Assembly (NCBI GenBank): GCA_002269645.1
Contig: NIVC01002444.1
Coordinates: forward strand, 62,001-126,000
Length of the DNA stretch: 64,000 bases
Source of the DNA: Macrostomum lignano
Taxonomy: Eukaryota
Reading direction: 5' to 3'
In this document: piece after piece, positions 1-64,000 of the stretch
How positions within the stretch are numbered: the stretch's first letter is position 1
How the letters are laid out: every line of letters begins with the position of its first letter
Position numbers and translations under genes: made by a program
The notes under the pieces: model-generated
What the model saw: only the letters and a program-made list of their open reading frames with translations
Databases searched by the model: none
What the model was told of the DNA's origin: nothing

Positions 1-647
1 CATCGTTATTTAAAATCGACCACCGCTCAAAATGAGCGAGAACTTGACCTTGACCGAAGCATTCACCGTATCGTATAATATACAGAGTATTTTAGCCTTT
101 AAGCAGAACTTCTAGAACTAATCAATTAGTGCTATGCAATAAATTTGAAAGTCATAATCATTTTTGCCGCTAAATCTTTCAAGCTATAGTTTACGTAACT
201 TTGTTATATAATGTACCAAATTTATTGCCTTGCGCACAATTTTACTATGATTTGTTAAATTTAACTGGACTCGCGGTCTTCAAGTGCCTAATAACACATT
301 GCAATTGCAGAGCAGAACCGAATTTCTGTTTCCAATTCTTTTTTTACATTATTATATCGATGCCAAACAGGTTTTATTAATAAGCTACTTCATTTTTACT
401 TGCAATTTCTTAACTAGCAATTGAGTTTTACAGACTGTCAAATTGCAGCATAAATTTGTATATCGATAATAACTTACAATTAATAAATATTTCCATTTGA
501 TTTTAGCCTAACTAATTTTGTCTTTTTCTTTAAATTTATTTTATTTCCCAATCAGATTGTAAAGTAAAATTAGGATACTTTCAGGCTTTCGGGACTACTG
601 AAAGTAGTCAGTTAGTAGTAGCTACTACTGAAATATTGAAGCTGCAG

Positions 648-1435
648 CCCACAGTACTTGAGCTGCACCACACAGTACTTGATCTATACCCCACAGTACT
701 TGATCTATACCCCACATTACTTGATCTATACCCCACATTACTTGATCTATACCCCACATTACTTGATCTATACCCCACATTACTTGACCTATACCCCACA
801 TTACTTGATCTATACCCCACAGTACTTGATCTATACCCCACATTACTTGATCTATACCCCACAGTACTTGATCTATACCCCACATTACTTGATCTATACC
901 ACACAGTACTTGATCTATACCCCACATTACTTGATCTATACCCCACAGTACTTGATCTATACCCCACAGTACTTGATCTATACCCCACAGTACTTGATCT
1001 ATACCCCACATTACTTGATCTAAACCCCACATTACTTGATCTATACCCCACAGTACTTGATCTATACCCCACATTACTTGATCTATACCCCACAGTACTT
1101 GATCTATACCCCACATTACTTGATCTATACCACACAGTACTTGATCTATACCCCACATTACTTGATCTATACCCCACAGTACTTGATCTATACCCCACAT
1201 TACTTGATCTATACCCCACATTACTTGATCTATACCCCACATTACTTGATCTATACCCCACATTACTTGATCTATACCCCACAGTACTTGATCTATACCC
1301 CACAGTACTTGATCTATACCCCACAGTACTTGATCTATACCCCACAGTACTTGATCTATACCCCACAGTACTTGATCTATACCCCACAGTACTTGATCTA
1401 TACCCCACAGTACTTGATCTATACCCCACAGTACT
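648..1435. repeat. 21-bp minisatellite (cttgatctataccccacagta)
   Basis: About 37 tandem units visible. Confidence 0.95.
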
Positions 1436-1534
1436 CAATCACTTCCGCAGACAGGCCGTCACTACTCCTGAGCGCCCACTACGCAGTGACAGATTGCAGA
1501 TTAGCAAATCAAATTAGTATCGCTGAGGGCTATC

Positions 1535-1631
1535 ATGACAGACAGCGGTGCCGGCAGCTTTTTCAGCTCAGTACCGCAGAGTTCTTCATCTGCTGCTCGA
1601 TATGGTTTTGATGATATACTTACTGAGGACG
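1535..1631 (+). CDS. Candidate first coding exon (MTDSGAGSFFSS...ILTED), phase-compatible with SVOP exon at 6395
   Basis: Acceptor ttccgcag at 1450, in-frame stop upstream of the ATG, strong phase-1 donor G|gtgagt at 1631/1632. Confidence 0.45.
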
Positions 1632-1919
1632 GTGAGTTAACAGTAAATTGTATCTCTTACCAGTAAGGTCTTACTTGTACATTCATTCTTAGATAGTGCC
1701 ATTGATTGTCTACCAATTAATTTCTATACCATCAATTGCAGCCGACCCTGATTTTCAGCGCCAGCCAAGAGTAGGATTTTTACGACCAAGTGTGTGTCGA
1801 ATTGCTATCCAAAATGTTCATCCATTTTTTTGCGAACTAGTGGTTCAATTAGACTGCCTGCTATTTTGCTTTTTTGCTGTTGCTGACTTACCGGATGGGG
1901 ATAGACTTTGGTGTAGTGC

Positions 1920-3442
1920 GTAGCTAGCGGCTCCCCGCTGAGGGTCTGGAGGGTAGCTAGCGGCTTCCATGAGGGTCTGGAGGGTGGCTAGCGGCTCCCC
2001 GCTGAGGGTCTGGAGGGTAGCTAGCGCTTCCAGCTAAGGGTCTGGAGGGTAGCTAGCGGCTCCAGCTGAGGGTCTGGAGGGTAGCTAGCGGCTTCCATGA
2101 GGGTCTGGAGGGTGGCTAGCGGCTTCCATGAGTTTCTGGAGGGTGGCTAGCGGCTTCCATGAGGATCTGGAGGGTAGCTAGCGGCTCCAGCTGAGGGTCT
2201 GGAGGGTAGCTAGCGCTTCCAGCTAAGAGTCTGGAGGGTAGCTAGCGGCTCCAGCTGAGGGTCTGGAGGGTGGCTAGCGGCTTCCATGAGGGTCTGGAGG
2301 GTGGCTAGCGGCTTCCATGAGGATCTGGAGGGTAGCTAGCGGCTCCCCGCTGAGGGTCTGGAGGGTAGCTAGCGCTTCCAGCTAAGGGTCTGGAGGGTAG
2401 CTAGCGGCTCCAGCTGAGGGTCTGGAGGGTGGCTAACGGCTCCCATGAGGGTCTGGAGGGTAGCTAGCGGCTCTAGCTGAGGGTCTGGAGGATAGCTAGC
2501 GGCTCCAGCTGAGGGTCTGGAGGGTAGCTAGCGGTTCCAGCTGAGGGTCTGGAGGATCGCTAGCGGCTCCAGCTGAGGGTCTGGAGGGTAGCTATCTGTT
2601 CCAGCTGAGGGTCTGGAGGGTAGCTAGCGGTTCCAGCTGAAGGTCTGGAGGGTAGCTAGCGGCTCCAGCTGAGCGTCTGGAGGGTAGCTAACGGCTCCCA
2701 TGAGGGTCTGGAGGGTAGCTAGCGCTTCCAGCTAAGGGTCTGGAGGGTAGCTAGCGCTTCCAGCTAAGGGTCTGGAGGGTAGCTAGCGCTTCCAGCTAAG
2801 GGTCTGGAGGGTAGCTAGCGGCTCCAGCTGAGGGTCTGGAGGGTAGCTAACGGCTCCCATGAGGGTCTGGAGGGTAGCTAGCGGCTACCATGACGGTCTG
2901 GAGGGTGGCTAGCGGCTCCCCGCTGAGGGTCTGGAGGGTAGCTAGCGGCTCCAGCTGAGGGTCTGGAGGGTAGCTAGCGCTTCCAGCTAAGAGTCTGGAG
3001 GGTGGCTAGCGGCTCCCCGCTGAGGGTCTGGAGGGTAGCTAGCGGCTCCAGCTGAGGGTCTGGAGGGTAGCTAACGGCTCCCATGAGGGTCTGGAGGGTA
3101 GCTAGCGGCTACCATGAGGGTCTGGAGGGTAGCTAGCGGCTCCCCGCTGAGAGTCTGGAGGGTGGCTAGCGGCTCCCCGCTGAGAGTCTGGAGGGTGGCT
3201 AGCGGCTCCCCGCTGAGAGTCTGGAGGGTGGCTAGCGGCTCCCCGCTGAGAGTCTGGAGGGTGGCTAGCGGCTCCCCGCTGAGGGTCTGGAGGGTAGCTA
3301 GCGCTTCCAGCTAAGGGTCTTGAGGATAGCTAGCGGCTCCAGCTGAGGGTCTGGAGGGTAGCTAGCGGCTCCAGCTGAGGGTCTGGAGGGTAGCTAGCGG
3401 TTCCAGCTGAGGGTCTGGAGGGTAGCTAGCGGTTCCAGCTGA
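1920..3442. repeat. ~31-33-bp minisatellite (gagggtctggagggtagctagcggctccagct)
   Basis: Tandem units with variant spacer. Confidence 0.95.
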
Positions 3443-4065
3443 AGAAGCAGAAACCAGGCAATAAAACTATAAACAAGATTGGAAATTTGGGCCTATAAAC
3501 AGGATTCGCGTTTGGCTGACTGGCTGCTTGGCACAGTACGAGCGTATTAAGCTCATCAAAGCGCTCTGGGGGCAGCTAGATAAAGCATACAAATCCGTTC
3601 GGTTAGTTCCGCCAGCCAGAACTGTAGCTCTCAGGCAACAGCTGCACATATTTTTGCTTCCGTTTGACAGAAGGGAGAAAGAAAGCACTCAGGGAGAATA
3701 GCTCTCACCCGCGCTGTGCGACCCGCCTTCTTATTGTGTAGTACGATCGTAGGTAAAAATCATTTTTACTAGTATGCCGAGTCGGCATAGAAGCAGTGTT
3801 GTTTGCCAAAACCAAAATGTACTTTGCTTATGCGGAGTAGTCACTCTCCAGTTTTTTGCCAATCTCTTCTTTTTTGCAGCAAGAGCAGAGGTCTCGGCTC
3901 TAACTAATTGATTTATACGCTCGTAATGACTTTTGCTGTTTGGAAAATTATCAATTTGAGGAAGGCTGTGCTTTGCTTATTTCGGTGTTTTTTGTTTACT
4001 CAGAATTGTTGTTACTCTATGGGCCTGTTTATGGTTGCTGTGCCGATTTCCTTAACTGGCTCTCT

Positions 4066-4520
4066 GTGCTCACCTGTCTCAGTCTCTCCCCTGTCTCTCT
4101 ACCTGTCTCTCTAACTGTCTCCCTACCTGTCTCTCCCCTGTCTCTCTTCCTGTCTCTCTACCTGTCTCTTTACCAGTCTCTCCCCTGTCTCTCTTCCTGT
4201 CTCTCCCCTGTCTCCCTACCTGTCTCTCTACCAGTCTCTCTACCTATCTCCCTACCTGTCTCTACCTGTCTCTCTACCTGTCTCCCTACCTGTCTCTCTA
4301 CCTGTCTCCCTACCTGTCTCTCTACCTGTCTCTCTACCTGTCTCCCTACCTGTCTCTACCTGTCTCTCTACCTATCTCCCTACCTGTCTCTACCTGTCTC
4401 TCTACCTGTCTCTCTACCTGTCTCTCTTCCTGTCTCCCTACCTGTCTCCCTACCTGTCTCTCTACCTGTCTCCCTACCTGTCTCTCTACCTGTCTCTCTA
4501 TCTGTCTCTCTTCCTGTCTC
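4066..4520. repeat. ~12-bp pyrimidine-rich repeat (cctgtctctcta)
   Basis: Tandem units. Confidence 0.9.
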
Positions 4521-4827
4521 CCGTCTTTCCCAGATCCATCCAGCTGTCTCAGGATCTGCTACTACTGGTAGCTTTTTAAAACTAAAACTGCATAGACTCT
4601 AGATTACTCCAGATTAAAATTGGTCAACCGGATTGTTTATAGCGAAATTCTCTTCGATTTTCCAATGGCAACGATTGGCTCCAATCCTATTCTATTTATA
4701 GTTTCTGTAGCTACTAGATATAGCATGCACAATAGCAGATGGGCAACGACCGTTGCTCTCTATTAACTTTTGCCTGAAGTCAAAATTCCTGCAATTAATG
4801 CTCAATCTAAACTGATCGGCAGCCGCC

Positions 4828-4891
4828 ATGTCAGCTCAGAAGGCCAGCAACTATCGCTCTCTGGAGGAGTCTTCTCATCCCATTGGCAGCA
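4828..4891 (+). CDS. Alternative candidate first coding exon of SVOP-like gene (MSAQKASNYRSLEE...)
   Basis: Kozak-like gccgccATG, in-frame upstream stop, phase-1 donor A|gtgtgc (weak). Confidence 0.35.
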
Positions 4892-5196
4892 GTGTGCACC
4901 ATAGGCTAAGCAATAGTAATAATAAATATTGCTAGTTTTTCATAATTATCAAGCTTGTATTTTAAGTCCGCCAAAGTTTTTATGCAGTAGCCAATTTGTA
5001 TACTTACTATCAGCTGCTTTATTATGCAGCAATATTCTATTTATTAATTTCAATTCTATACCAGAGCTTCTGTGTTCTAGTTATTCCATTTTGAAATTTT
5101 ATCCAGTATGCTGGTGTTCAGCTTTTTATTGGCTTGTTTTGCTTACTTGGTAGCTGGTTTTTTATTTCAAGCAGAAATAATTAATTCCGATTTTGC

Positions 5197-6310
5197 CTGC
5201 CCCTCTCAACCCCAACCTGCCCCTCTGAACCCCACCCTGCCCCTCTCAACCCCACCCTGCCCCTCTGAACCCCACCCTGCCCCTCTGAACCCCACCCTGC
5301 CCCTCTCAACCCCACCCTGCCCCTCTCAACCCCACCCTGCCCCTCTCAACCCCACCCTGCCCCTCTCAACCCCACCCTGCCCCTCTCAACCCCACCCTGC
5401 CCCTCTCAACCCCACCCTGCCCCTCTGAACCCCACCCGGCCACTCTGAACCCCACCCTGCCCCTCTGAACCCCACCCTGCCCCTCTGAACCCCACCCTGC
5501 CCCTCTGAACCCCACCCTGCCCCTCTGAACCCCACCCTGCCCCTCTGAACCCCACCCTGCCCCTCTGAACCCCACCCTGCCCCTCTCAACCCCACCTTGC
5601 CCCTCTGAACCCCACCCTGCCCTCTGAACCCCACCCTGCCCCTCTCAACCCCACCCTGCCCTCTGAACCCCACCCTGCCCCTCTGAACCCCACCCTGCCC
5701 CTCTGAAACCCACCCTGCCCCTCTGAACCCCACACTGCCCCTCTCAACCCCACCCTGCCCCTCTCAACCCCACCCTGCCCCTCTCAACCCCACCTTGCCC
5801 CTCTGAACCCCACACTGCCCCTCTCAACCCCACCCGGCCCCTCTCAACCCCACCTTGCCCCTCTCAACTCCACCCTGCCCCTCTCAACCCCACCCTGCCC
5901 CTCTCAACCCCACCCTGCCCCTCTCAACCCCACACTGCCCCTCTCAATCCCAACTTGACCCTCTCAACCCCACCCTGCCCCTCTGAACCCCACCCTGCCC
6001 CTCTGGACCCCACCTTGCCCCTCTGGACCCCACCCTGCCCCTCTCAACCCCACCCGGCCCCTCTCAACCCCACCTTGCCCCTCTCAACTCCACCCTGCCC
6101 CTCTCAACCCCACCCTGCCCCTCTCAACCCCACCTTGCCCCTCTCAACCCCAACTTGACCCTCTCAACCCCACCCTGCCACTCTGAACCCCACCTTGCCC
6201 CTCTGAACCCCACCCTGCCCCTCTGGACCCCACCCTGCCCCTCTCAACCCCACCCTGCCCCTCTCAACCCCACCCTGCCCCTCTGGACCCCACCCTGCCC
6301 CTCTGGACCC
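5197..6310. repeat. 20-bp C-rich minisatellite (ccctctgaaccccaccctgc)
   Basis: Tandem units directly upstream of the SVOP acceptor. Confidence 0.95.
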
Positions 6311-6394
6311 CGCATGCCCCAGGCCTGTTTCACACTATCTTAATCCGGAGACAGTTTCTGACACTCCCGACTGATTTCCGTCGCCATCCCGCAG

Positions 6395-9300
6395 ATGCCC
6401 GCGGCCTGCTGAGCGATGCCGCCGATCGAGACATCGGCAGCGGAGCCGACAGTAAGGCGACGGCCTCGGCTAGCTCAGATTTTGATGGCATCGGCGACGG
6501 CGAGGAGACCTACACGGTGGAGCATGCAGTTGAGAAGCTGGGATTTGGTCGGTTCCAGCTACGGATTCTGTTCATTTGCGGCATCATGACGGTGAGAGCT
6601 TCGTTGAAAAATCAATATAGTTAGCGAAATCCCGCCCACACAGTCTAGCAAGAGAGCAGAAAGAATTTCCTATGTAGCTACACCGACCAGCTGCTCAAAC
6701 TGCAAAAGTAGCTCTCCTTACAGGACTCACTTTTTTCTGAATTGTTGCAGTTCGCGCACAGACCGTTCGCTTCTTCTACTGGGTATGAAAGTCTCGCGAT
6801 ATTTTAAAAGTTCTTGGCTCAAATTCCTAGTCGACCTCGCTTGCTGCGTCGTATTAGTTGTTAAATAACTGTCATGTGTTGCGAGTTTGCAAGAAATCTT
6901 CATAGTGATGCAATTTGTGTAGCCAGTGTTTCTAGTTACTTATATTCTAAGGCAAAATGTTTAATGCGCTGTGCTTTGAGCTACAGCCTTCAGATGCAAA
7001 TTTTGTAGATACAGATATAAAAGCCAGACACAGACAGTCTGTAGAGGTACATAACCCAGACACAGACAGTCTGTAGAGCTGCAGAACCCAGACACAGACA
7101 GTCTGTTGAGCTACAGAATCCAGACACAGACAGACAATCTGTAGAGCTACAGAACCCAGACACAAACAGTCTGTAGAGCTGCAGAACCCAGACACAGACA
7201 GACAATCTGTAGAGCTACAGAACCCAGATACAGACAGACAGTCTGTAGAGCTACAGAACCCAGATACAGACAGACAATCTGTAGAGCTACAGAACCCAGA
7301 CACAAACAGTCTGTAGAGCTGCAGAACCCAGACACAGACAGACAATCTGTAGAGCTACAGAACCCAGATACAGACAGACAGTCTGTAGAGCTACAGAACC
7401 CAGATACAGACAGACAATCTGTAGAGCTACAGAACCCAGATACAGACAGACAGTCTGTAGAGCTACAGAACCCAGATACAGACAGACAATCTGTAGAGCT
7501 ACAGAACCCAGATACAGACAGACAGTCTGTAGAGCTACAGAACCCAGATACAGACAGACAATCTGTAGAGCTACAGAACCCAGATACAGACAGACAGTCT
7601 GTAGAGCTACAGAAACCAGACACAGACAGTCTGTAGAGCTACAGAACCCAGACAGAGCCCAGACACACTGTCCGCACGCTATTCCCGCTCCGCGCAGGCC
7701 GCGGACGCCATGGAGATGCTGCTTCTCTCTGTACTGGGCCCGGCACTTCGCTGCGACTGGCAGCTCAGCTCCGCCCAGGTGGCCATCATCACCACGGTGG
7801 TGTTTGCGGGCATGTTCGGCGGCGCGCCCGCCTGGGGCGCCGTGTCGGACAAGCACGGCCGGAGAGGCGTGTTCGGCCTGAGCCTGAGCCTCATCGCCTA
7901 TTTCGGCCTGCTATGCTCATTCTCGCCAAGCTTTTTCTGGCTGGTGTCGCTCCGCGGCATGGTTGGATTCTGCATCAGCGGCGCCACCTCATCCTTCACG
8001 CTGCTGTCCGAGTACCTGCCTCAGACCTACAGGGCCAAAGTGCTCATAGCCTACAATGTGTTCTGGGGATTGGGAAGTTCGTTTGAAGTTCTTCTGGCCT
8101 ACATGGTGTTGCCTAACCTGGGATGGCGCTACCTGACTGCCTTCTCTGCCCTGCCGCTCTTCATCTTCATGCTGGCTCTGGGGGTGAGTTCTGTGTTATC
8201 GCCTCTGCAATCACCTCCATCAACTATCTTCCCTACAATCTCCTCCATCAAGAATTATCCCTACAGTCTCCTCCATCAAGAACTATCCCTACAGTCTCCT
8301 CCATCAAGAACTATCCATACAGTCTCCTCCATCAAGAACTATCCATACAGTCTCCTCCATCAAGAACTATCCCTACAATCTCCTCCATCAGGAATCGCCC
8401 CTACAATCTACATTGAGACTCTCCACAATAACCTTGGTGAATCTCCGCAATAACCTTGTAAAATCTCCCCAATAACCTTGAGGAATCTCCCCAATAACCT
8501 TAAGGAATCTCCCCAATAACCTTTTAAAATCTCCACAATAACCTTGGGAAATCTCCCCAATAACCTCGGGGAATCTCCCCAATACCTTGGGGAATCTCCC
8601 CAATAACCTTGGGGAATCTCCCTAATAACCTTAGTGAATTTCCTTAATAACCTTGGAGAATCTCCTCTTTAAATAGAAGAACTGTAAAATGCTACTATCT
8701 CATTGGCTCATTGCTGTTTAGTTCCTGCCTGAATCTGCCCGATACCTGCTGGCTTCCGGGCAGCCTAAGAAGGCGGCCGCTGTCATCGACCAGATTGCCA
8801 GAGACAATCGAAAGCCGCCAATGACTGGCCGGCCTGTGGCCGCCAGCGTCACGGAGGTGAGAATTTTTTTGCTGAAAACTGACATTTTCGTGGGTCTCTA
8901 GATCAGTCTAATTGAGAGGGTTGCCTAACTAAGAGGGTTGCCTAACTAAGAGGGTTGCCCAACTAAGAAGGTTGTCTAATTGAAAAGGTTGCTTGACTAA
9001 GAAGGTTGTCTAACTAAGTGGGTTGTCTAATTGAGAGGTTGCTTAACTAAGAAGGTTGTCTAGCTAAGTGGATTGCCTAATTGAGAGGGTTGCCTAACTA
9101 AGAGGGTTGCCCAACTAAGAAGGTTGTCTAATTGAAAAGGTTGCTTAACTAAGAAGGTTGTCTAGCTAAGTGGATTGCCTAATTGAGAAGGTTGTCTAAC
9201 TAAGTGGGTTGCCTAACCAAGTGGGTTGCCTAATTGAGAAGGTTGCCTAATCAAGTGGATTGCCTAATTGAGAGGGTTGTCTAACCAAGTGGGTTGCCTA

Positions 9301-11114
9301 ACTAAGAGGGTTGCCTAACTAAGAAGGTTGTCTAATTGAAAAGGTTGCTTAACTAAGAAGGTTGTCTAGCTAAGTGGATTGCCTAATTGAGAAGGTTGTC
9401 TAACTAAGTGGATTGCCTAATTGAGAGGGTTGTCTAACCAAGTGGGTTGCCTAATTGAGAGGGTTGCCTAACCAAGTGGGTTGTCTAATTGAAAGGGTTG
9501 TCTAACCAAGAAGGTTGTCTAATTGAGAAGGTTGCCAGACGAAGAGGGTTGCATAAGAGAGTTTCCAGACAAATTAAGAAAGTTCTCAAACTAAGTGAAC
9601 TGTCATTAACTATCTGAATTTAGATCTCTACATATAAAAATCAAAACTCTGTCTGTCTGTGTGTGTGTCTGTGTGTGGACAATTTTGATCGCTATGGACT
9701 CCCAAACCGCTCAACCAAATGACACCAAATTTGACACCCACCCTAAACTCACTACGGAGAATGTCTTAGGCTACCTTTAAATTTCCTAGACTCAAGTCTT
9801 CCTACCTAAAAGTGCAAAAAACTGCTCAAAATGCGCGATTTTTTCACTTAATCCTCCATAGCGCCGCTCCACTTCTACCGATTCTCTTCAAATTTGACAC
9901 ACATAATCTTTAACTATTTTGGCACAATCATGTAAAATTTCGAGTCTCAAAGTTAATCCTGAGCAGTGCTGTGCACTTTTAAAGTTAGGCTGTTTTTCTC
10001 AGCGTAGCAACCACCCCAACCTCCGCCCGCCTGCCTCTCTTTCCCGATCTGGGCCCAGATGTGTAAAAGGGTTTCAAAATTGACTAACTTTCAGCTGCCA
10101 TAAGTTTTCTCCACGTAAAGCGATTGACTTCAAACTTGACACAATTCTTCATTGACTCATTCTCTGTCTAAATGTAAAGTTTCAACTCTGTAACTCAACC
10201 GAAAAAGAAACTGTAAGCATGTGAAGTTTGTCTGCTTTTTCTGTTGTTTGTGCCACTCACTCACTCCACTCATTCCCCCAGAGCCAGACGAAGGGTCAGG
10301 CGATGGGACTGAATGTACATAGCAAATGTACAGTTTTTTGGAATAACTTTATTTATAACCTTCTCTGCACCCCGAGAGTGGAGAGGCTACGTTTAGCCAT
10401 AACAGTTTAGTGAGAAATTCTAACCACTGCCCTCCCCTCTGTATTGGCAAACTCTGCAGCAGTTTAACAGTAGAGATGAGAGAGCAGAGAGCTGCAGATG
10501 AGAGGAGAGAGGAGACAGCAGAGAGGAGAGCAGAGAGGAAAGAGGTGAAAGAGGTGAAAGAAGAGATGAGAGAGCAGAGAGCTGCAGATGAGAGGAGAGA
10601 GGAGACAGCAGAGAGGAGAGCAGAGAGGAAAGAGGTGAAAGAAGAGATGAGAGAGTAAAGGGAAGAGAGAAGAGATAAAGATACATCTCTACATCTCTAA
10701 GGTTGTAGAGATGAGAGAGGTGGAAGGAGAGATGAGAAATGAGAGATGAGAGATAACGGAGAGAGGAGAGTGGAGTGAGAGAAGAGAGGGAGACAGAGTA
10801 TAGAAAAGGGAAGAGAAGAGAAAAGAAGAAAGGAGAAAGGAAAGTGAGGAGTCAAAAGAGGGGAAAGAAAAGAGTACAGAGGAGAGAGGTGAGAGAACAA
10901 ATAAGACAGAGATGCCAGATTAAAGAGGGGGATGAGAGAGCAGAGACGAGAGTGAACAGATAAAAAATTGGAGAGTAGAGAGAACAGAGGAGAGGTTACA
11001 GAGACGAGAGGAGAGAGGAGAGACAAAGGTAGAGAAGTGAGTGAGGAGAGAGGAGAGAAAAGAGGAGAATGGAGAAGGAAGAGAGGAGGAGAGATAAGAG
11101 AGAGAAAGACAGAG

Positions 11115-11175
<61 letters not shown>

Positions 11176-11235
11176 AGGAGAGAGAGAGAGAGAAGGAGAG
11201 AGAGAGAGAGAGAAGGAGAGATAAGAGAGAAAGAC

Positions 11236-11319
<84 letters not shown>

Positions 11320-12971
11320 CAGAGAGAAATGAGAAGAGATAAGAGAGAAAAGATAAAAGAAGAGAAAGGAAAGATGAGAGAGCAAAGACGAGAGAATAGA
11401 GGTGAGGGAAGAGACGAGAGAAGAGGGGAGAGATGAGAGAGTAGAGTAGAGAGTTAAGAGAAGAGAGAAAAGAATAGAAAGGAGAAGGAAGATAAGAGAG
11501 AAGAGGGGGTGAGAGGAGAGGAGAGAGAAAAGAAGAGACAAGAGATGAGATAAGAGAGATGAAAGAGAAGAGAGATGAGGGAAGATACGAGAGAAGAGGG
11601 GAGAGAGGAGAGAGGAGAGACGAGGGACGAGAGAGATGAGAGGAAACAAAGAGACGATAGAAATTTTAAAGGATCCAAGGGACGTAGGGAGAGTCAGGGA
11701 GAGACCAGAGTTTAGCAATATATGTTTTAGAGTCAGACAGACATTGCCTGACATTCTGCGCAGTACCCCAGCCAACAATGTCAATGTTTGCCTCAAACCC
11801 TAATTTTACACGAATGTGCTCCATTTTATGTCTACCTCTATCCTACTAACTATTAACAAGTTTTTGTTTGTGTATGGCCTTAGATTTCAGAATACACGCA
11901 AAAGTAGTTCTGGGGATTGGAATTCCCCGGGTTCAAAATCCGCGGGTTTCAACAGCTTGTCTTTTATAAAAAAACGATTTAAAAAATATCCATCTAGCAA
12001 GCGACAATCTTTCCTTGTGCCTCTGCGTCCGAGGTTTCAGGCTGACCGGGGCACCCTGCTGTCGCTGTTCCACCCCAACTACAGGCGCACCACGCTCACC
12101 CTGTTCTTCATGTGGTTCGGCGTTGCCTTCCTGTACTATGGCATCGTGCTGATTAGCACAGAGATCTTTCAATTTCACAGCGACTGCTACGGTAGCTCCG
12201 AGGTCACCGTAGGTCACAACACCACGGAGATTGTCACTGACGAGTCCTGCTGTCGGAGTCTGCAGCCGGACGATTATAAGGCCATGCTAATCTCTTCGTT
12301 TGGCGAGTTCGTCATCATACCGTTTAATCTGATCACGATTGACGCCCTGGGCAGGCGTTGGACTATGGCTATTAATTATGGACTCACCAGCGTGTTCTTT
12401 GGCCTCACCTATATCTGCGTGCCCAAGGCTGTCACTACAGCTTTTCTGTTCATGATTCGGGCGCATGCGGCTGGCATATTCAATACCATCTATATTTATA
12501 CTGTGGAGGTGCGTTTTCACTGTTTTCTGCTGTCTGTGGCTGCCTGACGAATGGAAACTGCCGTGTCTGCGGGTGATGATCGGAAACTGCCATCTATGAT
12601 GCCTACTAAAAAGTCCAATCCAGTTCGCACCTGCTCAATCTCTCCGCCAGGTGTACCCAACCGTAGTGCGCAGTGTTGGCCTTGGCGTCTGCTCCTCGAT
12701 AGCTCGACTCGGCTCGATGTCGACTCCATTTGTAGCGCAGGTGCTGATGCCGGACGTCAGCGTCCTGCTAGCGTTCTGCGTCTACGTGACCGTTGCCGTG
12801 GCCTGCGCCGTCCTAGCCCTACTGCTGCCGATTGAAACACGCGGTCGCGCGATGCCGCAGGGCTTGGTGGAGGCAGACCCGGACATTGTGGCTTTCAGGG
12901 CCGACAGCGTCGATGGCGAGGGCAGGGGCGCCACGGCAGAGATTCGAATGCAGGGCCGCTCGGAGAACTGA
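6395..12971 (+). CDS. SVOP: Synaptic vesicle 2-related (SVOP-like) MFS transporter, multi-exon; first coding exon uncertain (1535..1631 or 4828..4891)
   Basis: Phase-consistent GT-AG exons 6395..6591, 7698..8183, 8722..8856, 12041..12508, 12651..12971. The joined translation has SVOP/MFS motifs YTVEHAVEKLGFGRFQ, ADAMEMLLLSVL, SDKHGRR, TLLSEYLP, LPESARYL, DALGRR, EVYPTVVRSVGLG and LLPIETRGR. Confidence 0.88.
7021..7660. repeat. ~30-34-bp minisatellite (cagacagacagtctgtagagctacagaaccca)
   Basis: Tandem units in SVOP intron. Confidence 0.92.
8212..8660. repeat. Two abutting arrays: ~25-bp ctccatcaagaactatccctacagt and ~21-22-bp ccccaataaccttggggaatct
   Basis: Tandem units in SVOP intron. Confidence 0.85.
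8905..9545. repeat. 17-bp minisatellite (gggttgcctaactaaga)
   Basis: Tandem variant units. Confidence 0.9.
9625..10410 (+). mobile_element. Non-autonomous Helitron in SVOP intron
   Basis: A|TC 5' end followed by tacatataaaaa and a (TG)n/ctgt tract; internal repeated aaatttgacac motifs; 3' hairpin GGCTA-cgtt-TAGCC (10385-10398) then TTAG|T, a variant of the canonical CTRR end. Confidence 0.6.
10470..11660. repeat. Purine-rich low-complexity tract with (GA)n microsatellite core at ~11120-11315
   Basis: Almost exclusively A/G on the + strand. Confidence 0.92.
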
Positions 12972-13054
12972 AGCTGCCTCGGAATCGTTTATTGAGTGCA
13001 ATCGGCAAATAGTTTAGCAATCATATTGATGAGTCAATCAGGTATCTTAGCCAA

Positions 13055-13848
13055 CTATGCTCCACCAATCAGATAGCTCAGCCAATCAGATAGCTTAGCC
13101 AATCAGACAGCTTAGCCAATCAGATAGCTTAGCCAATCAGATAACTTAGCCAATCAGATAGCTTAGCCAATTAGATAACTTAGCCAATCAGAGTGGTCAG
13201 CCAATCAGATAGCTTAGCCAATCAGACAGCTTAGCCAATCAGATAACTTAGCCAATCAGATAACTTAGCCAATCAGATAGCTTAGCCAATCAGATAACTT
13301 AGCCAATCAGATAACTTAGCCAATCAGATAGCTTAGCCAATCAGATAGCTTAGCCAATCAGACAGCTTAGCCAATCAGACAGCTTAGCCAATCAGATAGC
13401 TTAGCTAATTAGATAACTTAGCCAATCAGATAGCTTAGCCAATCAGATAGCTTAGCTAATTAGATAACTTAGCCAATCAGATAGCTTAGCCAATCAGATA
13501 GCTTAGCCAATCAGACAGCTTAGCCAATCAGATAGCTTAGCCAATTAGATAACTTAGCCAATCAGAGTGGTCAGTCAATCAGATAGCTTAGCCAATCAGA
13601 CAGTTTAGCCAATCAGATAGCTTAGCCAATTAGATAACTTAGCCAATCAGACAGCTTAGCCAATCAGATAGCTTAGCCAATCAGACAGCTTAGCCAATTA
13701 GATAGCTTAGCCAATTAGATAGCTTAGCCAATCAGATAGCTTAGCCAATCAGATAGCTTAGCCAATCAGATAGCTTAGCCAATCAGATAGCTTAGCCAAT
13801 CAGACAGCTTAGCCAATCAGATAGCTTAGCCAATCAGATAGCTTAGCT
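13055..13848. repeat. 17-bp CCAAT-containing minisatellite (agccaatcagatagctt)
   Basis: About 46 units; short related array at 14810-14885. Confidence 0.95.
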
Positions 13849-14556
13849 AAGCATTAGAAACACTGGAAGAGCTTTTCGTATTGTTTTAATCTAAGTCAAA
13901 ACCGTAACAATTATTTCCTAAATGCTCCGTATTGAAACTGTGTGTGCTTTCCTGTCTTAATTAGCTCGGTAGTAATGCTTCATCATTGCCATGTCTGGTT
14001 TTGGTTTACAAATTAAATGTAATTTAGAGCCTGTATCTTATTGGCTATTTAACGGCATTTTTTGATATTACAATGCGCATCTCCATCATATAGATTTACT
14101 CAACTGTTGTATTGATAGTTTAAGCCTGTACTTATTCATTCAAATAGGCTCATTAACTGCTCTCACCTGTTGCATTAATAGCGCTTTTATTCCAAGCCGT
14201 ATATATTGATCTATATTTTGCGTTCTTCCACTCGGCGCATTTTCCGGCTTTTTCTGTTGCGTTTTTTTTCCAGAACTTTGTTGTATTTTTTGATGTAAAC
14301 AATTCCATTATATATCGAGTGGGAGAATTTCAGATTTTATCAGATACTTCTTATATCCACTTTGTAATTCTGCTGTTGTTGCGGTCCAAGCTTCACAACT
14401 ATTTATTGATCAATTTGCGTATTTGACTTTGCGAGAGCTAAGCTTATAAATGTCACTATACATTGTTTGCGCTGCATATTATCTAGTAATTATTATTGCC
14501 ACAGTAAACATGACAGATAGTTTTAACCTTTTCTCCCCCTGATTTGGGGCCTAGGC

Positions 14557-14770
14557 CAGGAGTCGGCAAACTTTTTTTACCTCAAGGACCAGATAAAGAA
14601 TCCAGTTCATGGCTGCGGGCCAGATGAGAGAGGAAATGAGAGGGAAATCGTAGATAGAGATGAGAGACAAACGATAGAAGATAAGAAAGGAAAAGAAGGG
14701 AAAGAAGAGAGGGGAGAGGCAGAGAAATGGGGAAGAAGAGACAGCAACCTTGAGCGGGCCGGATTGCTAT
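14557..14770 (+). mobile_element. Truncated hAT-like MITE fragment
   Basis: Starts CAGGAGTCGGCAAACT and has gcgggcc(a/g)gat internal motifs typical of hAT non-autonomous elements; no matching right TIR seen. Confidence 0.3.
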
Positions 14771-15395
14771 TGTGAAGTTTCAAAGGTCGGATCCTATGCT
14801 CAGCCAATCAGATAGCTCAGCCAATTAGATTGCTCGACTAATTAGATTGCTCAGCCAATTAGATTGCTTAGCCAATCAGATTGCTCTGCCATCTAAATAG
14901 TTTTAGCTTTTGTCTGGCTAAGTTAGAAAACAGGCATCCAAAGTTGAAAGCCTACAGTAACAACGACAGGTTGGACCATAGACAACACGAACAAATTAGA
15001 CACCTAGAGTCGGGTATCCAGACTTCAATTTATGGTCACAGAGCAATTTGTAGCCAAGTTCCGAAAAAAATGTGGGCTGTCTATGGCCAAACCTGTCAAC
15101 CTGTGTTTCTGTAAGTTTACAAATGAATGACCATTACTCATATAGATTGATTTGATGTTGTTTCAATTGTCGTTTTAATGGATCAGTGCGTTGTTGCTGT
15201 TTTTGCTGTTGTTAGGCATCTGTCTGTGACCATTATTTTGTGCTTGACAATTATTGCTTTATGCGATAAGTTTATTAATCTGCCATGCGCATATCAGGTG
15301 TATTGAGTTATTTAAATTAACAAGAATTTGCTTGCCTAACGATGGCATTTGAAAACGAACTGCTTTTTTAAACTAGTTACTGAACATTTTCTGGC

Positions 15396-16160
15396 TGAGA
15401 GTCATTCTGAGAGTGAGGCTGAGAGTCATTCTGAGAGTGAGGCTGAGAGTCATTCTGAGAGTGAGGCTGAGAGTCATTCTGAGAGTGAGGCTGAGAGTGA
15501 GGGAAGAAAGCGGGGAGGAAGGGAGAGTGAGGGAAGAAAGCGGGGAGGAAGGGAGAGTGAGGGAAGAAAGCGGGGAGGAAGGGAGGGTGAGGGAAGAAAG
15601 CGGGGAGGAAGGGAGAGTGAGGGAAGGAAGCGGGGAGGAAGGGAGAGTAAGGGAAGAAAGCGGGGAGGAAGGGAGGGTGAGGGAAGAAAGCGGGGAGGAA
15701 GGGAGAGTGAGGGAAGAAAGCGGGGAGGAAGGGAGAGTGAGGCAAGAAAGCGGGGAGGAAGGGAGAGTGAGGCAAGAAAGCGGGGAGGAAAGGAGAGTGA
15801 GGGAAGAAAGCGGGGAGGAAGGGAGAGTGAGGGAAGGAAGCGGGGAAGAAGGGAGAGTGAGGGAAGAAAGCGGGGAGGAAGGGAGAGTGAGGCAAGAAAG
15901 CGGGGAGGAAGGGAGAGTGAGGGAAGGAAGCGGGGAGGAAGGGAGAGTGAGGGAAGAAAGCGGGGAGGAAGGGAGGGTGAGGGAAGAAAGCGGGGAGGAA
16001 GGGAGAGTGAGGGAAGGAAGCGGGGAGGAAGGGAGAGTGAGGGAGAAAGCGGGGAGGAAGGGAGAGTGAGGGAAGAAAGCGGGGAGGAAGGGAGAGTGAG
16101 GGAAGAAAGCGGGGAGGAAGGGAGAGTGAGGGAGAAAGCGGGGAGGAAGGGAGAGTGAGG
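15396..16160. repeat. Two abutting 30-bp arrays (gagagtcattctgagagtgaggct-type, then gagtgagggaagaaagcggggaggaaggga)
   Basis: Tandem units upstream of the MTLN-like ORF. Confidence 0.92.
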
Positions 16161-16313
16161 GAAGGTAGTCAGGAAGAGAGGCTATGGAAAGGACAGTGGC
16201 GAGCTTACACAGCCATACGCGCAATGATTACAGAGCCGTGGCCAATTTTCAAATTTATGTACCGCGGTCTTCCAGACTTCACACTTGAGCATTAGAGCTG
16301 TAGAAGCAGCAGC

Positions 16314-16583
16314 ATGCGCTGGTGGCGGGTCGCCAGCTACTGCCTGACATTCGGCCTGGGCTTCGCCTGCGGCTACGGAGCCTACGCGGCAAGGCTGCGC
16401 TTTCTGCGCTGGCGGCAGGACCGGCTGGCTAGGAAGCTGGGCTCCGTGCGGGACCAGCTGCGGCGGGCCACGGGCGGCAGCACAGTCGGGGCTGGGGCTG
16501 CGGCGGCCGCGGCCGCGATCAGACGGCGGGCTGACAGCGGCAGCGCTGAAGCCTCTGCGACTGATGGCGGCGAGGTGCTGTAG
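16314..16583 (+). CDS. MTLN: Mitoregulin (MTLN/SMIM37)-like microprotein, 89 aa; may also be exon 1 of a longer fusion
   Basis: Residues 11-52 align without gaps to recalled human mitoregulin (15/42 identical, including F-x2-G-x3-G and LxWRxxRLxxKL). In-frame stop upstream of the ATG; AATAAA at 16689. Confidence 0.65.
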   Translation: MRWWRVASYCLTFGLGFACGYGAYAARLRFLRWRQDRLARKLGSVRDQLRRATGGSTVGAGAAAAAAAIRRRADSGSAEASATDGGEVL

Positions 16584-16761
16584 ATGGATGAACACTGGCG
16601 CACTGACTGACTTTGTATTCCTATTTGTTGCTACTACAGTTGTACAAGCGAAGTACAATATGTTCCCTGTTAGCTGTTTTATGTTTTAAATAAACGATAC
16701 CAATTTTGCTTTGTATTCATTTTGGAACTTGATTCTTAATTTTAATGCTAGGATACAGGAA

Positions 16762-17558
16762 AGTAGATAGTACAGACAGATAGTACAGACAGGTAGATAG
16801 TACAGACAGGTAGATAGTACAGACAGGTAGTACAGACAGGTAGATAGTACAGACAGATAGTACAGACAGGTAGTACAGACAGGTAGTACAGACAGGTAGA
16901 TAATACAGACAGATAGTACAGACAGGTAGATAGTACAGACAGGTAGTACAGACAGGTAGTACAGACAGGTAGATAATACAGACAGATAGTACAGACAGGT
17001 AGATAGTACAGACAGGTAGATAGTACAGACAGGTAGATAGTACAGACAGTAGATAGTACAGATAGGTAGATAGTACAGACAGGTAGATAGTACAGACAGG
17101 TAGATAGTACAGATAGGTAGATAATACAGACAGGTAGATAGTACAGACAGTAGATAGTACAGATAGGTAGATAGTACAGACAGGTAGATAGTACAGACAG
17201 GTAGACAGAGCTGACAGGTAGACAGAGCTGACAGGTAGACAGAGCTGACAGGTAGACAGAGCTGACAGGTAGACAGAGCTGACAGGTAGACAGAGCTGAC
17301 AGGTAAACAGAGCTGACAGGTAGACAGAGCTGACAGGTAGACAGAGCTGACAGGTAGACAGAGCTGACAGGTAAACAGAGCTGACAGGTAAACAGAGCTG
17401 ACAGGTAGACAGAGCTGACAGGTAGACAGAGCTGACAGGTAGACAGAGCTGACAGGTAGACAGAGCTGACAGGTAGACAGAGCTGACAGGTACACAGGGC
17501 TGACAGGTAAACTGAGCTGACAGGTAAACTGAGCTGACAGGTACACAGAGCTGACAGG
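16762..17558. repeat. Two related 17-bp arrays (gtagatagtacagacag; gacaggtagacagagct)
   Basis: Tandem units between the MTLN-like ORF and the cullin-like exon. Confidence 0.93.
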
Positions 17559-17576
17559 TATTAAACCCTTTCAAAG

Positions 17577-18512
17577 GCTCAAGGCGCATCAAAGCAACTG
17601 CCACCGCTCAGCCCGGCCGATGAGCAGCGGCTGCGCCAGCTGACCGCTTACGTCAGCGAGGCTGTTGGCGAGCCGGCCGCAGCTAAAAGCGGAGGAGCAG
17701 CCGGAGTTGCCGCCTCCGCTCGCGCCGAACGCGCGGCTCAGCTGGCGTCTCAGCTGAGCCGGGCCGGCCACTCCGGGCGCCTGCGCGCGCTCGCCGATGA
17801 CGCTCTGGCCGGCGCCAGACGACGCGCCTGCGCCAGTCTGGTCGGCGCCCTTAGCGGCGACTTTCTGCGCGCCGTAGTGGCCGCCTGTCAGCGGCACCGC
17901 CAGTCGGTCAGCTCACTGGAGTCGGCGCTGAAGTTGCGGCTGGCCGACTCGGCCAATGCCGGCATGCGCGAGGAGGTGCTCGGCTTCCGGCCGGTGGCAG
18001 ACGCTCTGGACCAGCTGCTGGCCGAGCTGGTGTCCGCCGAGCCCCGCACCAGCAGCGACGCCGCGCCCGGAGCCAATCGGCTGCGCGCCCTGTGCGACGC
18101 GCTGGCCTCCGTTGGCGCCTTCGACTCGCTGGTCTGGTCGCGACATCTCCGGCCGCGCCTTGCCGCCGAGTTCGCCGTCCTGGCCGAGTCGCTGCTGGCC
18201 GGCGCCGCCGACGCGGCCGCCTACCTGACCGCCGTTCGGGACGCCGCTGAGCGAGTGGCCGGTCGGGCGGCCCGCCGCTATCGGCCTGAGGTGGCATCGG
18301 CGACGAAGGCGCTGGCGGCCGAGGCTCTGGTGCGGGGCCACTGGGCAACCTGCGTGCAGCTGCTGGCTGCCGACCTGCAAGAGGCCAGCGGCGTCGACCC
18401 GCTGGCCAGGCTGTGCCGCTCCCTGCCCGCTGAGTTCGGCGCCACCCAGCTGCTGGCGGAGGCCGCGCTGGCAGCCGGGGTGGCGCTGCCTGACAGTGGG
18501 GGACTGGCCTGA
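17577..18512 (+). CDS. Large Ala/Leu-rich helical exon (311 aa), cullin-repeat-like; probably exon 2 of the gene starting at 16314
   Basis: Very GC-rich open frame from acceptor tttcaaag|GCT (17577) to TGA 18512, 100 codons longer than the ORF track call. First in-frame ATG is only at codon 130, so an upstream exon is needed; a phase-0 donor GAG|gtgctg is available at 16574/16575. Confidence 0.7.
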   Translation, partial: AQGASKQLPPLSPADEQRLRQLTAYVSEAVGEPAAAKSGGAAGVAASARAERAAQLASQLSRAGHSGRLRALADDALAGARRRACASLVGALSGDFLRAVVAACQRHRQSVSSLESALKLRLADSANAGMREEVLGFRPVADALDQLLAELVSAEPRTSSDAAPGANRLRALCDALASVGAFDSLVWSRHLRPRLAAEFAVLAESLLAGAADAAAYLTAVRDAAERVAGRAARRYRPEVASATKALAAEALVRGHWATCVQLLAADLQEASGVDPLARLCRSLPAEFGATQLLAEAALAAGVALPDSGGLA

Positions 18513-18802
18513 TCTGGCTTTGGGGGACTGGCCTGATCTGACAGGGTGGGACTGGCCTGATCTGACAGTGGGGGACTGGCCTGATCTGACAGTGGCGGAC
18601 TGGCCTGATCTGACAGTGGCGGACTGGCCTGATCTGACAGTGGCGGACTGGCCTGATCTGACAGTGCAGGGGACTGGCCTGATCTGACAGTGCAGGGGAC
18701 TGGCCTGATCTGACAGTGGGGGACTGGCCTGATCTGACAGGGTGGGACTGGCCTGATCTGACAGGGTGGGACTGGCCTGACCTGGCAGGGTGGGACTGGC
18801 CT
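18490..18802. repeat. 23-bp minisatellite (ggactggcctgatctgacagtgg) overlapping the stop codon at 18512
   Basis: About 13 units. Confidence 0.9.
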
Positions 18803-19569
18803 AGTTCGTGACTGATTGGGAATTAGATCGGTAGGCTATTAGCTACTCATAACTTTCAGTAGCATAGTAAGCACATCTGTGTCCATTCAGTACTGCCAGC
18901 TCGTACAAATGCTTTTTATACCTACTTTTTCATAGACTGTGATTCCCCAGTTTACTAGCGTGTAAAAAGTGTGCCTTATTCTACTTAAGTCAGTAGTGTG
19001 TTGCGGTGCTTATCAATGAATACTTGCTAATAGCTTTTTGCATTTTTTATCGATGTGGATTGCAGAGTTCTTTTAACAGCTTTTTTACGTAACCGAGAAA
19101 TATTTTATAGAAGTTTATTTCAAATACTTGGAAATTCCGATCTATTTTTTGAGGCCGTTCAATTGACATTCACGTATCAGTGCTCAAAATAGTTTTGTTT
19201 TTTAGACTTTGAAGTAGTCGTTTCTTCAGCAACAATACATTGCCAGTTTAGCCTGAAAGCAGCAGGACTTTATTGTTTATTTATTTATTTGCAAATTTGC
19301 AAATTGACAATAAACCGGGGGTTGCTGGTTTCTACTATCAGTAGTACACTCGGTGCATTATACTTGAACTTCGAGTTCTTCTTCAAAGTTGGTAAACACC
19401 AGGCTGCGGCTGTTGCTGGTATTGGCAGCAACAATGGAAGCCTCGCTATTGATGCCGCGAATGGCGCGCTGCGACTCCGGCTGGCATGACCGGCTGGGGA
19501 GGCGAGTGTGGTGATTGGAAGATTGGCAGCGCGCATTCGAATCCCGTTGCTTGTGGGATAAATTGGCAA

Positions 19570-22500
19570 TCATGGGCCCTGCCGCAAATCAAAGCAACAG
19601 TCGATCCGGGGGCAGCTAGGGGGAGCCAACCAGTCAAGCATTCCACTGAAGCTCAAAACTTCACAGATTCGAAACTTCACAGAATCGAAACTTCACAGAA
19701 TCGAAACTTCACAAAATCGAAACTTCACAGAATCGAAACTTCACAGATTTGAAACTTCACAGAATCGAATCTTCACCATATCGAAACTTCACAGAATCGA
19801 ATCTTCACAGAATCGAAACTTCACAGAATCGAACCTTCACAGAATCGAACCTTTAAAGAATCGAATCTTCACAGATTCGAAACTTCACAAGCTCGAAAAT
19901 TCACAAAATCAAAACTTCACAGGTTTGAAACTTCACAGAATCGAAACTCCACAGAATCGAAACTTCACAAAATCAAAACTTCACAGGTTTGAAACTTCAC
20001 AGGTTTGAAACTTCACAGAATCGAAACTTCACAGAATCGAAACTTCACAGAATCGAAACTTCACAAAATCAAAACTTCACAGAATCGAAACTTCACAGAA
20101 TCGAAACTTCACAGAATCGAAACTTCACAGATTCGAAACTTCACAGATTCGAAACTTCACAAAATCGAATCTTCACAGATTCGAAACTTCACAGGTTCGA
20201 AACTTCACAGGTTCGAAACTTCACAAAATCGAATCTTCACAGATTCGAAACTTCACAAGCTCGAAAATTCACAGAATCGAAACTTCACAGATTCGAAACT
20301 TCACAGAATCGAATCTTCACAGAATCGAATCTTTACAGAATCAAATCTTTACAGAATCGAATCTTCACAGAATCGAAACTTCACAAGCTCGAAAATTCAC
20401 AGAATCAAATCTTCACAGAATCAAAAACTCACAGAATCGAATCTTCACAGAATCGAATCTTTACAGAATCGAATCTTCACAGAATCGAATCTTCACAGAA
20501 TCGAAACTTCACAAGCTCGAAAATTCACAGAATCAAATCTTCACAGAATCGAAACTTCACAGAATCGAAAATTCACAGAATCGAAACTCCACAGAATCGA
20601 AACTTCACAGAATCGAAACTTCACAGAATCTAAACTTCACAGAATCGAAACTTCACAGAATCGAAAATTCACAGAATCGAAACTTCACAGAATCGAATCT
20701 TCACAGAATCGAATCTTCACAGATTCGAAACTTCACAGGTTCGAAACTTCACAGGTTCGAAACTTCACAAAATCGAACCTTCACAGATTCGAAACTTCAC
20801 AAGCTCGAAAATTCACAGAATCGAAACTTCACAGATTCAAAACTTCACAGATTTGAAACTTCACAGGTTCGAAACTTCACAAAATCGAATCTTCACAGAT
20901 TCGAAACTTCACAAGCTCGAAAATTCACAGAATCGAAACTTCACAGATTCGAAACTTCACAGAATCGAATCTTCACAGAATCGAATCTTTACAGAATCAA
21001 ATCTTTACAGAATCGAATCTTCACAGAATCGAAACTTCACAAGCTCGAAAATTCACAGAATCAAATCTTCACAGAATCAAAAACTCACAGAATCGAATCT
21101 TCACAGAATCGAATCTTTACAGAATCGAATCTTCACAGAATCGAATCTTCACAGAATCGAAACTTCACAAGCTCGAAAATTCACAGAATCAAATCTTCAC
21201 AGAATCGAAACTTCACAGAATCGAAAATTCACAGAATCGAAACTCCACAGAATCGAAACTTCACAGAATCGAAACTTCACAGAATCTAAACTTCACAGAA
21301 TCGAAACTTCACAGAATCGAAAATTCACAGAATCGAAACTTCACAGAATCGAATCTTCACAGAATCGAATCTTCACAGATTCGAAACTTCACAGGTTCGA
21401 AACTTCACAGGTTCGAAACTTCACAAAATCGAACCTTCACAGATTCGAAACTTCACAAGCTCGAAAATTCACAGAATCGAAACTTCACAGATTCAAAACT
21501 TCACAGATTTGAAACTTCACAGGTTCGAAACTTCACAAAATCGAATCTTCACAGATTCGAAACTTCACAAGCTCGAAAATTCACAGAATCGAAACTTCAC
21601 AGATTCGAAACTTCACAGAATCGAATCTTCACAGAATCGAATCTTTACAGAATCAAATCTTTACAGAATCGAATCTTCACAGAATCGAAACTTCACAAGC
21701 TCGAAAATTCACAGAATCAAATCTTCACAGAATCAAAAACTCACAGAATCGAATCTTCACAGAATCGAATCTTTACAGAATCGAATCTTCACAGAATCGA
21801 ATCTTCACAGAATCGAAACTTCACAAGCTCGAAAATTCACAGAATCAAATCTTCACAGAATCAAAAACTCACAGAATCGAATCTTCACAGAATCGAATCT
21901 TTACAGAATCGAATCTTCACAGAATCGAATCTTCACAGAATCGAAACTTCACAAGCTCGAAAATTCACAGAATCAAATCTTCACAGAATCGAAACTTCAC
22001 AGAATCGAAAATTCACAGAATCGAAACTCCACAGAATCGAAACTTCACAGAATCGAAACTTCACAGAATCGAAAATTCACAGAATCGAAACTCCACAGAA
22101 TCGAAACTTCACAGAATCTAAACTTTACAGAATCTAAACTTCACAGAATCGAAACTTCACAGAATCGAAAATTCACAGAATCGAAACTTCACAGAATCGA
22201 ATCTTCACAGAATCGAAACTTCACAGAATCGAACCTTCACAGAATCGAAACTTCACAGGTTTGAAACTTCACAGAATCGAACCTTAAATGAATCGAATCT
22301 TCACAGAATCGAATCTTTACAGAATCGAATCTTTACAGAATCGAAACTTCACAGAATCGAACCTTCACAGAATCGAACCTTAAATGAATCGAATCTTCAC
22401 AGAATCGAATCTTCACAGATTCGAAACTTCACAGGTTCGAAACTTCACAGGTTCGAAACTTCACAAAATCGAACCTTCACAGATTCGAAACTTCACAAGC

Positions 22501-25500
22501 TCGAAAATTCACAGAATCGAAACTTCACAGATTCAAAACTTCACAGATTTGAAACTTCACAGGTTCGAAACTTCACAAAATCGAATCTTCACAGATTCGA
22601 AACTTCACAAGCTCGAAAATTCACAGAATCGAAACTTCACAGATTCGAAACTTCACAGAATCGAATCTTCACAGAATCGAATCTTTACAGAATCAAATCT
22701 TTACAGAATCGAATCTTCACAGAATCGAAACTTCACAAGCTCGAAAATTCACAGAATCAAATCTTCACAGAATCAAAAACTCACAGAATCGAATCTTCAC
22801 AGAATCGAATCTTTACAGAATCGAATCTTCACAGAATCGAATCTTCACAGAATCGAAACTTCACAAGCTCGAAAATTCACAGAATCAAATCTTCACAGAA
22901 TCAAAAACTCACAGAATCGAATCTTCACAGAATCGAATCTTTACAGAATCGAATCTTCACAGAATCGAATCTTCACAGAATCGAAACTTCACAAGCTCGA
23001 AAATTCACAGAATCAAATCTTCACAGAATCGAAACTTCACAGAATCGAAAATTCACAGAATCGAAACTCCACAGAATCGAAACTTCACAGAATCGAAACT
23101 TCACAGAATCGAAAATTCACAGAATCGAAACTCCACAGAATCGAAACTTCACAGAATCTAAACTTCACAGAATCTAAACTTCACAGAATCGAAACTTCAC
23201 AGAATCGAAAATTCACAGAATCGAAACTTCACAGAATCGAATCTTCACAGAATCGAAACTTCACAGAATCGAACCTTCACAGAATCGAAACTTCACAGGT
23301 TTGAAACTTCACAGAATCGAACCTTAAATGAATCGAAACTTCACAGAATCGAACCTTAAATGAATCGAATCTTCACAGAATCGAATCTTTACAGAATCGA
23401 ATCTTTACAGAATCGAAACTTCACAGAATCGAACCTTCACAGAATCGAACCTTAAATGAATCGAATCTTCACAGATTCGAAAATTTACAAGCTCGAAAAT
23501 TCACAAAATCAAAACTTCACAGGTTTGAAACTTCACAGAATCGAAACTTCACAGAATCGAAACTTCACAGAATCGAAACTTCACAGAATCGAAACTTTAC
23601 AGAATCGAAACTTTACAGAATCGAAACTTCACAGAATCGAAACTTCACAGAATCGAAACTTCACCAACTTGAACCTTGACGTCCCCAATTGGTGACTCTA
23701 TTTCTTAGCAGTAATTTCCCACCATTCACAATTGATCGGGTCCGCTGAATACTGAATTAGACTAGCCATCTATTCGGTTCTAAACTGGCTACTTATACGC
23801 TCGTAAGTAGTCATAAGCGGAATGCATGCACATATTCGGCACAAAGCAACGGTTTTCACGGCCGATGCATGCAGTAAGCGGGGCCACGCCCCCTGCGCAG
23901 CTCAGGCTGGCTAGATCTGGGGGGACACGCCCAGTCTCACAATGATTGAATTCCGCTTTTGACACAGGGAGGGGGACGCCTGCACTATAGCCCCATACCC
24001 CCATACAATAAAAATCGCGGGGCGGCTCAAGCCATTGGAAACCTTTCATGTTCATTTGTCCGACATTTTTTGTCCTCCTTTTTTGCTTGAATGCTTGCGT
24101 TTATTGGGCACCCAACCCACCATGCGATTTCAATTTGAAAATTGGCATTCATCTTAGCTCTCTGTCGGGCTTGTAAATGGATGCGATTTTCTCTGTCTCA
24201 CCAGTCGCCGTCAGCGGCCAGGCTTTTGCTTGAGGAGCTCCGCCGTCGTCTTCGATGATGCTCAGCATGGCAACCGGAGCCGTGACGGCAGCAGCAGCAG
24301 CAGTGGGCGCTGCCGTCACCGATTGCGGCCACTTCCTGCAGCTTGCTGGCTGCCAGTCTAAGGCTGGCGTCCACGTCTGAAGTGCTGCCACTGCCACGTC
24401 CGCCTCTGTTGGTTGAGGGTTGGTGCTAGGGTTATGGCTAGGGTTATGGCTAAGGTATGGCTAGGGTTATGGCTTGGGTTATGGCTATGGCTATGGCTAA
24501 GGTTATGGCTATGGTTATGGCTAGGGTTATGGCTTGAGTTATGGCTAGGGTTATGGCTAGGGTTATGGCTTGGGTTATGGCTAGGGTTATGGCTAGGGTT
24601 ATGGCTAGGGTTATGGCTAGGGTTATGGCTAGGGTTATGGCTAGGGTTATGGCTAGGGCTATGGCTAGGGTTATGGCTAGGGTTAAGGCTAGGGCTATGG
24701 CTAGGGTTACGGCTAGGGTTATGGCTAGGGTTAAGGCTAGGGCTATGGCTAGGGTTATGGCTAGGGTTATGGCTAGGGTTATAGCTAGGGCTATGGCTAG
24801 GGTTATGGCTAGGGCTATATGGCTAGGGCTATGGCTAGGGTTATGGCTAGGGTTATGGCTTGGGTTATGCCTAGGGTTATGGCTAGGGTTATGGTTAGGG
24901 TTATGGCTAAGGCTCTGGCTAGGTTAGGATTAGGGTTTAAGGGTTCTGATTTACTTATCTTGGTTGAGAAGGAGCTTTCTACACAGATGCAACCTAAAGA
25001 TTGCATGAATTTGTTTTGTTACCTGGTCTCCTGCAGGTATTAGTTAATTAGTAAATTCGTTAACTATTTAGTTATTACTTTAATCTAATTAATTTCGTTA
25101 ATTAATTAAGTAAGTTAATTAATTAGTTAATTCGTTAAGTAACAATAGAGAATGCTAAACCATGCCTGTAGGCCTTCCTCTTATTTTTCGCATTCGTGAA
25201 GTCCCTCCCTAGCAGTTGATTGATTAAATTTTAAAGCAATTGCTTCTGAGCGATTTATGATAAAAATAGAACTCGCAGACGCTGAGAAATGGCAGCAGAG
25301 TTTGTGCAGAATGCAATGCTCTATTATTTTAATTTTCAGCAGTTCACCAGCAACCCTAGCGGTCCGTCCCTATTGTCAAAGAAAAACTAGCAAAAAGCTA
25401 AAAACAAACAATTAGAAAATCAGACGTTAGCGAAGGACCCCAGCTACAATATTCTTTGTCATACTTTTCGAACAATTTTTTGTTGGCTTTGAATCAGATT

Positions 25501-28500
25501 TTTAAACATTTTTTTTCAAATGATGAACTGCCGGAGCTTCATCTATCATTGGCTACGACCAATAAATAATGACATCAATTTTGACTATGACCAATTATGA
25601 CATCAATTTTGACTATGACCAATTATGACAGATCAATTTTGACTATGATCAATTATGACAGATCAATTTTGACTATGACCAATTATGACAGATCAATTTT
25701 GACTATGACCAATTATGACAGATCAATTTTGACTATGACCAATTATGACAGATCAATTTTGACTATGATCAATTATGACATATCAATATTGACTATGACC
25801 AATCTATGACCAATATTGAGTATGAACAATCTATGACCAATATTGACTATGACCACTATATGATCAATACTGACTATGACCACTCTATGATCAATATTGA
25901 GTATGACCACTCAATGATCAATACTGACTATGACCACTCTATGATCAATACTGACTATGACCACTCTATGATCAATACTGACTATGACCACTCTATGATC
26001 AATACTGACTATGACCACTCTATGATCAATACTGACTATGACGCCCTATGATCAATACTGACTACAGCAAGTAGTGCATATATGACCAGTAAAATCCATG
26101 ACTCAGATTGCTTGTCATGCCTGTCACTGCGATGACATGATTATCGATTTTCAATTCCAAAGAGACTGTGCACCATCAGTGCAGTCTGCCCAGCCGAGCT
26201 CACCCAGCTGCTCTTGGCGGCATGTCCGCCGAGTTCTCCTTGGTCTGGTAGGCCGAGTCGCCCAGCCTGGCCTTCACTGGCGTCGGGCAGTCCCGCTCGC
26301 TGCGGCGGTGGCCGCGGTGACGCTGACACCGATTTCGGCTGCTGCTGCAGCTGGAGCGGCAGCTGCCCTGACGGTTGAGCGGCTGCGGCGGCGGCGGCGG
26401 CCCGGCCTGAGGCTTCTGTGTCGGCGCCGACTCAGTCGAAAGCTGCACCTCCGCCGCCGCGCCCGCTGCCGCAGCATCCGTTGCCGTTGCCGCCGCTTCA
26501 GATGTCGGCGACTGCCTAGACGATACGCTGGCAGTGTCGCCGCCGCTCTCCCGCGGATGCTCTGGCCCACCGCCCAAGCATTCGAATCCGAAGTCTTGCG
26601 CGAATTCGTTGTCGTTGTCGTACTCCAGCGCCCGGCGCCTCAGCCGGAGGAGTTGCCGCTGCCGCAGCTGCCTGCCAGCAGCCGGCAGGATCGCCGAGTG
26701 CGACTCGGTGGCGCGGCGGCTCCAGTCCTCCACGTAGATGAAGGTGTCCCCGGCCACGATGGGGGAGCGGCAGTCGCCAGCGACGTCCTCCAGCGAAGGC
26801 GTCGGCGAGGCCAGCCGCGGCGGGCAGAGCTCCGCTGCCGAGGCCGAGGCTGGCGCGGCCGCTGCCCAGGCGCCCTTCGTCGAGTAGGTAGACTTTGCTG
26901 AGGACGCTGCCACCGCCGCTGCCGCCGCCGAGGGCTCCGTCGCAAACGCCGCTGCTGAGGAAATCGGCGGCACGGCCAGCAACATTGGCGGCGGCGGCCG
27001 CGGCTGCGCGGACTCGCACAGCTGGCGGAGCTCCGCCCGGAACCGCTCAAGCCGGCGGTTCGCCAGCTCCTCGACGCGTCCTCTGGCGACGCCGGTATCG
27101 GTGCCGGGGCTGCAGGGCACCGCCGAGACCGACCGGCGCCGACGCCGCTCCCGACCCTGACGTCGGAGCTGCCGGCTGGAGTTGCGGCGCTCGCGCCCGT
27201 CGGCCTGACTTCCCGCCTCCCCCTGCTCCTCCTCCAACTCGTCCGCTGCAGCCGCTTCGGCAGCAGCCGCCTTGGCCGCGGCGCAGCTCATGTCCTCGAT
27301 GGAGTTGCACTTCACCGCCTGGGCACCCTTGGCTCGGGCCTCCGCAGCTGTGGGTTGCTGGGCCAGCAGCCACGAGGCCACCCCGCTGTTGAACTCGCCA
27401 CCGCAGCAGCTGGACGCCGACAGTCGCGGCTGCAAGGCTGGCAGCGGCTCCGCGTCCTCCGCCATCAGGCATCGCCGGCTTCGACTTCTTCGGCGGTGCT
27501 CCCGACCGCAGCTGCTCCCGGCCTCGGCGCCGCCTTCTCCGTGAAACCGCGCCCTCAGCACGAGCACCTCGGCCTGGAATCGACGCCAGCAGCGGCGGCA
27601 GGTGCAACCGGCGGAAGCCTGGCGGACCAGCCGGTCCAACAGTTGACGACGATTCGCCGCCGTCTCCGAGGTGTCCAGCGGGCCTTCAGCTGGCGGTCCG
27701 GGCGCCTCCGCCTCTGCCTCGGCCTCCTCCTGGCAGCAGCGGCGGCAGCGGCGCCCCGGTCTTCGCCGGGAACTTCCGCCGCCGTTCCAGCCTTCGTTAT
27801 CGGCGATGTTCAGTCGTCCAGCATCGCCTGCAGCCGACGACATCGCGGCGAAGTCGATGCAGCTCCTGCTGCCGCCGCAGACGCTACCGCCATGCCCGTC
27901 CCGGCTTCGGCGGTGCCGCCGACTGCGTCGCCGACTCGACGACTCGGCGGCTCCGGTGGCCGCCGTGGCAGCCGACTCGCTGGTGCCCGCGCTGGCCATG
28001 GTGGTCGTGCGGTTCCGCGCGAACGCTCGCCTCTTGCTTGAGCAGCGGCGGCTGCCGGCGCCGCCCTCCTCGCCTGTCGGCGAGTCCACGGTGAACAACA
28101 CGCTGTCCGCCGCGGTCCGCAGCGCCAGCCGGCTGGCCACCTCGTCAGCGAGGGCCCGCATTGCCGCTTCCGCTTCGGCCGCTTCGTCTGCTTCCGCCGC
28201 TGTGACCTCGGATGACCTGACGGCCAAGGGGCTCGAAGCGTGAAACTGCAGAGTCGGCGACTGCTGGATCGGCGACCTGCGGCCAGGGCCTTCGACGTGG
28301 TTGCTGGGAGTGACCTGCGGGAAAAATGTAAAAAAAGATGAACAACTGGCAGTTTGTAATCTGAACAATTCAAAACTGGATAATTGTTCTCGTCAAAATA
28401 CTTTAAATTCGCCATCCGTTCTGACGCAAGATGAAGTTTTCAGCATTAAATCAGACCGAGTGGACTCAGAAATGAGAGTGCACTTTTTATTGCAACTGCA

Positions 28501-30132
28501 ACTCCGTCTGCGTCTCCTACTGTAATGTCTCCTTTAATACCGCTCATACCGCTCTCTCTACGTCTCACCCCTTCTATCTCTCTCTACGTCTCTCCCCTTC
28601 TATCTCTCTCTACGTCTCTCCCCTTCTATCTCTCTCTACGTATCTCCCCTTCTATCTCTCTCTACGTCTCTCCCCTTCTATCTCCGTCCCACCCCTTCTA
28701 TCTCTCTCTCCCTCTCTTCCCTTCTATCTCCGTCTCACCGCTTCTATCTCTCTCTACGTCTCACCCCTTCTATCTCCGTCTCACCCCTTCTATCTCTCTC
28801 TCCGTCTCTCCCCGTCTATCTCCGTCTCACCCCTTCTCTCTCCGTCTCACCCCTTCTATCTCTCTCTGTCTCTCCCTTTCTCTCCGTCTCTCCCCTTCTA
28901 TCTCTCTCTGTCTCTCCCTTTCACTCCGTCCCACCCCTTCTATCTCTCTCTGTCTCTCCCTTTCACTCCGTCTCTCCCCTTCTAATTCCTTCCCTCTCAC
29001 TTCCACTAGAACTCTGGCTACATGTACTAGCATTGTTATTCTCAGCACGGCACTCGACCAGTCACTGTTGCAGGCAGCCTATCATATCTCAAAGAGAGCC
29101 GAGCCCTCATACCTCGCCAGCCTCCAAGTCAAAGTCGAACGCAGTCACTCCCGTGTACTGCCTCGCCTGGTAGCCTAAAATTTCAGAAAACAATGGGGGT
29201 CAAATTTCACGTACGTATTTCTTAGTAATAAAGACGGTAGTTTTAGTTAATAAAAACTATCTAGTAGAGACAAAATGCGTTAGAACAAAGAAAGTTCTTT
29301 GATCTTTCGCTATTGAAGTCAACCGAGACCTCTATTATTGAACAGACATTTAATATTAGATGCCTGCCTTTGAGGTGTGAAAATCTTTGAATCCATCTTT
29401 GTGTGTGCTATATCCGAGAGCTCATTATTGGCTCGTGAAAGTTCATTGTACTCTGTTGTCCCTCTTAGCCCTCATTATTGCATGCAAGAGCATGATATTG
29501 AATCTCTGTCATCTCCGTGTTATAAATATTAAATGCTAGATATTAGCGCCAAATTAGGCTAGATTTTAGCGCAAATTTAGATTAGATTTTAGCAATAAAT
29601 TAGTCGAGATTTTAGCGCCAATCTAAGTTAGATTTTAACGTCAATTTAGACTAGATTTTAGTGCCAATTAAATTAGATTTTAGCGCCAATTTAATTAAAT
29701 TTTGGCGCCGATTTAGACTAGATTTTAGCGGCCAAGTTAGACTAAATTTAAGCGCCAATTTAGGATCAAATGGGAAGACAATGCTGCTTCTAGATGTGCC
29801 TTAATGAGGCACAATGAGTTCTACTCACCCGAGCCGACAGTCGCGGCTTCCATCGCAAAAGCTCCATCAGCTGCCTCCGCGTCCACCGCTGAGGAGGCCT
29901 TCCAGCGGAACAGCCGGCACCGGGACAGGTCGTCTTCGTACTGCCGCTTGATGCAGGTGACGAGGCCCAGCAGCAGCAGCAGGCCAACCAGAGCGATGGC
30001 GCCGATCCAGAACGGCCCGTCTAGCAGGCTCTGCGGTATTGGCTGCGGCGTCGGACGCGTTGCCATGGTCACCGCCGCTGATGCTGCGGATGCCGCATCG
30101 ATGAAGCTTGGCGCCGGTGGCGTGGTTGCCAT
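19570..30132 (-). CDS. Orphan single-pass membrane protein, about 918 aa, with long low-complexity Ala/Ser/Arg/Cys-rich tail
   Basis: Five phase-consistent GT-AG exons: 30132..29829, 29174..29113, 28314..26204, 24405..24202, 19645..19570 (2757 nt). TM segment FWIGAIALVGLLLLLGLVTCI followed by KR. Minus-strand AATAAA cluster near 19269-19290. Confidence 0.72.
19655..23663. repeat. 16-bp satellite (gaaacttcacagaatc), 4 kb, with higher-order structure
   Basis: About 250 units; variant landmarks recur at 656- and 1040-bp spacing. Confidence 0.97.
24418..24930. repeat. 12-bp telomere-like repeat (ctagggttatgg)
   Basis: About 40 units. Confidence 0.92.
25570..26065. repeat. Abutting 30-bp and 27-bp AT-rich arrays sharing a gactatgac core
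   Basis: Tandem units. Confidence 0.9.
28545..28985. repeat. CT-rich degenerate repeat (ccccttctatctctctc core)
   Basis: Tandem degenerate units. Confidence 0.85.
29540..29762. repeat. ~21-22-bp AT-rich repeat (tagattttagcgccaat core)
   Basis: About 10 degenerate units. Confidence 0.8.
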
Positions 30133-30235
30133 CGAGACTGCGGATTACTGTGGGAGGTTAGCAACAACAAAAGGCTAAGGATAGGTGACTGAGGGACTGG
30201 AAGGAGAGGCGGAGGGAAGGAGTGGCTAAACAGTA

Positions 30236-30863
30236 TGAGTGAGGCTGAGTGAGTCTGAATGAGTCTGAGTGAGTGTGAATGAGTCTGAGTGAGTCTGAGT
30301 GAGTCTGAGTGAGTCTGAGTGAGTCTGAATGAGTCTGAGTGAGTCTGAGTGAGTCTGAATGAGTCTGAGTGAGTGTGAATGAGTCTGAGTGAGTCTGAGT
30401 GAGTCTGAGTGAGTCTGAGTGAGTCTGAATGAGTCTGAGTGAGGCTGAGTGAGTCTGAATGAGTCTGAGTGAGTGTGAATGAGTCTGAGTGAGTCTGAGT
30501 GAGTCTGAGTGAGTCTGAATGAGTCTGAGTGAGTCTGAATGAGTCTGAGTGAGTCTGAGTGAGTCTGAGTGAGTCTGAGTGAGTCTGAGTGAGTCTGAGT
30601 GGGGCTGAGTGAGGCTGAGTGAGTCTGAGTGAGTCTGAATGAGTCTGAGTGAGGCTGAGTGAGGCTGAGTGAGTCTGAATGAGTCTGAGTGAGTGTGAAT
30701 GAGTCTGAGTGAGTCTGAGTGAGTCTGAGTGAGTCTGAATGAGTCTGAGTGAGTCTGAATGAGTCTGAGTGAGTCTGAGTGAGTCTGAGTGAGTCTGAGT
30801 GAGTCTGAATGAGTCTGAGTGAATCTGAGTGAGTCTGAGTGAGTCTGAGTGAGTCTGAGTGAG
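30236..30863. repeat. 10-bp repeat (gagtgagtct)
   Basis: About 62 units. Confidence 0.95.
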
Positions 30864-31487
30864 TCCTATTGCGCAGACCACAGGGCAACGCAGAGAGCCA
30901 GCTGAAAGTGAGGGAGTTCAGCTGGAACTTACTTGCAAAGCCGGCGGCTCCAAGCGACCGTGGGCAGTTACTGTACCCTTGGTCGATGTTTTATCGACAT
31001 GCGCCGGTGCTAGATACTCGAGTATATGTAGTTCGATTGGGATAATGGGGACTCTCTGGCAGGCACTCTCACTGCTCCGCCCTTCCAGCAGCCAGTGATC
31101 GAAAGCCTGCAGCTTCATCCCGAGTTCCTCTTCTCTCTCCATCCGATCTCTCAGACTGGCGCAGCCTCCGGGGTGAAAGCTGACCCGGACAGGAGGCTGG
31201 GACTGCCTGCAATTATCTATTCGACAAATCCATTTGCATAAAAAATATTGTTGCATTCTCTGTACTCGCAGGCGGCTGTGGCCATGAGCTCTGCTTCCGC
31301 GTTTTTTTAGCACTAAAAATAAGAAACGCTTCTTGGGGTCAGTGGGGAAACTCGGACACCCCGTGACCTGTGGAAAATCAAAAAAATATCCTTGTACTTT
31401 TGCTGGCAGTGCAGGTTCTTCATCAAACGACCAACAACAGAGCTTTTTAGTGGTAGACTGTCTCGATAGCCCCGTGATTCTTGGGGG

Positions 31488-31748
31488 AGGCCGCTGTGCT
31501 ACCCCCATGGTCCTCAGGAGGAGACCGCTGTGCTACCCTTGTGGTCCTCAGGAGGAGGCCGCTGTGCTACACCCGTGGTCCTCAGGAGGAGGCCGCTGTG
31601 CAACCCCAGTGGTCCTCAGGAGGAGGCCGCTGTGCTACCCCCGTGGTCCTCAGGAGGAGGCCGCTGTGCTACCCCCGTGGTCCTCAGGAGGAGGCCGCTG
31701 TGCTACCCTTGTGGCCTCAGTGTGAGGCCGCTGTGCTACCCCTGTGGT
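31488..31748. repeat. ~34-bp minisatellite (gtggtcctcaggaggaggccgctgtgctaccc)
   Basis: About 7 units. Confidence 0.9.
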
Positions 31749-32239
31749 CCTCGCTACTAAAGAGACATCCTTGTAAAAACAAATATGAAAACAGAAGTAA
31801 CAGTAAATCTATAAGCTAGGCATAGGAGGCAGCCACTGGTTTTAAGCGCAATGTCTTATCACAAAAATTGATCTAAATGAACGCGCGGTGACTAATTATA
31901 AATGTACACCTGGGCCTGAATGTACAACCAGTGGCCTCACTGTCCTGTCCATTCTCACCCCCGAAACTCCGCCACAGGTGGGTAAACTGGCTGCGATGTT
32001 AGTTAACTGGTGTGTCCAATTCTTCAATATATATATAGCAGAGCTGTTCGCAATACTGCGTTTAGAAATATACTTTATTAAAGCAAAATCACCTTTGCAC
32101 CTATATTGCTAAGTAAGTATAATTATTGCTGTTTTGTATTGTTGCTATTTTCTATACTTTGATGAAATACGAGCTAACAATATCAACTTCTATGAGATAG
32201 AGTTAGCAAAGCTGTATCCAGGGCTCGTGGGTTCGAACA

Positions 32240-32840
32240 CCTGAGAGTCTAAAGGGTCCCGAGTTCGAGCACTGGAGAGTCTAGAGGGTCCCGAGTTCGA
32301 GCACTGGAGAGTCTAGAGGGTCCCGAGTTCGAGCACTGGAGAGTCTAGAGGGTCCCGAGTTCGAGCACTGGAGAGTCTAGAGGGTCCCGAGTTCGAGCAC
32401 TGGAAAGTCCTGAGGGTCCCGAGTTCGAGCACTGGCAAGTCTAGAGGGTCGAGAGTTCGAGCACTGGAGAGTCTAAAGAGTCCTGAGTTCGAGCACTGGA
32501 GAGTCTAAAGAGTCATAAGTTCGAACACCTGAGAGTCTAAAGAGTCCTGAGTTCGAGCCCTGGAGAGTCTAGAGGGTCGCGAGTTCGAGCACTGGAGAGT
32601 CTAGAGGGTCCTCAGTTCGAGCACTGGCGAGTCTAAAGAGTCCTGAGTTCGAGCCCTGGAGAGTCTAGAGGGTCGCGAGTTCGAGCACTGGCGAGTCCCA
32701 AGGGTCGCGAGTTCGAGCACTGGAGAGTCTAGAGGGTCCTCAGTTCGAGCACTGGCGAGTCTAAAGAGTCCTGAGTTCGAGCCCTGGAGAGTCTAGAGGG
32801 TCGCGAGTTCGAGCACTGGCGAGTCCCAAGGGTCGCGAGT
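32240..32840. repeat. ~31-bp minisatellite (gagttcgagcactggagagtctagagggtcc)
   Basis: About 19 units. Confidence 0.92.
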
Positions 32841-33357
32841 TTAAACATTCCGGAGATAACTGCGAGGCCAGAAATGGAACGCAGAGCACCCGAGCACTAA
32901 TGAAGTTGGCAATGGATTCATCATGCTACACTTACTAAGCTCTTAGCCCATCCAAACTACAGCAGCAGCCTTCAATTGGAGCTTAATCGATTTTCGATGG
33001 ACAGATGGGTAGCCTCGAGATGGAATGGTCCCAGGCGATGTCAATATTGATCAGCCCGAGTGCCCCAGCAACCACGCAGTGCTGCTGAGTTTAATGTGGA
33101 TTCCCGGCCAAGATCGACTCCCAAACAGACCTTGCTGCTTTTCGTGAAGATCAAAATAACAGTCAGTCTTCATGCAAACTGGCTTTCCTGGCTTCCAGAT
33201 CAATGAAAACTCGCTGGGGAATTGTATTCGGCTGTCTGTGCGATCGGCACTATGAAATGCTGATGGAAATCAATCTTTAATCTTCTGCAACCTTGTTTCT
33301 ATTCTTCGGTACTCCTGAATCTGGGTACCCTGATACAGTGTACCCTCCGATTCTGGG

Positions 33358-33893
33358 TTACCTGATTCCCAGTAACCGGTATCAGATTCCCAGTAACCAG
33401 TGCTCGATTCCCAGTAACCGGTACCGATTTCCCAGTAACAGGTACCCGATTTCAGGTAACCGGTACCCATTTCCCAGTAGCGGGTACCCATTTCCCAGTA
33501 ACCGGTACCCGATTCCCAGTAACAGGAACCCGATTCCCAGTAACCGGTACCCATTTTCCAGTAACAGATACCCGATTCCCAGTAACCGGTACCCGATTCC
33601 CAGTAACCGGTACCCGATTCCCAGTAAAACGGTACCCGATTCCCAGTAACCGGAACCCGATTCCCAGTAACCGGAACCCGATTCCCAGTAACCGGAACCC
33701 GATTCCCAGTAACCGGAACCCGATTCCCAGTAACCGGAACCCGATTCCCAGTAACCGGAACCCGATTCCCAGTAACCGGTACCCATTTTCCAGTAACAGA
33801 TACCCGATTCCCAGTAACCGGTACCCGATTCCCAGTAAAACGGTACCCGATTCCCAGTAAAACGGTACCCGATTCCCAGTAAAAAGGTACCCG
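33358..33893. repeat. 21-bp minisatellite (cccgattcccagtaaccggta)
   Basis: About 25 units. Confidence 0.92.
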
Positions 33894-33968
33894 AATTCTC
33901 ACCTGGAATTGACCAGGAGTGCATAAGAATGAAATTCTTACCCTCAGACTGTAAGCAGCAGCGTCAGC

Positions 33969-34190
33969 ATGAGCGCAGCGGGTCTATGCAACGCAATCCT
34001 GTGGCTACTGGTGCTGCTCCTACTCGCCTGGCCGCTGGGCTTCCTGTTGGTGTGGCTGTACATGCTGCTGTTGCCGTTCTCTGGCTGCATCCAGGCGCTG
34101 CGCTCCCTCACCGACCCGCTGCTGCACGTCGCCCAGCTGCCGCTGCGCTGCGCCGAGAACATGGTGCAGATGAAGCCGCTGTTCTCCTAG
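33969..34190 (+). CDS. 73-aa hydrophobic microprotein of unknown function
   Basis: GC-rich, codon-biased single-exon ORF; long hydrophobic N-half (LWLLVLLLLAWPLGFLLVWLYMLLLPF); acceptor-like ccctcag just upstream. Confidence 0.75.
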   Translation: MSAAGLCNAILWLLVLLLLAWPLGFLLVWLYMLLLPFSGCIQALRSLTDPLLHVAQLPLRCAENMVQMKPLFS

Positions 34191-34394
34191 ACTAACCAGA
34201 TGGTGCCTTCCAAGTACAGTTGCACTTGTATTACCATTGCTCATAGCACCTCACCTGTTTTTAACCAATCATGCCGAAGGAAACAATACTGTTTTGATTC
34301 ATTATTTGATAATATAAACTGATCATCCGATTCAGGCGAGCCCTAATTGAGTCTAACACCTCTCGCGTCTCCTACTTTTTCCTTGTAACTCATC

Positions 34395-34810
34395 TCTGTT
34401 CTCCCCTCTCCCCATCCTGTTCTCCTCTCCCCAACCCTGTTCTCCCCTCTCCCCATTCTGTTCTCCCCTCTCCCCATCCTGTTCTCCTCTCCCCAACCCT
34501 GTTCTCCCTCTCCCCATCCTGTTCTCCCTCTCCCCATCCTGTTCTCCCTCTCCCCAACCTGTTCTCCCTCTCCCCATCCTGTTCTCCTCTCCCCAACCCT
34601 GTTCTCCCCTCTCCCCATTCTGTTCTCCCCTCTCCCCATCCTGTTCTCCTCTCCCCAACCTGTTCTCCCTCTCCCCATCCTGTTCCCCTCTCCCCAACCT
34701 GTTCTTCCTCTCCCCATCCTGTTCTCCTCTCCCCATCCTGTTCTCCTCTCCCCATCCTGTTCCCCTCTTCCCATCCTGTTCCACCTCTCCCCATCCTGTT
34801 CTCCATCTGA
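34395..34810. repeat. ~20-22-bp pyrimidine-rich repeat (cctgttctccctctccccat)
   Basis: Tandem units. Confidence 0.9.
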
Positions 34811-35473
34811 CCATCTGTTCTCCTTTTTAAATACAACTGAGCATATTATTGCTCATAGCGATATTTTTACTACGAGAGTAATAAATTGGCTGAACGAACA
34901 TGCCCTGAGGGTTTGAGTCATTACTCATAAAAACGCGCTGACCAACATCCCCCACTCAAATATACACAACCATTTGCAGCCTCATGCCTGGCTTCAATTC
35001 TGTTTTGTGCGACATTGCGAGCGCAATAAAAATTTGAGACGTAGTATTCAATAATTAAATTAAATTAGATTCGCCGGCAGCTCCCTACGGGCTTGCTAGG
35101 ACAGAGAGAAATAATAAAAGGTTAAGAGGCCAGCACAGAAATAGCAATATTCAGTTCTGTTCTTCTGGAAGAGGAAAGCTCCGGCAGCAACACCGGCAAG
35201 GGAGTTGGCTCAGAGCGGCCATTTGGCGGGGCGGTGCCGGAGGGCGAAATTTCCCCGCTGAGATTCCCCCCTCGCTGCGGCGATGGCTATAAATAATATC
35301 CTTATGGGGCTGAACCCTGGATGCCTCGAATTCTAATTAATAATTCATGCTCGACATCCAACTGCTGCGAGATTAGGCAGTAAAGTCTATGAACTCGGCT
35401 CTGCTTGTCTGCCTGGCTGCACCTGCGGACACAGTAAAGCACCCGCTGTCCTGTAGTGTGATTGTGGATGGTA

Positions 35474-36138
35474 GCCCAGCAACTGAGGATCTGGGAGGCT
35501 AGTGGCCCAGCAACTGAGGATCCGAGAAGGTGGCCCAGCAACTGAGGATCCGAGAAGGTGACCCAGCAACTGAGGATCCGAGAAGGTGACCCAGCAACTG
35601 AGGATCCGAGAAGGTGACCCAGCAACTGAGGATCCGAGGTGACCCAGCAACTGAGGATCCGAGAAGGTGGCCCAGCAACTGAGGATCCGAGAAGGTGGCC
35701 CAGCAACTGAGGATCTGGGAGGCTGGTCCAGAAACTGAGAAACTGGGAGGCTGGCCAAACAACTGAGGATCCGAGGTGGCCCGTGGCCCAGCAACTGAGG
35801 ATCCGAGGTGGCCCGTGGCCCAGCAACTGAGGATCCGAAGTGGCCCAGCAACTGAGGATCCGAGGTGGCCCAGCAACTGAGGATCCGAGGTGGCCCAGCA
35901 ACTGAGGATCCGAGGTGGCCCAGCAACTGAGGATCCGAGGTGGCCCAGCAACTGAGGATCCGAGAAGGTAGCCCAGCAACTGAGGATCTGGGAGGCTGGC
36001 CCAGAAACTGAGGATCTGGGAGGCTGGCCCAGCAACTAAGGATCTGGGAGGCTGGCCCAGCAGCTGAGGATCTGGGAGGCTGGCCCAGCAGCTGAGGATC
36101 TGGGAGGCTGGCCCAGCAACTGAGGATCTGGGAGGCTG
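35474..36138. repeat. Variable-length minisatellite (gcccagcaactgaggat core)
   Basis: Tandem units of about 22-29 bp. Confidence 0.9.
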
Positions 36139-36744
36139 AAGATGGACAAGCAATTAAAGAAATTTTTTTATCTATTGAAGAAGGTGGCGTACCTGAGAAT
36201 GCAGATAGCCCCGGAGACAATAAGGCATACAAAAAGGTTTCACCCAATGAAACGCAGAGAAATCAGCCAGCCGTCTGCAACGCACGATTTCAATTGAATT
36301 AAACTAAGCTACTGCAAATCCAAAGAACCGTGCCGTGTCCGGCAGGAGTATTCTATAAGCAATTAAACATCTGGCCGCGCTCCCTGGCTCGCTTTAAATA
36401 TTTCAACCGCAATTGGCCTCTCTCACGTGACTTGCTTTAACAAGTGCAAATAACAAAATTCAAAGCCGAATTAGAAAAATAATTCAACAAAAAACAATCA
36501 TATTCCCTACGGTTTAATAAGGTGACGACTCCTCAAACCACATTGGCCAGCGTGTGTGCGTGCAAAACTCTTCAAATTCAAAACAAATTGCATATCTATT
36601 CTGCTTAGCTAATCATACAACAAAATTATAACAGTGCAGTAACAGTAATAGTACGAGCGTATTACTATTATTAAAATGGGGAGAGGGCACTTAAAAGTAC
36701 ATTAGCATTAAGCTGAAAACGGGTTACCTAGTGAGGAAGACTTG

Positions 36745-38238
36745 TTCAGTGAAGGACACGGGATGGTGATAGGTTCAGTGAAGGACACGGGAGGGTGACG
36801 GGTTCACTGAAGGACACGGGATGGTGACGGGTTCACTGAAGGACACGGGATGGTGACGGGTTCACTGAAGGACACGGGATGGTGACGGGTTCACTGAAGG
36901 ACACGGGATGGTGACGGGTTCACTGAAGGACACGGGATGGTGACGGGTTCACTGAAGGACACGGGATGGTGACGGGTTCACTGAAGGACACGGGAGGGTG
37001 ACGGGTTCACTGAAGGACACGGGATGGTGACGGGTTCACTGAAGGACACGGGATGGTGACGGGTTCACTGAAGGACACGGGATGGTGACGGGTTCACTGA
37101 AGGACACGGGATGGTGACGGGTTCACTGAAGGACACGGGATGGTGAAATGTTCAGTGAAGGACACGGGATGGTGACGGGTTCACTGAAGGACACGGGATG
37201 GTGACGGGTTCACTGAAGGACACGGGATGGTGACGGGTTCACTGAAGGACACGGGATGGTGACGGGTTCACTGAAGGACACGGGATGGTGACGGGTTCAC
37301 TGAAGGACACGGGAGGGTGACGGGTTCACTGAAGGACACGGGATGGTGACGGGTTCACTGAAGGACACGGGATGGTGACGGGTTCACTGAAGGACACGGG
37401 ATGGTGACGGGTTCACTGAAGGACACGGGATGGTGACGGGTTCACTGAAGGACACGGGATGGTGACGGGTTCACTGAAGGACACGGGAGGGTGACGGGTT
37501 CACTGAAGGACACGGGATGGTGACGGGTTCACTGAAGGACACGGGATGGTGACAGGCTCAGTGAAGGACACGGGATGGTGACGGGTTCAGTGAAGGACAC
37601 GGGATGGTGACGGGTTCACTGAAGGACACGGGATGGTGACGGGTTCACTGAAGGACACGGGATGGTGACGGGTTCACTGAAGGACACGGGATGGTGAAAG
37701 GTTCAGTGAAGGACACGGGATGGTGAAAGGTTCAGTGAAGGACACGGGATGGTGACAGGCTCAGTGAAGGACACGGGATGGTGACAGGTTCACTGAAGGA
37801 CACGGGATGGTGACAGGCTCAGTGAAGGACACGGGATGGTGACAGGCTCAGTGAAGACACGGGATGGTGACGGGTTCACTGAAGGACACGGGAGGGTGAT
37901 GGGTTCAGTGAAGACACGGGAGGGTGTTCAGTGAAGACACGGGATGGTGACGGGTTCAGTGAAGACACGGGATGGTGACGGGTTCACTGAAGGACACGGG
38001 AGGGTGACGGGTTCAGTGAAGACACGGGAGGGTGACGGGTTCACTGAAGGACACGGGAGGGTGACGGGTTCAGTGAAGACACGGGAGGGTGACGGGTTCA
38101 CTGAAGGACACGGGAGGGTGACAGGCTCAGTGAAGGACACGGGATGGTGACGGGTTCAGTGAAGGACACGGGATGGTGACAGGCTCAGTGAAGGACACGG
38201 GATGGTGACGGGTTCAGTGAAGGACACGGGAGGGTGAT
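36745..38238. repeat. 29-bp minisatellite (gaaggacacgggatggtgacgggttcact)
   Basis: About 51 units. Confidence 0.96.
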
Positions 38239-39057
38239 GAGCTAAAACTGAAAAAAGGGAAAATTTCCCATCAAATAAGACAGCCAACAACAGCGGTATT
38301 ACAGCAGCGCACCGACTGCTTAGAGCAGATTAGAACCATTATGCAAGAAATCAGAAGAACTCAATGGTAATTCAACAAGTAAAGTCCAGAATATTTTCGG
38401 GAGCTAATATACTATAGGCATGCACAGTGCGACACGAAACACATTGAAGAGTTTTAAGCAATAATAACATCACCCAGCCTGCATAGAGGTTCATCGTGCA
38501 AAGGATAAAACTGAAGGAAACCGAGATTATCAAGGCAGCAGCACTAACCGCAATGGAACGCCATATGTACATAAAGCGGGTAGGCAGATTTAAGGCTGAA
38601 AAATAATAATAAAAGTTTAGATCACGTTTACAACTAAACCAGAAGACAGGAATGTTGGCAATAACTAATTAATAAATCACTGATTAATATAAACCGATTA
38701 AGAAAAGCGAGAAACATTCTCAGTGCGCAGGTGTGCGTGCGTCAGACTTGCGCCATAAATCAATTGCTATGCTGTCATTCTTATGGCAACAGAGGGAGTG
38801 TATCACGGAGCTAATTAAGGAAGACTAGTAGGCTTTAGCATTAAGCATGGGAAAGAAATCGGGGCAAATTATCCACAGACATTCGCTGATAACTGTATAA
38901 GAGATTTGTTAATCTTTTTCTTGTACATCATTTTTAAAATTCAAACTGCAGTTATCTAAAAGTGTCTAATGTTTAATGGGTGTTGTTGCAAACTGTCAAT
39001 TGTTTTGTCCCGCAAAGCGGGTCTACCTGCAAGTGTCACCTAGTACTTAACAGGGTC

Positions 39058-41496
39058 AGGTAGTATCTCCAACTGTGTCAAGTGTCAGATAATATCTCCA
39101 ACTGTGTCAAGTGTCAGATAGTATCTCCAACTGTGTCAAGTGTCAGATAATATCTCCAACTGTGTCAAGTGTCAGATAGTATCTCCAACTGTGTCAAGTG
39201 TCAGATAATATCTCCAACTGTGTCAAGTGTCAGATAGTATCTCCAACTGTGTCAAGTGTCAGATAATATCTCCAACTGTGTCAAGTGTCAGATAGTATCT
39301 CCAACTGTGTCAAGTGTCAGATAGTATCTCCAACTGTGTCAAGTGTCAGATAGTATCTCCAACTGTGTCAAGTGTCAGATAGTATCTCCAACTGTGTCAA
39401 GTGTCAGATAGTATCTCCAACTGTGTCAAGTGTCAGATAGTATCTCCAACTGTGTCAAGTGTCAGATAATATCTCCAACTGTGTCAAGTGTCAGATAGTA
39501 TCTCCAACTGTGTCAAGTGTCAGATAATATCTCCAACTGTGTCAAGTGTCAGATAGTATCTCCAACTGTGTCAAGTGTCAGATAGTATCTCCAACTGTGT
39601 CAAGTGTCAGATAGTATCTCCAACTGTGTCAAGTGTCAGATAGTATCTGCAACTGTGTCAAGTGTCAGATAGTATCTCCAACTGTGTCAAGTGTCAGATA
39701 GTATCTCCAACTGTGTCAAGTGTCAGATAATATCTCCAGCTGTGTCAAGTGTCAGGTAGTATCTCCAACTGTGTCAAGTGTCAGATAATATCTCCAACTG
39801 TGTCAAGTGTCAGATAATATCTCCAACTGTGTCAAGTGTCAGATAGTATCTCCAACTGTGTCAAGTGTCAGATAATATCTCCAACTGTGTCAAGTGTCAG
39901 ATAGTATCTGCAACTGTGTCAAGTGTCAGATAGTATCTGCAACTGTGTCAAGTGTCAGATAGTATCTCCAACTGTGTCAAGTGTCAGATAGTATCTCCAA
40001 CTGTGTCAAGTGTCAGATAGTATCTCCAACTGTGTCAAGTGTCAGATAGTATCTGCAACTGTGTCAAGTGTCAGATAGTATCTCCAACTGTGTCAAGTGT
40101 CAGATAGTATCTCCAACTGTGTCAAGTGTCAGATAGTATCTGCAACTGTGTCAAGTGTCAGATAGTATCTCCAACTGTGTCAAGTGTCAGATAGTATCTG
40201 CAACTGTGTCAAGTGTCAGATAGTATCTGCAACTGTGTCAAGTGTCAGATAGTATCTCCAACTGTGTCAATTGTCAGATAGTATCTGCAACTGTGTCAAG
40301 TGTCAGATAGTATCTCCAACTGTGTCAAGTGTCAGATAGTATCTGCAACTGTGTCAAGTGTCAGATAGTATCTCCAACTGTGTCAAGTGTCAGATAGTAT
40401 CTGCAACTGAGTCAAGTGTCAGATAGTATCTCCAACTGTGTCAAGTGTCAGATAGTATCTGCAACTGAGTCAAGTGTCAGATAGTATCTCCAACTGTGTC
40501 AAGTGTCAGATAGTATCTCCAACTGTGTCAAGTGTCAGATAGTATCTCCAACTGTGTCAAGTGTCAGGCAGTATCTCCAACTGTGTCAAGTGTCAGATAG
40601 TATCTGCAACTGTGTCAAGTGTCAGATAGTATCTGCAACTGAGTCAAGTGTCAGATAGTATCTCCAACTGTGTCAAGTGTCAGATAGTATCTGCAACTGA
40701 GTCAAGTGTCAGATAGTATCTCCAACTGTGTCAAGTGTCAGATAGTATCTCCAACTGTGTCAAGTGTCAGATAGTATCTCCAACTGTGTCAAGTGTCAGA
40801 TAATATCTCCAACTGTGTCAAGTGTCAGATAATATCTCCAACTGTGTCAAGTGTCAGATAATATCTCCAACTGTGTCAAGTGTCAGATAGTATCTCCAAC
40901 TGTGTCAAGTGTCAGATAATATCTCCAACTGTGTCAAGTGTCAGATAGTATCTGCAACTGTGTCAAGTGTCAGATAGTATCTGCAACTGTGTCAAGTGTC
41001 AGATAGTATCTCCAACTGTGTCAAGTGTCAGATAGTATCTCCAACTGTGTCAAGTGTCAGATAGTATCTCCAACTGTGTCAAGTGTCAGATAGTATCTGC
41101 AACTGTGTCAAGTGTCAGATAGTATCTCCAACTGTGTCAAGTGTCAGATAGTATCTCCAACTGTGTCAAGTGTCAGATAGTATCTGCAACTGTGTCAAGT
41201 GTCAGATAGTATCTCCAACTGTGTCAAGTGTCAGATAGTATCTCCAACTGTGTCAAGTGTCAGGCAGTATCTCCAACTGTGTCAAGTGTCAGATAGTATC
41301 TGCAACTGTGTCAAGTGTCAGATAGTATCTGCAACTGAGTCAAGTGTCAGATAGTATCTCCAACTGTGTCAAGTGTCAGATAGTATCTGCAACTGAGTCA
41401 AGTGTCAGATAGTATCTCCAACTGTGTCAAGTGTCAGATAGTATCTGCAACTGTGTCAAGTGCCAGATAGTATCTGCAACTGAGTCAAGTGTCAGG
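39058..41496. repeat. 29-bp minisatellite (gtatctccaactgtgtcaagtgtcagata)
   Basis: About 84 highly homogeneous units. Confidence 0.97.
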
Positions 41497-41543
41497 CAGT
41501 ATCTCCAGAGATGCAATACAAAAATCGCATATCACTAGACTGC

Positions 41544-42772
41544 TCAAGCGTACAATTCCTTCTCAATCTTCTCCCCATTGGGCAGAGTGAGCTGCTGTTG
41601 CTGTTGACCAGCCGAGCCGTTTGCTGCCCGCTGAAGCAGCCGCTCGTTGGTGCTGGGCTCCCTGGGTTTCTCCCTGGGATCGTAGGCCTCCCGGTTGACA
41701 TTGTACTTAGTGAACTGCTCAACCTGCTCCAGGGTGATCGTGATTTTAGCTAGAGCTGTCTTGTACTGCACCAGCTCGTCCACCATCTGGCAGCGCTGGC
41801 GCAGAGTCCGCATTTCGTGGTCCTTGCGCTCCAGAAGGTCAGTGAGACGGTTTACCTGTTAAGGGGTTCAGCGATTAGCAATTTAGCACACAGGTTTAAG
41901 GTCCAATTGTGAAGCTGGTGAGGGACCAGTCCTGAAGCTGGTCAGAGACCAGTCCTGAAGCTGGTGAGGGACCAGTCCTGAAGCTAGTGAGGGACCAGTC
42001 CTGAAGCTAGTGAGGGACCAGTCCTGAAGCTAGTGAGGGACCAGTCCTGAAGCTAGTGAGGGACCAGTCCTGAAGCTAGTGAAAGACCAGTCCTGAAGCT
42101 AGTGAGGGACCAGTCCTGAAGCTAGTGAGGGACCAGTCCTGAAGCTAGTGAGAGACCAGTCCTGAAGCTAGTGAGGGACCAGTCCTGAAGCTAGTGAGGG
42201 ACCAGTCCTGAAGCTAGTGAGGGACCAGTCCTGAAGCTGGTGAGGGACCAGTACTGAAGCTGGTGAGGGACCAGTCCTGAAGCTGGTCAGAGACCAGTCC
42301 TGAAGCTGGTCAGAGACCAGTCCTGAAGCTGGTCAGAGACCAGTCCTGAAGCTGGTCAGAGACCAGTCCTGAAGCTGGTCAGAGACCAGTCCTGAAGTCG
42401 GTAAAGTACAGCTCTTGGTGTGTAAGGGGCCAGTTTCTAACTAACCTGAGTCGTAGCTTTGCTCAGCTTCTGTCCCATGGCGTCCATCTCTCGCTGATAC
42501 CTGGCCGACATCTCCGACACCATCTGATGCGCCTCGGCGTCTTTCTGTTGAGCTTGAGCCTCCATATCGGCGCAGCGAGCCTCCAGTTGAGCCACGCGCT
42601 CCATCATTGCTGAGAGGTGTTTGTTAGCCTCCTCTATGCTGGTCTTGTTGTGCGGCCCGGCTGAAGACCACATGCTGAGGCTGCTTCTGTCAGCTGGGTA
42701 CACAGCTTCTTTGAGATAGACGCTGACTGCGCTGGTGGCTGTTACAGCTAATTGCGGCTGCCGCTGAGGCAT
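41544..42772 (-). CDS. VMAC: VMAC-like coiled-coil protein (2 exons; start Met at 42772 or 42673)
   Basis: Exons 42772..42446 and 41855..41544 (CAG|gttagt ... ttaacag|GTA, phase 0). IEEANKHLSAMMERVAQLEAR matches recalled human VMAC [21 protein letters not shown] (13/21), followed by coiled coil. Confidence 0.65.
41910..42397. repeat. 23-bp minisatellite (agctagtgagggaccagtcctga) in VMAC-like intron
   Basis: About 21 units. Confidence 0.94.
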
Positions 42773-42887
42773 CGGGATAAAATTCGAAGGTGAGACATGC
42801 TAACTGCAGGAGCCAGTAGTGGATATTGCACGACTAAGGCGACGGTGTGTAGAGCATTGTAACGTTGTTTTTTGTTATCTACACTAG

Positions 42888-45048
42888 GTGGGGACACATG
42901 TCGCTCGAGATGACTCAAGGTGCCACTAGATGTCTCAAGTTTACCTAGTATCTACAGATGGGGACAAATGCCACTAGATGCCTCAAGTTTGCCTAGTATC
43001 TACAGATGGGGACACATGCCACTAGATGCCCCAAGTTTGCCTAGTATCTACAGATGGGGACACATGCCACTAGATGCCCCAAGTTTGCCTAGTATCTACA
43101 GATGGGGACACATGCCACTAGAGGTCTTAAGTTTGCCTAGTATCTACAGATGGGGACACATGCCACTAGATGTCCCAATGTTGCCTAGTATCTACAGATA
43201 TGGGAACACATGCCACTAGATGTCTCAAGTTTGCCTAGTATCTACAGATGGGGCACATGCCACTAGATGTCCCAATGTTGCCTAGTATCTACAGATGGGG
43301 ACACATGCAACTAGATGTCTTAAGGTTGCCTATTATCTACAGATGGGGACACATGCCACTAGATGCCCTAAGTTTGCCTAGTATCTACAGATGGGGACAC
43401 ATGCCACTAGATGTCTTAAGGTTGCCTAGTATTTACAGATGGGGACACATGCCACTAGATGCCCCAAGTTTGCCTAGTATCTACAGATGGGGACACATGC
43501 CACTAGATGCCTCAAGTTTGCCTAGTATCTACAGATATGGGGACACATGCCACTAGATGCCTCAAGTTTGCCTAGTATCTACAGATGGGGACACATGCCA
43601 CTAGATGTCCCAATGTTGCCTAGTATCTACAGATGGGGACACATGCCACTAGATGTCTTAAGGTTGCCTAGTATCTACAGATGGGGACACATGCCACTAG
43701 ATGCTTCAAGTTTGCCTAGTATCTACAGATGGGGACAAATGCCACTAGATGCCTCAAGTTTGCCTAGTATCTACAGATGGGGACACATGCCACTAGATGT
43801 CCCAATGTTGCCTAGTATCTACAGATGGGGACACATGCCACTAGATGTCTTAAGGTTGCCTAGTATCTACAGATGGGGACACATGCCACTAGATGCTTCA
43901 AGTTTGCCTAGTATATACAGATGGGGACACATGCCACTAGATGCCCCAAGTTTGCCTAGTATCTACAGATGGGGACACATGCCACTAGATGCCTCAAGTT
44001 TGCCTAGTATCTACAGATATGGGGACACATGCCACTAGATGCCCCAAGTTTGCCTAGTATCTACAGATGGGGACACATGCCCCTAGATGCCTCAAGTTTG
44101 CCTAGTATCTACAGATGGGGACACATGCCACTAGATGCCTCAAGTTTGCCTAGTATCTACAGATGGGGACACATGCCACTAGATGTCTTAAGGTTGCCTA
44201 GTATCTACAGATATGGGGACACATGCCACTAGATGCCTCAAGTTTGCCTAGTTTCTACAGATGGGGACACATGCCACTAGATGCCTCAAGTTTGCCTAGT
44301 TTCTACAGATGGGGACACATGCCACTAGATGTCTTAAGGTTGCCTAGTATCTACAGATATGGGGACACATGCCACTAGATGTCTCAAGGTTGCCTAGTAT
44401 CTACAGATATGGGGACACATGCCACTAGATGCCTCAAGTTTGCCTAGTATCTACAGATGGGGACACATGCCACTAGATGCCTCAAGTTTGCCTAGTTTCT
44501 ACAGATGGGGACACATGCCACTAGATGTCTTAAGGTTGCCTAGTATCTACAGATGGGGACACATGCCACTAGATGCCCCAAGTTTGCCTAGTATCTACAG
44601 ATGGGGACACATGCCACTAGATGCTTCAAGTTTGCCTAGTATCTACAGATGGGGACACATGCCACTAGATGTCTTAAGGTTGCCTAGTATCTACAGATAT
44701 GGGGACACATGCCACTAGATGCCTCAAGTTTGCCTAGTTTCTACAGATGGGGACACATGCCACTAGATGCCTCAAGTTTGCCTAGTATCTACAGATGGGG
44801 ACACATGCCACTAGATGCCCCAAGTTTGCCTAGTATCTACAGATGGGGACACATGCCACTAGATGCCTCAAGTTTGCCTAGTATCTACAGATATGGGGAC
44901 ACATGCCACTAGATGTCTCAAGGTTACCTAGTATCTACAGATATGTATGGGGACACATGCCACTAGATGTCTCAAGGTTGCCTAGTATCTACAGATGGGG
45001 ACACATGCCACTAGATGTCTCAAGGTTGCCTAGTATCTACAGATACGG
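42888..45048. repeat. 51/53-bp minisatellite (ggggacacatgccactagatgcctcaagtttgcctagtatctacagat)
   Basis: About 42 units. Confidence 0.96.
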
Positions 45049-45296
45049 GACAAATTTCAAGGTGCCGCTAGACAACATATTAGCTATTAGCTATGTTGAA
45101 ATCCAAAGGTACAGAAATGAAAAGAACGTAAGACATTCGGAGCCAATATTTTTCAATCCACGGTACTATCATTTTTGCTTTTGCTTTTTTATCGTAACGC
45201 ATCGCAAGCCGCCTTGATATTCCACGCTCTAACAGACACTCAATATTCTGCAGTCAACTTGACAGTCAAAAACCCAAAATTGTTTAATCCCCAGCC

Positions 45297-47166
45297 TTAA
45301 CGGTTGGACTTGGCGACTCGCTCCAGCTCGTCCTTCTTCTTGATGGCGTAGCTGTTGCTGGAGCCCTTCGCGGCGTTGATCAGCTCGTCCGCGAAGCACT
45401 CGGCGATGGTCTTGATGTTGCGGAAGGCGGCCTCCCTGGCGCCCGTGCACAGCAGCCAGATCGCCTGGTTCACTCGGCGAAGCGGCGACACGTCGACGGC
45501 CTGACGACGAACCGTGCCGGCCCGACCGATGCGAGTCGAGTCCTCACGGGGGCCGCTGTTGATGATGGCGCTCACCAGGATCTGGGGAGGGCGGGGGGCG
45601 GGGGGTTTGTGGAGCTGAGGGAAAGCGACAAGGCGACTCTTGGTGATAGGGTTTTAGGCGGATTAATTAGGGATTGCCTTGAGATTGGAGGGCGATTCTC
45701 AGGTGAGATTGGAGGGCGATTCTAAAGTGAGATCATAGAGCGATTCGCAGGTGAGATCGGATAGCGATTCTCAGGTGAGATTGGAGAGCGATTCTCAGGT
45801 GAGATTGGAGGGCGATTCTCAGGTGAGGTTGGAGGGAGATTTTCAGGTGAGATTGGAGAGCGATTCTCAGGTGAGATTGGAGGGCGATTCTCAGGTGAGA
45901 TCGTAGAGCGATTCGCAGGTGAGATCGGATAGCGATTCTCAGGTGAGATTGGAGAGCGATTCTCAGGTGAGATTGGAGAGCGATTCAGGTGAGATCGGAT
46001 AGCGATTTTCAGGTGAGATATGAGAGCGATTCTCAGGTGAGATTGGAGAGCGATTCTCAGGTGAGATTGGAGAGCGATTGTCAGGTGAGATTAGAGAGCG
46101 ATTCTTAGGTGAGATCGGATAGCGATTCTCAGGTGAGATTGGAGAGCGATTCTCAGGTGAGATTGGAGAGCGATTGTCAGGTGAGATTAGAGAGCGATTC
46201 TTAGGTGAGATCGGATAGCGATTCTCAGGTGAGATCGGATAGCGATTTTCAGGTGAGATCGGAGAGCGATTTTCAGGTGAGATCGGAGAGCGATTCAGGT
46301 GAGGTTGGAGGATGATTCTCAGGTGAGGTTGGAGCATCAGTCTTGAGGAACAGTCGGAAACACAGAATGATGAAAATCAATGCATTTTCTGAATTTAGCA
46401 CTAAAACCGGATGCATTATTGCAAGCTACAGTATTGAAGGTCATTAATTAAAAGCGCTCGAGAAGATTACTCGACACACCTGCTGGTAATAATTTAATAG
46501 CACGCCAGCTCACAGAAATGGAGCCTTACTTCTAAAGAGGAAGGGCTACAGGGTAATTAGGGCATGGCGTTAATAATAAGGTAGGCGTATATCACAGACG
46601 TCAAACGAGATAATGCAGGGGTAATACAATCGGTCGAATTAGTGAACGAACCAACCAATACATGATAAGCTAAGCTACCTGCTTGGATAGTAAAATGGTA
46701 CTGAAACAAATGTACTATAATTCACTGTAAAGATGATGGCTTCAGAACTATTAAAAGTACTTTAGGACTAACGTATTTGAGCATGGAGTAGTAAATGTTC
46801 TCCCAAATGATGTTCAAGCATTCGATTAAAACTGCAGTGGGAAATTCTCACCTGCACGGGGTTCTCATTGGTCAGCAGGTGGATGATCTCAAGCGTGTGC
46901 TTCATGATCATCATAGCCTTGATCTTCTTGCCGTTGTTCCGGCCGTGCATCATCAGCGAGTTGGTCACCCGTTCAACAATCGGGCACAGGGCCTTGCGGA
47001 ACCGCTTCACCTGGTACCTGCCGGCAGAGTGAGGCACATACCTGGCCGCCTTGTCCTTCACGGCAATGTAGTCAGCCAGAGCAATGTCGGACACCTGGAC
47101 ATCGTCAAGGTTCCACTTGCCGAACAGCTTGATCTGCGGCAGCTCAACCGTTGGCACTTCTTCCAT
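45297..47166 (-). CDS. RPS5: 40S ribosomal protein S5 (uS7), downstream copy, 199 aa
   Basis: Exons 47166..46852 and 45581..45297; motifs [46 protein letters not shown]. Confidence 0.97.
45690..46333. repeat. 24-bp minisatellite (ctcaggtgagattggagagcgatt) in intron of downstream RPS5
   Basis: About 26 units. Confidence 0.93.
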
Positions 47167-47520
47167 TTGTCAAGTTGACGGTTAGAACTGAAATTGTGTT
47201 TATACCCGGGTATTTAGCCTGCGATGCTGGTTGAAAACGATAGACTTGGCTAGCTAGAAAATTTTATTTTCAATTCCTACTCTGGGTCTAGCAGAAAAAG
47301 CAGCAAGAACCAAAAGAAGCACAAGACAATAACCGAATTTTCAAGCTTTATTTTCAATCCATCGTGCAACAGACGCCCAAAGACGCTGCATTTATATTTT
47401 GCCCGCTACTCAAATTTTCTTTCGCAAAACAAAAAATGAACGCTTTCAGAGCACAGAAGCAGAGCAGTTGCAGTCAAAAGGGGGCAGAAAGTTTTCGCCA
47501 AACGCCGATAACGCCAATAT

Positions 47521-49047
<1,527 letters not shown>

Positions 49048-49174
49048 GGTTATGCGTGGCTAGCACTGCATGCATTAAATAATACATATCACCTTCAAGC
49101 CAACAGTAAATCTTAAAGATATTATCGACGAGCGCTTTGTGCACTTTTAAATACTCAGTAAGGGGGGGAGGGGT

Positions 49175-49765
49175 TAAGAGGGGAAAGACTTCGTGGGGGC
49201 GGTTTTAGAGCGGAAAAGACTCCGTGGGGGGCGGTTTTAGAGGGGAAAAGACTCCATGGGGGCGGTTTTAGAGCGAAAAAGGCTCCGTGGGGGCGGTTTT
49301 AGAGCGGAAAAGACTCCGTGGGGGGCGGTTTTAGAGGGGAAAAGACTCCGTGGGGGCGGTTTTAGAGCGGAAAAGACTCCGTGGGGGCGGTTTTAGAGCG
49401 GAAAAGACTCCGTGGGGCGGTTTACAGCGGAAAAGACTCCGTGGGGGCGGTTTTAGAGCGGAAAAGACTCCGTGGGGGCGGTTTTAGAGCGGAAAAGACT
49501 CCGTGGGTGCGGTTTTAGAGCGGAAAAGACTCCGTGGGGGCGGTTTTAGAGGGGAAAAGACTCCGTGGGGCGGTTTACAGGGGAAAAGACTCCGTGGGGG
49601 CGGTTTTAGAGCGGAAAAGACTCCGTGGGGGCGGTTTTAGAGCGGAAAAGACTCCGTGGGGGCGGTTTTAGAGGGGAAAAGACTCCGTGGGGGCGGTTTA
49701 CAGGGGAAAAGACTCCGTGGGGGCGGTTTTAGACTTTTAGAGCGGAAAAGACTCCGTGGGGTGGG
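49175..49765. repeat. 31-bp G-rich minisatellite (gggggcggttttagagcggaaaagactccgt)
   Basis: About 19 units. Confidence 0.92.
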
Positions 49766-50733
49766 GGGATTTTAGAACGGGAGTTTCTGGACGGAAAGGT
49801 TTTACAGAATGGGCAAATCCTTATTCAGGATCTTTAGTCAATTGGATAATTTAAATTATAATCTTATGGCAGACAATAAAAAGGAAATAATGTATTCAGA
49901 AGCCTCTTAATGAAGTTAAGAGTCTTGAGTAATTGTTTCACATATCAATTTGAATTGGTCAGCAAATTGACAGCTGCTAAGCGAATGAACCTGAACAAAC
50001 AAATTCTATATGCTTATGTTAAGAGCGTAAAAGTGTGGACTCCTTAAATATAATCTATAACAGTCTCGATAAACAATGGATATAGCAGGATAAACGTGTC
50101 AGATTAAAAAAAAAACAAAAAATGTGAACAACAGAAAACTACAACAATGACAAAGAAAAATTGTGAGAAGCAGGTGGTTAAACAGCGTAATAGGATTAAT
50201 GGAAATAGCTTAAGTTATCAAATATTCGATAAGCTGTGTTGGATCAATTTTGTAGCAAGATCGAGGCCTTGCAACGTGCCAGGTCAGAATGAGACTGCCC
50301 CTGGATACAGACAGACAAAATTACTATAATATGCAGCATTTATTACTGTAATTAATATTATGCATCAGTGGAGGCGGTTGAGAATGAAACATTCAAGAGA
50401 TTTTCACTTCTATCATGGCAAAATAGTCTAATCAAAACACATTAAGTTACTTTGTGCGAATGAACTTGCTACTCACACTAGCTACGCTTAAGTAGTATTG
50501 ATAGCGTATTCTTCTTAAAATCTACACAAAAAATTAAAAACGAAAAAGAGTAACAACAATCATTAGAAAACGAATGGATTAACAAACAGGACAACAATGC
50601 TTGCAATTTGCAACATTACTTTATAGCAGAGACTATCTGGCATAACTAATAAAACGCCTCACTACTTAATATATAGGTAACATTGATGGGCAACGCCAGT
50701 CAGTCAGTAGACACTAGCAGTTATTTTTGTATA

Positions 50734-51145
50734 AAATCGGCCTTCAAAACTCATTTTAATGAATATTTTTTTCCTAAAACGAACACCTACCCCCAGTCAC
50801 AGATACTAAAATAACTAGATAGGCCACTCAGCTTTCTACTTTCAGTTCAGTAGCAAAGAAGAATACATAAGCTATTTTATAAAAATAAAGGCAGCTGAAA
50901 TGACTTTGATAAGTTTAGAAGCCCAAGCTTGCAGGCAGGGGCAGGGGTGTGGAAGGCGCGATTGGAGGGTTTAAGCTGGGGGGGGGTAAGAGACAATAAA
51001 AGAGCTTTGGCTTTGAAAATACATTAAAATGCTTCGGTTTAACTTGCTACTGAACTGAAAGTAGATTAAACGCAAATTGGCAAGGGGCCCATCTAGTTAT
51101 TTTAGTATCTGTGCCCCCAGCCAATGAAATTTTGAAGGCCGATTT
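50734..51145. mobile_element. Degenerate foldback/MITE-like element
   Basis: Nested inverted blocks: aaatcggccttcaaaa/ttttgaaggccgattt, cacagatactaaaataactagat/atctagttattttagtatctgtg, tctactttcagttcagtagcaa/ttgctactgaactgaaagtaga. Confidence 0.55.
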
Positions 51146-51282
51146 CAACTAATGTTTGCAATCTTCTGGATAGACTAATCACGAGATTTTACGCTTGTCA
51201 GATTCCCGACAAAAGCTACGAGGAACATTATTTGAATGAGGTCAGTAAATAGTCATCTAGACACACATTAATATTAGCCTTC

Positions 51283-53507
51283 TTAATCCATGAACTTGCG
51301 GTTGGGATTGCCGCCAAAAAGAATGTAACGCAGCTCGGGCACCATCTGCGCGCTGATCTGCTCCAGACGGCTCTCCAAGTTGTTACACACTCGAATTTTG
51401 CCAGCCCGACCGATTACATCAACGCCGCCAACTGAGTCTGGCGGCAGGAAATTCTGCTTATCAACCTGCAGTTTCACTGGCCGGCCGGTCTCACGCTTGT
51501 ACCGATCGGCTGCCGCGCCCATCACGCGCTCGACTAGGTGAACATCGGCCTGGCGACAGCGGAGCACCGCCTCGGGTTCTAGCAGTTGGAACAGGCCCTG
51601 AGTAACCAGGCCCTCCATTAGCTGGGCGTATCTGGGCGGGCGGGTGTAGTTTATGAGTTTATAGCAAGTCATAGAACAGAGCATTTATACATTGTTATTA
51701 CTATAGATAAGGGTGGATCTGAAGCTCACGCCCCCCCCCCCAAGGCACACAGATCGTACAAGCGTGACGAAGAGAAATTCCGGGCCAAGAAACATCCCAG
51801 AGTCACTTTAATCGTCCCAGAGTCACTTTAATCGTCCCAGAGTCACTTTAATCGTCCCAGAGTCACTTTCATCGTCCCAGAGTCACTTTCATCGTCCCAG
51901 ATGTCACTTTCATCGTCCCAGATGACACTTTCATCGTCCCAGAGTCACTTTCATCGTCCCAGAGTCACTTTCATCGTCCCAGAGTCACTTTCATCGTCCC
52001 AGAGTCACTTTCATCGTCCCAGATGTCACTTTCATCGTCCCAGATGTCACTTTCATCGTCCCAGAGTCACTTTCATCGTCCCAGATTCACTTTCATCGTC
52101 CCAGAGTCACTTTCATCGTCCCAGATGTCACTTTCATCGTCCCAGAGTCACTTTCATCGTCCCAGATGTCACTTTCATCGTCCCAGAGTCACTTTCAGCG
52201 TCCCAGAGTCACTTTCAGCGTCCCAGAGTCACTTTCATCGTCCCAGAGTCACTTTCAGCGTCCCAGAGTCACTTTCATCGTCCCAGAGTCACTTTCATCG
52301 TCCCAGAGTCACTTTCATCGTCCCAGAGTCACTTTCATCGTCCCAGAGTCACTTTCATCGTCCCAGATGTCACTTTCAGCGTCCCAGAGTCACTTTCATC
52401 GTCCCAGAGTCACTTTCATCGTCCCAGAGTCACTTTCATCGTCCCAGAGTCACTTTCAGCGTCCCAGAGTCACTTTCAGCGTCCCAGAGTCACTTTCATC
52501 GTCCCAGAGTCACTTTCAGCGTCCCAGAGTCACTTTCAGCGTCCCAGAGTCACTTTCATCGTCCCAGAGTCACTTTCATCGTCCCAGAGTCACTTTCATC
52601 GTCCCAGAGTCACTTTCAGCGTCCCAGAGTCACTTTCAGCGTCCCAGAGTCACTTTCATCGTCCCAGAGTCACTTTCAGCGTCCCAGAGTCACTTTCAGC
52701 GTCCCAGAGTCACTTTCATCGTCCCAGAGTCACTTTCAGCGTCCCAGAGTCACTTTCATCGTCCCAGAGTCACTTTCATCGTCCCAGAGTCACTTTCATC
52801 GTCCCAGAGTCACTGTCATCGTCCCAGATTTCACGGTAACAAGTCGCCAAAAAGTGGCCTAAGAGTCAATTTGAGGCGTTTTATTGTCCATAGAGTCGTA
52901 TCTGAGGCGTGCTGGAGTCGTTGTAGAATCACTGAGTTGCGTCTAAAGCGCCTCTCTGTTGACCGTCGCATTACAGTCGTTTGAGTCGTTAAAAAGTTGC
53001 AAGAGTTGCCCTTAGAGTCGCTAGAGAGTTGTTTGCAATGACTTTTTTGGCGATTCTTGTCACGGTAATGTTTTCAACGTATTGATTTGGGCCCAAAGTG
53101 TCAAAAACCAACTAACAGGAAAGTTCCATACCAAATTTCAAGCGCAAGCAGTTTACCCAAGCTTACTTTCCCTGGTCCTTGACAATCTCCCGCAGGCGCT
53201 GCGTGGTCTCAGTCAGAACGTCGCGCAGGTGCTGATCGCGCGCCTTCAGCACCCGCAGTCGGCCGTCGTTTTTCATATTGGAGTGCTGAATCTTCTTCTG
53301 CAACTCAGTCTGCTTCTCCTTTTTGCCATAGAATTCTAGGATCTTGACGCGTTCCTGCTGAACTAGACGCGACTTTTCAATGTTGAACTCTTCCTCGGCC
53401 TTGTTGTCAATCTCTTCTTTCTTCTCGTTGGCCTCCTGCTCGATGAAGGCCATCATCTGCTTGATCTGGCGTTCCACATCCGCGTCGCTTAAACCGCTAC
53501 CGGACAT
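51283..53507 (-). CDS. ATP6V1E1: V-type proton ATPase subunit E, 229 aa
   Basis: Exons 53507..53167 and 51631..51283 (phase 2, AA|gtaagc ... cccag|A); motifs [52 protein letters not shown]. Confidence 0.96.
51797..52828. repeat. 20-bp minisatellite (gtcccagagtcactttcatc) in V-ATPase E intron
   Basis: About 51 units. Confidence 0.95.
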
Positions 53508-53644
53508 TTTTCTAGCTTAGTAGATTAGATTAAATTACAACTGATTAATTACGACAGGCCTGTGGGACTTCCCAGTCATGCAAATTGTTTGATTAGCGAT
53601 GGTGTTAACACGACGGCATTAACAGACACTCTATTCACCTAGCA

Positions 53645-53670
53645 ATCTATCTACCTACCTATATACCTAC

Positions 53671-53753
<83 letters not shown>

Positions 53754-53782
53754 CGTATCTATCAATCAATCTATCTATCTAC

Positions 53783-53881
<99 letters not shown>

Positions 53882-53987
53882 CGTATCTATCAATCTATCT
53901 ATCTATCTATCTATCTATCTATACCTATCTATCTACCTATCTTACCTATCTATCTACCTATCTTACCTATCTACCTATCTTACCTAT
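53645..53987. repeat. (TATC)n microsatellite
   Basis: Long tetranucleotide run. Confidence 0.95.
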
Positions 53988-54366
53988 CGATATTATATAC
54001 ATATTGAAATACGCAGCTTGCGGCGTAATTGAAGGCCAGCTGTCAGCTGAATGATAAATTAAATTGAGCACCGATTCACTCTGAATAGAAACTGCGCAGT
54101 GTTCGGAGTTCCGACACCCCACAATTCAAAGGATTTACAACTAGAAAAGGCTTAAAACAGCAAATAACTAAGACATAAGCCAGTTTTTTAATCCACGTAG
54201 CAGCATCGAGCGCGCGCACGGAGCAGAGCTTGCAGGCAGAGCAGCAGAGTAAAGATTTATCAATCAACTTATCGCAATCATCTGGCCACAAGTTGAGTCA
54301 ATCGGTCTCTTGGTGTAGCATATAGCTAAATTATATCTTGGCCTAGGTTCAGCCTATATTGGGACT

Positions 54367-54786
54367 TTAGCGAGGTCCCTGTGGACGGGCAGCGAATCCG
54401 CCGGCTCCCTGCGGGCCGCGGCCGCCCTGAGCGCCACCGGGGCCGCCTGCGCCCTGGTCCGGCCGGCTTGGGCCGCCAAAGCGGGGCGGCGGCGTGCGGT
54501 CCTTGCGGGCCTCGTGCGATCGGTTGCGCACCACCTTGGAGTGGATGGCGCAGCTGACGCAGTACTGCAGCTTGGCGTACAGCTTCGGCAGAGCGTAGGT
54601 GTTGGCCTCGTACACGGAGTTCTCGTTGATGTCGCGAACGGCGGCGGCTTCAACAATATTGCGGATGATGAACTTTTTAATTGATTTGTCCTTGGGCGTG
54701 CACCGGCCGCAGTTGGTGCAGCGGACAATGCGGACGTGGCCGCGGCCCTTCTTGCTCCGTCCGTGATTGCGTCGCTTAACAGTCAT
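54367..54786 (-). CDS. RPS26: 40S ribosomal protein S26 (eS26), 139 aa, with Gly-rich C-terminal extension
   Basis: [55 protein letters not shown]; single coding exon, acceptor at 54804. Confidence 0.97.
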
Positions 54787-55004
54787 GCTGTGTACTCTGC
54801 TGGCTGAGGGGAATATAATTAATCAATTATAGGAAATTAGCTACTTAACTTAACAGCTTCTCATAATGTCGATTATTCATTTTAAGTTCTAGATTTCAGT
54901 AGATGCTCCTGCATTTATTATTCTAAAGACTGACCATATATTAAAATTTTTGTGATAATTACCATGTTTTTTATTATCAAAGCTCATCAGGCTATACAAG
55001 CTAG

Positions 55005-55180
55005 CATGCTTGGGTGCAACCTTGGGATTCACCCGGCCGTTTCTATTGGCAACACACACACACACATGTAAGTCGCTATTGGACGGAATAGTAGTCACGT
55101 GACTGCTCTCAGCCAATAGCGACTTACATGTGTGTTGCCAATAGAAACGGCCGGGTGATTCCCAAGGTTGCGCATGTATG
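55005..55180. mobile_element. Palindromic hAT-like MITE upstream of RPS26
   Basis: Roughly 60-bp inverted arms (55016-55082 and 55113-55171), central AGTCACGTGACT palindrome, 8-bp direct repeat CAAGCTAG at 54997-55004 and 55181-55188. Confidence 0.65.
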
Positions 55181-57189
55181 CAAGCTAGAATGAGCCCTAA
55201 AAATAGATAAGCAGGCACTGTTTTATGGGGGTTCTAGTTGTAGGCTATATATATGTACTTCAAGCTAGAATATTCAAAGACAACTTACATTGATATTAAT
55301 AAATATAATCAGATAAAAAAATGCCAAAAATTTAATTTACTTTTTTTCTTTACAATTTTTTAACCTTAATTCTTTTAAATAATTAAAAAGTTGCTAATTA
55401 TACAAGTTAATTTGATTTTTTTTTCAAATTACAAGCTATGTGCCTTTAGATTTATAATCTCCTAAATTAGATTATTAATCTCCTAAAGTAGAGATTTTAA
55501 TAATCTAATAATATTTTTTTAATAAATTACATAAAATTTAATGCACTGTCTTGCTTTGGCAGTGAGAGTTAAAGGTGCTGTTTTATGGGGTCACATGCAA
55601 TAGACAGTTTGATTTGATGCATTTATATATTATATAGTGGATATAATAATTTTGGAGCCCAGTTCAAGGCAAAAAACTGAGATTCTAGCAAAGCTTATGG
55701 TGCCAATAAAGCCCAGATCAAGGCAAAAAAACTATGAGTCCAACAAAGCTAATGGTGTCAGTGGAGCCTAGTTTGAAGTTAAAAACAAGAAAAAATAGTT
55801 TTCTTAGGAAAAAAGAAAATGAATACTTTGTTGCCAATAATAGTATCAAGTTATAGTAGCAACTATAACTATAATAATCTAACTATACAACTATATATAT
55901 ATAATACAACTATAATAATCTAATTTTCAGTTTAGATCTATGGCATACCTGTCATAGTTTGGATCATGTATTTAGTATACACTATGTTTGTACACCGAGA
56001 CCTTGTTTGTATGCCAATACAAAAAAATTGTCATTTAATACAATGTATTTACTATGTCATGTATGCTGGGATATATCTTGATGTATGCTGAAAATGGTAG
56101 GACCTGTTATACACTAGGAAATCTAGGCATATATGTTGCTTTCCAAATTATGGCATACCTGTGACTATATTTGTTAGGTTTTAGGATCAAAGAAGTGACT
56201 TTACATATGATAAAATATACTATATGCAACACAATAAACATGGATTCATAGAACAAAGAATAAAAGAAACAATTTTAAACTTTGTTCGCTAAAAAACTCT
56301 TTTTTTTCTTAATTTTTAGCAAAAAAGTATTTAAAGTACTTTTTAATAATTGTTATTTCTTAGTACATATTGCAAAACTGCAACTAAAGTTTGTTATTTT
56401 GCAAAAATAATAAATTCAAGAATGAAAAAGTGTACAACTTTGATAAACAAAGTTAATAACAATTTTTTGTCTTGGGCTACAAATGTAGTTCTGTATCCCC
56501 CCCACTAGACTTGGTATATACTAATAATATATATTCAAACTATAGCCTATAGCCTATGGTTCCTAGACACTTCGTCACCCACTTTTTGTATGAAAAACTT
56601 TGCTATATGTAACATGTATACTTGTAACATGTATACTTATACATGCAACTATATAACTATATAAAGATAAACATTAAACATTAAACATGTATATGTATCT
56701 ACATATAGTCGCCCTCCTCCTTTCACATTCTAGGCTTGGGATTGACCAGACAATGGCAGAGTCACAACCCATAAAGATAATTGTTAAATACCATAATTTG
56801 TAGCTACATGTAGGCACAAAGATCAAAAAGTTCACAAAGCACAAAGAGAATAGCATTAAGACCTATACATTTAATTACTGCAGAATTAATTCGATCTGTT
56901 CCTTCCAAATCCATCTAAATCTCTAATATTTGTTTGTTTGTTTGTTTGTTTGTCTATAATGCTCTAGAGCTTGCAATTCTTCACCAATTTTGATCGCATT
57001 TTTACCAAAAGATTCAAAATTGTCTGGAAAGAAGACAGTTAAAATCTCTTTAATCTGCTTCTAGTGTTGGGCACCATTAATGAAAATCTTAACTTCCATT
57101 AATGGAAAAAGCGTTAGCATTAAAACAAAAAATCCTAACTTATTAACTCTTAATTTCATTAAAGTTAACTGAAAATTAACTGATAATCG

Positions 57190-57725
57190 GCTGGACAGCT
57201 GGCGGCTCTACTGCTGCTGGACAGCTGGCGGCTCTACTGCTGCTGGACAGCTGGTGGCTGGAAGCTCTACCTGCTGCTGGATGGCTGGCAGCTCTACCTG
57301 CTGCTGGATGGCTGGCGGCTCTATTGCTGCTAGATGGCTGGTGGCTCTATCTGCAGCTGGGCAGCTGGCAGCTCTACCTGCATCTAGGCGGCTGGTGGCT
57401 CTACTTGCTGCTGGATGGCTGGTGGCTCTACCTGTGGCTGGCAGCTGGACGGATGGCAGCTCTTCTGCAGCTGGATGGCTGGTGGCTCTACCTGCAGCTG
57501 GAGGCTCTACCTGCGGCTGGACAGCTGGTGGCTCTACCTGCAGCTGGATGGCTGGTGGCTCTACCTGTGGCTGGAGGCTCTACCTATGGCTGGATGGCTG
57601 GCGGCTCTACCTGTGGCTGGAGGCTCTACCTATGGCTGGATGGCTGGCGGCTCTACCTGCGGCTGGATGGCTGGCGGCTCTACCTGCGGCTGGATGGCTG
57701 GTGGCTCTACCTGCTGCTAGATGGC
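57190..57725. repeat. ~25-27-bp minisatellite (gctggatggctggcggctctacctgc)
   Basis: About 20 degenerate units. Confidence 0.88.
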
Positions 57726-58149
57726 TGGCAACTAGACAGCTAGCGGCTCACCTCGACAGCATGTGCAGCTCCATGGAAAGTTCCTTTGGCTAGACAGCTC
57801 TCGATATTCTTCCTTAGAAATTCCTATGCTGCAATGCAGACAACAGTGCTGCCATTGCTGACAAATGTCACATTGAAGCGTTTGCTATTTTTTGCTAACT
57901 GGCTCATGGCAAAAATGCAAATGTCTACCATTTTTACTTATAAAGTAGCTGTTTTTTATATGTATTTGCTTCTCATATGTGATTTCATGCACTATATTTA
58001 TAATAAAATTCTGGGTCGGAGTAGGCTGGCCACTTTAGTCTTGAGGGGTAAAGTGACCATCTCTACACCTGCACCTTTCTTGGATCAACCACTGTGGTTA
58101 GTTGGTTGGAGAATTGGCATGTTGCACTCATAGACACAAATGCATGTAT

Positions 58150-58512
58150 TAGAGGTCGGACGGGATTGAAATCTTCAAGTGGGATTGGGATCAGGATTCA
58201 GGAATCGGGATCAGGTCTTTTAGTGTATTGTCTATATAAAGTTAAACAAAATTGAGAAAAGATTGTCAAGATCAAGAAGTAAAACACAACAAAATTGATA
58301 TGAAGTTTTGTAACCAACAAAGTAAATAATGTAACAAGTATAAGTTAAAGCAAAATACCTTCAAGTAATCACTAATTCTATAAATTATTAATCGAAAGAC
58401 CTGTTCTCTAATCTCGAATTTTTTAGGGTCAGGATTCTGGTCCCACGGGAATTCAATTTTCCTTGGGATCTCGAGATTTCGGGATTGGGATTGGGATCCC
58501 ATCCGACCTCTA
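58150..58512. mobile_element. hAT-superfamily MITE
   Basis: 17-bp TIR TAGAGGTCGGA(C/T)GGGAT, subterminal gggat(t/c) repeats, perfect 8-bp TSD GCATGTAT (58142-58149 and 58513-58520). Confidence 0.85.
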
Positions 58513-60318
58513 GCATGTATGGCTTAGCAGATTTAGGGGGTGAAAATGCTCTAGCTTAGACTGTATGCATATAAAGGGTTGGTTAAATCCCTGCAAGTGG
58601 AGCAAGGAGAAATCCATTATATAACATCACTCTAGCTTGGATTGTATAGGGTTGTGATTCAAGGGTTGGTTAAGTCCCTGTAGGTAGAGCAAGGAAAATC
58701 CATGGCCACATACTTTGTTGCCTCCTGGGTTATAGAAGTGATAATGCCAATTTTAGGCTTTAGCAAGGAAGCAAAAATAATTATTAGAGCTTGGCAAGTT
58801 TGAACATATAATAAAATTACAATGAGCATTAGTATCCACATGTATGTACTTATACATTAAAGTGTGCATATGCAAATTGCATATACATTGTATATATTAG
58901 ATGCCAATTATAGCAACAAGTTGAATCTCTAAGTGTGTATTTAATATATCCTATATTTTACAGACGAAATTAATTGAGTAACAATTTATAACAACAACAA
59001 TCGAATATCAATTTACAGCCTTGCTAAATCTTAGGATGACAAAGTGTCCTTAAAATTTGGTCACTTTGTCATTTAGATTTAGTAACAATTTTTTGATATG
59101 ACAAAGTGTCCAAAAACCATGGTCAGTTCATTAGCGAGATGACGAAGTGGTTAGATGACGAAGTGTCCAAGAGCTATAGCCTATAGGGTGCCACTGTTAG
59201 GGTCTACTTTTGTAACAATTGGGTTTATAATAAAATATCACTTTATTGCACAAATCAAAGAGATATGCCATATTTTATGGGGTCAATGATTAAATATGGA
59301 ATTATCTATTGTATTGTTATTGTTAGAAATAAAGTATTCTATAGGCCCTTTAGAATATATCATTCTTAGATTAGATACAAAACTTATAAAGAAAGCCATG
59401 AAGATAGCAAATTCCTATATGCCAATACAATGGTATGCACAAAAGACAAAACATTTAAAAGATAATGCAAAGCATTTCTTCAAGACAAATATGGCATTGG
59501 TAGGCCCTAACTCAAAATGAAAGGCAATGATGTTGTTTTTGGTTCCAACCAAAGGTCTAAAAATTTCTGCCACATTAACATATTTATAAAAAGACTATCT
59601 GATATAGTGTTTTCATTCAAAGTACAATACTCTAGTTTATAAAATATTGTCTTTTATATCTACAATGGGGTTCAAAAAGTTTTGTCATTCAGCCATTTTA
59701 AAAACTTTTTTGATTTTCAAAGCACTGTGTAAAGACAAAAGTGCTTATAATATGGAATATATAGGGTATGCTTATATAGTGTTTTCTTTCCATGCCTTTT
59801 AAAATATTTTTTGCACAAAGCCTAAGCACCTCTCTGGATTTTTAGCAAAATGGATAAGTAGAAGTACTGAGCACTCAACACATTTTTTCACCTTGAAAAG
59901 GCTAAAATCAATAGCGATTGAAAAGAAGGAGAATGTTTAAGCAGTAATTAAATAAATAACTAATATGTAGGTAAAATGCTAAAAAAACTTAAGATCATAT
60001 TAACATCGACAATAAATATTATTAACATTTACCAACTGTTTCTGCCCCGACGTACAACTAGTGTTTAAGACGAAGTTAAAAATGAATACTCATTAAACTT
60101 AAATTTGCGGTAAAAAGCAGCGATAAAACAATTTTTAATAGGTAAAATCTAAATTGCAATACATATCAATGTATATTATTTGCTGTATTTTTGTAACAGC
60201 ATTAAAACTTCAAAATTATAAAATTCTAATTATTTTTTTTAAATTTAAAAAATGCAAAACTACGTAAGTTTACTCTGCTTCTGCTTTCATGCCTTTCAAC
60301 CTCAGTGTGCACTCTGTC

Positions 60319-60796
60319 GGGTCCATGAGATTTGCCCGCAGACGAATTGCCCGCCGAGATTTGCCTGCAGGAGATTTGCCCGCCGAGATTTGCCCGCAGT
60401 GCAATTTGTGAATTGCCCGCGAGTTAATTGCCTGCCGAGTTTTTCCCGCCGAGGTTTATTGCCCGCAATGCTCTTTTCCTGCAGCGCATTTGGCAGGTAG
60501 ATTCTGTCTGCATCCCCCCCCCCGCCCCCCAAAAAATATGCCATTTGATGCAGTTACTATCGAAACGTTTTGATCGTGTAAATCTTTGTATTAAGACTTA
60601 CTAACCATTGGGGTGGCATGATGCAGACAAATCTGCCTCGTGGCGGGCAAATCACCACGGGCAATTTGCTCACGGACAAAATGCACTGCGGGCAAATCTC
60701 GGCGGGAAAAGCTCGGCGGGCTAATCTCGACGGGCAAATCTCCTGCGGGCAAATCTCGGCGGGCAATTTGTCTGCGGGCCGCATTCTCGTGCTCCC
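60319..60796. mobile_element. Mutator/Foldback-like non-autonomous element
   Basis: Long imperfect TIRs built of gagatttgcccgc subrepeats, GGG...CCC termini, perfect 9-bp TSD CACTCTGTC (60310-60318 and 60797-60805). Confidence 0.8.
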
Positions 60797-61495
60797 CACT
60801 CTGTCTGCCTTAATTTAAACAAACTCTTTTTCGGTCAATGTCTAGTTAACTTATTTTATTTACATTTGGTTGTTTGTTTTCAGTTTAGTACTGTAACTGT
60901 TTTAAAACCGATTTTAAAATTAAAGCAAAAAATAAGAAGAACTGCTTATTATAGGATTTTTTCCTTATTTTGTGTATTTGTTAATTCTTCAGAAATTCCC
61001 ATCACGATATCTGTACATCAAATTATATAGAGTGATAGTGTCGTTTAATTTACTATCCGCAACTTATTAGAGTTCATTACATCTTTAACAACCAATCGGC
61101 GCAATATAAATTTCAACTCTTGATTTACGAGACTACATGTACTTGTAGAATTGTACTTTGTCATATACATGTACTTGTACTTGGATTCAATTTATTGAAT
61201 TGAATAATCACCAATTTACACGTAGCTATATTTTTTTCTTCTGAAATGCTATAAAGCGAAGTTTTCGAATACTTTTCTCAAATACCTTGAAAATTATAAT
61301 TAGCTCTGCCAAATAAGTCGCTGATCAAAGCACTGCACTTGGAGCTACATATTCTGGCAAATGAAAAAGGCATCCTTACTTACTGGTTAGTATGTACAGT
61401 AAGTGCGAGAATGCACGCGATTTTGGTGCAAAAAAACACACAACTGCAATTACACCTCTTAGAAATAATGAAACTATACCGGTATTCTGCAGGTT

Positions 61496-62932
61496 CTAGA
61501 GCTCGGACCTAACGCCCTCAAACTTGTTAGGCCGTTTCTCGGCGTAGAATTTCTCAGCTGCGCGAACAAACGCGCGCACCTCCGAGTTCATTAAGTCGGG
61601 CAGTTCGAAAGCGGCAAAGTGACCGCCGTAGTCGAAATCAGCGTAGTGCAACAAGTTCGGATTGGTGACCCGGACGAAGCGTTCAGGAACACGGGAGAGC
61701 TCGTGGGCCAGGCAAGTCACTCCATACGGCACGTCGGATGGCATTGATTGATAAGCTGAGGTAGCTTCCATGTCGCTGCCGAACGACTCCTTGTAAAGCC
61801 GCATGGACGAAGTGATGCTGCCAGTGGTCCAGTAGATCATTACATTAGTCAGAAGCTCGTTCAGGCTGAATGTCGCCTTCAAGCCGACTAGGTTGCCATT
61901 TTCGGCAAAAAGATTCTCTGGCAAAGTCCACACGCTGAATTTTTCAATGATGTAGGCAGCCAGGCCCACTGGTGAGTCTGACAGGGCGTGGCCTACTGAG
62001 TCTGGTCGAGTCGAGTGTAGATGCATGTGCCCCGACTCTCGAATCGTGTTGCCGAAATTCTCCAGGTAAGGGAAGAGCTTGCCACAGTCCAGCCTGCTGA
62101 ACAGGACACCTTCTGGCAGGAATGATCCCAGAATCGTCTGGATCATTATCGACGGCTGACGAACGGGCTGAACAGGCATATTTGTATGAAAGCCGAGCAC
62201 TCGCTCCGGAAACAATCGAGGCATCACGTGACCGATGACGCTGCCGAAATCACCGGCTTGGATGTAATACTGGCGATACCCGAGCCTGACCATCAGCTTG
62301 TCGAACACTCGAGCACAGGCAGCGGCACTGAAGCCTCGCTTCTTCGCCGCTTCGGACCACCCGTATCCCGGAATCGAGGGAGCTACAACTTCGAACGCCA
62401 ACCCGTCCGTATCTGGAGTCGTCAGCAGTGGAATCAGCTTGTAAAACTCGAACACTGACCCGGGCCAACCGTGCAAAATCAACAGAGGCACTCGCTTCTT
62501 CACCCCCTGCTTCGACGGTTTCAGGTGCATAAAGTGCACTTTTAGTCCTTCGATCCGAGTGAAATAGTTCGGAAAACTGTTCAGGCGATCCTCCCAGACT
62601 CGCCAGTTGTATTTGTTGAGCCAGTGAGACACCAGCTGCTTCATGAAGGCGCCGTTGAAGCCATACTCGAAGCCGGAGTTCTCGACCGGCTCCACAAACT
62701 TGAACGCTTTCAAGCGCGACCTTAAATCGTCGAGTGTTGCATTGCTGACAGACAGTCTTGTGGCTTCCACCGCTTCGCCGTCGCTGCTTGAGTCGCTCGA
62801 GGCACCCCAGTTGAGCGTGGCTGGCAGGGCCGGCTTATCCGGAGCTGCGAGATTGTCCAGGCAGCCGAGGCCCGCAAGAAGCACGAATGCCAGACAGGCA
62901 GTGCAGGCCAGTGGGAGCAGAGTGTTGCACAT
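61496..62932 (-). CDS. EPHX1: Microsomal epoxide hydrolase 1-like alpha/beta hydrolase, 478 aa, intronless
   Basis: N-terminal membrane anchor, YGFN/WLNKYNWR N-terminal EH domain, LHGWPGS oxyanion motif, GDFGS nucleophile elbow, DSPVGLAAYIIEKF, GGHFAAFE. Confidence 0.95.
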   Translation of the reverse strand: MCNTLLPLACTACLAFVLLAGLGCLDNLAAPDKPALPATLNWGASSDSSSDGEAVEATRLSVSNATLDDLRSRLKAFKFVEPVENSGFEYGFNGAFMKQLVSHWLNKYNWRVWEDRLNSFPNYFTRIEGLKVHFMHLKPSKQGVKKRVPLLILHGWPGSVFEFYKLIPLLTTPDTDGLAFEVVAPSIPGYGWSEAAKKRGFSAAACARVFDKLMVRLGYRQYYIQAGDFGSVIGHVMPRLFPERVLGFHTNMPVQPVRQPSIMIQTILGSFLPEGVLFSRLDCGKLFPYLENFGNTIRESGHMHLHSTRPDSVGHALSDSPVGLAAYIIEKFSVWTLPENLFAENGNLVGLKATFSLNELLTNVMIYWTTGSITSSMRLYKESFGSDMEATSAYQSMPSDVPYGVTCLAHELSRVPERFVRVTNPNLLHYADFDYGGHFAAFELPDLMNSEVRAFVRAAEKFYAEKRPNKFEGVRSEL

Positions 62933-63751
62933 TTTTACTCCAATGTCTCCAAAAGCGTTTCTCTGACTGAGGTTTTAAATGGAAGATTTTCGTATACAGC
63001 CTTCGTTCGTGCATTTGCATCAAACCCCCTCAACACAATTACGAGTACGAGGGTGCAGGCATGAAATCGGGGTGGGCAGATTGCCTTAGTCTGGATAGTA
63101 CTGTACTTTGCTCTAGTTGTCGGCTTGTGCAGTCTAGCCTTCTATCCTTTCCTGTTCCTATTTTACAGGGGTTTTGGGAACGTGCGAGTACTTTTTAAAC
63201 TCATGCTTAAAGCCAACTATCTGCCTCTTGTACGTGCGACTATCCACTGCCCAAGGCCCCTCCCAAGTTACTGTGTGCCAATAGTAGTGCTTTCGCTCAA
63301 TCGAGTAAAACATCAGGATGCACTTAGCAATTGCGCAAAACTTCATTGCATTTAGAGTCGCGGCGCATTGAGTTTTTGTGTCGTTTTTTCGTGTACTTTC
63401 TGAAACACACACATCACAATACGTTGTATATTATTGTGCAGTGAAGTAACACCGGTGCTATTTTACAAGTATACGTATATAAAGGAGTAAGAAGAAATTG
63501 CAGCAATGCAGGGTGAGTACACTTCTAGCGCACACAATAACTGTAAGATAGTACAGTGAGATAGCCAACCAAAAAGTAAAGCTCAGGGCCAAGTTGAGCT
63601 GTTATCTATCACTAAACAGAAAACTCTACTCACAAAAAGCAACACGCCCTATTTTAATCAGCCAAAACAGCGATTGAAGAAAGAGTTAAACAGAAAATCT
63701 TCCATTTAAAACCTCGGTCAGAGAAACGCTTTTGGAGACATTGGAGTAAAA

Positions 63752-64000
63752 ATGTGCAACACTCTGCTCCCACTGGCCTGCACTGCCTGTCTGGCATTCG
63801 TGCTTCTTGCGGGCCTCGGCTGCCTGGACAATCTCGCAGCTCCGGATAAGCCGGCCCTGCCAGCCACGCTCAACTGGGGTGCCTCGAGCGACTCAAGCAG
63901 CGACGGCGAAGCGGTGGAAGCCACAAGACTGTCTGTCAGCAATGCAACACTCGACGATTTAAGGTCGCGCTTGAAAGCGTTCAAGTTTGTGGAGCCGGTC
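63752..64000 (+). CDS. EPHX1: Second epoxide hydrolase 1-like copy, 5' part only (runs off the window end)
   Basis: ATG at 63752; sequence is the reverse complement of 62684..62932 (MCNTLLPLAC...FKFVEPV). Confidence 0.88.
   Translation, partial: MCNTLLPLACTACLAFVLLAGLGCLDNLAAPDKPALPATLNWGASSDSSSDGEAVEATRLSVSNATLDDLRSRLKAFKFVEPV

What the first reader, a model, noticed from the sequence alone, without database searches (positions are those of the whole stretch)
16314..18512. One locus, two products? Mitoregulin-like microprotein versus a spliced mitoregulin-anchor + cullin-repeat-like fusion
Seen: the 89-aa ORF has a phase-0 donor (GAG|gtgctg, 16574/16575) three codons before its TAG, and an AATAAA at 16689. 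A 311-codon GC-rich open exon starts in phase 0 at 17577 and has no in-frame Met for 129 codons. Inference: intronic polyadenylation would give the free microprotein, while splicing would give a ~398-aa protein with a mitoregulin-type membrane anchor carrying a helical scaffold. I know of no mitoregulin fused to another domain.
Basis: partly seen in the sequence, partly recalled or inferred. Interest (0 to 1): 0.8.

Follow-up and report, generated by a model that had tools for sequence, protein, structure and literature searches.

The report
Flatworm two-gene operon, not fusion
This stretch of the flatworm Macrostomum lignano most likely holds two separate genes, a mitoregulin-like microprotein gene and a species-specific helical-protein gene that probably takes its start codon from the trans-spliced leader. 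The proposed fusion protein is unsupported, but the microprotein would be a rare invertebrate mitoregulin candidate.

Summary
The window is Macrostomum lignano DNA. The 89-aa ORF passes Pfam's mitoregulin threshold (31.5 bits against 27). It also beats 4000 composition-matched shuffles against a vertebrate-only profile.

The fusion reading is not supported. GenBank annotates two separate coding sequences. One is a complete 89-aa protein. The other is a 5'-partial 311-aa protein that starts exactly at the AG|G acceptor (17576/17577). That annotation pipeline sets exact mRNA 5' ends from spliced-leader (SL) reads.

The M. lignano SL ends in ATG. Joined at 17577, that ATG is in frame and gives a 312-aa protein. 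This explains the 129 Met-less codons, which still look coding.

An AATAAA at 16689 is followed by a minisatellite and only about 76 unique bases before the acceptor. That fits the published M. lignano operon definition. In parasitic flatworms, cis-splicing into operon-resolving acceptors is very rare, and chimeric gene models at operons are a known artefact. Two old chimeric models of this locus exist.

I saw no RNA reads, so a minor fusion isoform is not excluded (about 8%). The 311-aa protein has no homologue outside M. lignano, and its cullin likeness is inconclusive. The main point of interest is a candidate invertebrate mitoregulin.

The parts
16165..16313 (+). Unique 149-bp stretch between the 30-bp minisatellite and the ATG. 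Presumed promoter or 5' UTR of the microprotein gene, or an outron if that gene is also trans-spliced. Contains CCAAT at about 16243 and AG acceptor-like sites at 16295, 16303, 16309 and 16312.
   Evidence: Sequence. Tandem repeat limits. The function is inferred and was not tested.
16314..16583 (+). Mitoregulin-like microprotein CDS, 89 aa. It has an N-terminal hydrophobic segment (about residues 5-26), a basic helix with the pattern RLRFLRWRQDRLARKL, and a 37-aa Ala/Gly/Ser-rich tail.
   Evidence: ORF. (PF22002, 31.5 bits, gathering score 27, E 1.7e-7, residues 10-49). (20.4 bits against a vertebrate-only HMM; best of 4000 shuffles 13.4). (annotated as an 89-aa complete CDS with PF22002).
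16575..16580 (+).
   Evidence: It does not match the M. lignano donor consensus GT[G/A]AG. A neighbouring real intron does use GAG|GTGCGT. Two old chimeric gene models use this same donor.
16689..16694 (+). AATAAA poly(A) signal of the microprotein gene, followed by a T/GT-rich stretch (16700-16725).
   Evidence: It is the only + strand AATAAA between 5166 and 19309.
16754..17560 (.). Minisatellite with 13/17/34-bp units (GACAGGTAGACAGAGCT and relatives) that fills the intercistronic gap. It contains dozens of CAG|GTA donor-like motifs.
   Evidence: Repeats are reported to inflate intergenic distances in M. lignano operons.
17562..17576 (+). In-frame TAA (17562-17564), then the acceptor CCCTTTCAAAG| ending in AG at 17575-17576. 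This is the proposed spliced-leader trans-splice site.
   Evidence: The annotated 5'-partial CDS starts at the next base. It is an AAG acceptor, not the consensus [T/C]TNCAG.
17577..18512 (+). Single-exon CDS of an orphan all-helical protein. It is 311 codons as annotated (PAA87252.1-type, 'partial') and 312 aa if the leader's AUG is the start.
   Evidence: annotation. (periodicity). (SL + exon gives an in-frame 312-aa product; low divergence). (no homologues). (all-helical, pLDDT 54).
18490..18802 (.). 24-bp minisatellite. Its first unit supplies the last seven codons and the TGA stop of the 311-aa ORF, and the rest lies in the 3' UTR.
19309..19314 (+). Next + strand AATAAA, the presumed poly(A) signal of the second gene (3' UTR of about 800 nt).
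   Evidence: Its use is inferred.

Best explanation
The locus holds two same-strand genes of Macrostomum lignano that are probably transcribed as one precursor RNA (an operon) and resolved into two mRNAs.

Gene 1 (16314-16583) encodes an 89-aa mitoregulin-like, single-pass membrane microprotein. Its mRNA ends by cleavage and polyadenylation shortly after AATAAA 16689.

The downstream RNA is an outron made mostly of minisatellite. It is removed when the 35-nt spliced leader (...TTGCATG) is trans-spliced onto the acceptor at 17576/17577. The leader's 3'-terminal AUG then sits directly in frame (AUG|GCU CAA GGC...). It serves as the initiator for a 312-aa, lineage-specific, all-helical protein, whose mRNA ends after AATAAA 19309.

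The apparent in-frame donor/acceptor pair that suggests a 398-aa fusion is a coincidence. It is the same kind of coincidence that makes gene finders build chimeric models at flatworm operons.

Shown: the sequence features, the Pfam membership, the coding signal in the Met-less part, the separate annotated CDSs, and the in-frame leader AUG. Inferred: that SL reads actually map at 17577, that the two genes share one precursor RNA, and that the leader AUG is the start that is used.
For: - Organism and annotation: the 311-aa product equals GenBank 'hypothetical protein BOX15_Mlig017727g2, partial' on the sister contig (one residue different). It is called as a single-exon CDS starting exactly at 17577. 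The 89-aa ORF is a separate complete CDS.
- Exact 5' end: that annotation cuts transcripts at spliced-leader read peaks and poly(A) reads, and calls ORFs with TransDecoder. A 5'-partial ORF starting at 17577, with an in-frame TAA at 17562, requires an mRNA 5' end at 17575-17577. That is exactly at AG|G.
- Leader sequence: the M. lignano SL is CGGTCTCTTACTGCGAAGACTCAATTTATTGCATG. Its final ATG is regarded as a likely start codon in Macrostomum. The flatworm SL AUG is a documented initiator.
- Frame: SL + exon gives a 312-aa ORF from the leader's only ATG.
- Coding signal: the first 128 of the 129 Met-less codons show the same codon periodicity as the rest. The first 384 nt (128 codons) have no differences between the two copies (P=0.02).
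- Spacing: only 60 + 16 unique bases lie between AATAAA and the acceptor once the minisatellite is subtracted, and 883 bases raw. Both are under the published 1-kb operon threshold, whose mode is about 100 bp.
- Poly(A) signals: each ORF is followed by one of the only two + strand AATAAA in 19 kb.
- Flatworm precedent: operon-resolving acceptors show the lowest cis-splicing, fusion is described as 'very rare', and chimeric models affect 21% of predicted operons.
Against: - I saw no RNA reads. SL usage at 17577 is inferred from the annotation's boundary.
- The acceptor is AAG, not the enriched [T/C]TNCAG.
- The suffix 'g2' is ambiguous, because the name prefix is shared by 95%-identical copies. 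It does not prove co-transcription.
- The minisatellite holds many CAG|GTA donor-like motifs upstream of the acceptor. In principle these could make the gap an intron rather than an outron.
- The evidence that operon acceptors resist cis-splicing comes from parasitic flatworms, not from Macrostomum.
Confidence: 0.72

Rival explanations
1. The same primary transcript yields either the free microprotein (polyadenylation at 16689) or, by cis-splicing 16574 to 17577, a 398-aa protein in which the mitoregulin-type membrane anchor carries the helical domain.
For: - The donor and acceptor are both in phase 0, and the product is an uninterrupted 398 aa.
- The fusion would also explain the 129 Met-less coding codons.
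- A GTGC-type donor (GAG|GTGCGT) is used in the neighbouring transporter gene.
- A 1002-nt intron is typical for M. lignano, whose mean is 1,114 nt.
- Two older gene models (P0003, P0005) use the same donor.
- Flatworm acceptors can in general be shared between cis- and trans-splicing.
- The Ala/Gly/Ser-rich tail of the microprotein would make a plausible linker (inference).
Against: - The transcript-based GenBank annotation has two separate CDSs and no exon upstream of 17577.
- STAR mapping in that pipeline would have recorded an abundant junction.
- Four of six GTs in the ORF are phase 0, so frame compatibility is expected by chance.
- The donor lacks the +4A/+5G of the consensus, and the acceptor is AAG.
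- The two old models disagree on the acceptor (17640 and 17584). They are gross chimeras that chain a transporter, the microprotein, this exon and downstream repeats.
- Cis-splicing into operon-resolving acceptors is very rare in the flatworms studied.
- No known mitoregulin carries another domain. Longer database entries are N-terminally extended 'low quality' models.
- The exact 398-aa sequence is absent from a collection of 15 billion proteins, although the 312-aa form is absent too.
Confidence: 0.08
2. The second gene is SL trans-spliced or independently transcribed, but translation starts at the first genomic AUG (Met130). This gives a 182-aa protein, and the upstream 129 codons are a 5' UTR that is open by chance.
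For: - GC-rich DNA gives long open frames by chance (5% of shuffles).
- In Schistosoma the leader AUG is in frame with only about 28% of trans-spliced mRNAs, close to chance.
- A GTG-started 211-aa sub-ORF is also listed.
Against: - The Met-less part (first 128 codons measured) has coding-type periodicity of GC1/2/3 0.80/0.62/0.74, like the rest.
- It has no differences between the two copies, against 1% in unique non-coding flanks.
- An in-frame leader AUG at the very 5' end, with G at +4, would be met first by scanning ribosomes (inference from the scanning model).
- The frame closes only four codons upstream of the acceptor.
Confidence: 0.1
3. The exon at 17577 is cis-spliced to some other, unannotated upstream exon (not the microprotein ORF) that supplies the start codon. 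Alternatively, the block is not protein-coding at all.
For: - The annotation calls the CDS 'partial'.
- There are no homologues outside the species.
- The structure model is of low confidence.
- Repeat-rich flanks could hide an exon from read mapping.
Against: - No upstream exon appears in the transcript-based model.
- The interval 16584-17576 is 3' UTR plus minisatellite with no GC-rich coding island.
- Periodicity and low divergence argue for coding.
Confidence: 0.07

Closest known systems
SL-resolved operons of Macrostomum lignano (Ustyantsev & Berezikov 2021, PMC8629364; Wudarski et al. 2017, PMC5730564)
   Same: Two same-strand genes. The upstream gene has its own poly(A) signal. The downstream gene starts at a splice acceptor. 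The gap is filled by simple repeats, and the repeat-adjusted distance is about 76 bp, against a published mode of about 100 bp and a threshold of 1 kb.
   Different: The acceptor is AAG rather than the enriched [T/C]TNCAG. SL reads at this site were not seen here. Whether the first gene is itself trans-spliced is unknown.
[quoted passage not shown] 2006, as cited in PMC9851317 and PMC12582326; 'slORFs')
   Same: The leader ends in AUG. The acceptor is in phase 0 with a long ORF that has no AUG of its own for 129 codons, so the leader AUG is needed to translate the coding-looking N-terminus.
   Different: The documented cases are from Schistosoma mansoni. For M. lignano the ATG is only noted as a likely start codon (PMC10468722). 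No translation data exist for this gene.
Vertebrate mitoregulin (MTLN / LINC00116 / SMIM37, Pfam PF22002)
   Same: Small protein with an N-terminal transmembrane segment followed by a basic helix. It shows 35% identity to human MTLN over the core, with 18 identical positions including F..G...G..A...R.R.L.WR..RL..KL. It scores above Pfam's gathering threshold.
   Different: It is 89 aa rather than 56-60 aa, with an extra 37-aa low-complexity tail. It comes from a flatworm, whereas the family is regarded as vertebrate-only (PMC11920140). Localisation and function are untested, and convergence of a short TM-plus-basic-helix motif is not excluded.
Chimeric gene models at flatworm operons (PMC12582326)
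   Same: The old models UPI0007A2C9F1 (1950 aa) and P0005 (739 aa) chain the upstream transporter, the microprotein ORF and this exon through predicted introns, as described for operon loci.
   Different: That cannot be excluded without reads.
Cullin repeats / CATCHR-type helical rods
   Same: All-helical prediction of 14 helices. The top Foldseek PDB hits are the N-terminal domains of CUL4A, CUL3, CUL2, CUL1 and CUL5, and Sec10 and Tip20 also appear.
   Different: Best E is 4.6e-3, TM-score 0.28-0.34 and rmsd 12-16 A, from a model with pLDDT 54. There is no Pfam Cullin hit, no PDB sequence hit and no internal repeat. The resemblance is no more than a generic helical rod.

Membership tests
Mitoregulin (Pfam PF22002 MTLN) | Scores at or above the family's curated gathering threshold | tested here: met
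   31.5 bits against a threshold of 27, E 1.7e-7, residues 10-49 on profile positions 14-53 of 56. PF22002 is also precomputed for the annotated protein.
Mitoregulin (Pfam PF22002 MTLN) | The match is more than composition (a TM segment plus an Arg-rich helix) | tested here: met
   An HMM built only from 55 vertebrate MTLNs scores 20.4 bits. The best of 2000 full shuffles is 10.5 and the best of 2000 segment-preserving shuffles is 13.4. No other ORF among 625 window ORFs scores comparably.
Mitoregulin (Pfam PF22002 MTLN) | Microprotein architecture: one N-terminal TM segment, a basic C-terminal helix and no other domain | tested here: met
The flatworm protein has an extra 37-aa low-complexity tail.
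Mitoregulin (Pfam PF22002 MTLN) | Mitochondrial membrane localisation and a role in lipid or respiratory metabolism | not testable with these tools
   Needs tagged expression or knock-down in M. lignano.
Mitoregulin (Pfam PF22002 MTLN) | Orthology supported by intermediates in other invertebrates | tested here: inconclusive
   A profile search returned 129 hits. The 120 listed are this protein plus vertebrate or unnamed entries, and no named invertebrate appears. The single-sequence search found only itself. The word-index search is insensitive for such short proteins.
SL-resolved operon (M. lignano definition, PMC8629364) | Adjacent genes on the same strand with no opposite-strand gene between them | tested here: met
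   (called genes).
SL-resolved operon (M. lignano definition, PMC8629364) | Repeat-adjusted intergenic distance under 1 kb | tested here: met
   883 nt from AATAAA to the acceptor, of which 807 nt are minisatellite, leaving about 76 nt unique.
SL-resolved operon (M. lignano definition, PMC8629364) | The downstream gene carries the spliced leader | tested here: inconclusive
   Inferred from the annotated 5'-partial CDS starting exactly at AG|G, in a pipeline that sets exact 5' ends from SL reads. Supplement searches for the gene id found nothing.
SL-AUG-initiated ORF (slORF) | The leader ends in AUG, and the acceptor puts it in frame with the main ORF | tested here: met
   SL sequence from PMC8629364. 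SL + 17577 exon gives a 312-aa ORF from the leader's only ATG.
SL-AUG-initiated ORF (slORF) | The ORF needs that AUG: no in-frame genomic AUG near the 5' end, and the region upstream of the first AUG is coding | tested here: met
   The first Met is residue 130. Periodicity of the first 128 of the Met-less codons is shown. There are no differences in 384 nt between the two copies.
SL-AUG-initiated ORF (slORF) | Translation from the leader AUG is observed | not testable with these tools
   Needs ribosome profiling or N-terminal proteomics.
CAG) | tested here: not met
   The donor is GTGCTG and the acceptor AAG. This is not decisive, because a neighbouring real intron uses GTGCGT.
   The annotation has separate CDSs. 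The exact 398-aa sequences are absent from the protein collection. The only junction-like records are chimeric ab initio models that use other acceptors. RNA reads could not be examined.
Cullin repeat | Sequence or structural match to cullin N-terminal repeats | tested here: inconclusive
   No Pfam hit at E<=1. No PDB sequence hit. Foldseek's top hits are cullins, but E>=4.6e-3 and TM<=0.34, from a model with pLDDT 54. No internal repeat.

The most novel reading that the evidence does not exclude
The acceptor at 17577 might be used in two ways. Mostly it would receive the spliced leader. A regulated fraction of precursors that escape polyadenylation at 16689 would be cis-spliced from GAG|GTGCTG. 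This would tether the orphan helical protein to a membrane through a genuine invertebrate mitoregulin anchor. An operon would then double as an alternative fusion gene, and mitoregulin would be older than vertebrates.
Probability: 0.07. Interest if true: 0.65.

Novelty: new member of a known kind. Interest (0 to 1): 0.3.

Why it matters
For genome scanning, this is a worked example of a trap. In flatworms, a GC-rich exon that opens in phase 0 at an acceptor and lacks a Met is the expected signature of a gene whose start codon comes from the spliced leader. An in-frame GT in the upstream cistron invites a false fusion.

The locus has two modest points of value:
- It is a clear candidate for a leader-AUG-dependent ORF in M. 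lignano, where this has only been presumed.
- The upstream ORF is a credible mitoregulin relative in a flatworm, although reviews state that invertebrates are believed to lack the gene. If it is a true homologue that localises to mitochondria, the microprotein's origin moves back to early bilaterians, in an animal where transgenesis and RNAi are available.

Tried and rejected
- Homology of the 311-aa product: the word-index search found only itself. The full HMMER scan of 1.84 billion representatives found only itself and an error-ridden model of the same locus. There was no Pfam hit and no PDB sequence hit. It is therefore an orphan, and its function cannot be assigned.
- Structure: single-sequence AlphaFold2 gave pLDDT 54. 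The Foldseek hits to cullins are too weak to use. The two halves of the protein are not similar to each other.
- Constraint from the second genomic copy (L001): the copies are 98-99.5% identical throughout, including the donor, AATAAA and acceptor. Conservation of the signals is therefore uninformative. Only a coarse divergence contrast could be drawn.
- Direct record of either product: exact look-ups of the 312-aa (SL-Met), 398-aa (fusion) and 182-aa (Met130) forms of both copies were all absent. This is uninformative in both directions.
- Gene id in supplements: four M. lignano papers held no mention.
- The 'g2' suffix as proof of a second cistron: rejected, because name prefixes are shared among 95%-identical transcriptional units.
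- An SL RNA gene or any Rfam family in the window: none.
- Splice-site motifs as a discriminator: rejected, because a neighbouring bona fide intron uses a GTGC donor.
Full report
**What is there.** The window is Macrostomum lignano genomic DNA. The 311-aa translation of 17577-18512 is identical to a GenBank protein on contig NIVC01002444.1. It differs by one residue from PAA87252.1, 'hypothetical protein BOX15_Mlig017727g2, partial', on contig NIVC01000240.1. The region is typical of this genome, with GC-rich coding islands between minisatellites. Arrays lie at 15393-16164, 16754-17560, 18490-18802 and from 19656 onward.

An MFS/sugar-transporter gene lies upstream on the same strand. Its last exons are at 7699-12908 and its annotated end is near 12971.

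**Check of the observation.**
- An 89-aa ORF runs from 16314 to 16583.
- GAG|GTGCTG lies at 16574/16575 in phase 0, followed by two sense codons and then TAG.
- AATAAA is at 16689.
- A frame opens after TAA 17562-17564, has AG|G at 17576/17577, and runs 311 codons to TGA 18510-18512.
- The first in-frame Met is residue 130.
- Joining the two pieces gives 398 aa.

Some of this is not beyond chance. Four of the six GTs in the small ORF are in phase 0. About 5% of shuffles of the GC-rich block hold an open frame this long.

Other evidence shows the block is coding. Codon periodicity is strong (GC1/2/3 = 0.82/0.59/0.82), and it holds in the first 128 of the Met-less codons (0.80/0.62/0.74). The exon differs at 1 of 936 bases between the two genomic copies, against 12 of 1188 in unique non-coding flanks (p=0.009). 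There is no difference in the first 384 bases (P=0.02).

**The microprotein.** The 89-aa ORF scores 31.5 bits on Pfam PF22002 (mitoregulin), above the curated threshold of 27. A profile I built from 55 vertebrate mitoregulins alone scores it at 20.4 bits. The best of 4000 composition- or segment-preserving shuffles reaches 13.4, and no other ORF among 625 in the window scores comparably. Aligned with human MTLN it shares 18 positions across the transmembrane segment and the basic helix.

All named relatives found are vertebrate proteins, typically 56-60 aa. The longer entries are N-terminally extended 'low quality' models, not fusions.

**The second ORF and how it gets a start codon.** The published annotation of this assembly is transcript-based. 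Transcriptional units are cut into mRNAs at peaks of spliced-leader-containing reads and at poly(A) reads, and ORFs are then called with TransDecoder.

A 5'-partial ORF can be called only if the frame is open to the transcript's first bases. An in-frame TAA sits at 17562-17564 and the CDS starts at 17577. The annotated mRNA must therefore begin at 17575-17577, exactly at the AG|G acceptor, with no upstream exon.

The M. lignano spliced leader is CGGTCTCTTACTGCGAAGACTCAATTTATTGCATG. Its terminal ATG is considered a likely translation start in Macrostomum. In flatworms the leader AUG is a documented initiator for mRNAs that lack their own. Placed on 17577, the leader's only ATG is in frame and gives MAQGASK..., 312 aa.

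This accounts for the 'partial' label, for the phase-0 opening at the acceptor, and for 129 coding-looking codons without a Met.

**Operon arrangement.** From AATAAA (16689-16694) to the acceptor is 883 bases, of which 807 are minisatellite. About 76 unique bases remain. Ustyantsev and Berezikov define M. lignano operons by a repeat-adjusted distance under 1 kb to a trans-spliced downstream gene, with a mode near 100 bp. They note that repeats inflate these gaps, and that 18% of operons start with a non-trans-spliced gene.

Between 5166 and 24007 the + strand has only two AATAAA copies. One follows each ORF, at 16689 and 19309.

**Why the fusion is unlikely.**
- The annotation holds two separate CDSs.
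- The donor GTGCTG and the acceptor AAG both miss the species' consensus. A neighbouring real intron does use GAG|GTGCGT, so motifs alone cannot exclude the fusion.
- A 2025 survey of 24 parasitic flatworms found that operon-resolving acceptors have the lowest cis-splicing, and that fusion with the upstream cistron is 'very rare'. Gene finders nevertheless produce chimeric models at about 21% of predicted operons.
- This locus has two such legacy models. One is a 1950-aa chain of transporter, microprotein, this exon and downstream repeat translations. The other is a 739-aa frameshift-ridden version.

I could not inspect reads, so a low-level or regulated fusion isoform remains possible. I put it near 8%.

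**What the 311/312-aa protein is.** It is an orphan.
- There is no homologue outside M. lignano in two very large searches.
- There is no Pfam or PDB sequence match.
- There is no internal repeat.
- The single-sequence AlphaFold2 model is all-helical but of low confidence (pLDDT 54).
- Foldseek ranks cullin N-terminal domains first, but with E>=4.6e-3, TM 0.28-0.34 and rmsd 12-16 A. Other helical rods (14-3-3, spectrin, Sec10, Tip20) appear alongside.

'Cullin-repeat-like' is therefore not established.

**Verdict.** The fusion is not supported. The best explanation is a two-gene, spliced-leader-resolved operon whose second cistron borrows the leader's AUG (confidence about 0.7). The mechanism is a known kind, and the locus is a new instance of it. 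The candidate invertebrate mitoregulin is the item worth following up.

Noticed in passing
window 16314-16583: The ORF passes Pfam's mitoregulin threshold in a flatworm, although a 2025 review says invertebrates are believed to lack the gene. It is either a deep homologue or a striking convergence of a TM-plus-basic-helix microprotein.
   Followed up: partly
window 19309-19520: 74 nt after the second AATAAA (19309) there is another TTCTTCAAAG| acceptor-like site (19388/19389), resembling CCTTTCAAAG| at 17577. With the leader AUG in frame it would open a 42-aa ORF (M+LVNTRLRLLLVLAATMEASLL...RRVW*) in a small GC-rich island. This could be a third cistron, and no gene is annotated there.
   Followed up: no
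window 18490-18512: The last seven codons and the TGA stop of the 311-aa ORF are supplied by the first unit of the 24-bp minisatellite. The repeat defines the protein's C-terminus.
   Followed up: no
window 16754-17560: The intercistronic minisatellite carries dozens of CAG|GTAGAC and CAG|GTAAAC motifs that look like better splice donors than the proposed GTGCTG, yet they lie in a presumed outron.
   Followed up: no
window 16290-16313: Several AG acceptor-like sites lie just upstream of the microprotein ATG. One (TTAG|AGC at 16295/16296) would put a leader AUG in frame, six codons upstream of the genomic ATG. The old chimeric model splices into exactly this site. Whether the first gene is itself trans-spliced is unknown.
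   Followed up: no
window 12971-16689: The upstream MFS-transporter gene ends near 12971, but no + strand AATAAA occurs before 16689. Only variants are present (ATTAAA 14012, TATAAA 14445, AGTAAA 14503). Its 3' end, and whether it belongs to the same transcription unit, are unclear.
   Followed up: no
L001 (NIVC01000240.1:184471-205406) vs window 7577-28512: A second genomic copy of the whole transporter-microprotein-orphan locus is 98-99.5% identical in unique sequence. It differs mainly in minisatellite copy number, consistent with the known recent duplication in M. lignano.
   Followed up: partly
window 61496-62932 (-) and 51901-52839 (+): Other genes in the window: an epoxide hydrolase (EHN + alpha/beta hydrolase domains) on the minus strand, and an ORF with a Vma22/CCDC115 match. 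The 722-aa ORF at 26200-28368 (-), in 70% GC DNA, has no Pfam match.
   Followed up: no

Follow-up and report, generated by a model that had tools for sequence, protein, structure and literature searches.

A divergent flatworm homologue of the mitoregulin microprotein predicted in the genome of Macrostomum lignano

Introduction

Is mitoregulin, a tiny mitochondrial membrane protein that the literature treats as restricted to vertebrates, also encoded by an invertebrate? This question is raised by a short open reading frame (ORF) of the flatworm Macrostomum lignano, located in a 64,000-nucleotide stretch of genomic DNA (positions 62001-126000 of contig NIVC01002444.1, assembly GCA_002269645.1), which is referred to here as the window. 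Mitoregulin (MTLN, also MOXI, MPM or LEMP; LINC00116/SMIM37; Pfam PF22002) has been described in the discovery papers and in later work as conserved across vertebrates or from fish to humans, and reviews state that invertebrates are believed to lack it. A sequence-only reading of the window had proposed that the ORF encodes a mitoregulin-like microprotein in an invertebrate, on the basis of 15/42 gapless identities with human MTLN, and that it carries in addition a tail of approximately 37 residues rich in Ala, Gly and Ser. We therefore asked whether the resemblance exceeds chance, whether it reflects common ancestry, and whether the ORF has the properties of a gene.

Results

The ORF and its genomic setting

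The ORF starts with ATG and encodes the 89-aa protein MRWWRVASYCLTFGLGFACGYGAYAARLRFLRWRQDRLARKLGSVRDQLRRATGGSTVGAGAAAAAAAIRRRADSGSAEASATDGGEVL. BLASTP against human MTLN reproduced 15/42 identities, with 22/42 positives, no gaps and an E-value of 1e-6 for this single comparison, and the tail was confirmed to contain A12 G7 S4 T3 out of 37 residues. The observation made by the sequence-only reading was thus confirmed in all its parts, including the invertebrate origin, given that the assembly represents the Mlig_3_7 genome of M. lignano, a neopolyploid free-living flatworm. The window is 100% identical to the NIVC01002444.1 locus, and the identical protein is encoded on two homeologous contigs of this assembly. 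The two copies are approximately 99% identical in the ORF and in the unique flanks alike, and inside the ORF they differ by two synonymous changes (GCA/GCC and ATC/ATT) and no non-synonymous change, which is compatible with constraint, although the copies are too close to prove it.

The features of the locus are listed in Table 1. The upstream in-frame stop codon closes the reading frame on the 5' side, so that the ATG, which has an A at -3, is the first possible start in this exon. The AATAAA consensus is conserved in the second genomic copy, but its use is inferred only, as is a possible promoter role of the CCAAT motif and of an AT-rich TTTATG, which lie about 55-70 nt upstream. The ORF occupies a unique island of about 590 bp bracketed by long tandem arrays, which generate spurious ORFs of 170-295 aa in several frames; their copy numbers differ between the two homeologous contigs, while the island between them is conserved. 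The region is 73% GC and contains a 158-aa antisense ORF, but neither the antisense nor the repeat-borne ORFs around the locus have a Pfam match, and no Rfam match was found on either strand. A same-strand MFS-transporter gene ends about 3.3 kb upstream. The other recognizable coding sequences of the window represent ordinary animal gene content without an obvious functional link to the ORF, and synteny with the vertebrate locus is not expected to be informative across this evolutionary distance.

Table 1. Positions of the mitoregulin-like ORF, its parts and its surroundings (window coordinates unless a contig is named).
Feature	Position	Strand	Description
Complete smORF	16314-16583	+	89 codons plus TAG stop; NIVC01002444.1:78314-78583
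Second genomic copy	NIVC01000240.1:196456-196725	-	Identical protein
In-frame stop	16293-16295	+	TAG, 21 nt upstream of the ATG
Predicted transmembrane helix	16329-16391	+	Residues 6-26, VASYCLTFGLGFACGYGAYAA; uncharged, hydrophobic; F13-x-x-G16-x-x-x-G20-Y21
Basic amphipathic helix	16392-16469	+	Residues 27-52, RLRFLRWRQDRLARKLGSVRDQLRRA; net charge +8; R27, L31, W33, L38, L42, L49
C-terminal extension	16470-16580	+	Residues 53-89; Ala/Gly/Ser-rich
Polyadenylation-signal consensus	16689-16694	+	AATAAA, 106 nt after the stop codon, in an AT-rich (34% GC) putative 3' UTR
CCAAT motif	16242-16246		
AG after pyrimidine-rich sequence	about 16274; about 16299		tcttccAG; ctgtAG
Unique island	16165-16753		About 590 bp
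Upstream tandem arrays	15393-16164		24-bp x4 and 30-bp x22.5 purine-rich units, the latter at 15493-16164
Downstream tandem arrays	16754-17560		17/34/51-bp units
Other coding sequences	7710-8453 (+), ~11816-12970 (+), 51901-52839 (+), 61496-62932 (-)		MFS/sugar-transporter exons, a Vma22/CCDC115-like ORF, and a 478-aa uninterrupted epoxide hydrolase (EHN plus alpha/beta-hydrolase) ORF
GC-rich block	26000-28400		69% GC; 722-aa ORF on the - strand without Pfam match; probably repeat or low-complexity sequence
Skewed block	19989-23304		36-38% GC, strongly skewed; run of + strand ORFs, one of which (22384-23304) gives a whole-protein HTH_31 score of 37.7 bits without any individually significant stretch; probably repeat or low-complexity sequence

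Resemblance to vertebrate mitoregulin

The curated Pfam model PF22002 matched residues 10-49 of the ORF against profile positions 14-53 of 56 at 31.5 bits, above its gathering cutoff of 27 (E 1.7e-7), and was the only significant family out of 24,736. An HMM built from 28 diverse vertebrate MTLNs, from shark to mammals, scored the ORF at 20.8 bits, while 2000 full shuffles and 2000 shuffles preserving the composition of the hydrophobic, basic and tail segments reached at most 12.5 bits, and the reversed sequence scored -3.1 bits. Among the 943 stop-to-stop segments of at least 30 aa in all six frames of the window, the ORF was the only hit, with 21.6 bits against 5.5 bits for the next best. 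However, 20.8 bits would not be significant library-wide on its own, and significance therefore relies on the broader Pfam model and on the intermediates described below. The ORF is 31-41% identical to the 28 vertebrate sequences with 10 invariant columns; F13, G16, G20, R27, L31, W33, L38, L42 and L49 are invariant, without any gap in the core. The resemblance is thus position-specific and not a generic likeness of a transmembrane segment followed by a basic helix. A search of NCBIfam gave only a sub-threshold low-complexity hit in the tail, and a sequence search of the PDB returned only an SRP72 noise hit at E 1.3, so no MTLN structure is deposited.

Relatives outside the vertebrates

A word-indexed search with the ORF found only the ORF itself, as its relatives are too divergent for shared 5-mers, and no orthologue above 50% identity, for example from other Macrostomum species, was found. 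The same type of search with human MTLN returned 88 clusters, of which every named one is a vertebrate. We then scanned 1.84 billion representative proteins exhaustively with a profile of the ORF plus the 28 vertebrate sequences. Of the 87 hits, about 44 are vertebrate-type (GWQANR), and the rest form a tail of roughly 40 proteins of 50-90 aa with the pattern SF..G...GY.....R..(Y/W)L..(K/R)R..L..KL..TQ..(I/L)D; a second profile search added 13 more. These approximately 50 short, unnamed proteins stem from Logan, ENA and JGI assemblies (source accessions include ERZ21939214, ERZ26052449, ERZ25069863, GCA_052426985.1, SRR33933613, SRR11715812 and JGI 3300042619/3300036111), and no published description of them was found. 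All 37 that were scanned hit PF22002 at E<=1e-3, with a best E-value of 2e-22. An HMM of 49 of these proteins, built without the ORF, scored the ORF at 52.3 bits (E 1.9e-18 per comparison) over residues 7-55 and human MTLN at 66.4 bits, whereas the best of 3000 segment-preserving shuffles of the ORF scored 16.0 bits. The vertebrate and non-vertebrate alignments matched in hhalign at 99.4% probability (E 3e-21) over 58 columns.

Given that the non-vertebrate set was retrieved with a profile containing the ORF, we rescored it with the vertebrate-only HMM using the full library size. Twenty-five proteins are significant on that basis alone (E<=1e-3; 35-49 bits), and an HMM built from just those 25 scored the ORF at 49.7 bits (E 1.4e-17). 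Homology is thus transitive from vertebrate MTLN through independent intermediates to the flatworm ORF, and the statistic survives any genome-wide six-frame correction. Several intermediates even keep a vertebrate-like N-terminus (MADISGRTL, MAEVSGRTL).

The non-vertebrate proteins (e.g. P0131, P0177, P0144/P0165, P0157 and P0187/P0188; here P numbers denote proteins and L numbers loci) give the best overall match to the ORF. They share with it GY rather than GW after the GxxxG and the stretch R(D/E)RLA(R/K)KL, and P0188 shares LTFGLGF.(A/C)GY. F13, G16 and G20 are at least 90% conserved in 36 of these relatives. Identity to the ORF reaches 41-42%, and several also carry variable C-terminal tails. 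Several lie on 0.1-1.7 Mb contigs with sparse ORFs and nearby Ty3/gypsy-type reverse transcriptase, integrase or capsid domains, so these are eukaryotic genomes. A search with P0165 found nothing confirmable in JGI metagenomes or GTDB genomes; the latter scan, of 185,579 prokaryotic species genomes, revealed no close relative of the most abundant metagenomic member. P0188 (51 aa; ILTFGLGFVAGYY…, 40% identical to the ORF) ends 10 nt before the ATG of a Med6 ORF on the same strand (L006:270-1068, Logan SRR33933613 contig 379227, AT-rich). This Med6 scores 158 bits to human MED6 but about 65 bits to yeast Med6; the organism is therefore an animal, and too diverged from human to be a vertebrate. 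The Med6 ORF ends at a canonical GTATGAGT...TTTTGTAG intron, so the contig is genomic DNA, and the smORF would lie in the Med6 5' leader, a possible bicistronic or uORF arrangement. No Med6 is present in the M. lignano window. As M. lignano is the only firmly identified non-vertebrate host, a wide distribution of the family in invertebrates is an inference.

Coding constraint and the C-terminal tail

Two related but clearly distinct genomes (loci L003 and L009) align only patchily, at about 68% identity around the smORF. Across the 52-codon core they differ at 12 codons synonymously and at 2 non-synonymously (binomial P 1.2e-5 against a neutral expectation of 72% non-synonymous changes), indicating purifying selection on the family core in this lineage, whereas their C-terminal tails diverge completely. 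The flatworm ORF mirrors this: its core codons 1-53 have GC1/2/3 of 0.64/0.60/0.91, a strong coding-type periodicity, while the tail, with 0.76/0.76/0.73, has none and falls outside the profile match. A codon-usage likelihood calculated against three other window ORFs did not separate the sense from the antisense frame. In a subgroup of MTLN-like proteins (SGKSFAVWMGLSF...; L003:8001-8246, L009:10001-10246, L007:73-387; P0143, P0176, P0178, P0179, P0182 and P0185), a nearly invariant core is combined with highly variable tails, some of which end in a shared ...VAGVVITA while others are apparently frame-shifted. C-terminal extensions therefore seem to come and go in this family, and the tail of the flatworm ORF is probably a weakly constrained, lineage-specific extension.

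Predicted protein architecture

Residues 1-5 (MRWWR) are basic. The following segment has a net charge of 0, with the best hydrophobic window at residues 10-26, and the charge of the basic segment is the same as that of the corresponding human segment, with a higher amphipathic moment. AlphaFold2, run with the alignment, predicts one continuous helix over residues 3-53 and a less confident helix over residues 57-83 (mean pLDDT 78.9). With an offset of +4 to human numbering, Y21 and W33 correspond to human W25 and W37, which Linzer et al. place at predicted subunit contacts of the MTLN homo-oligomer (PMC11732159).

Compared with vertebrate MTLN, the ORF is likewise a stand-alone intronless smORF with FxxGxxxG and an aromatic residue in one uncharged hydrophobic helix, and with the invariant Trp and Leu residues of the basic helix at the same gapless spacing. 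It differs in its length of 89 instead of 56 aa, the lack of the first roughly five residues (the acidic MADVSE motif), the replacement of Trp25 by Tyr, as in most non-vertebrate relatives, and the absence of the WQAN motif.

Sub-threshold similarity to the bacterial LapA domain

Vertebrate and non-vertebrate MTLN proteins (P0016, P0034, P0036, P0044, P0131, P0144, P0146, P0157, P0165) recurrently gave hits to the bacterial LapA/YciS model (LapA_dom, PF06305) of 14-26 bits, all below the gathering cutoff of 28 and always over the transmembrane plus basic helix, and one metagenomic member had been labelled YciS (DUF1049) by its source. In hhalign, the MTLN alignments matched E. coli K-12 LapA (L011:4244-4552) at 65-80% probability, aligning FAAGFAIGW, which is followed by an Arg/Lys/Leu-rich helix, with FxxGxxxG(W/Y). 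However, the ORF itself gave no LapA_dom hit even at E<=10, LapA has two transmembrane helices and a longer hydrophobic stretch after the GW, and the alignment needs gaps. This may reflect remote homology or convergence on a shared simple architecture; that the family descends from a bacterial envelope protein is a speculative and rather unlikely extension.

Discussion

We conclude with high confidence that the ORF belongs to a protein-coding gene of M. lignano for a divergent member of the mitoregulin family. The interpretation given by the sequence-only reading is supported at the level of homology and family membership: the absence of a significant HMM match and of homologues in related taxa, which had been set as its refutation, was not observed, and the opposite was found. 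What the analysis demonstrates is the sequence homology and the retention of the single hydrophobic helix with its motif and of the +8 basic helix with the invariant Trp and spaced Leu residues. In contrast, transcription, translation, localization and function are inferred from vertebrate MTLN biology (PMC11920140, PMC11732159). In this view, a short intronless transcript would be translated into an 89-aa protein anchored by residues 6-26 in a mitochondrial membrane. The most recent vertebrate evidence favors the outer membrane, with the short N-terminus towards the intermembrane space and the basic helix on the cytosolic face, although inner-membrane localization is also claimed. The small-residue and aromatic helix face would drive homo-oligomerization, and the basic helix would bind cardiolipin or other anionic lipids and partner proteins, with effects on lipid metabolism, membrane contacts and respiratory efficiency. 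Given that localization and mechanism are disputed even for vertebrate MTLN, this functional transfer is soft.

Other explanations were considered. The position of the ORF in a GC-rich spacer between tandem arrays, where long ORFs arise easily on both strands, and the missing codon periodicity of its tail might point to a chance ORF, but this is effectively refuted by the profile statistics; the ten invariant family positions that are kept, the GC3 of the core and the lack of any family match of the antisense ORFs also speak against it. Convergence of an independent invertebrate family of single-pass basic microproteins is similarly very unlikely. Although the sequences are short, the architecture is simple and the LapA_dom hits show that it attracts cross-matches, it is opposed by the continuous series of intermediates, some with an N-terminal M-A-[DE]-[VI]-S-G-R-T-L motif like the vertebrate MADVSERTL, by the profile-profile match, and by the identical, gapless spacing of F, G, G, aromatic, R, L, W, L, L, L.

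On sequence evidence alone, it appears unlikely that the ORF is an untranscribed or decaying relic of a true family member. The low-complexity tail, which looks as if the original stop codon had been lost, the surrounding repeats and the absence of close orthologues in our searches would fit this view. However, the frame is intact in both homeologous copies with only synonymous differences, all signature residues, the GC3 bias of the core, the start context, the upstream stop and the AATAAA are in place, and other family members also carry variable tails while their cores are under purifying selection. It is also unlikely that the segment is the last exon of a longer protein spliced in just upstream of the ATG, or a downstream cistron of the MFS-transporter gene, although AG dinucleotides preceded by pyrimidine-rich sequence lie between the upstream stop and the ATG and further upstream (Table 1), the MFS gene is on the same strand, and the smORF next to Med6 in another animal suggests that polycistronic arrangements occur in this family. 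All roughly 90 family members found are stand-alone ORFs of 47-110 aa whose profile match begins within about 15 residues of the N-terminus, or are obvious over-extensions; the N-terminus of the ORF aligns to profile position 6, and a 0.7-kb tandem array lies between the ORF and any upstream exon.

Literature searches on mitoregulin in invertebrates, Drosophila or metazoa found no claim of an invertebrate orthologue, and PF22002 was created from the vertebrate literature. Since this model scores the ORF higher than our vertebrate-only HMM, its seed may already contain some non-vertebrate sequences, so that the wider range of the family may be implicit at database level, which tempers the novelty. 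New is therefore a taxonomically unexpected flatworm member of a known family.

Together with about 50 non-vertebrate relatives, the flatworm ORF implies that MTLN predates vertebrates. It shows which residues are truly indispensable, namely FxxGxxxG-aromatic, one Arg, one Trp and the spaced Leu residues, and that the vertebrate N-terminal acidic motif and the exact length of 56 aa are dispensable. It is also a concrete example of a conserved smORF missed by annotation. We consider it probable that mitoregulin is not a vertebrate innovation but an ancient animal, at least bilaterian, microprotein family whose invertebrate members have gone unannotated because they are tiny and fast-evolving. 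M. lignano, a flatworm with working transgenesis, would then provide an invertebrate genetic system that, together with a deep alignment for evolutionary-coupling or mutational design, would make the disputed membrane, partners and mechanism of MTLN easier to resolve.
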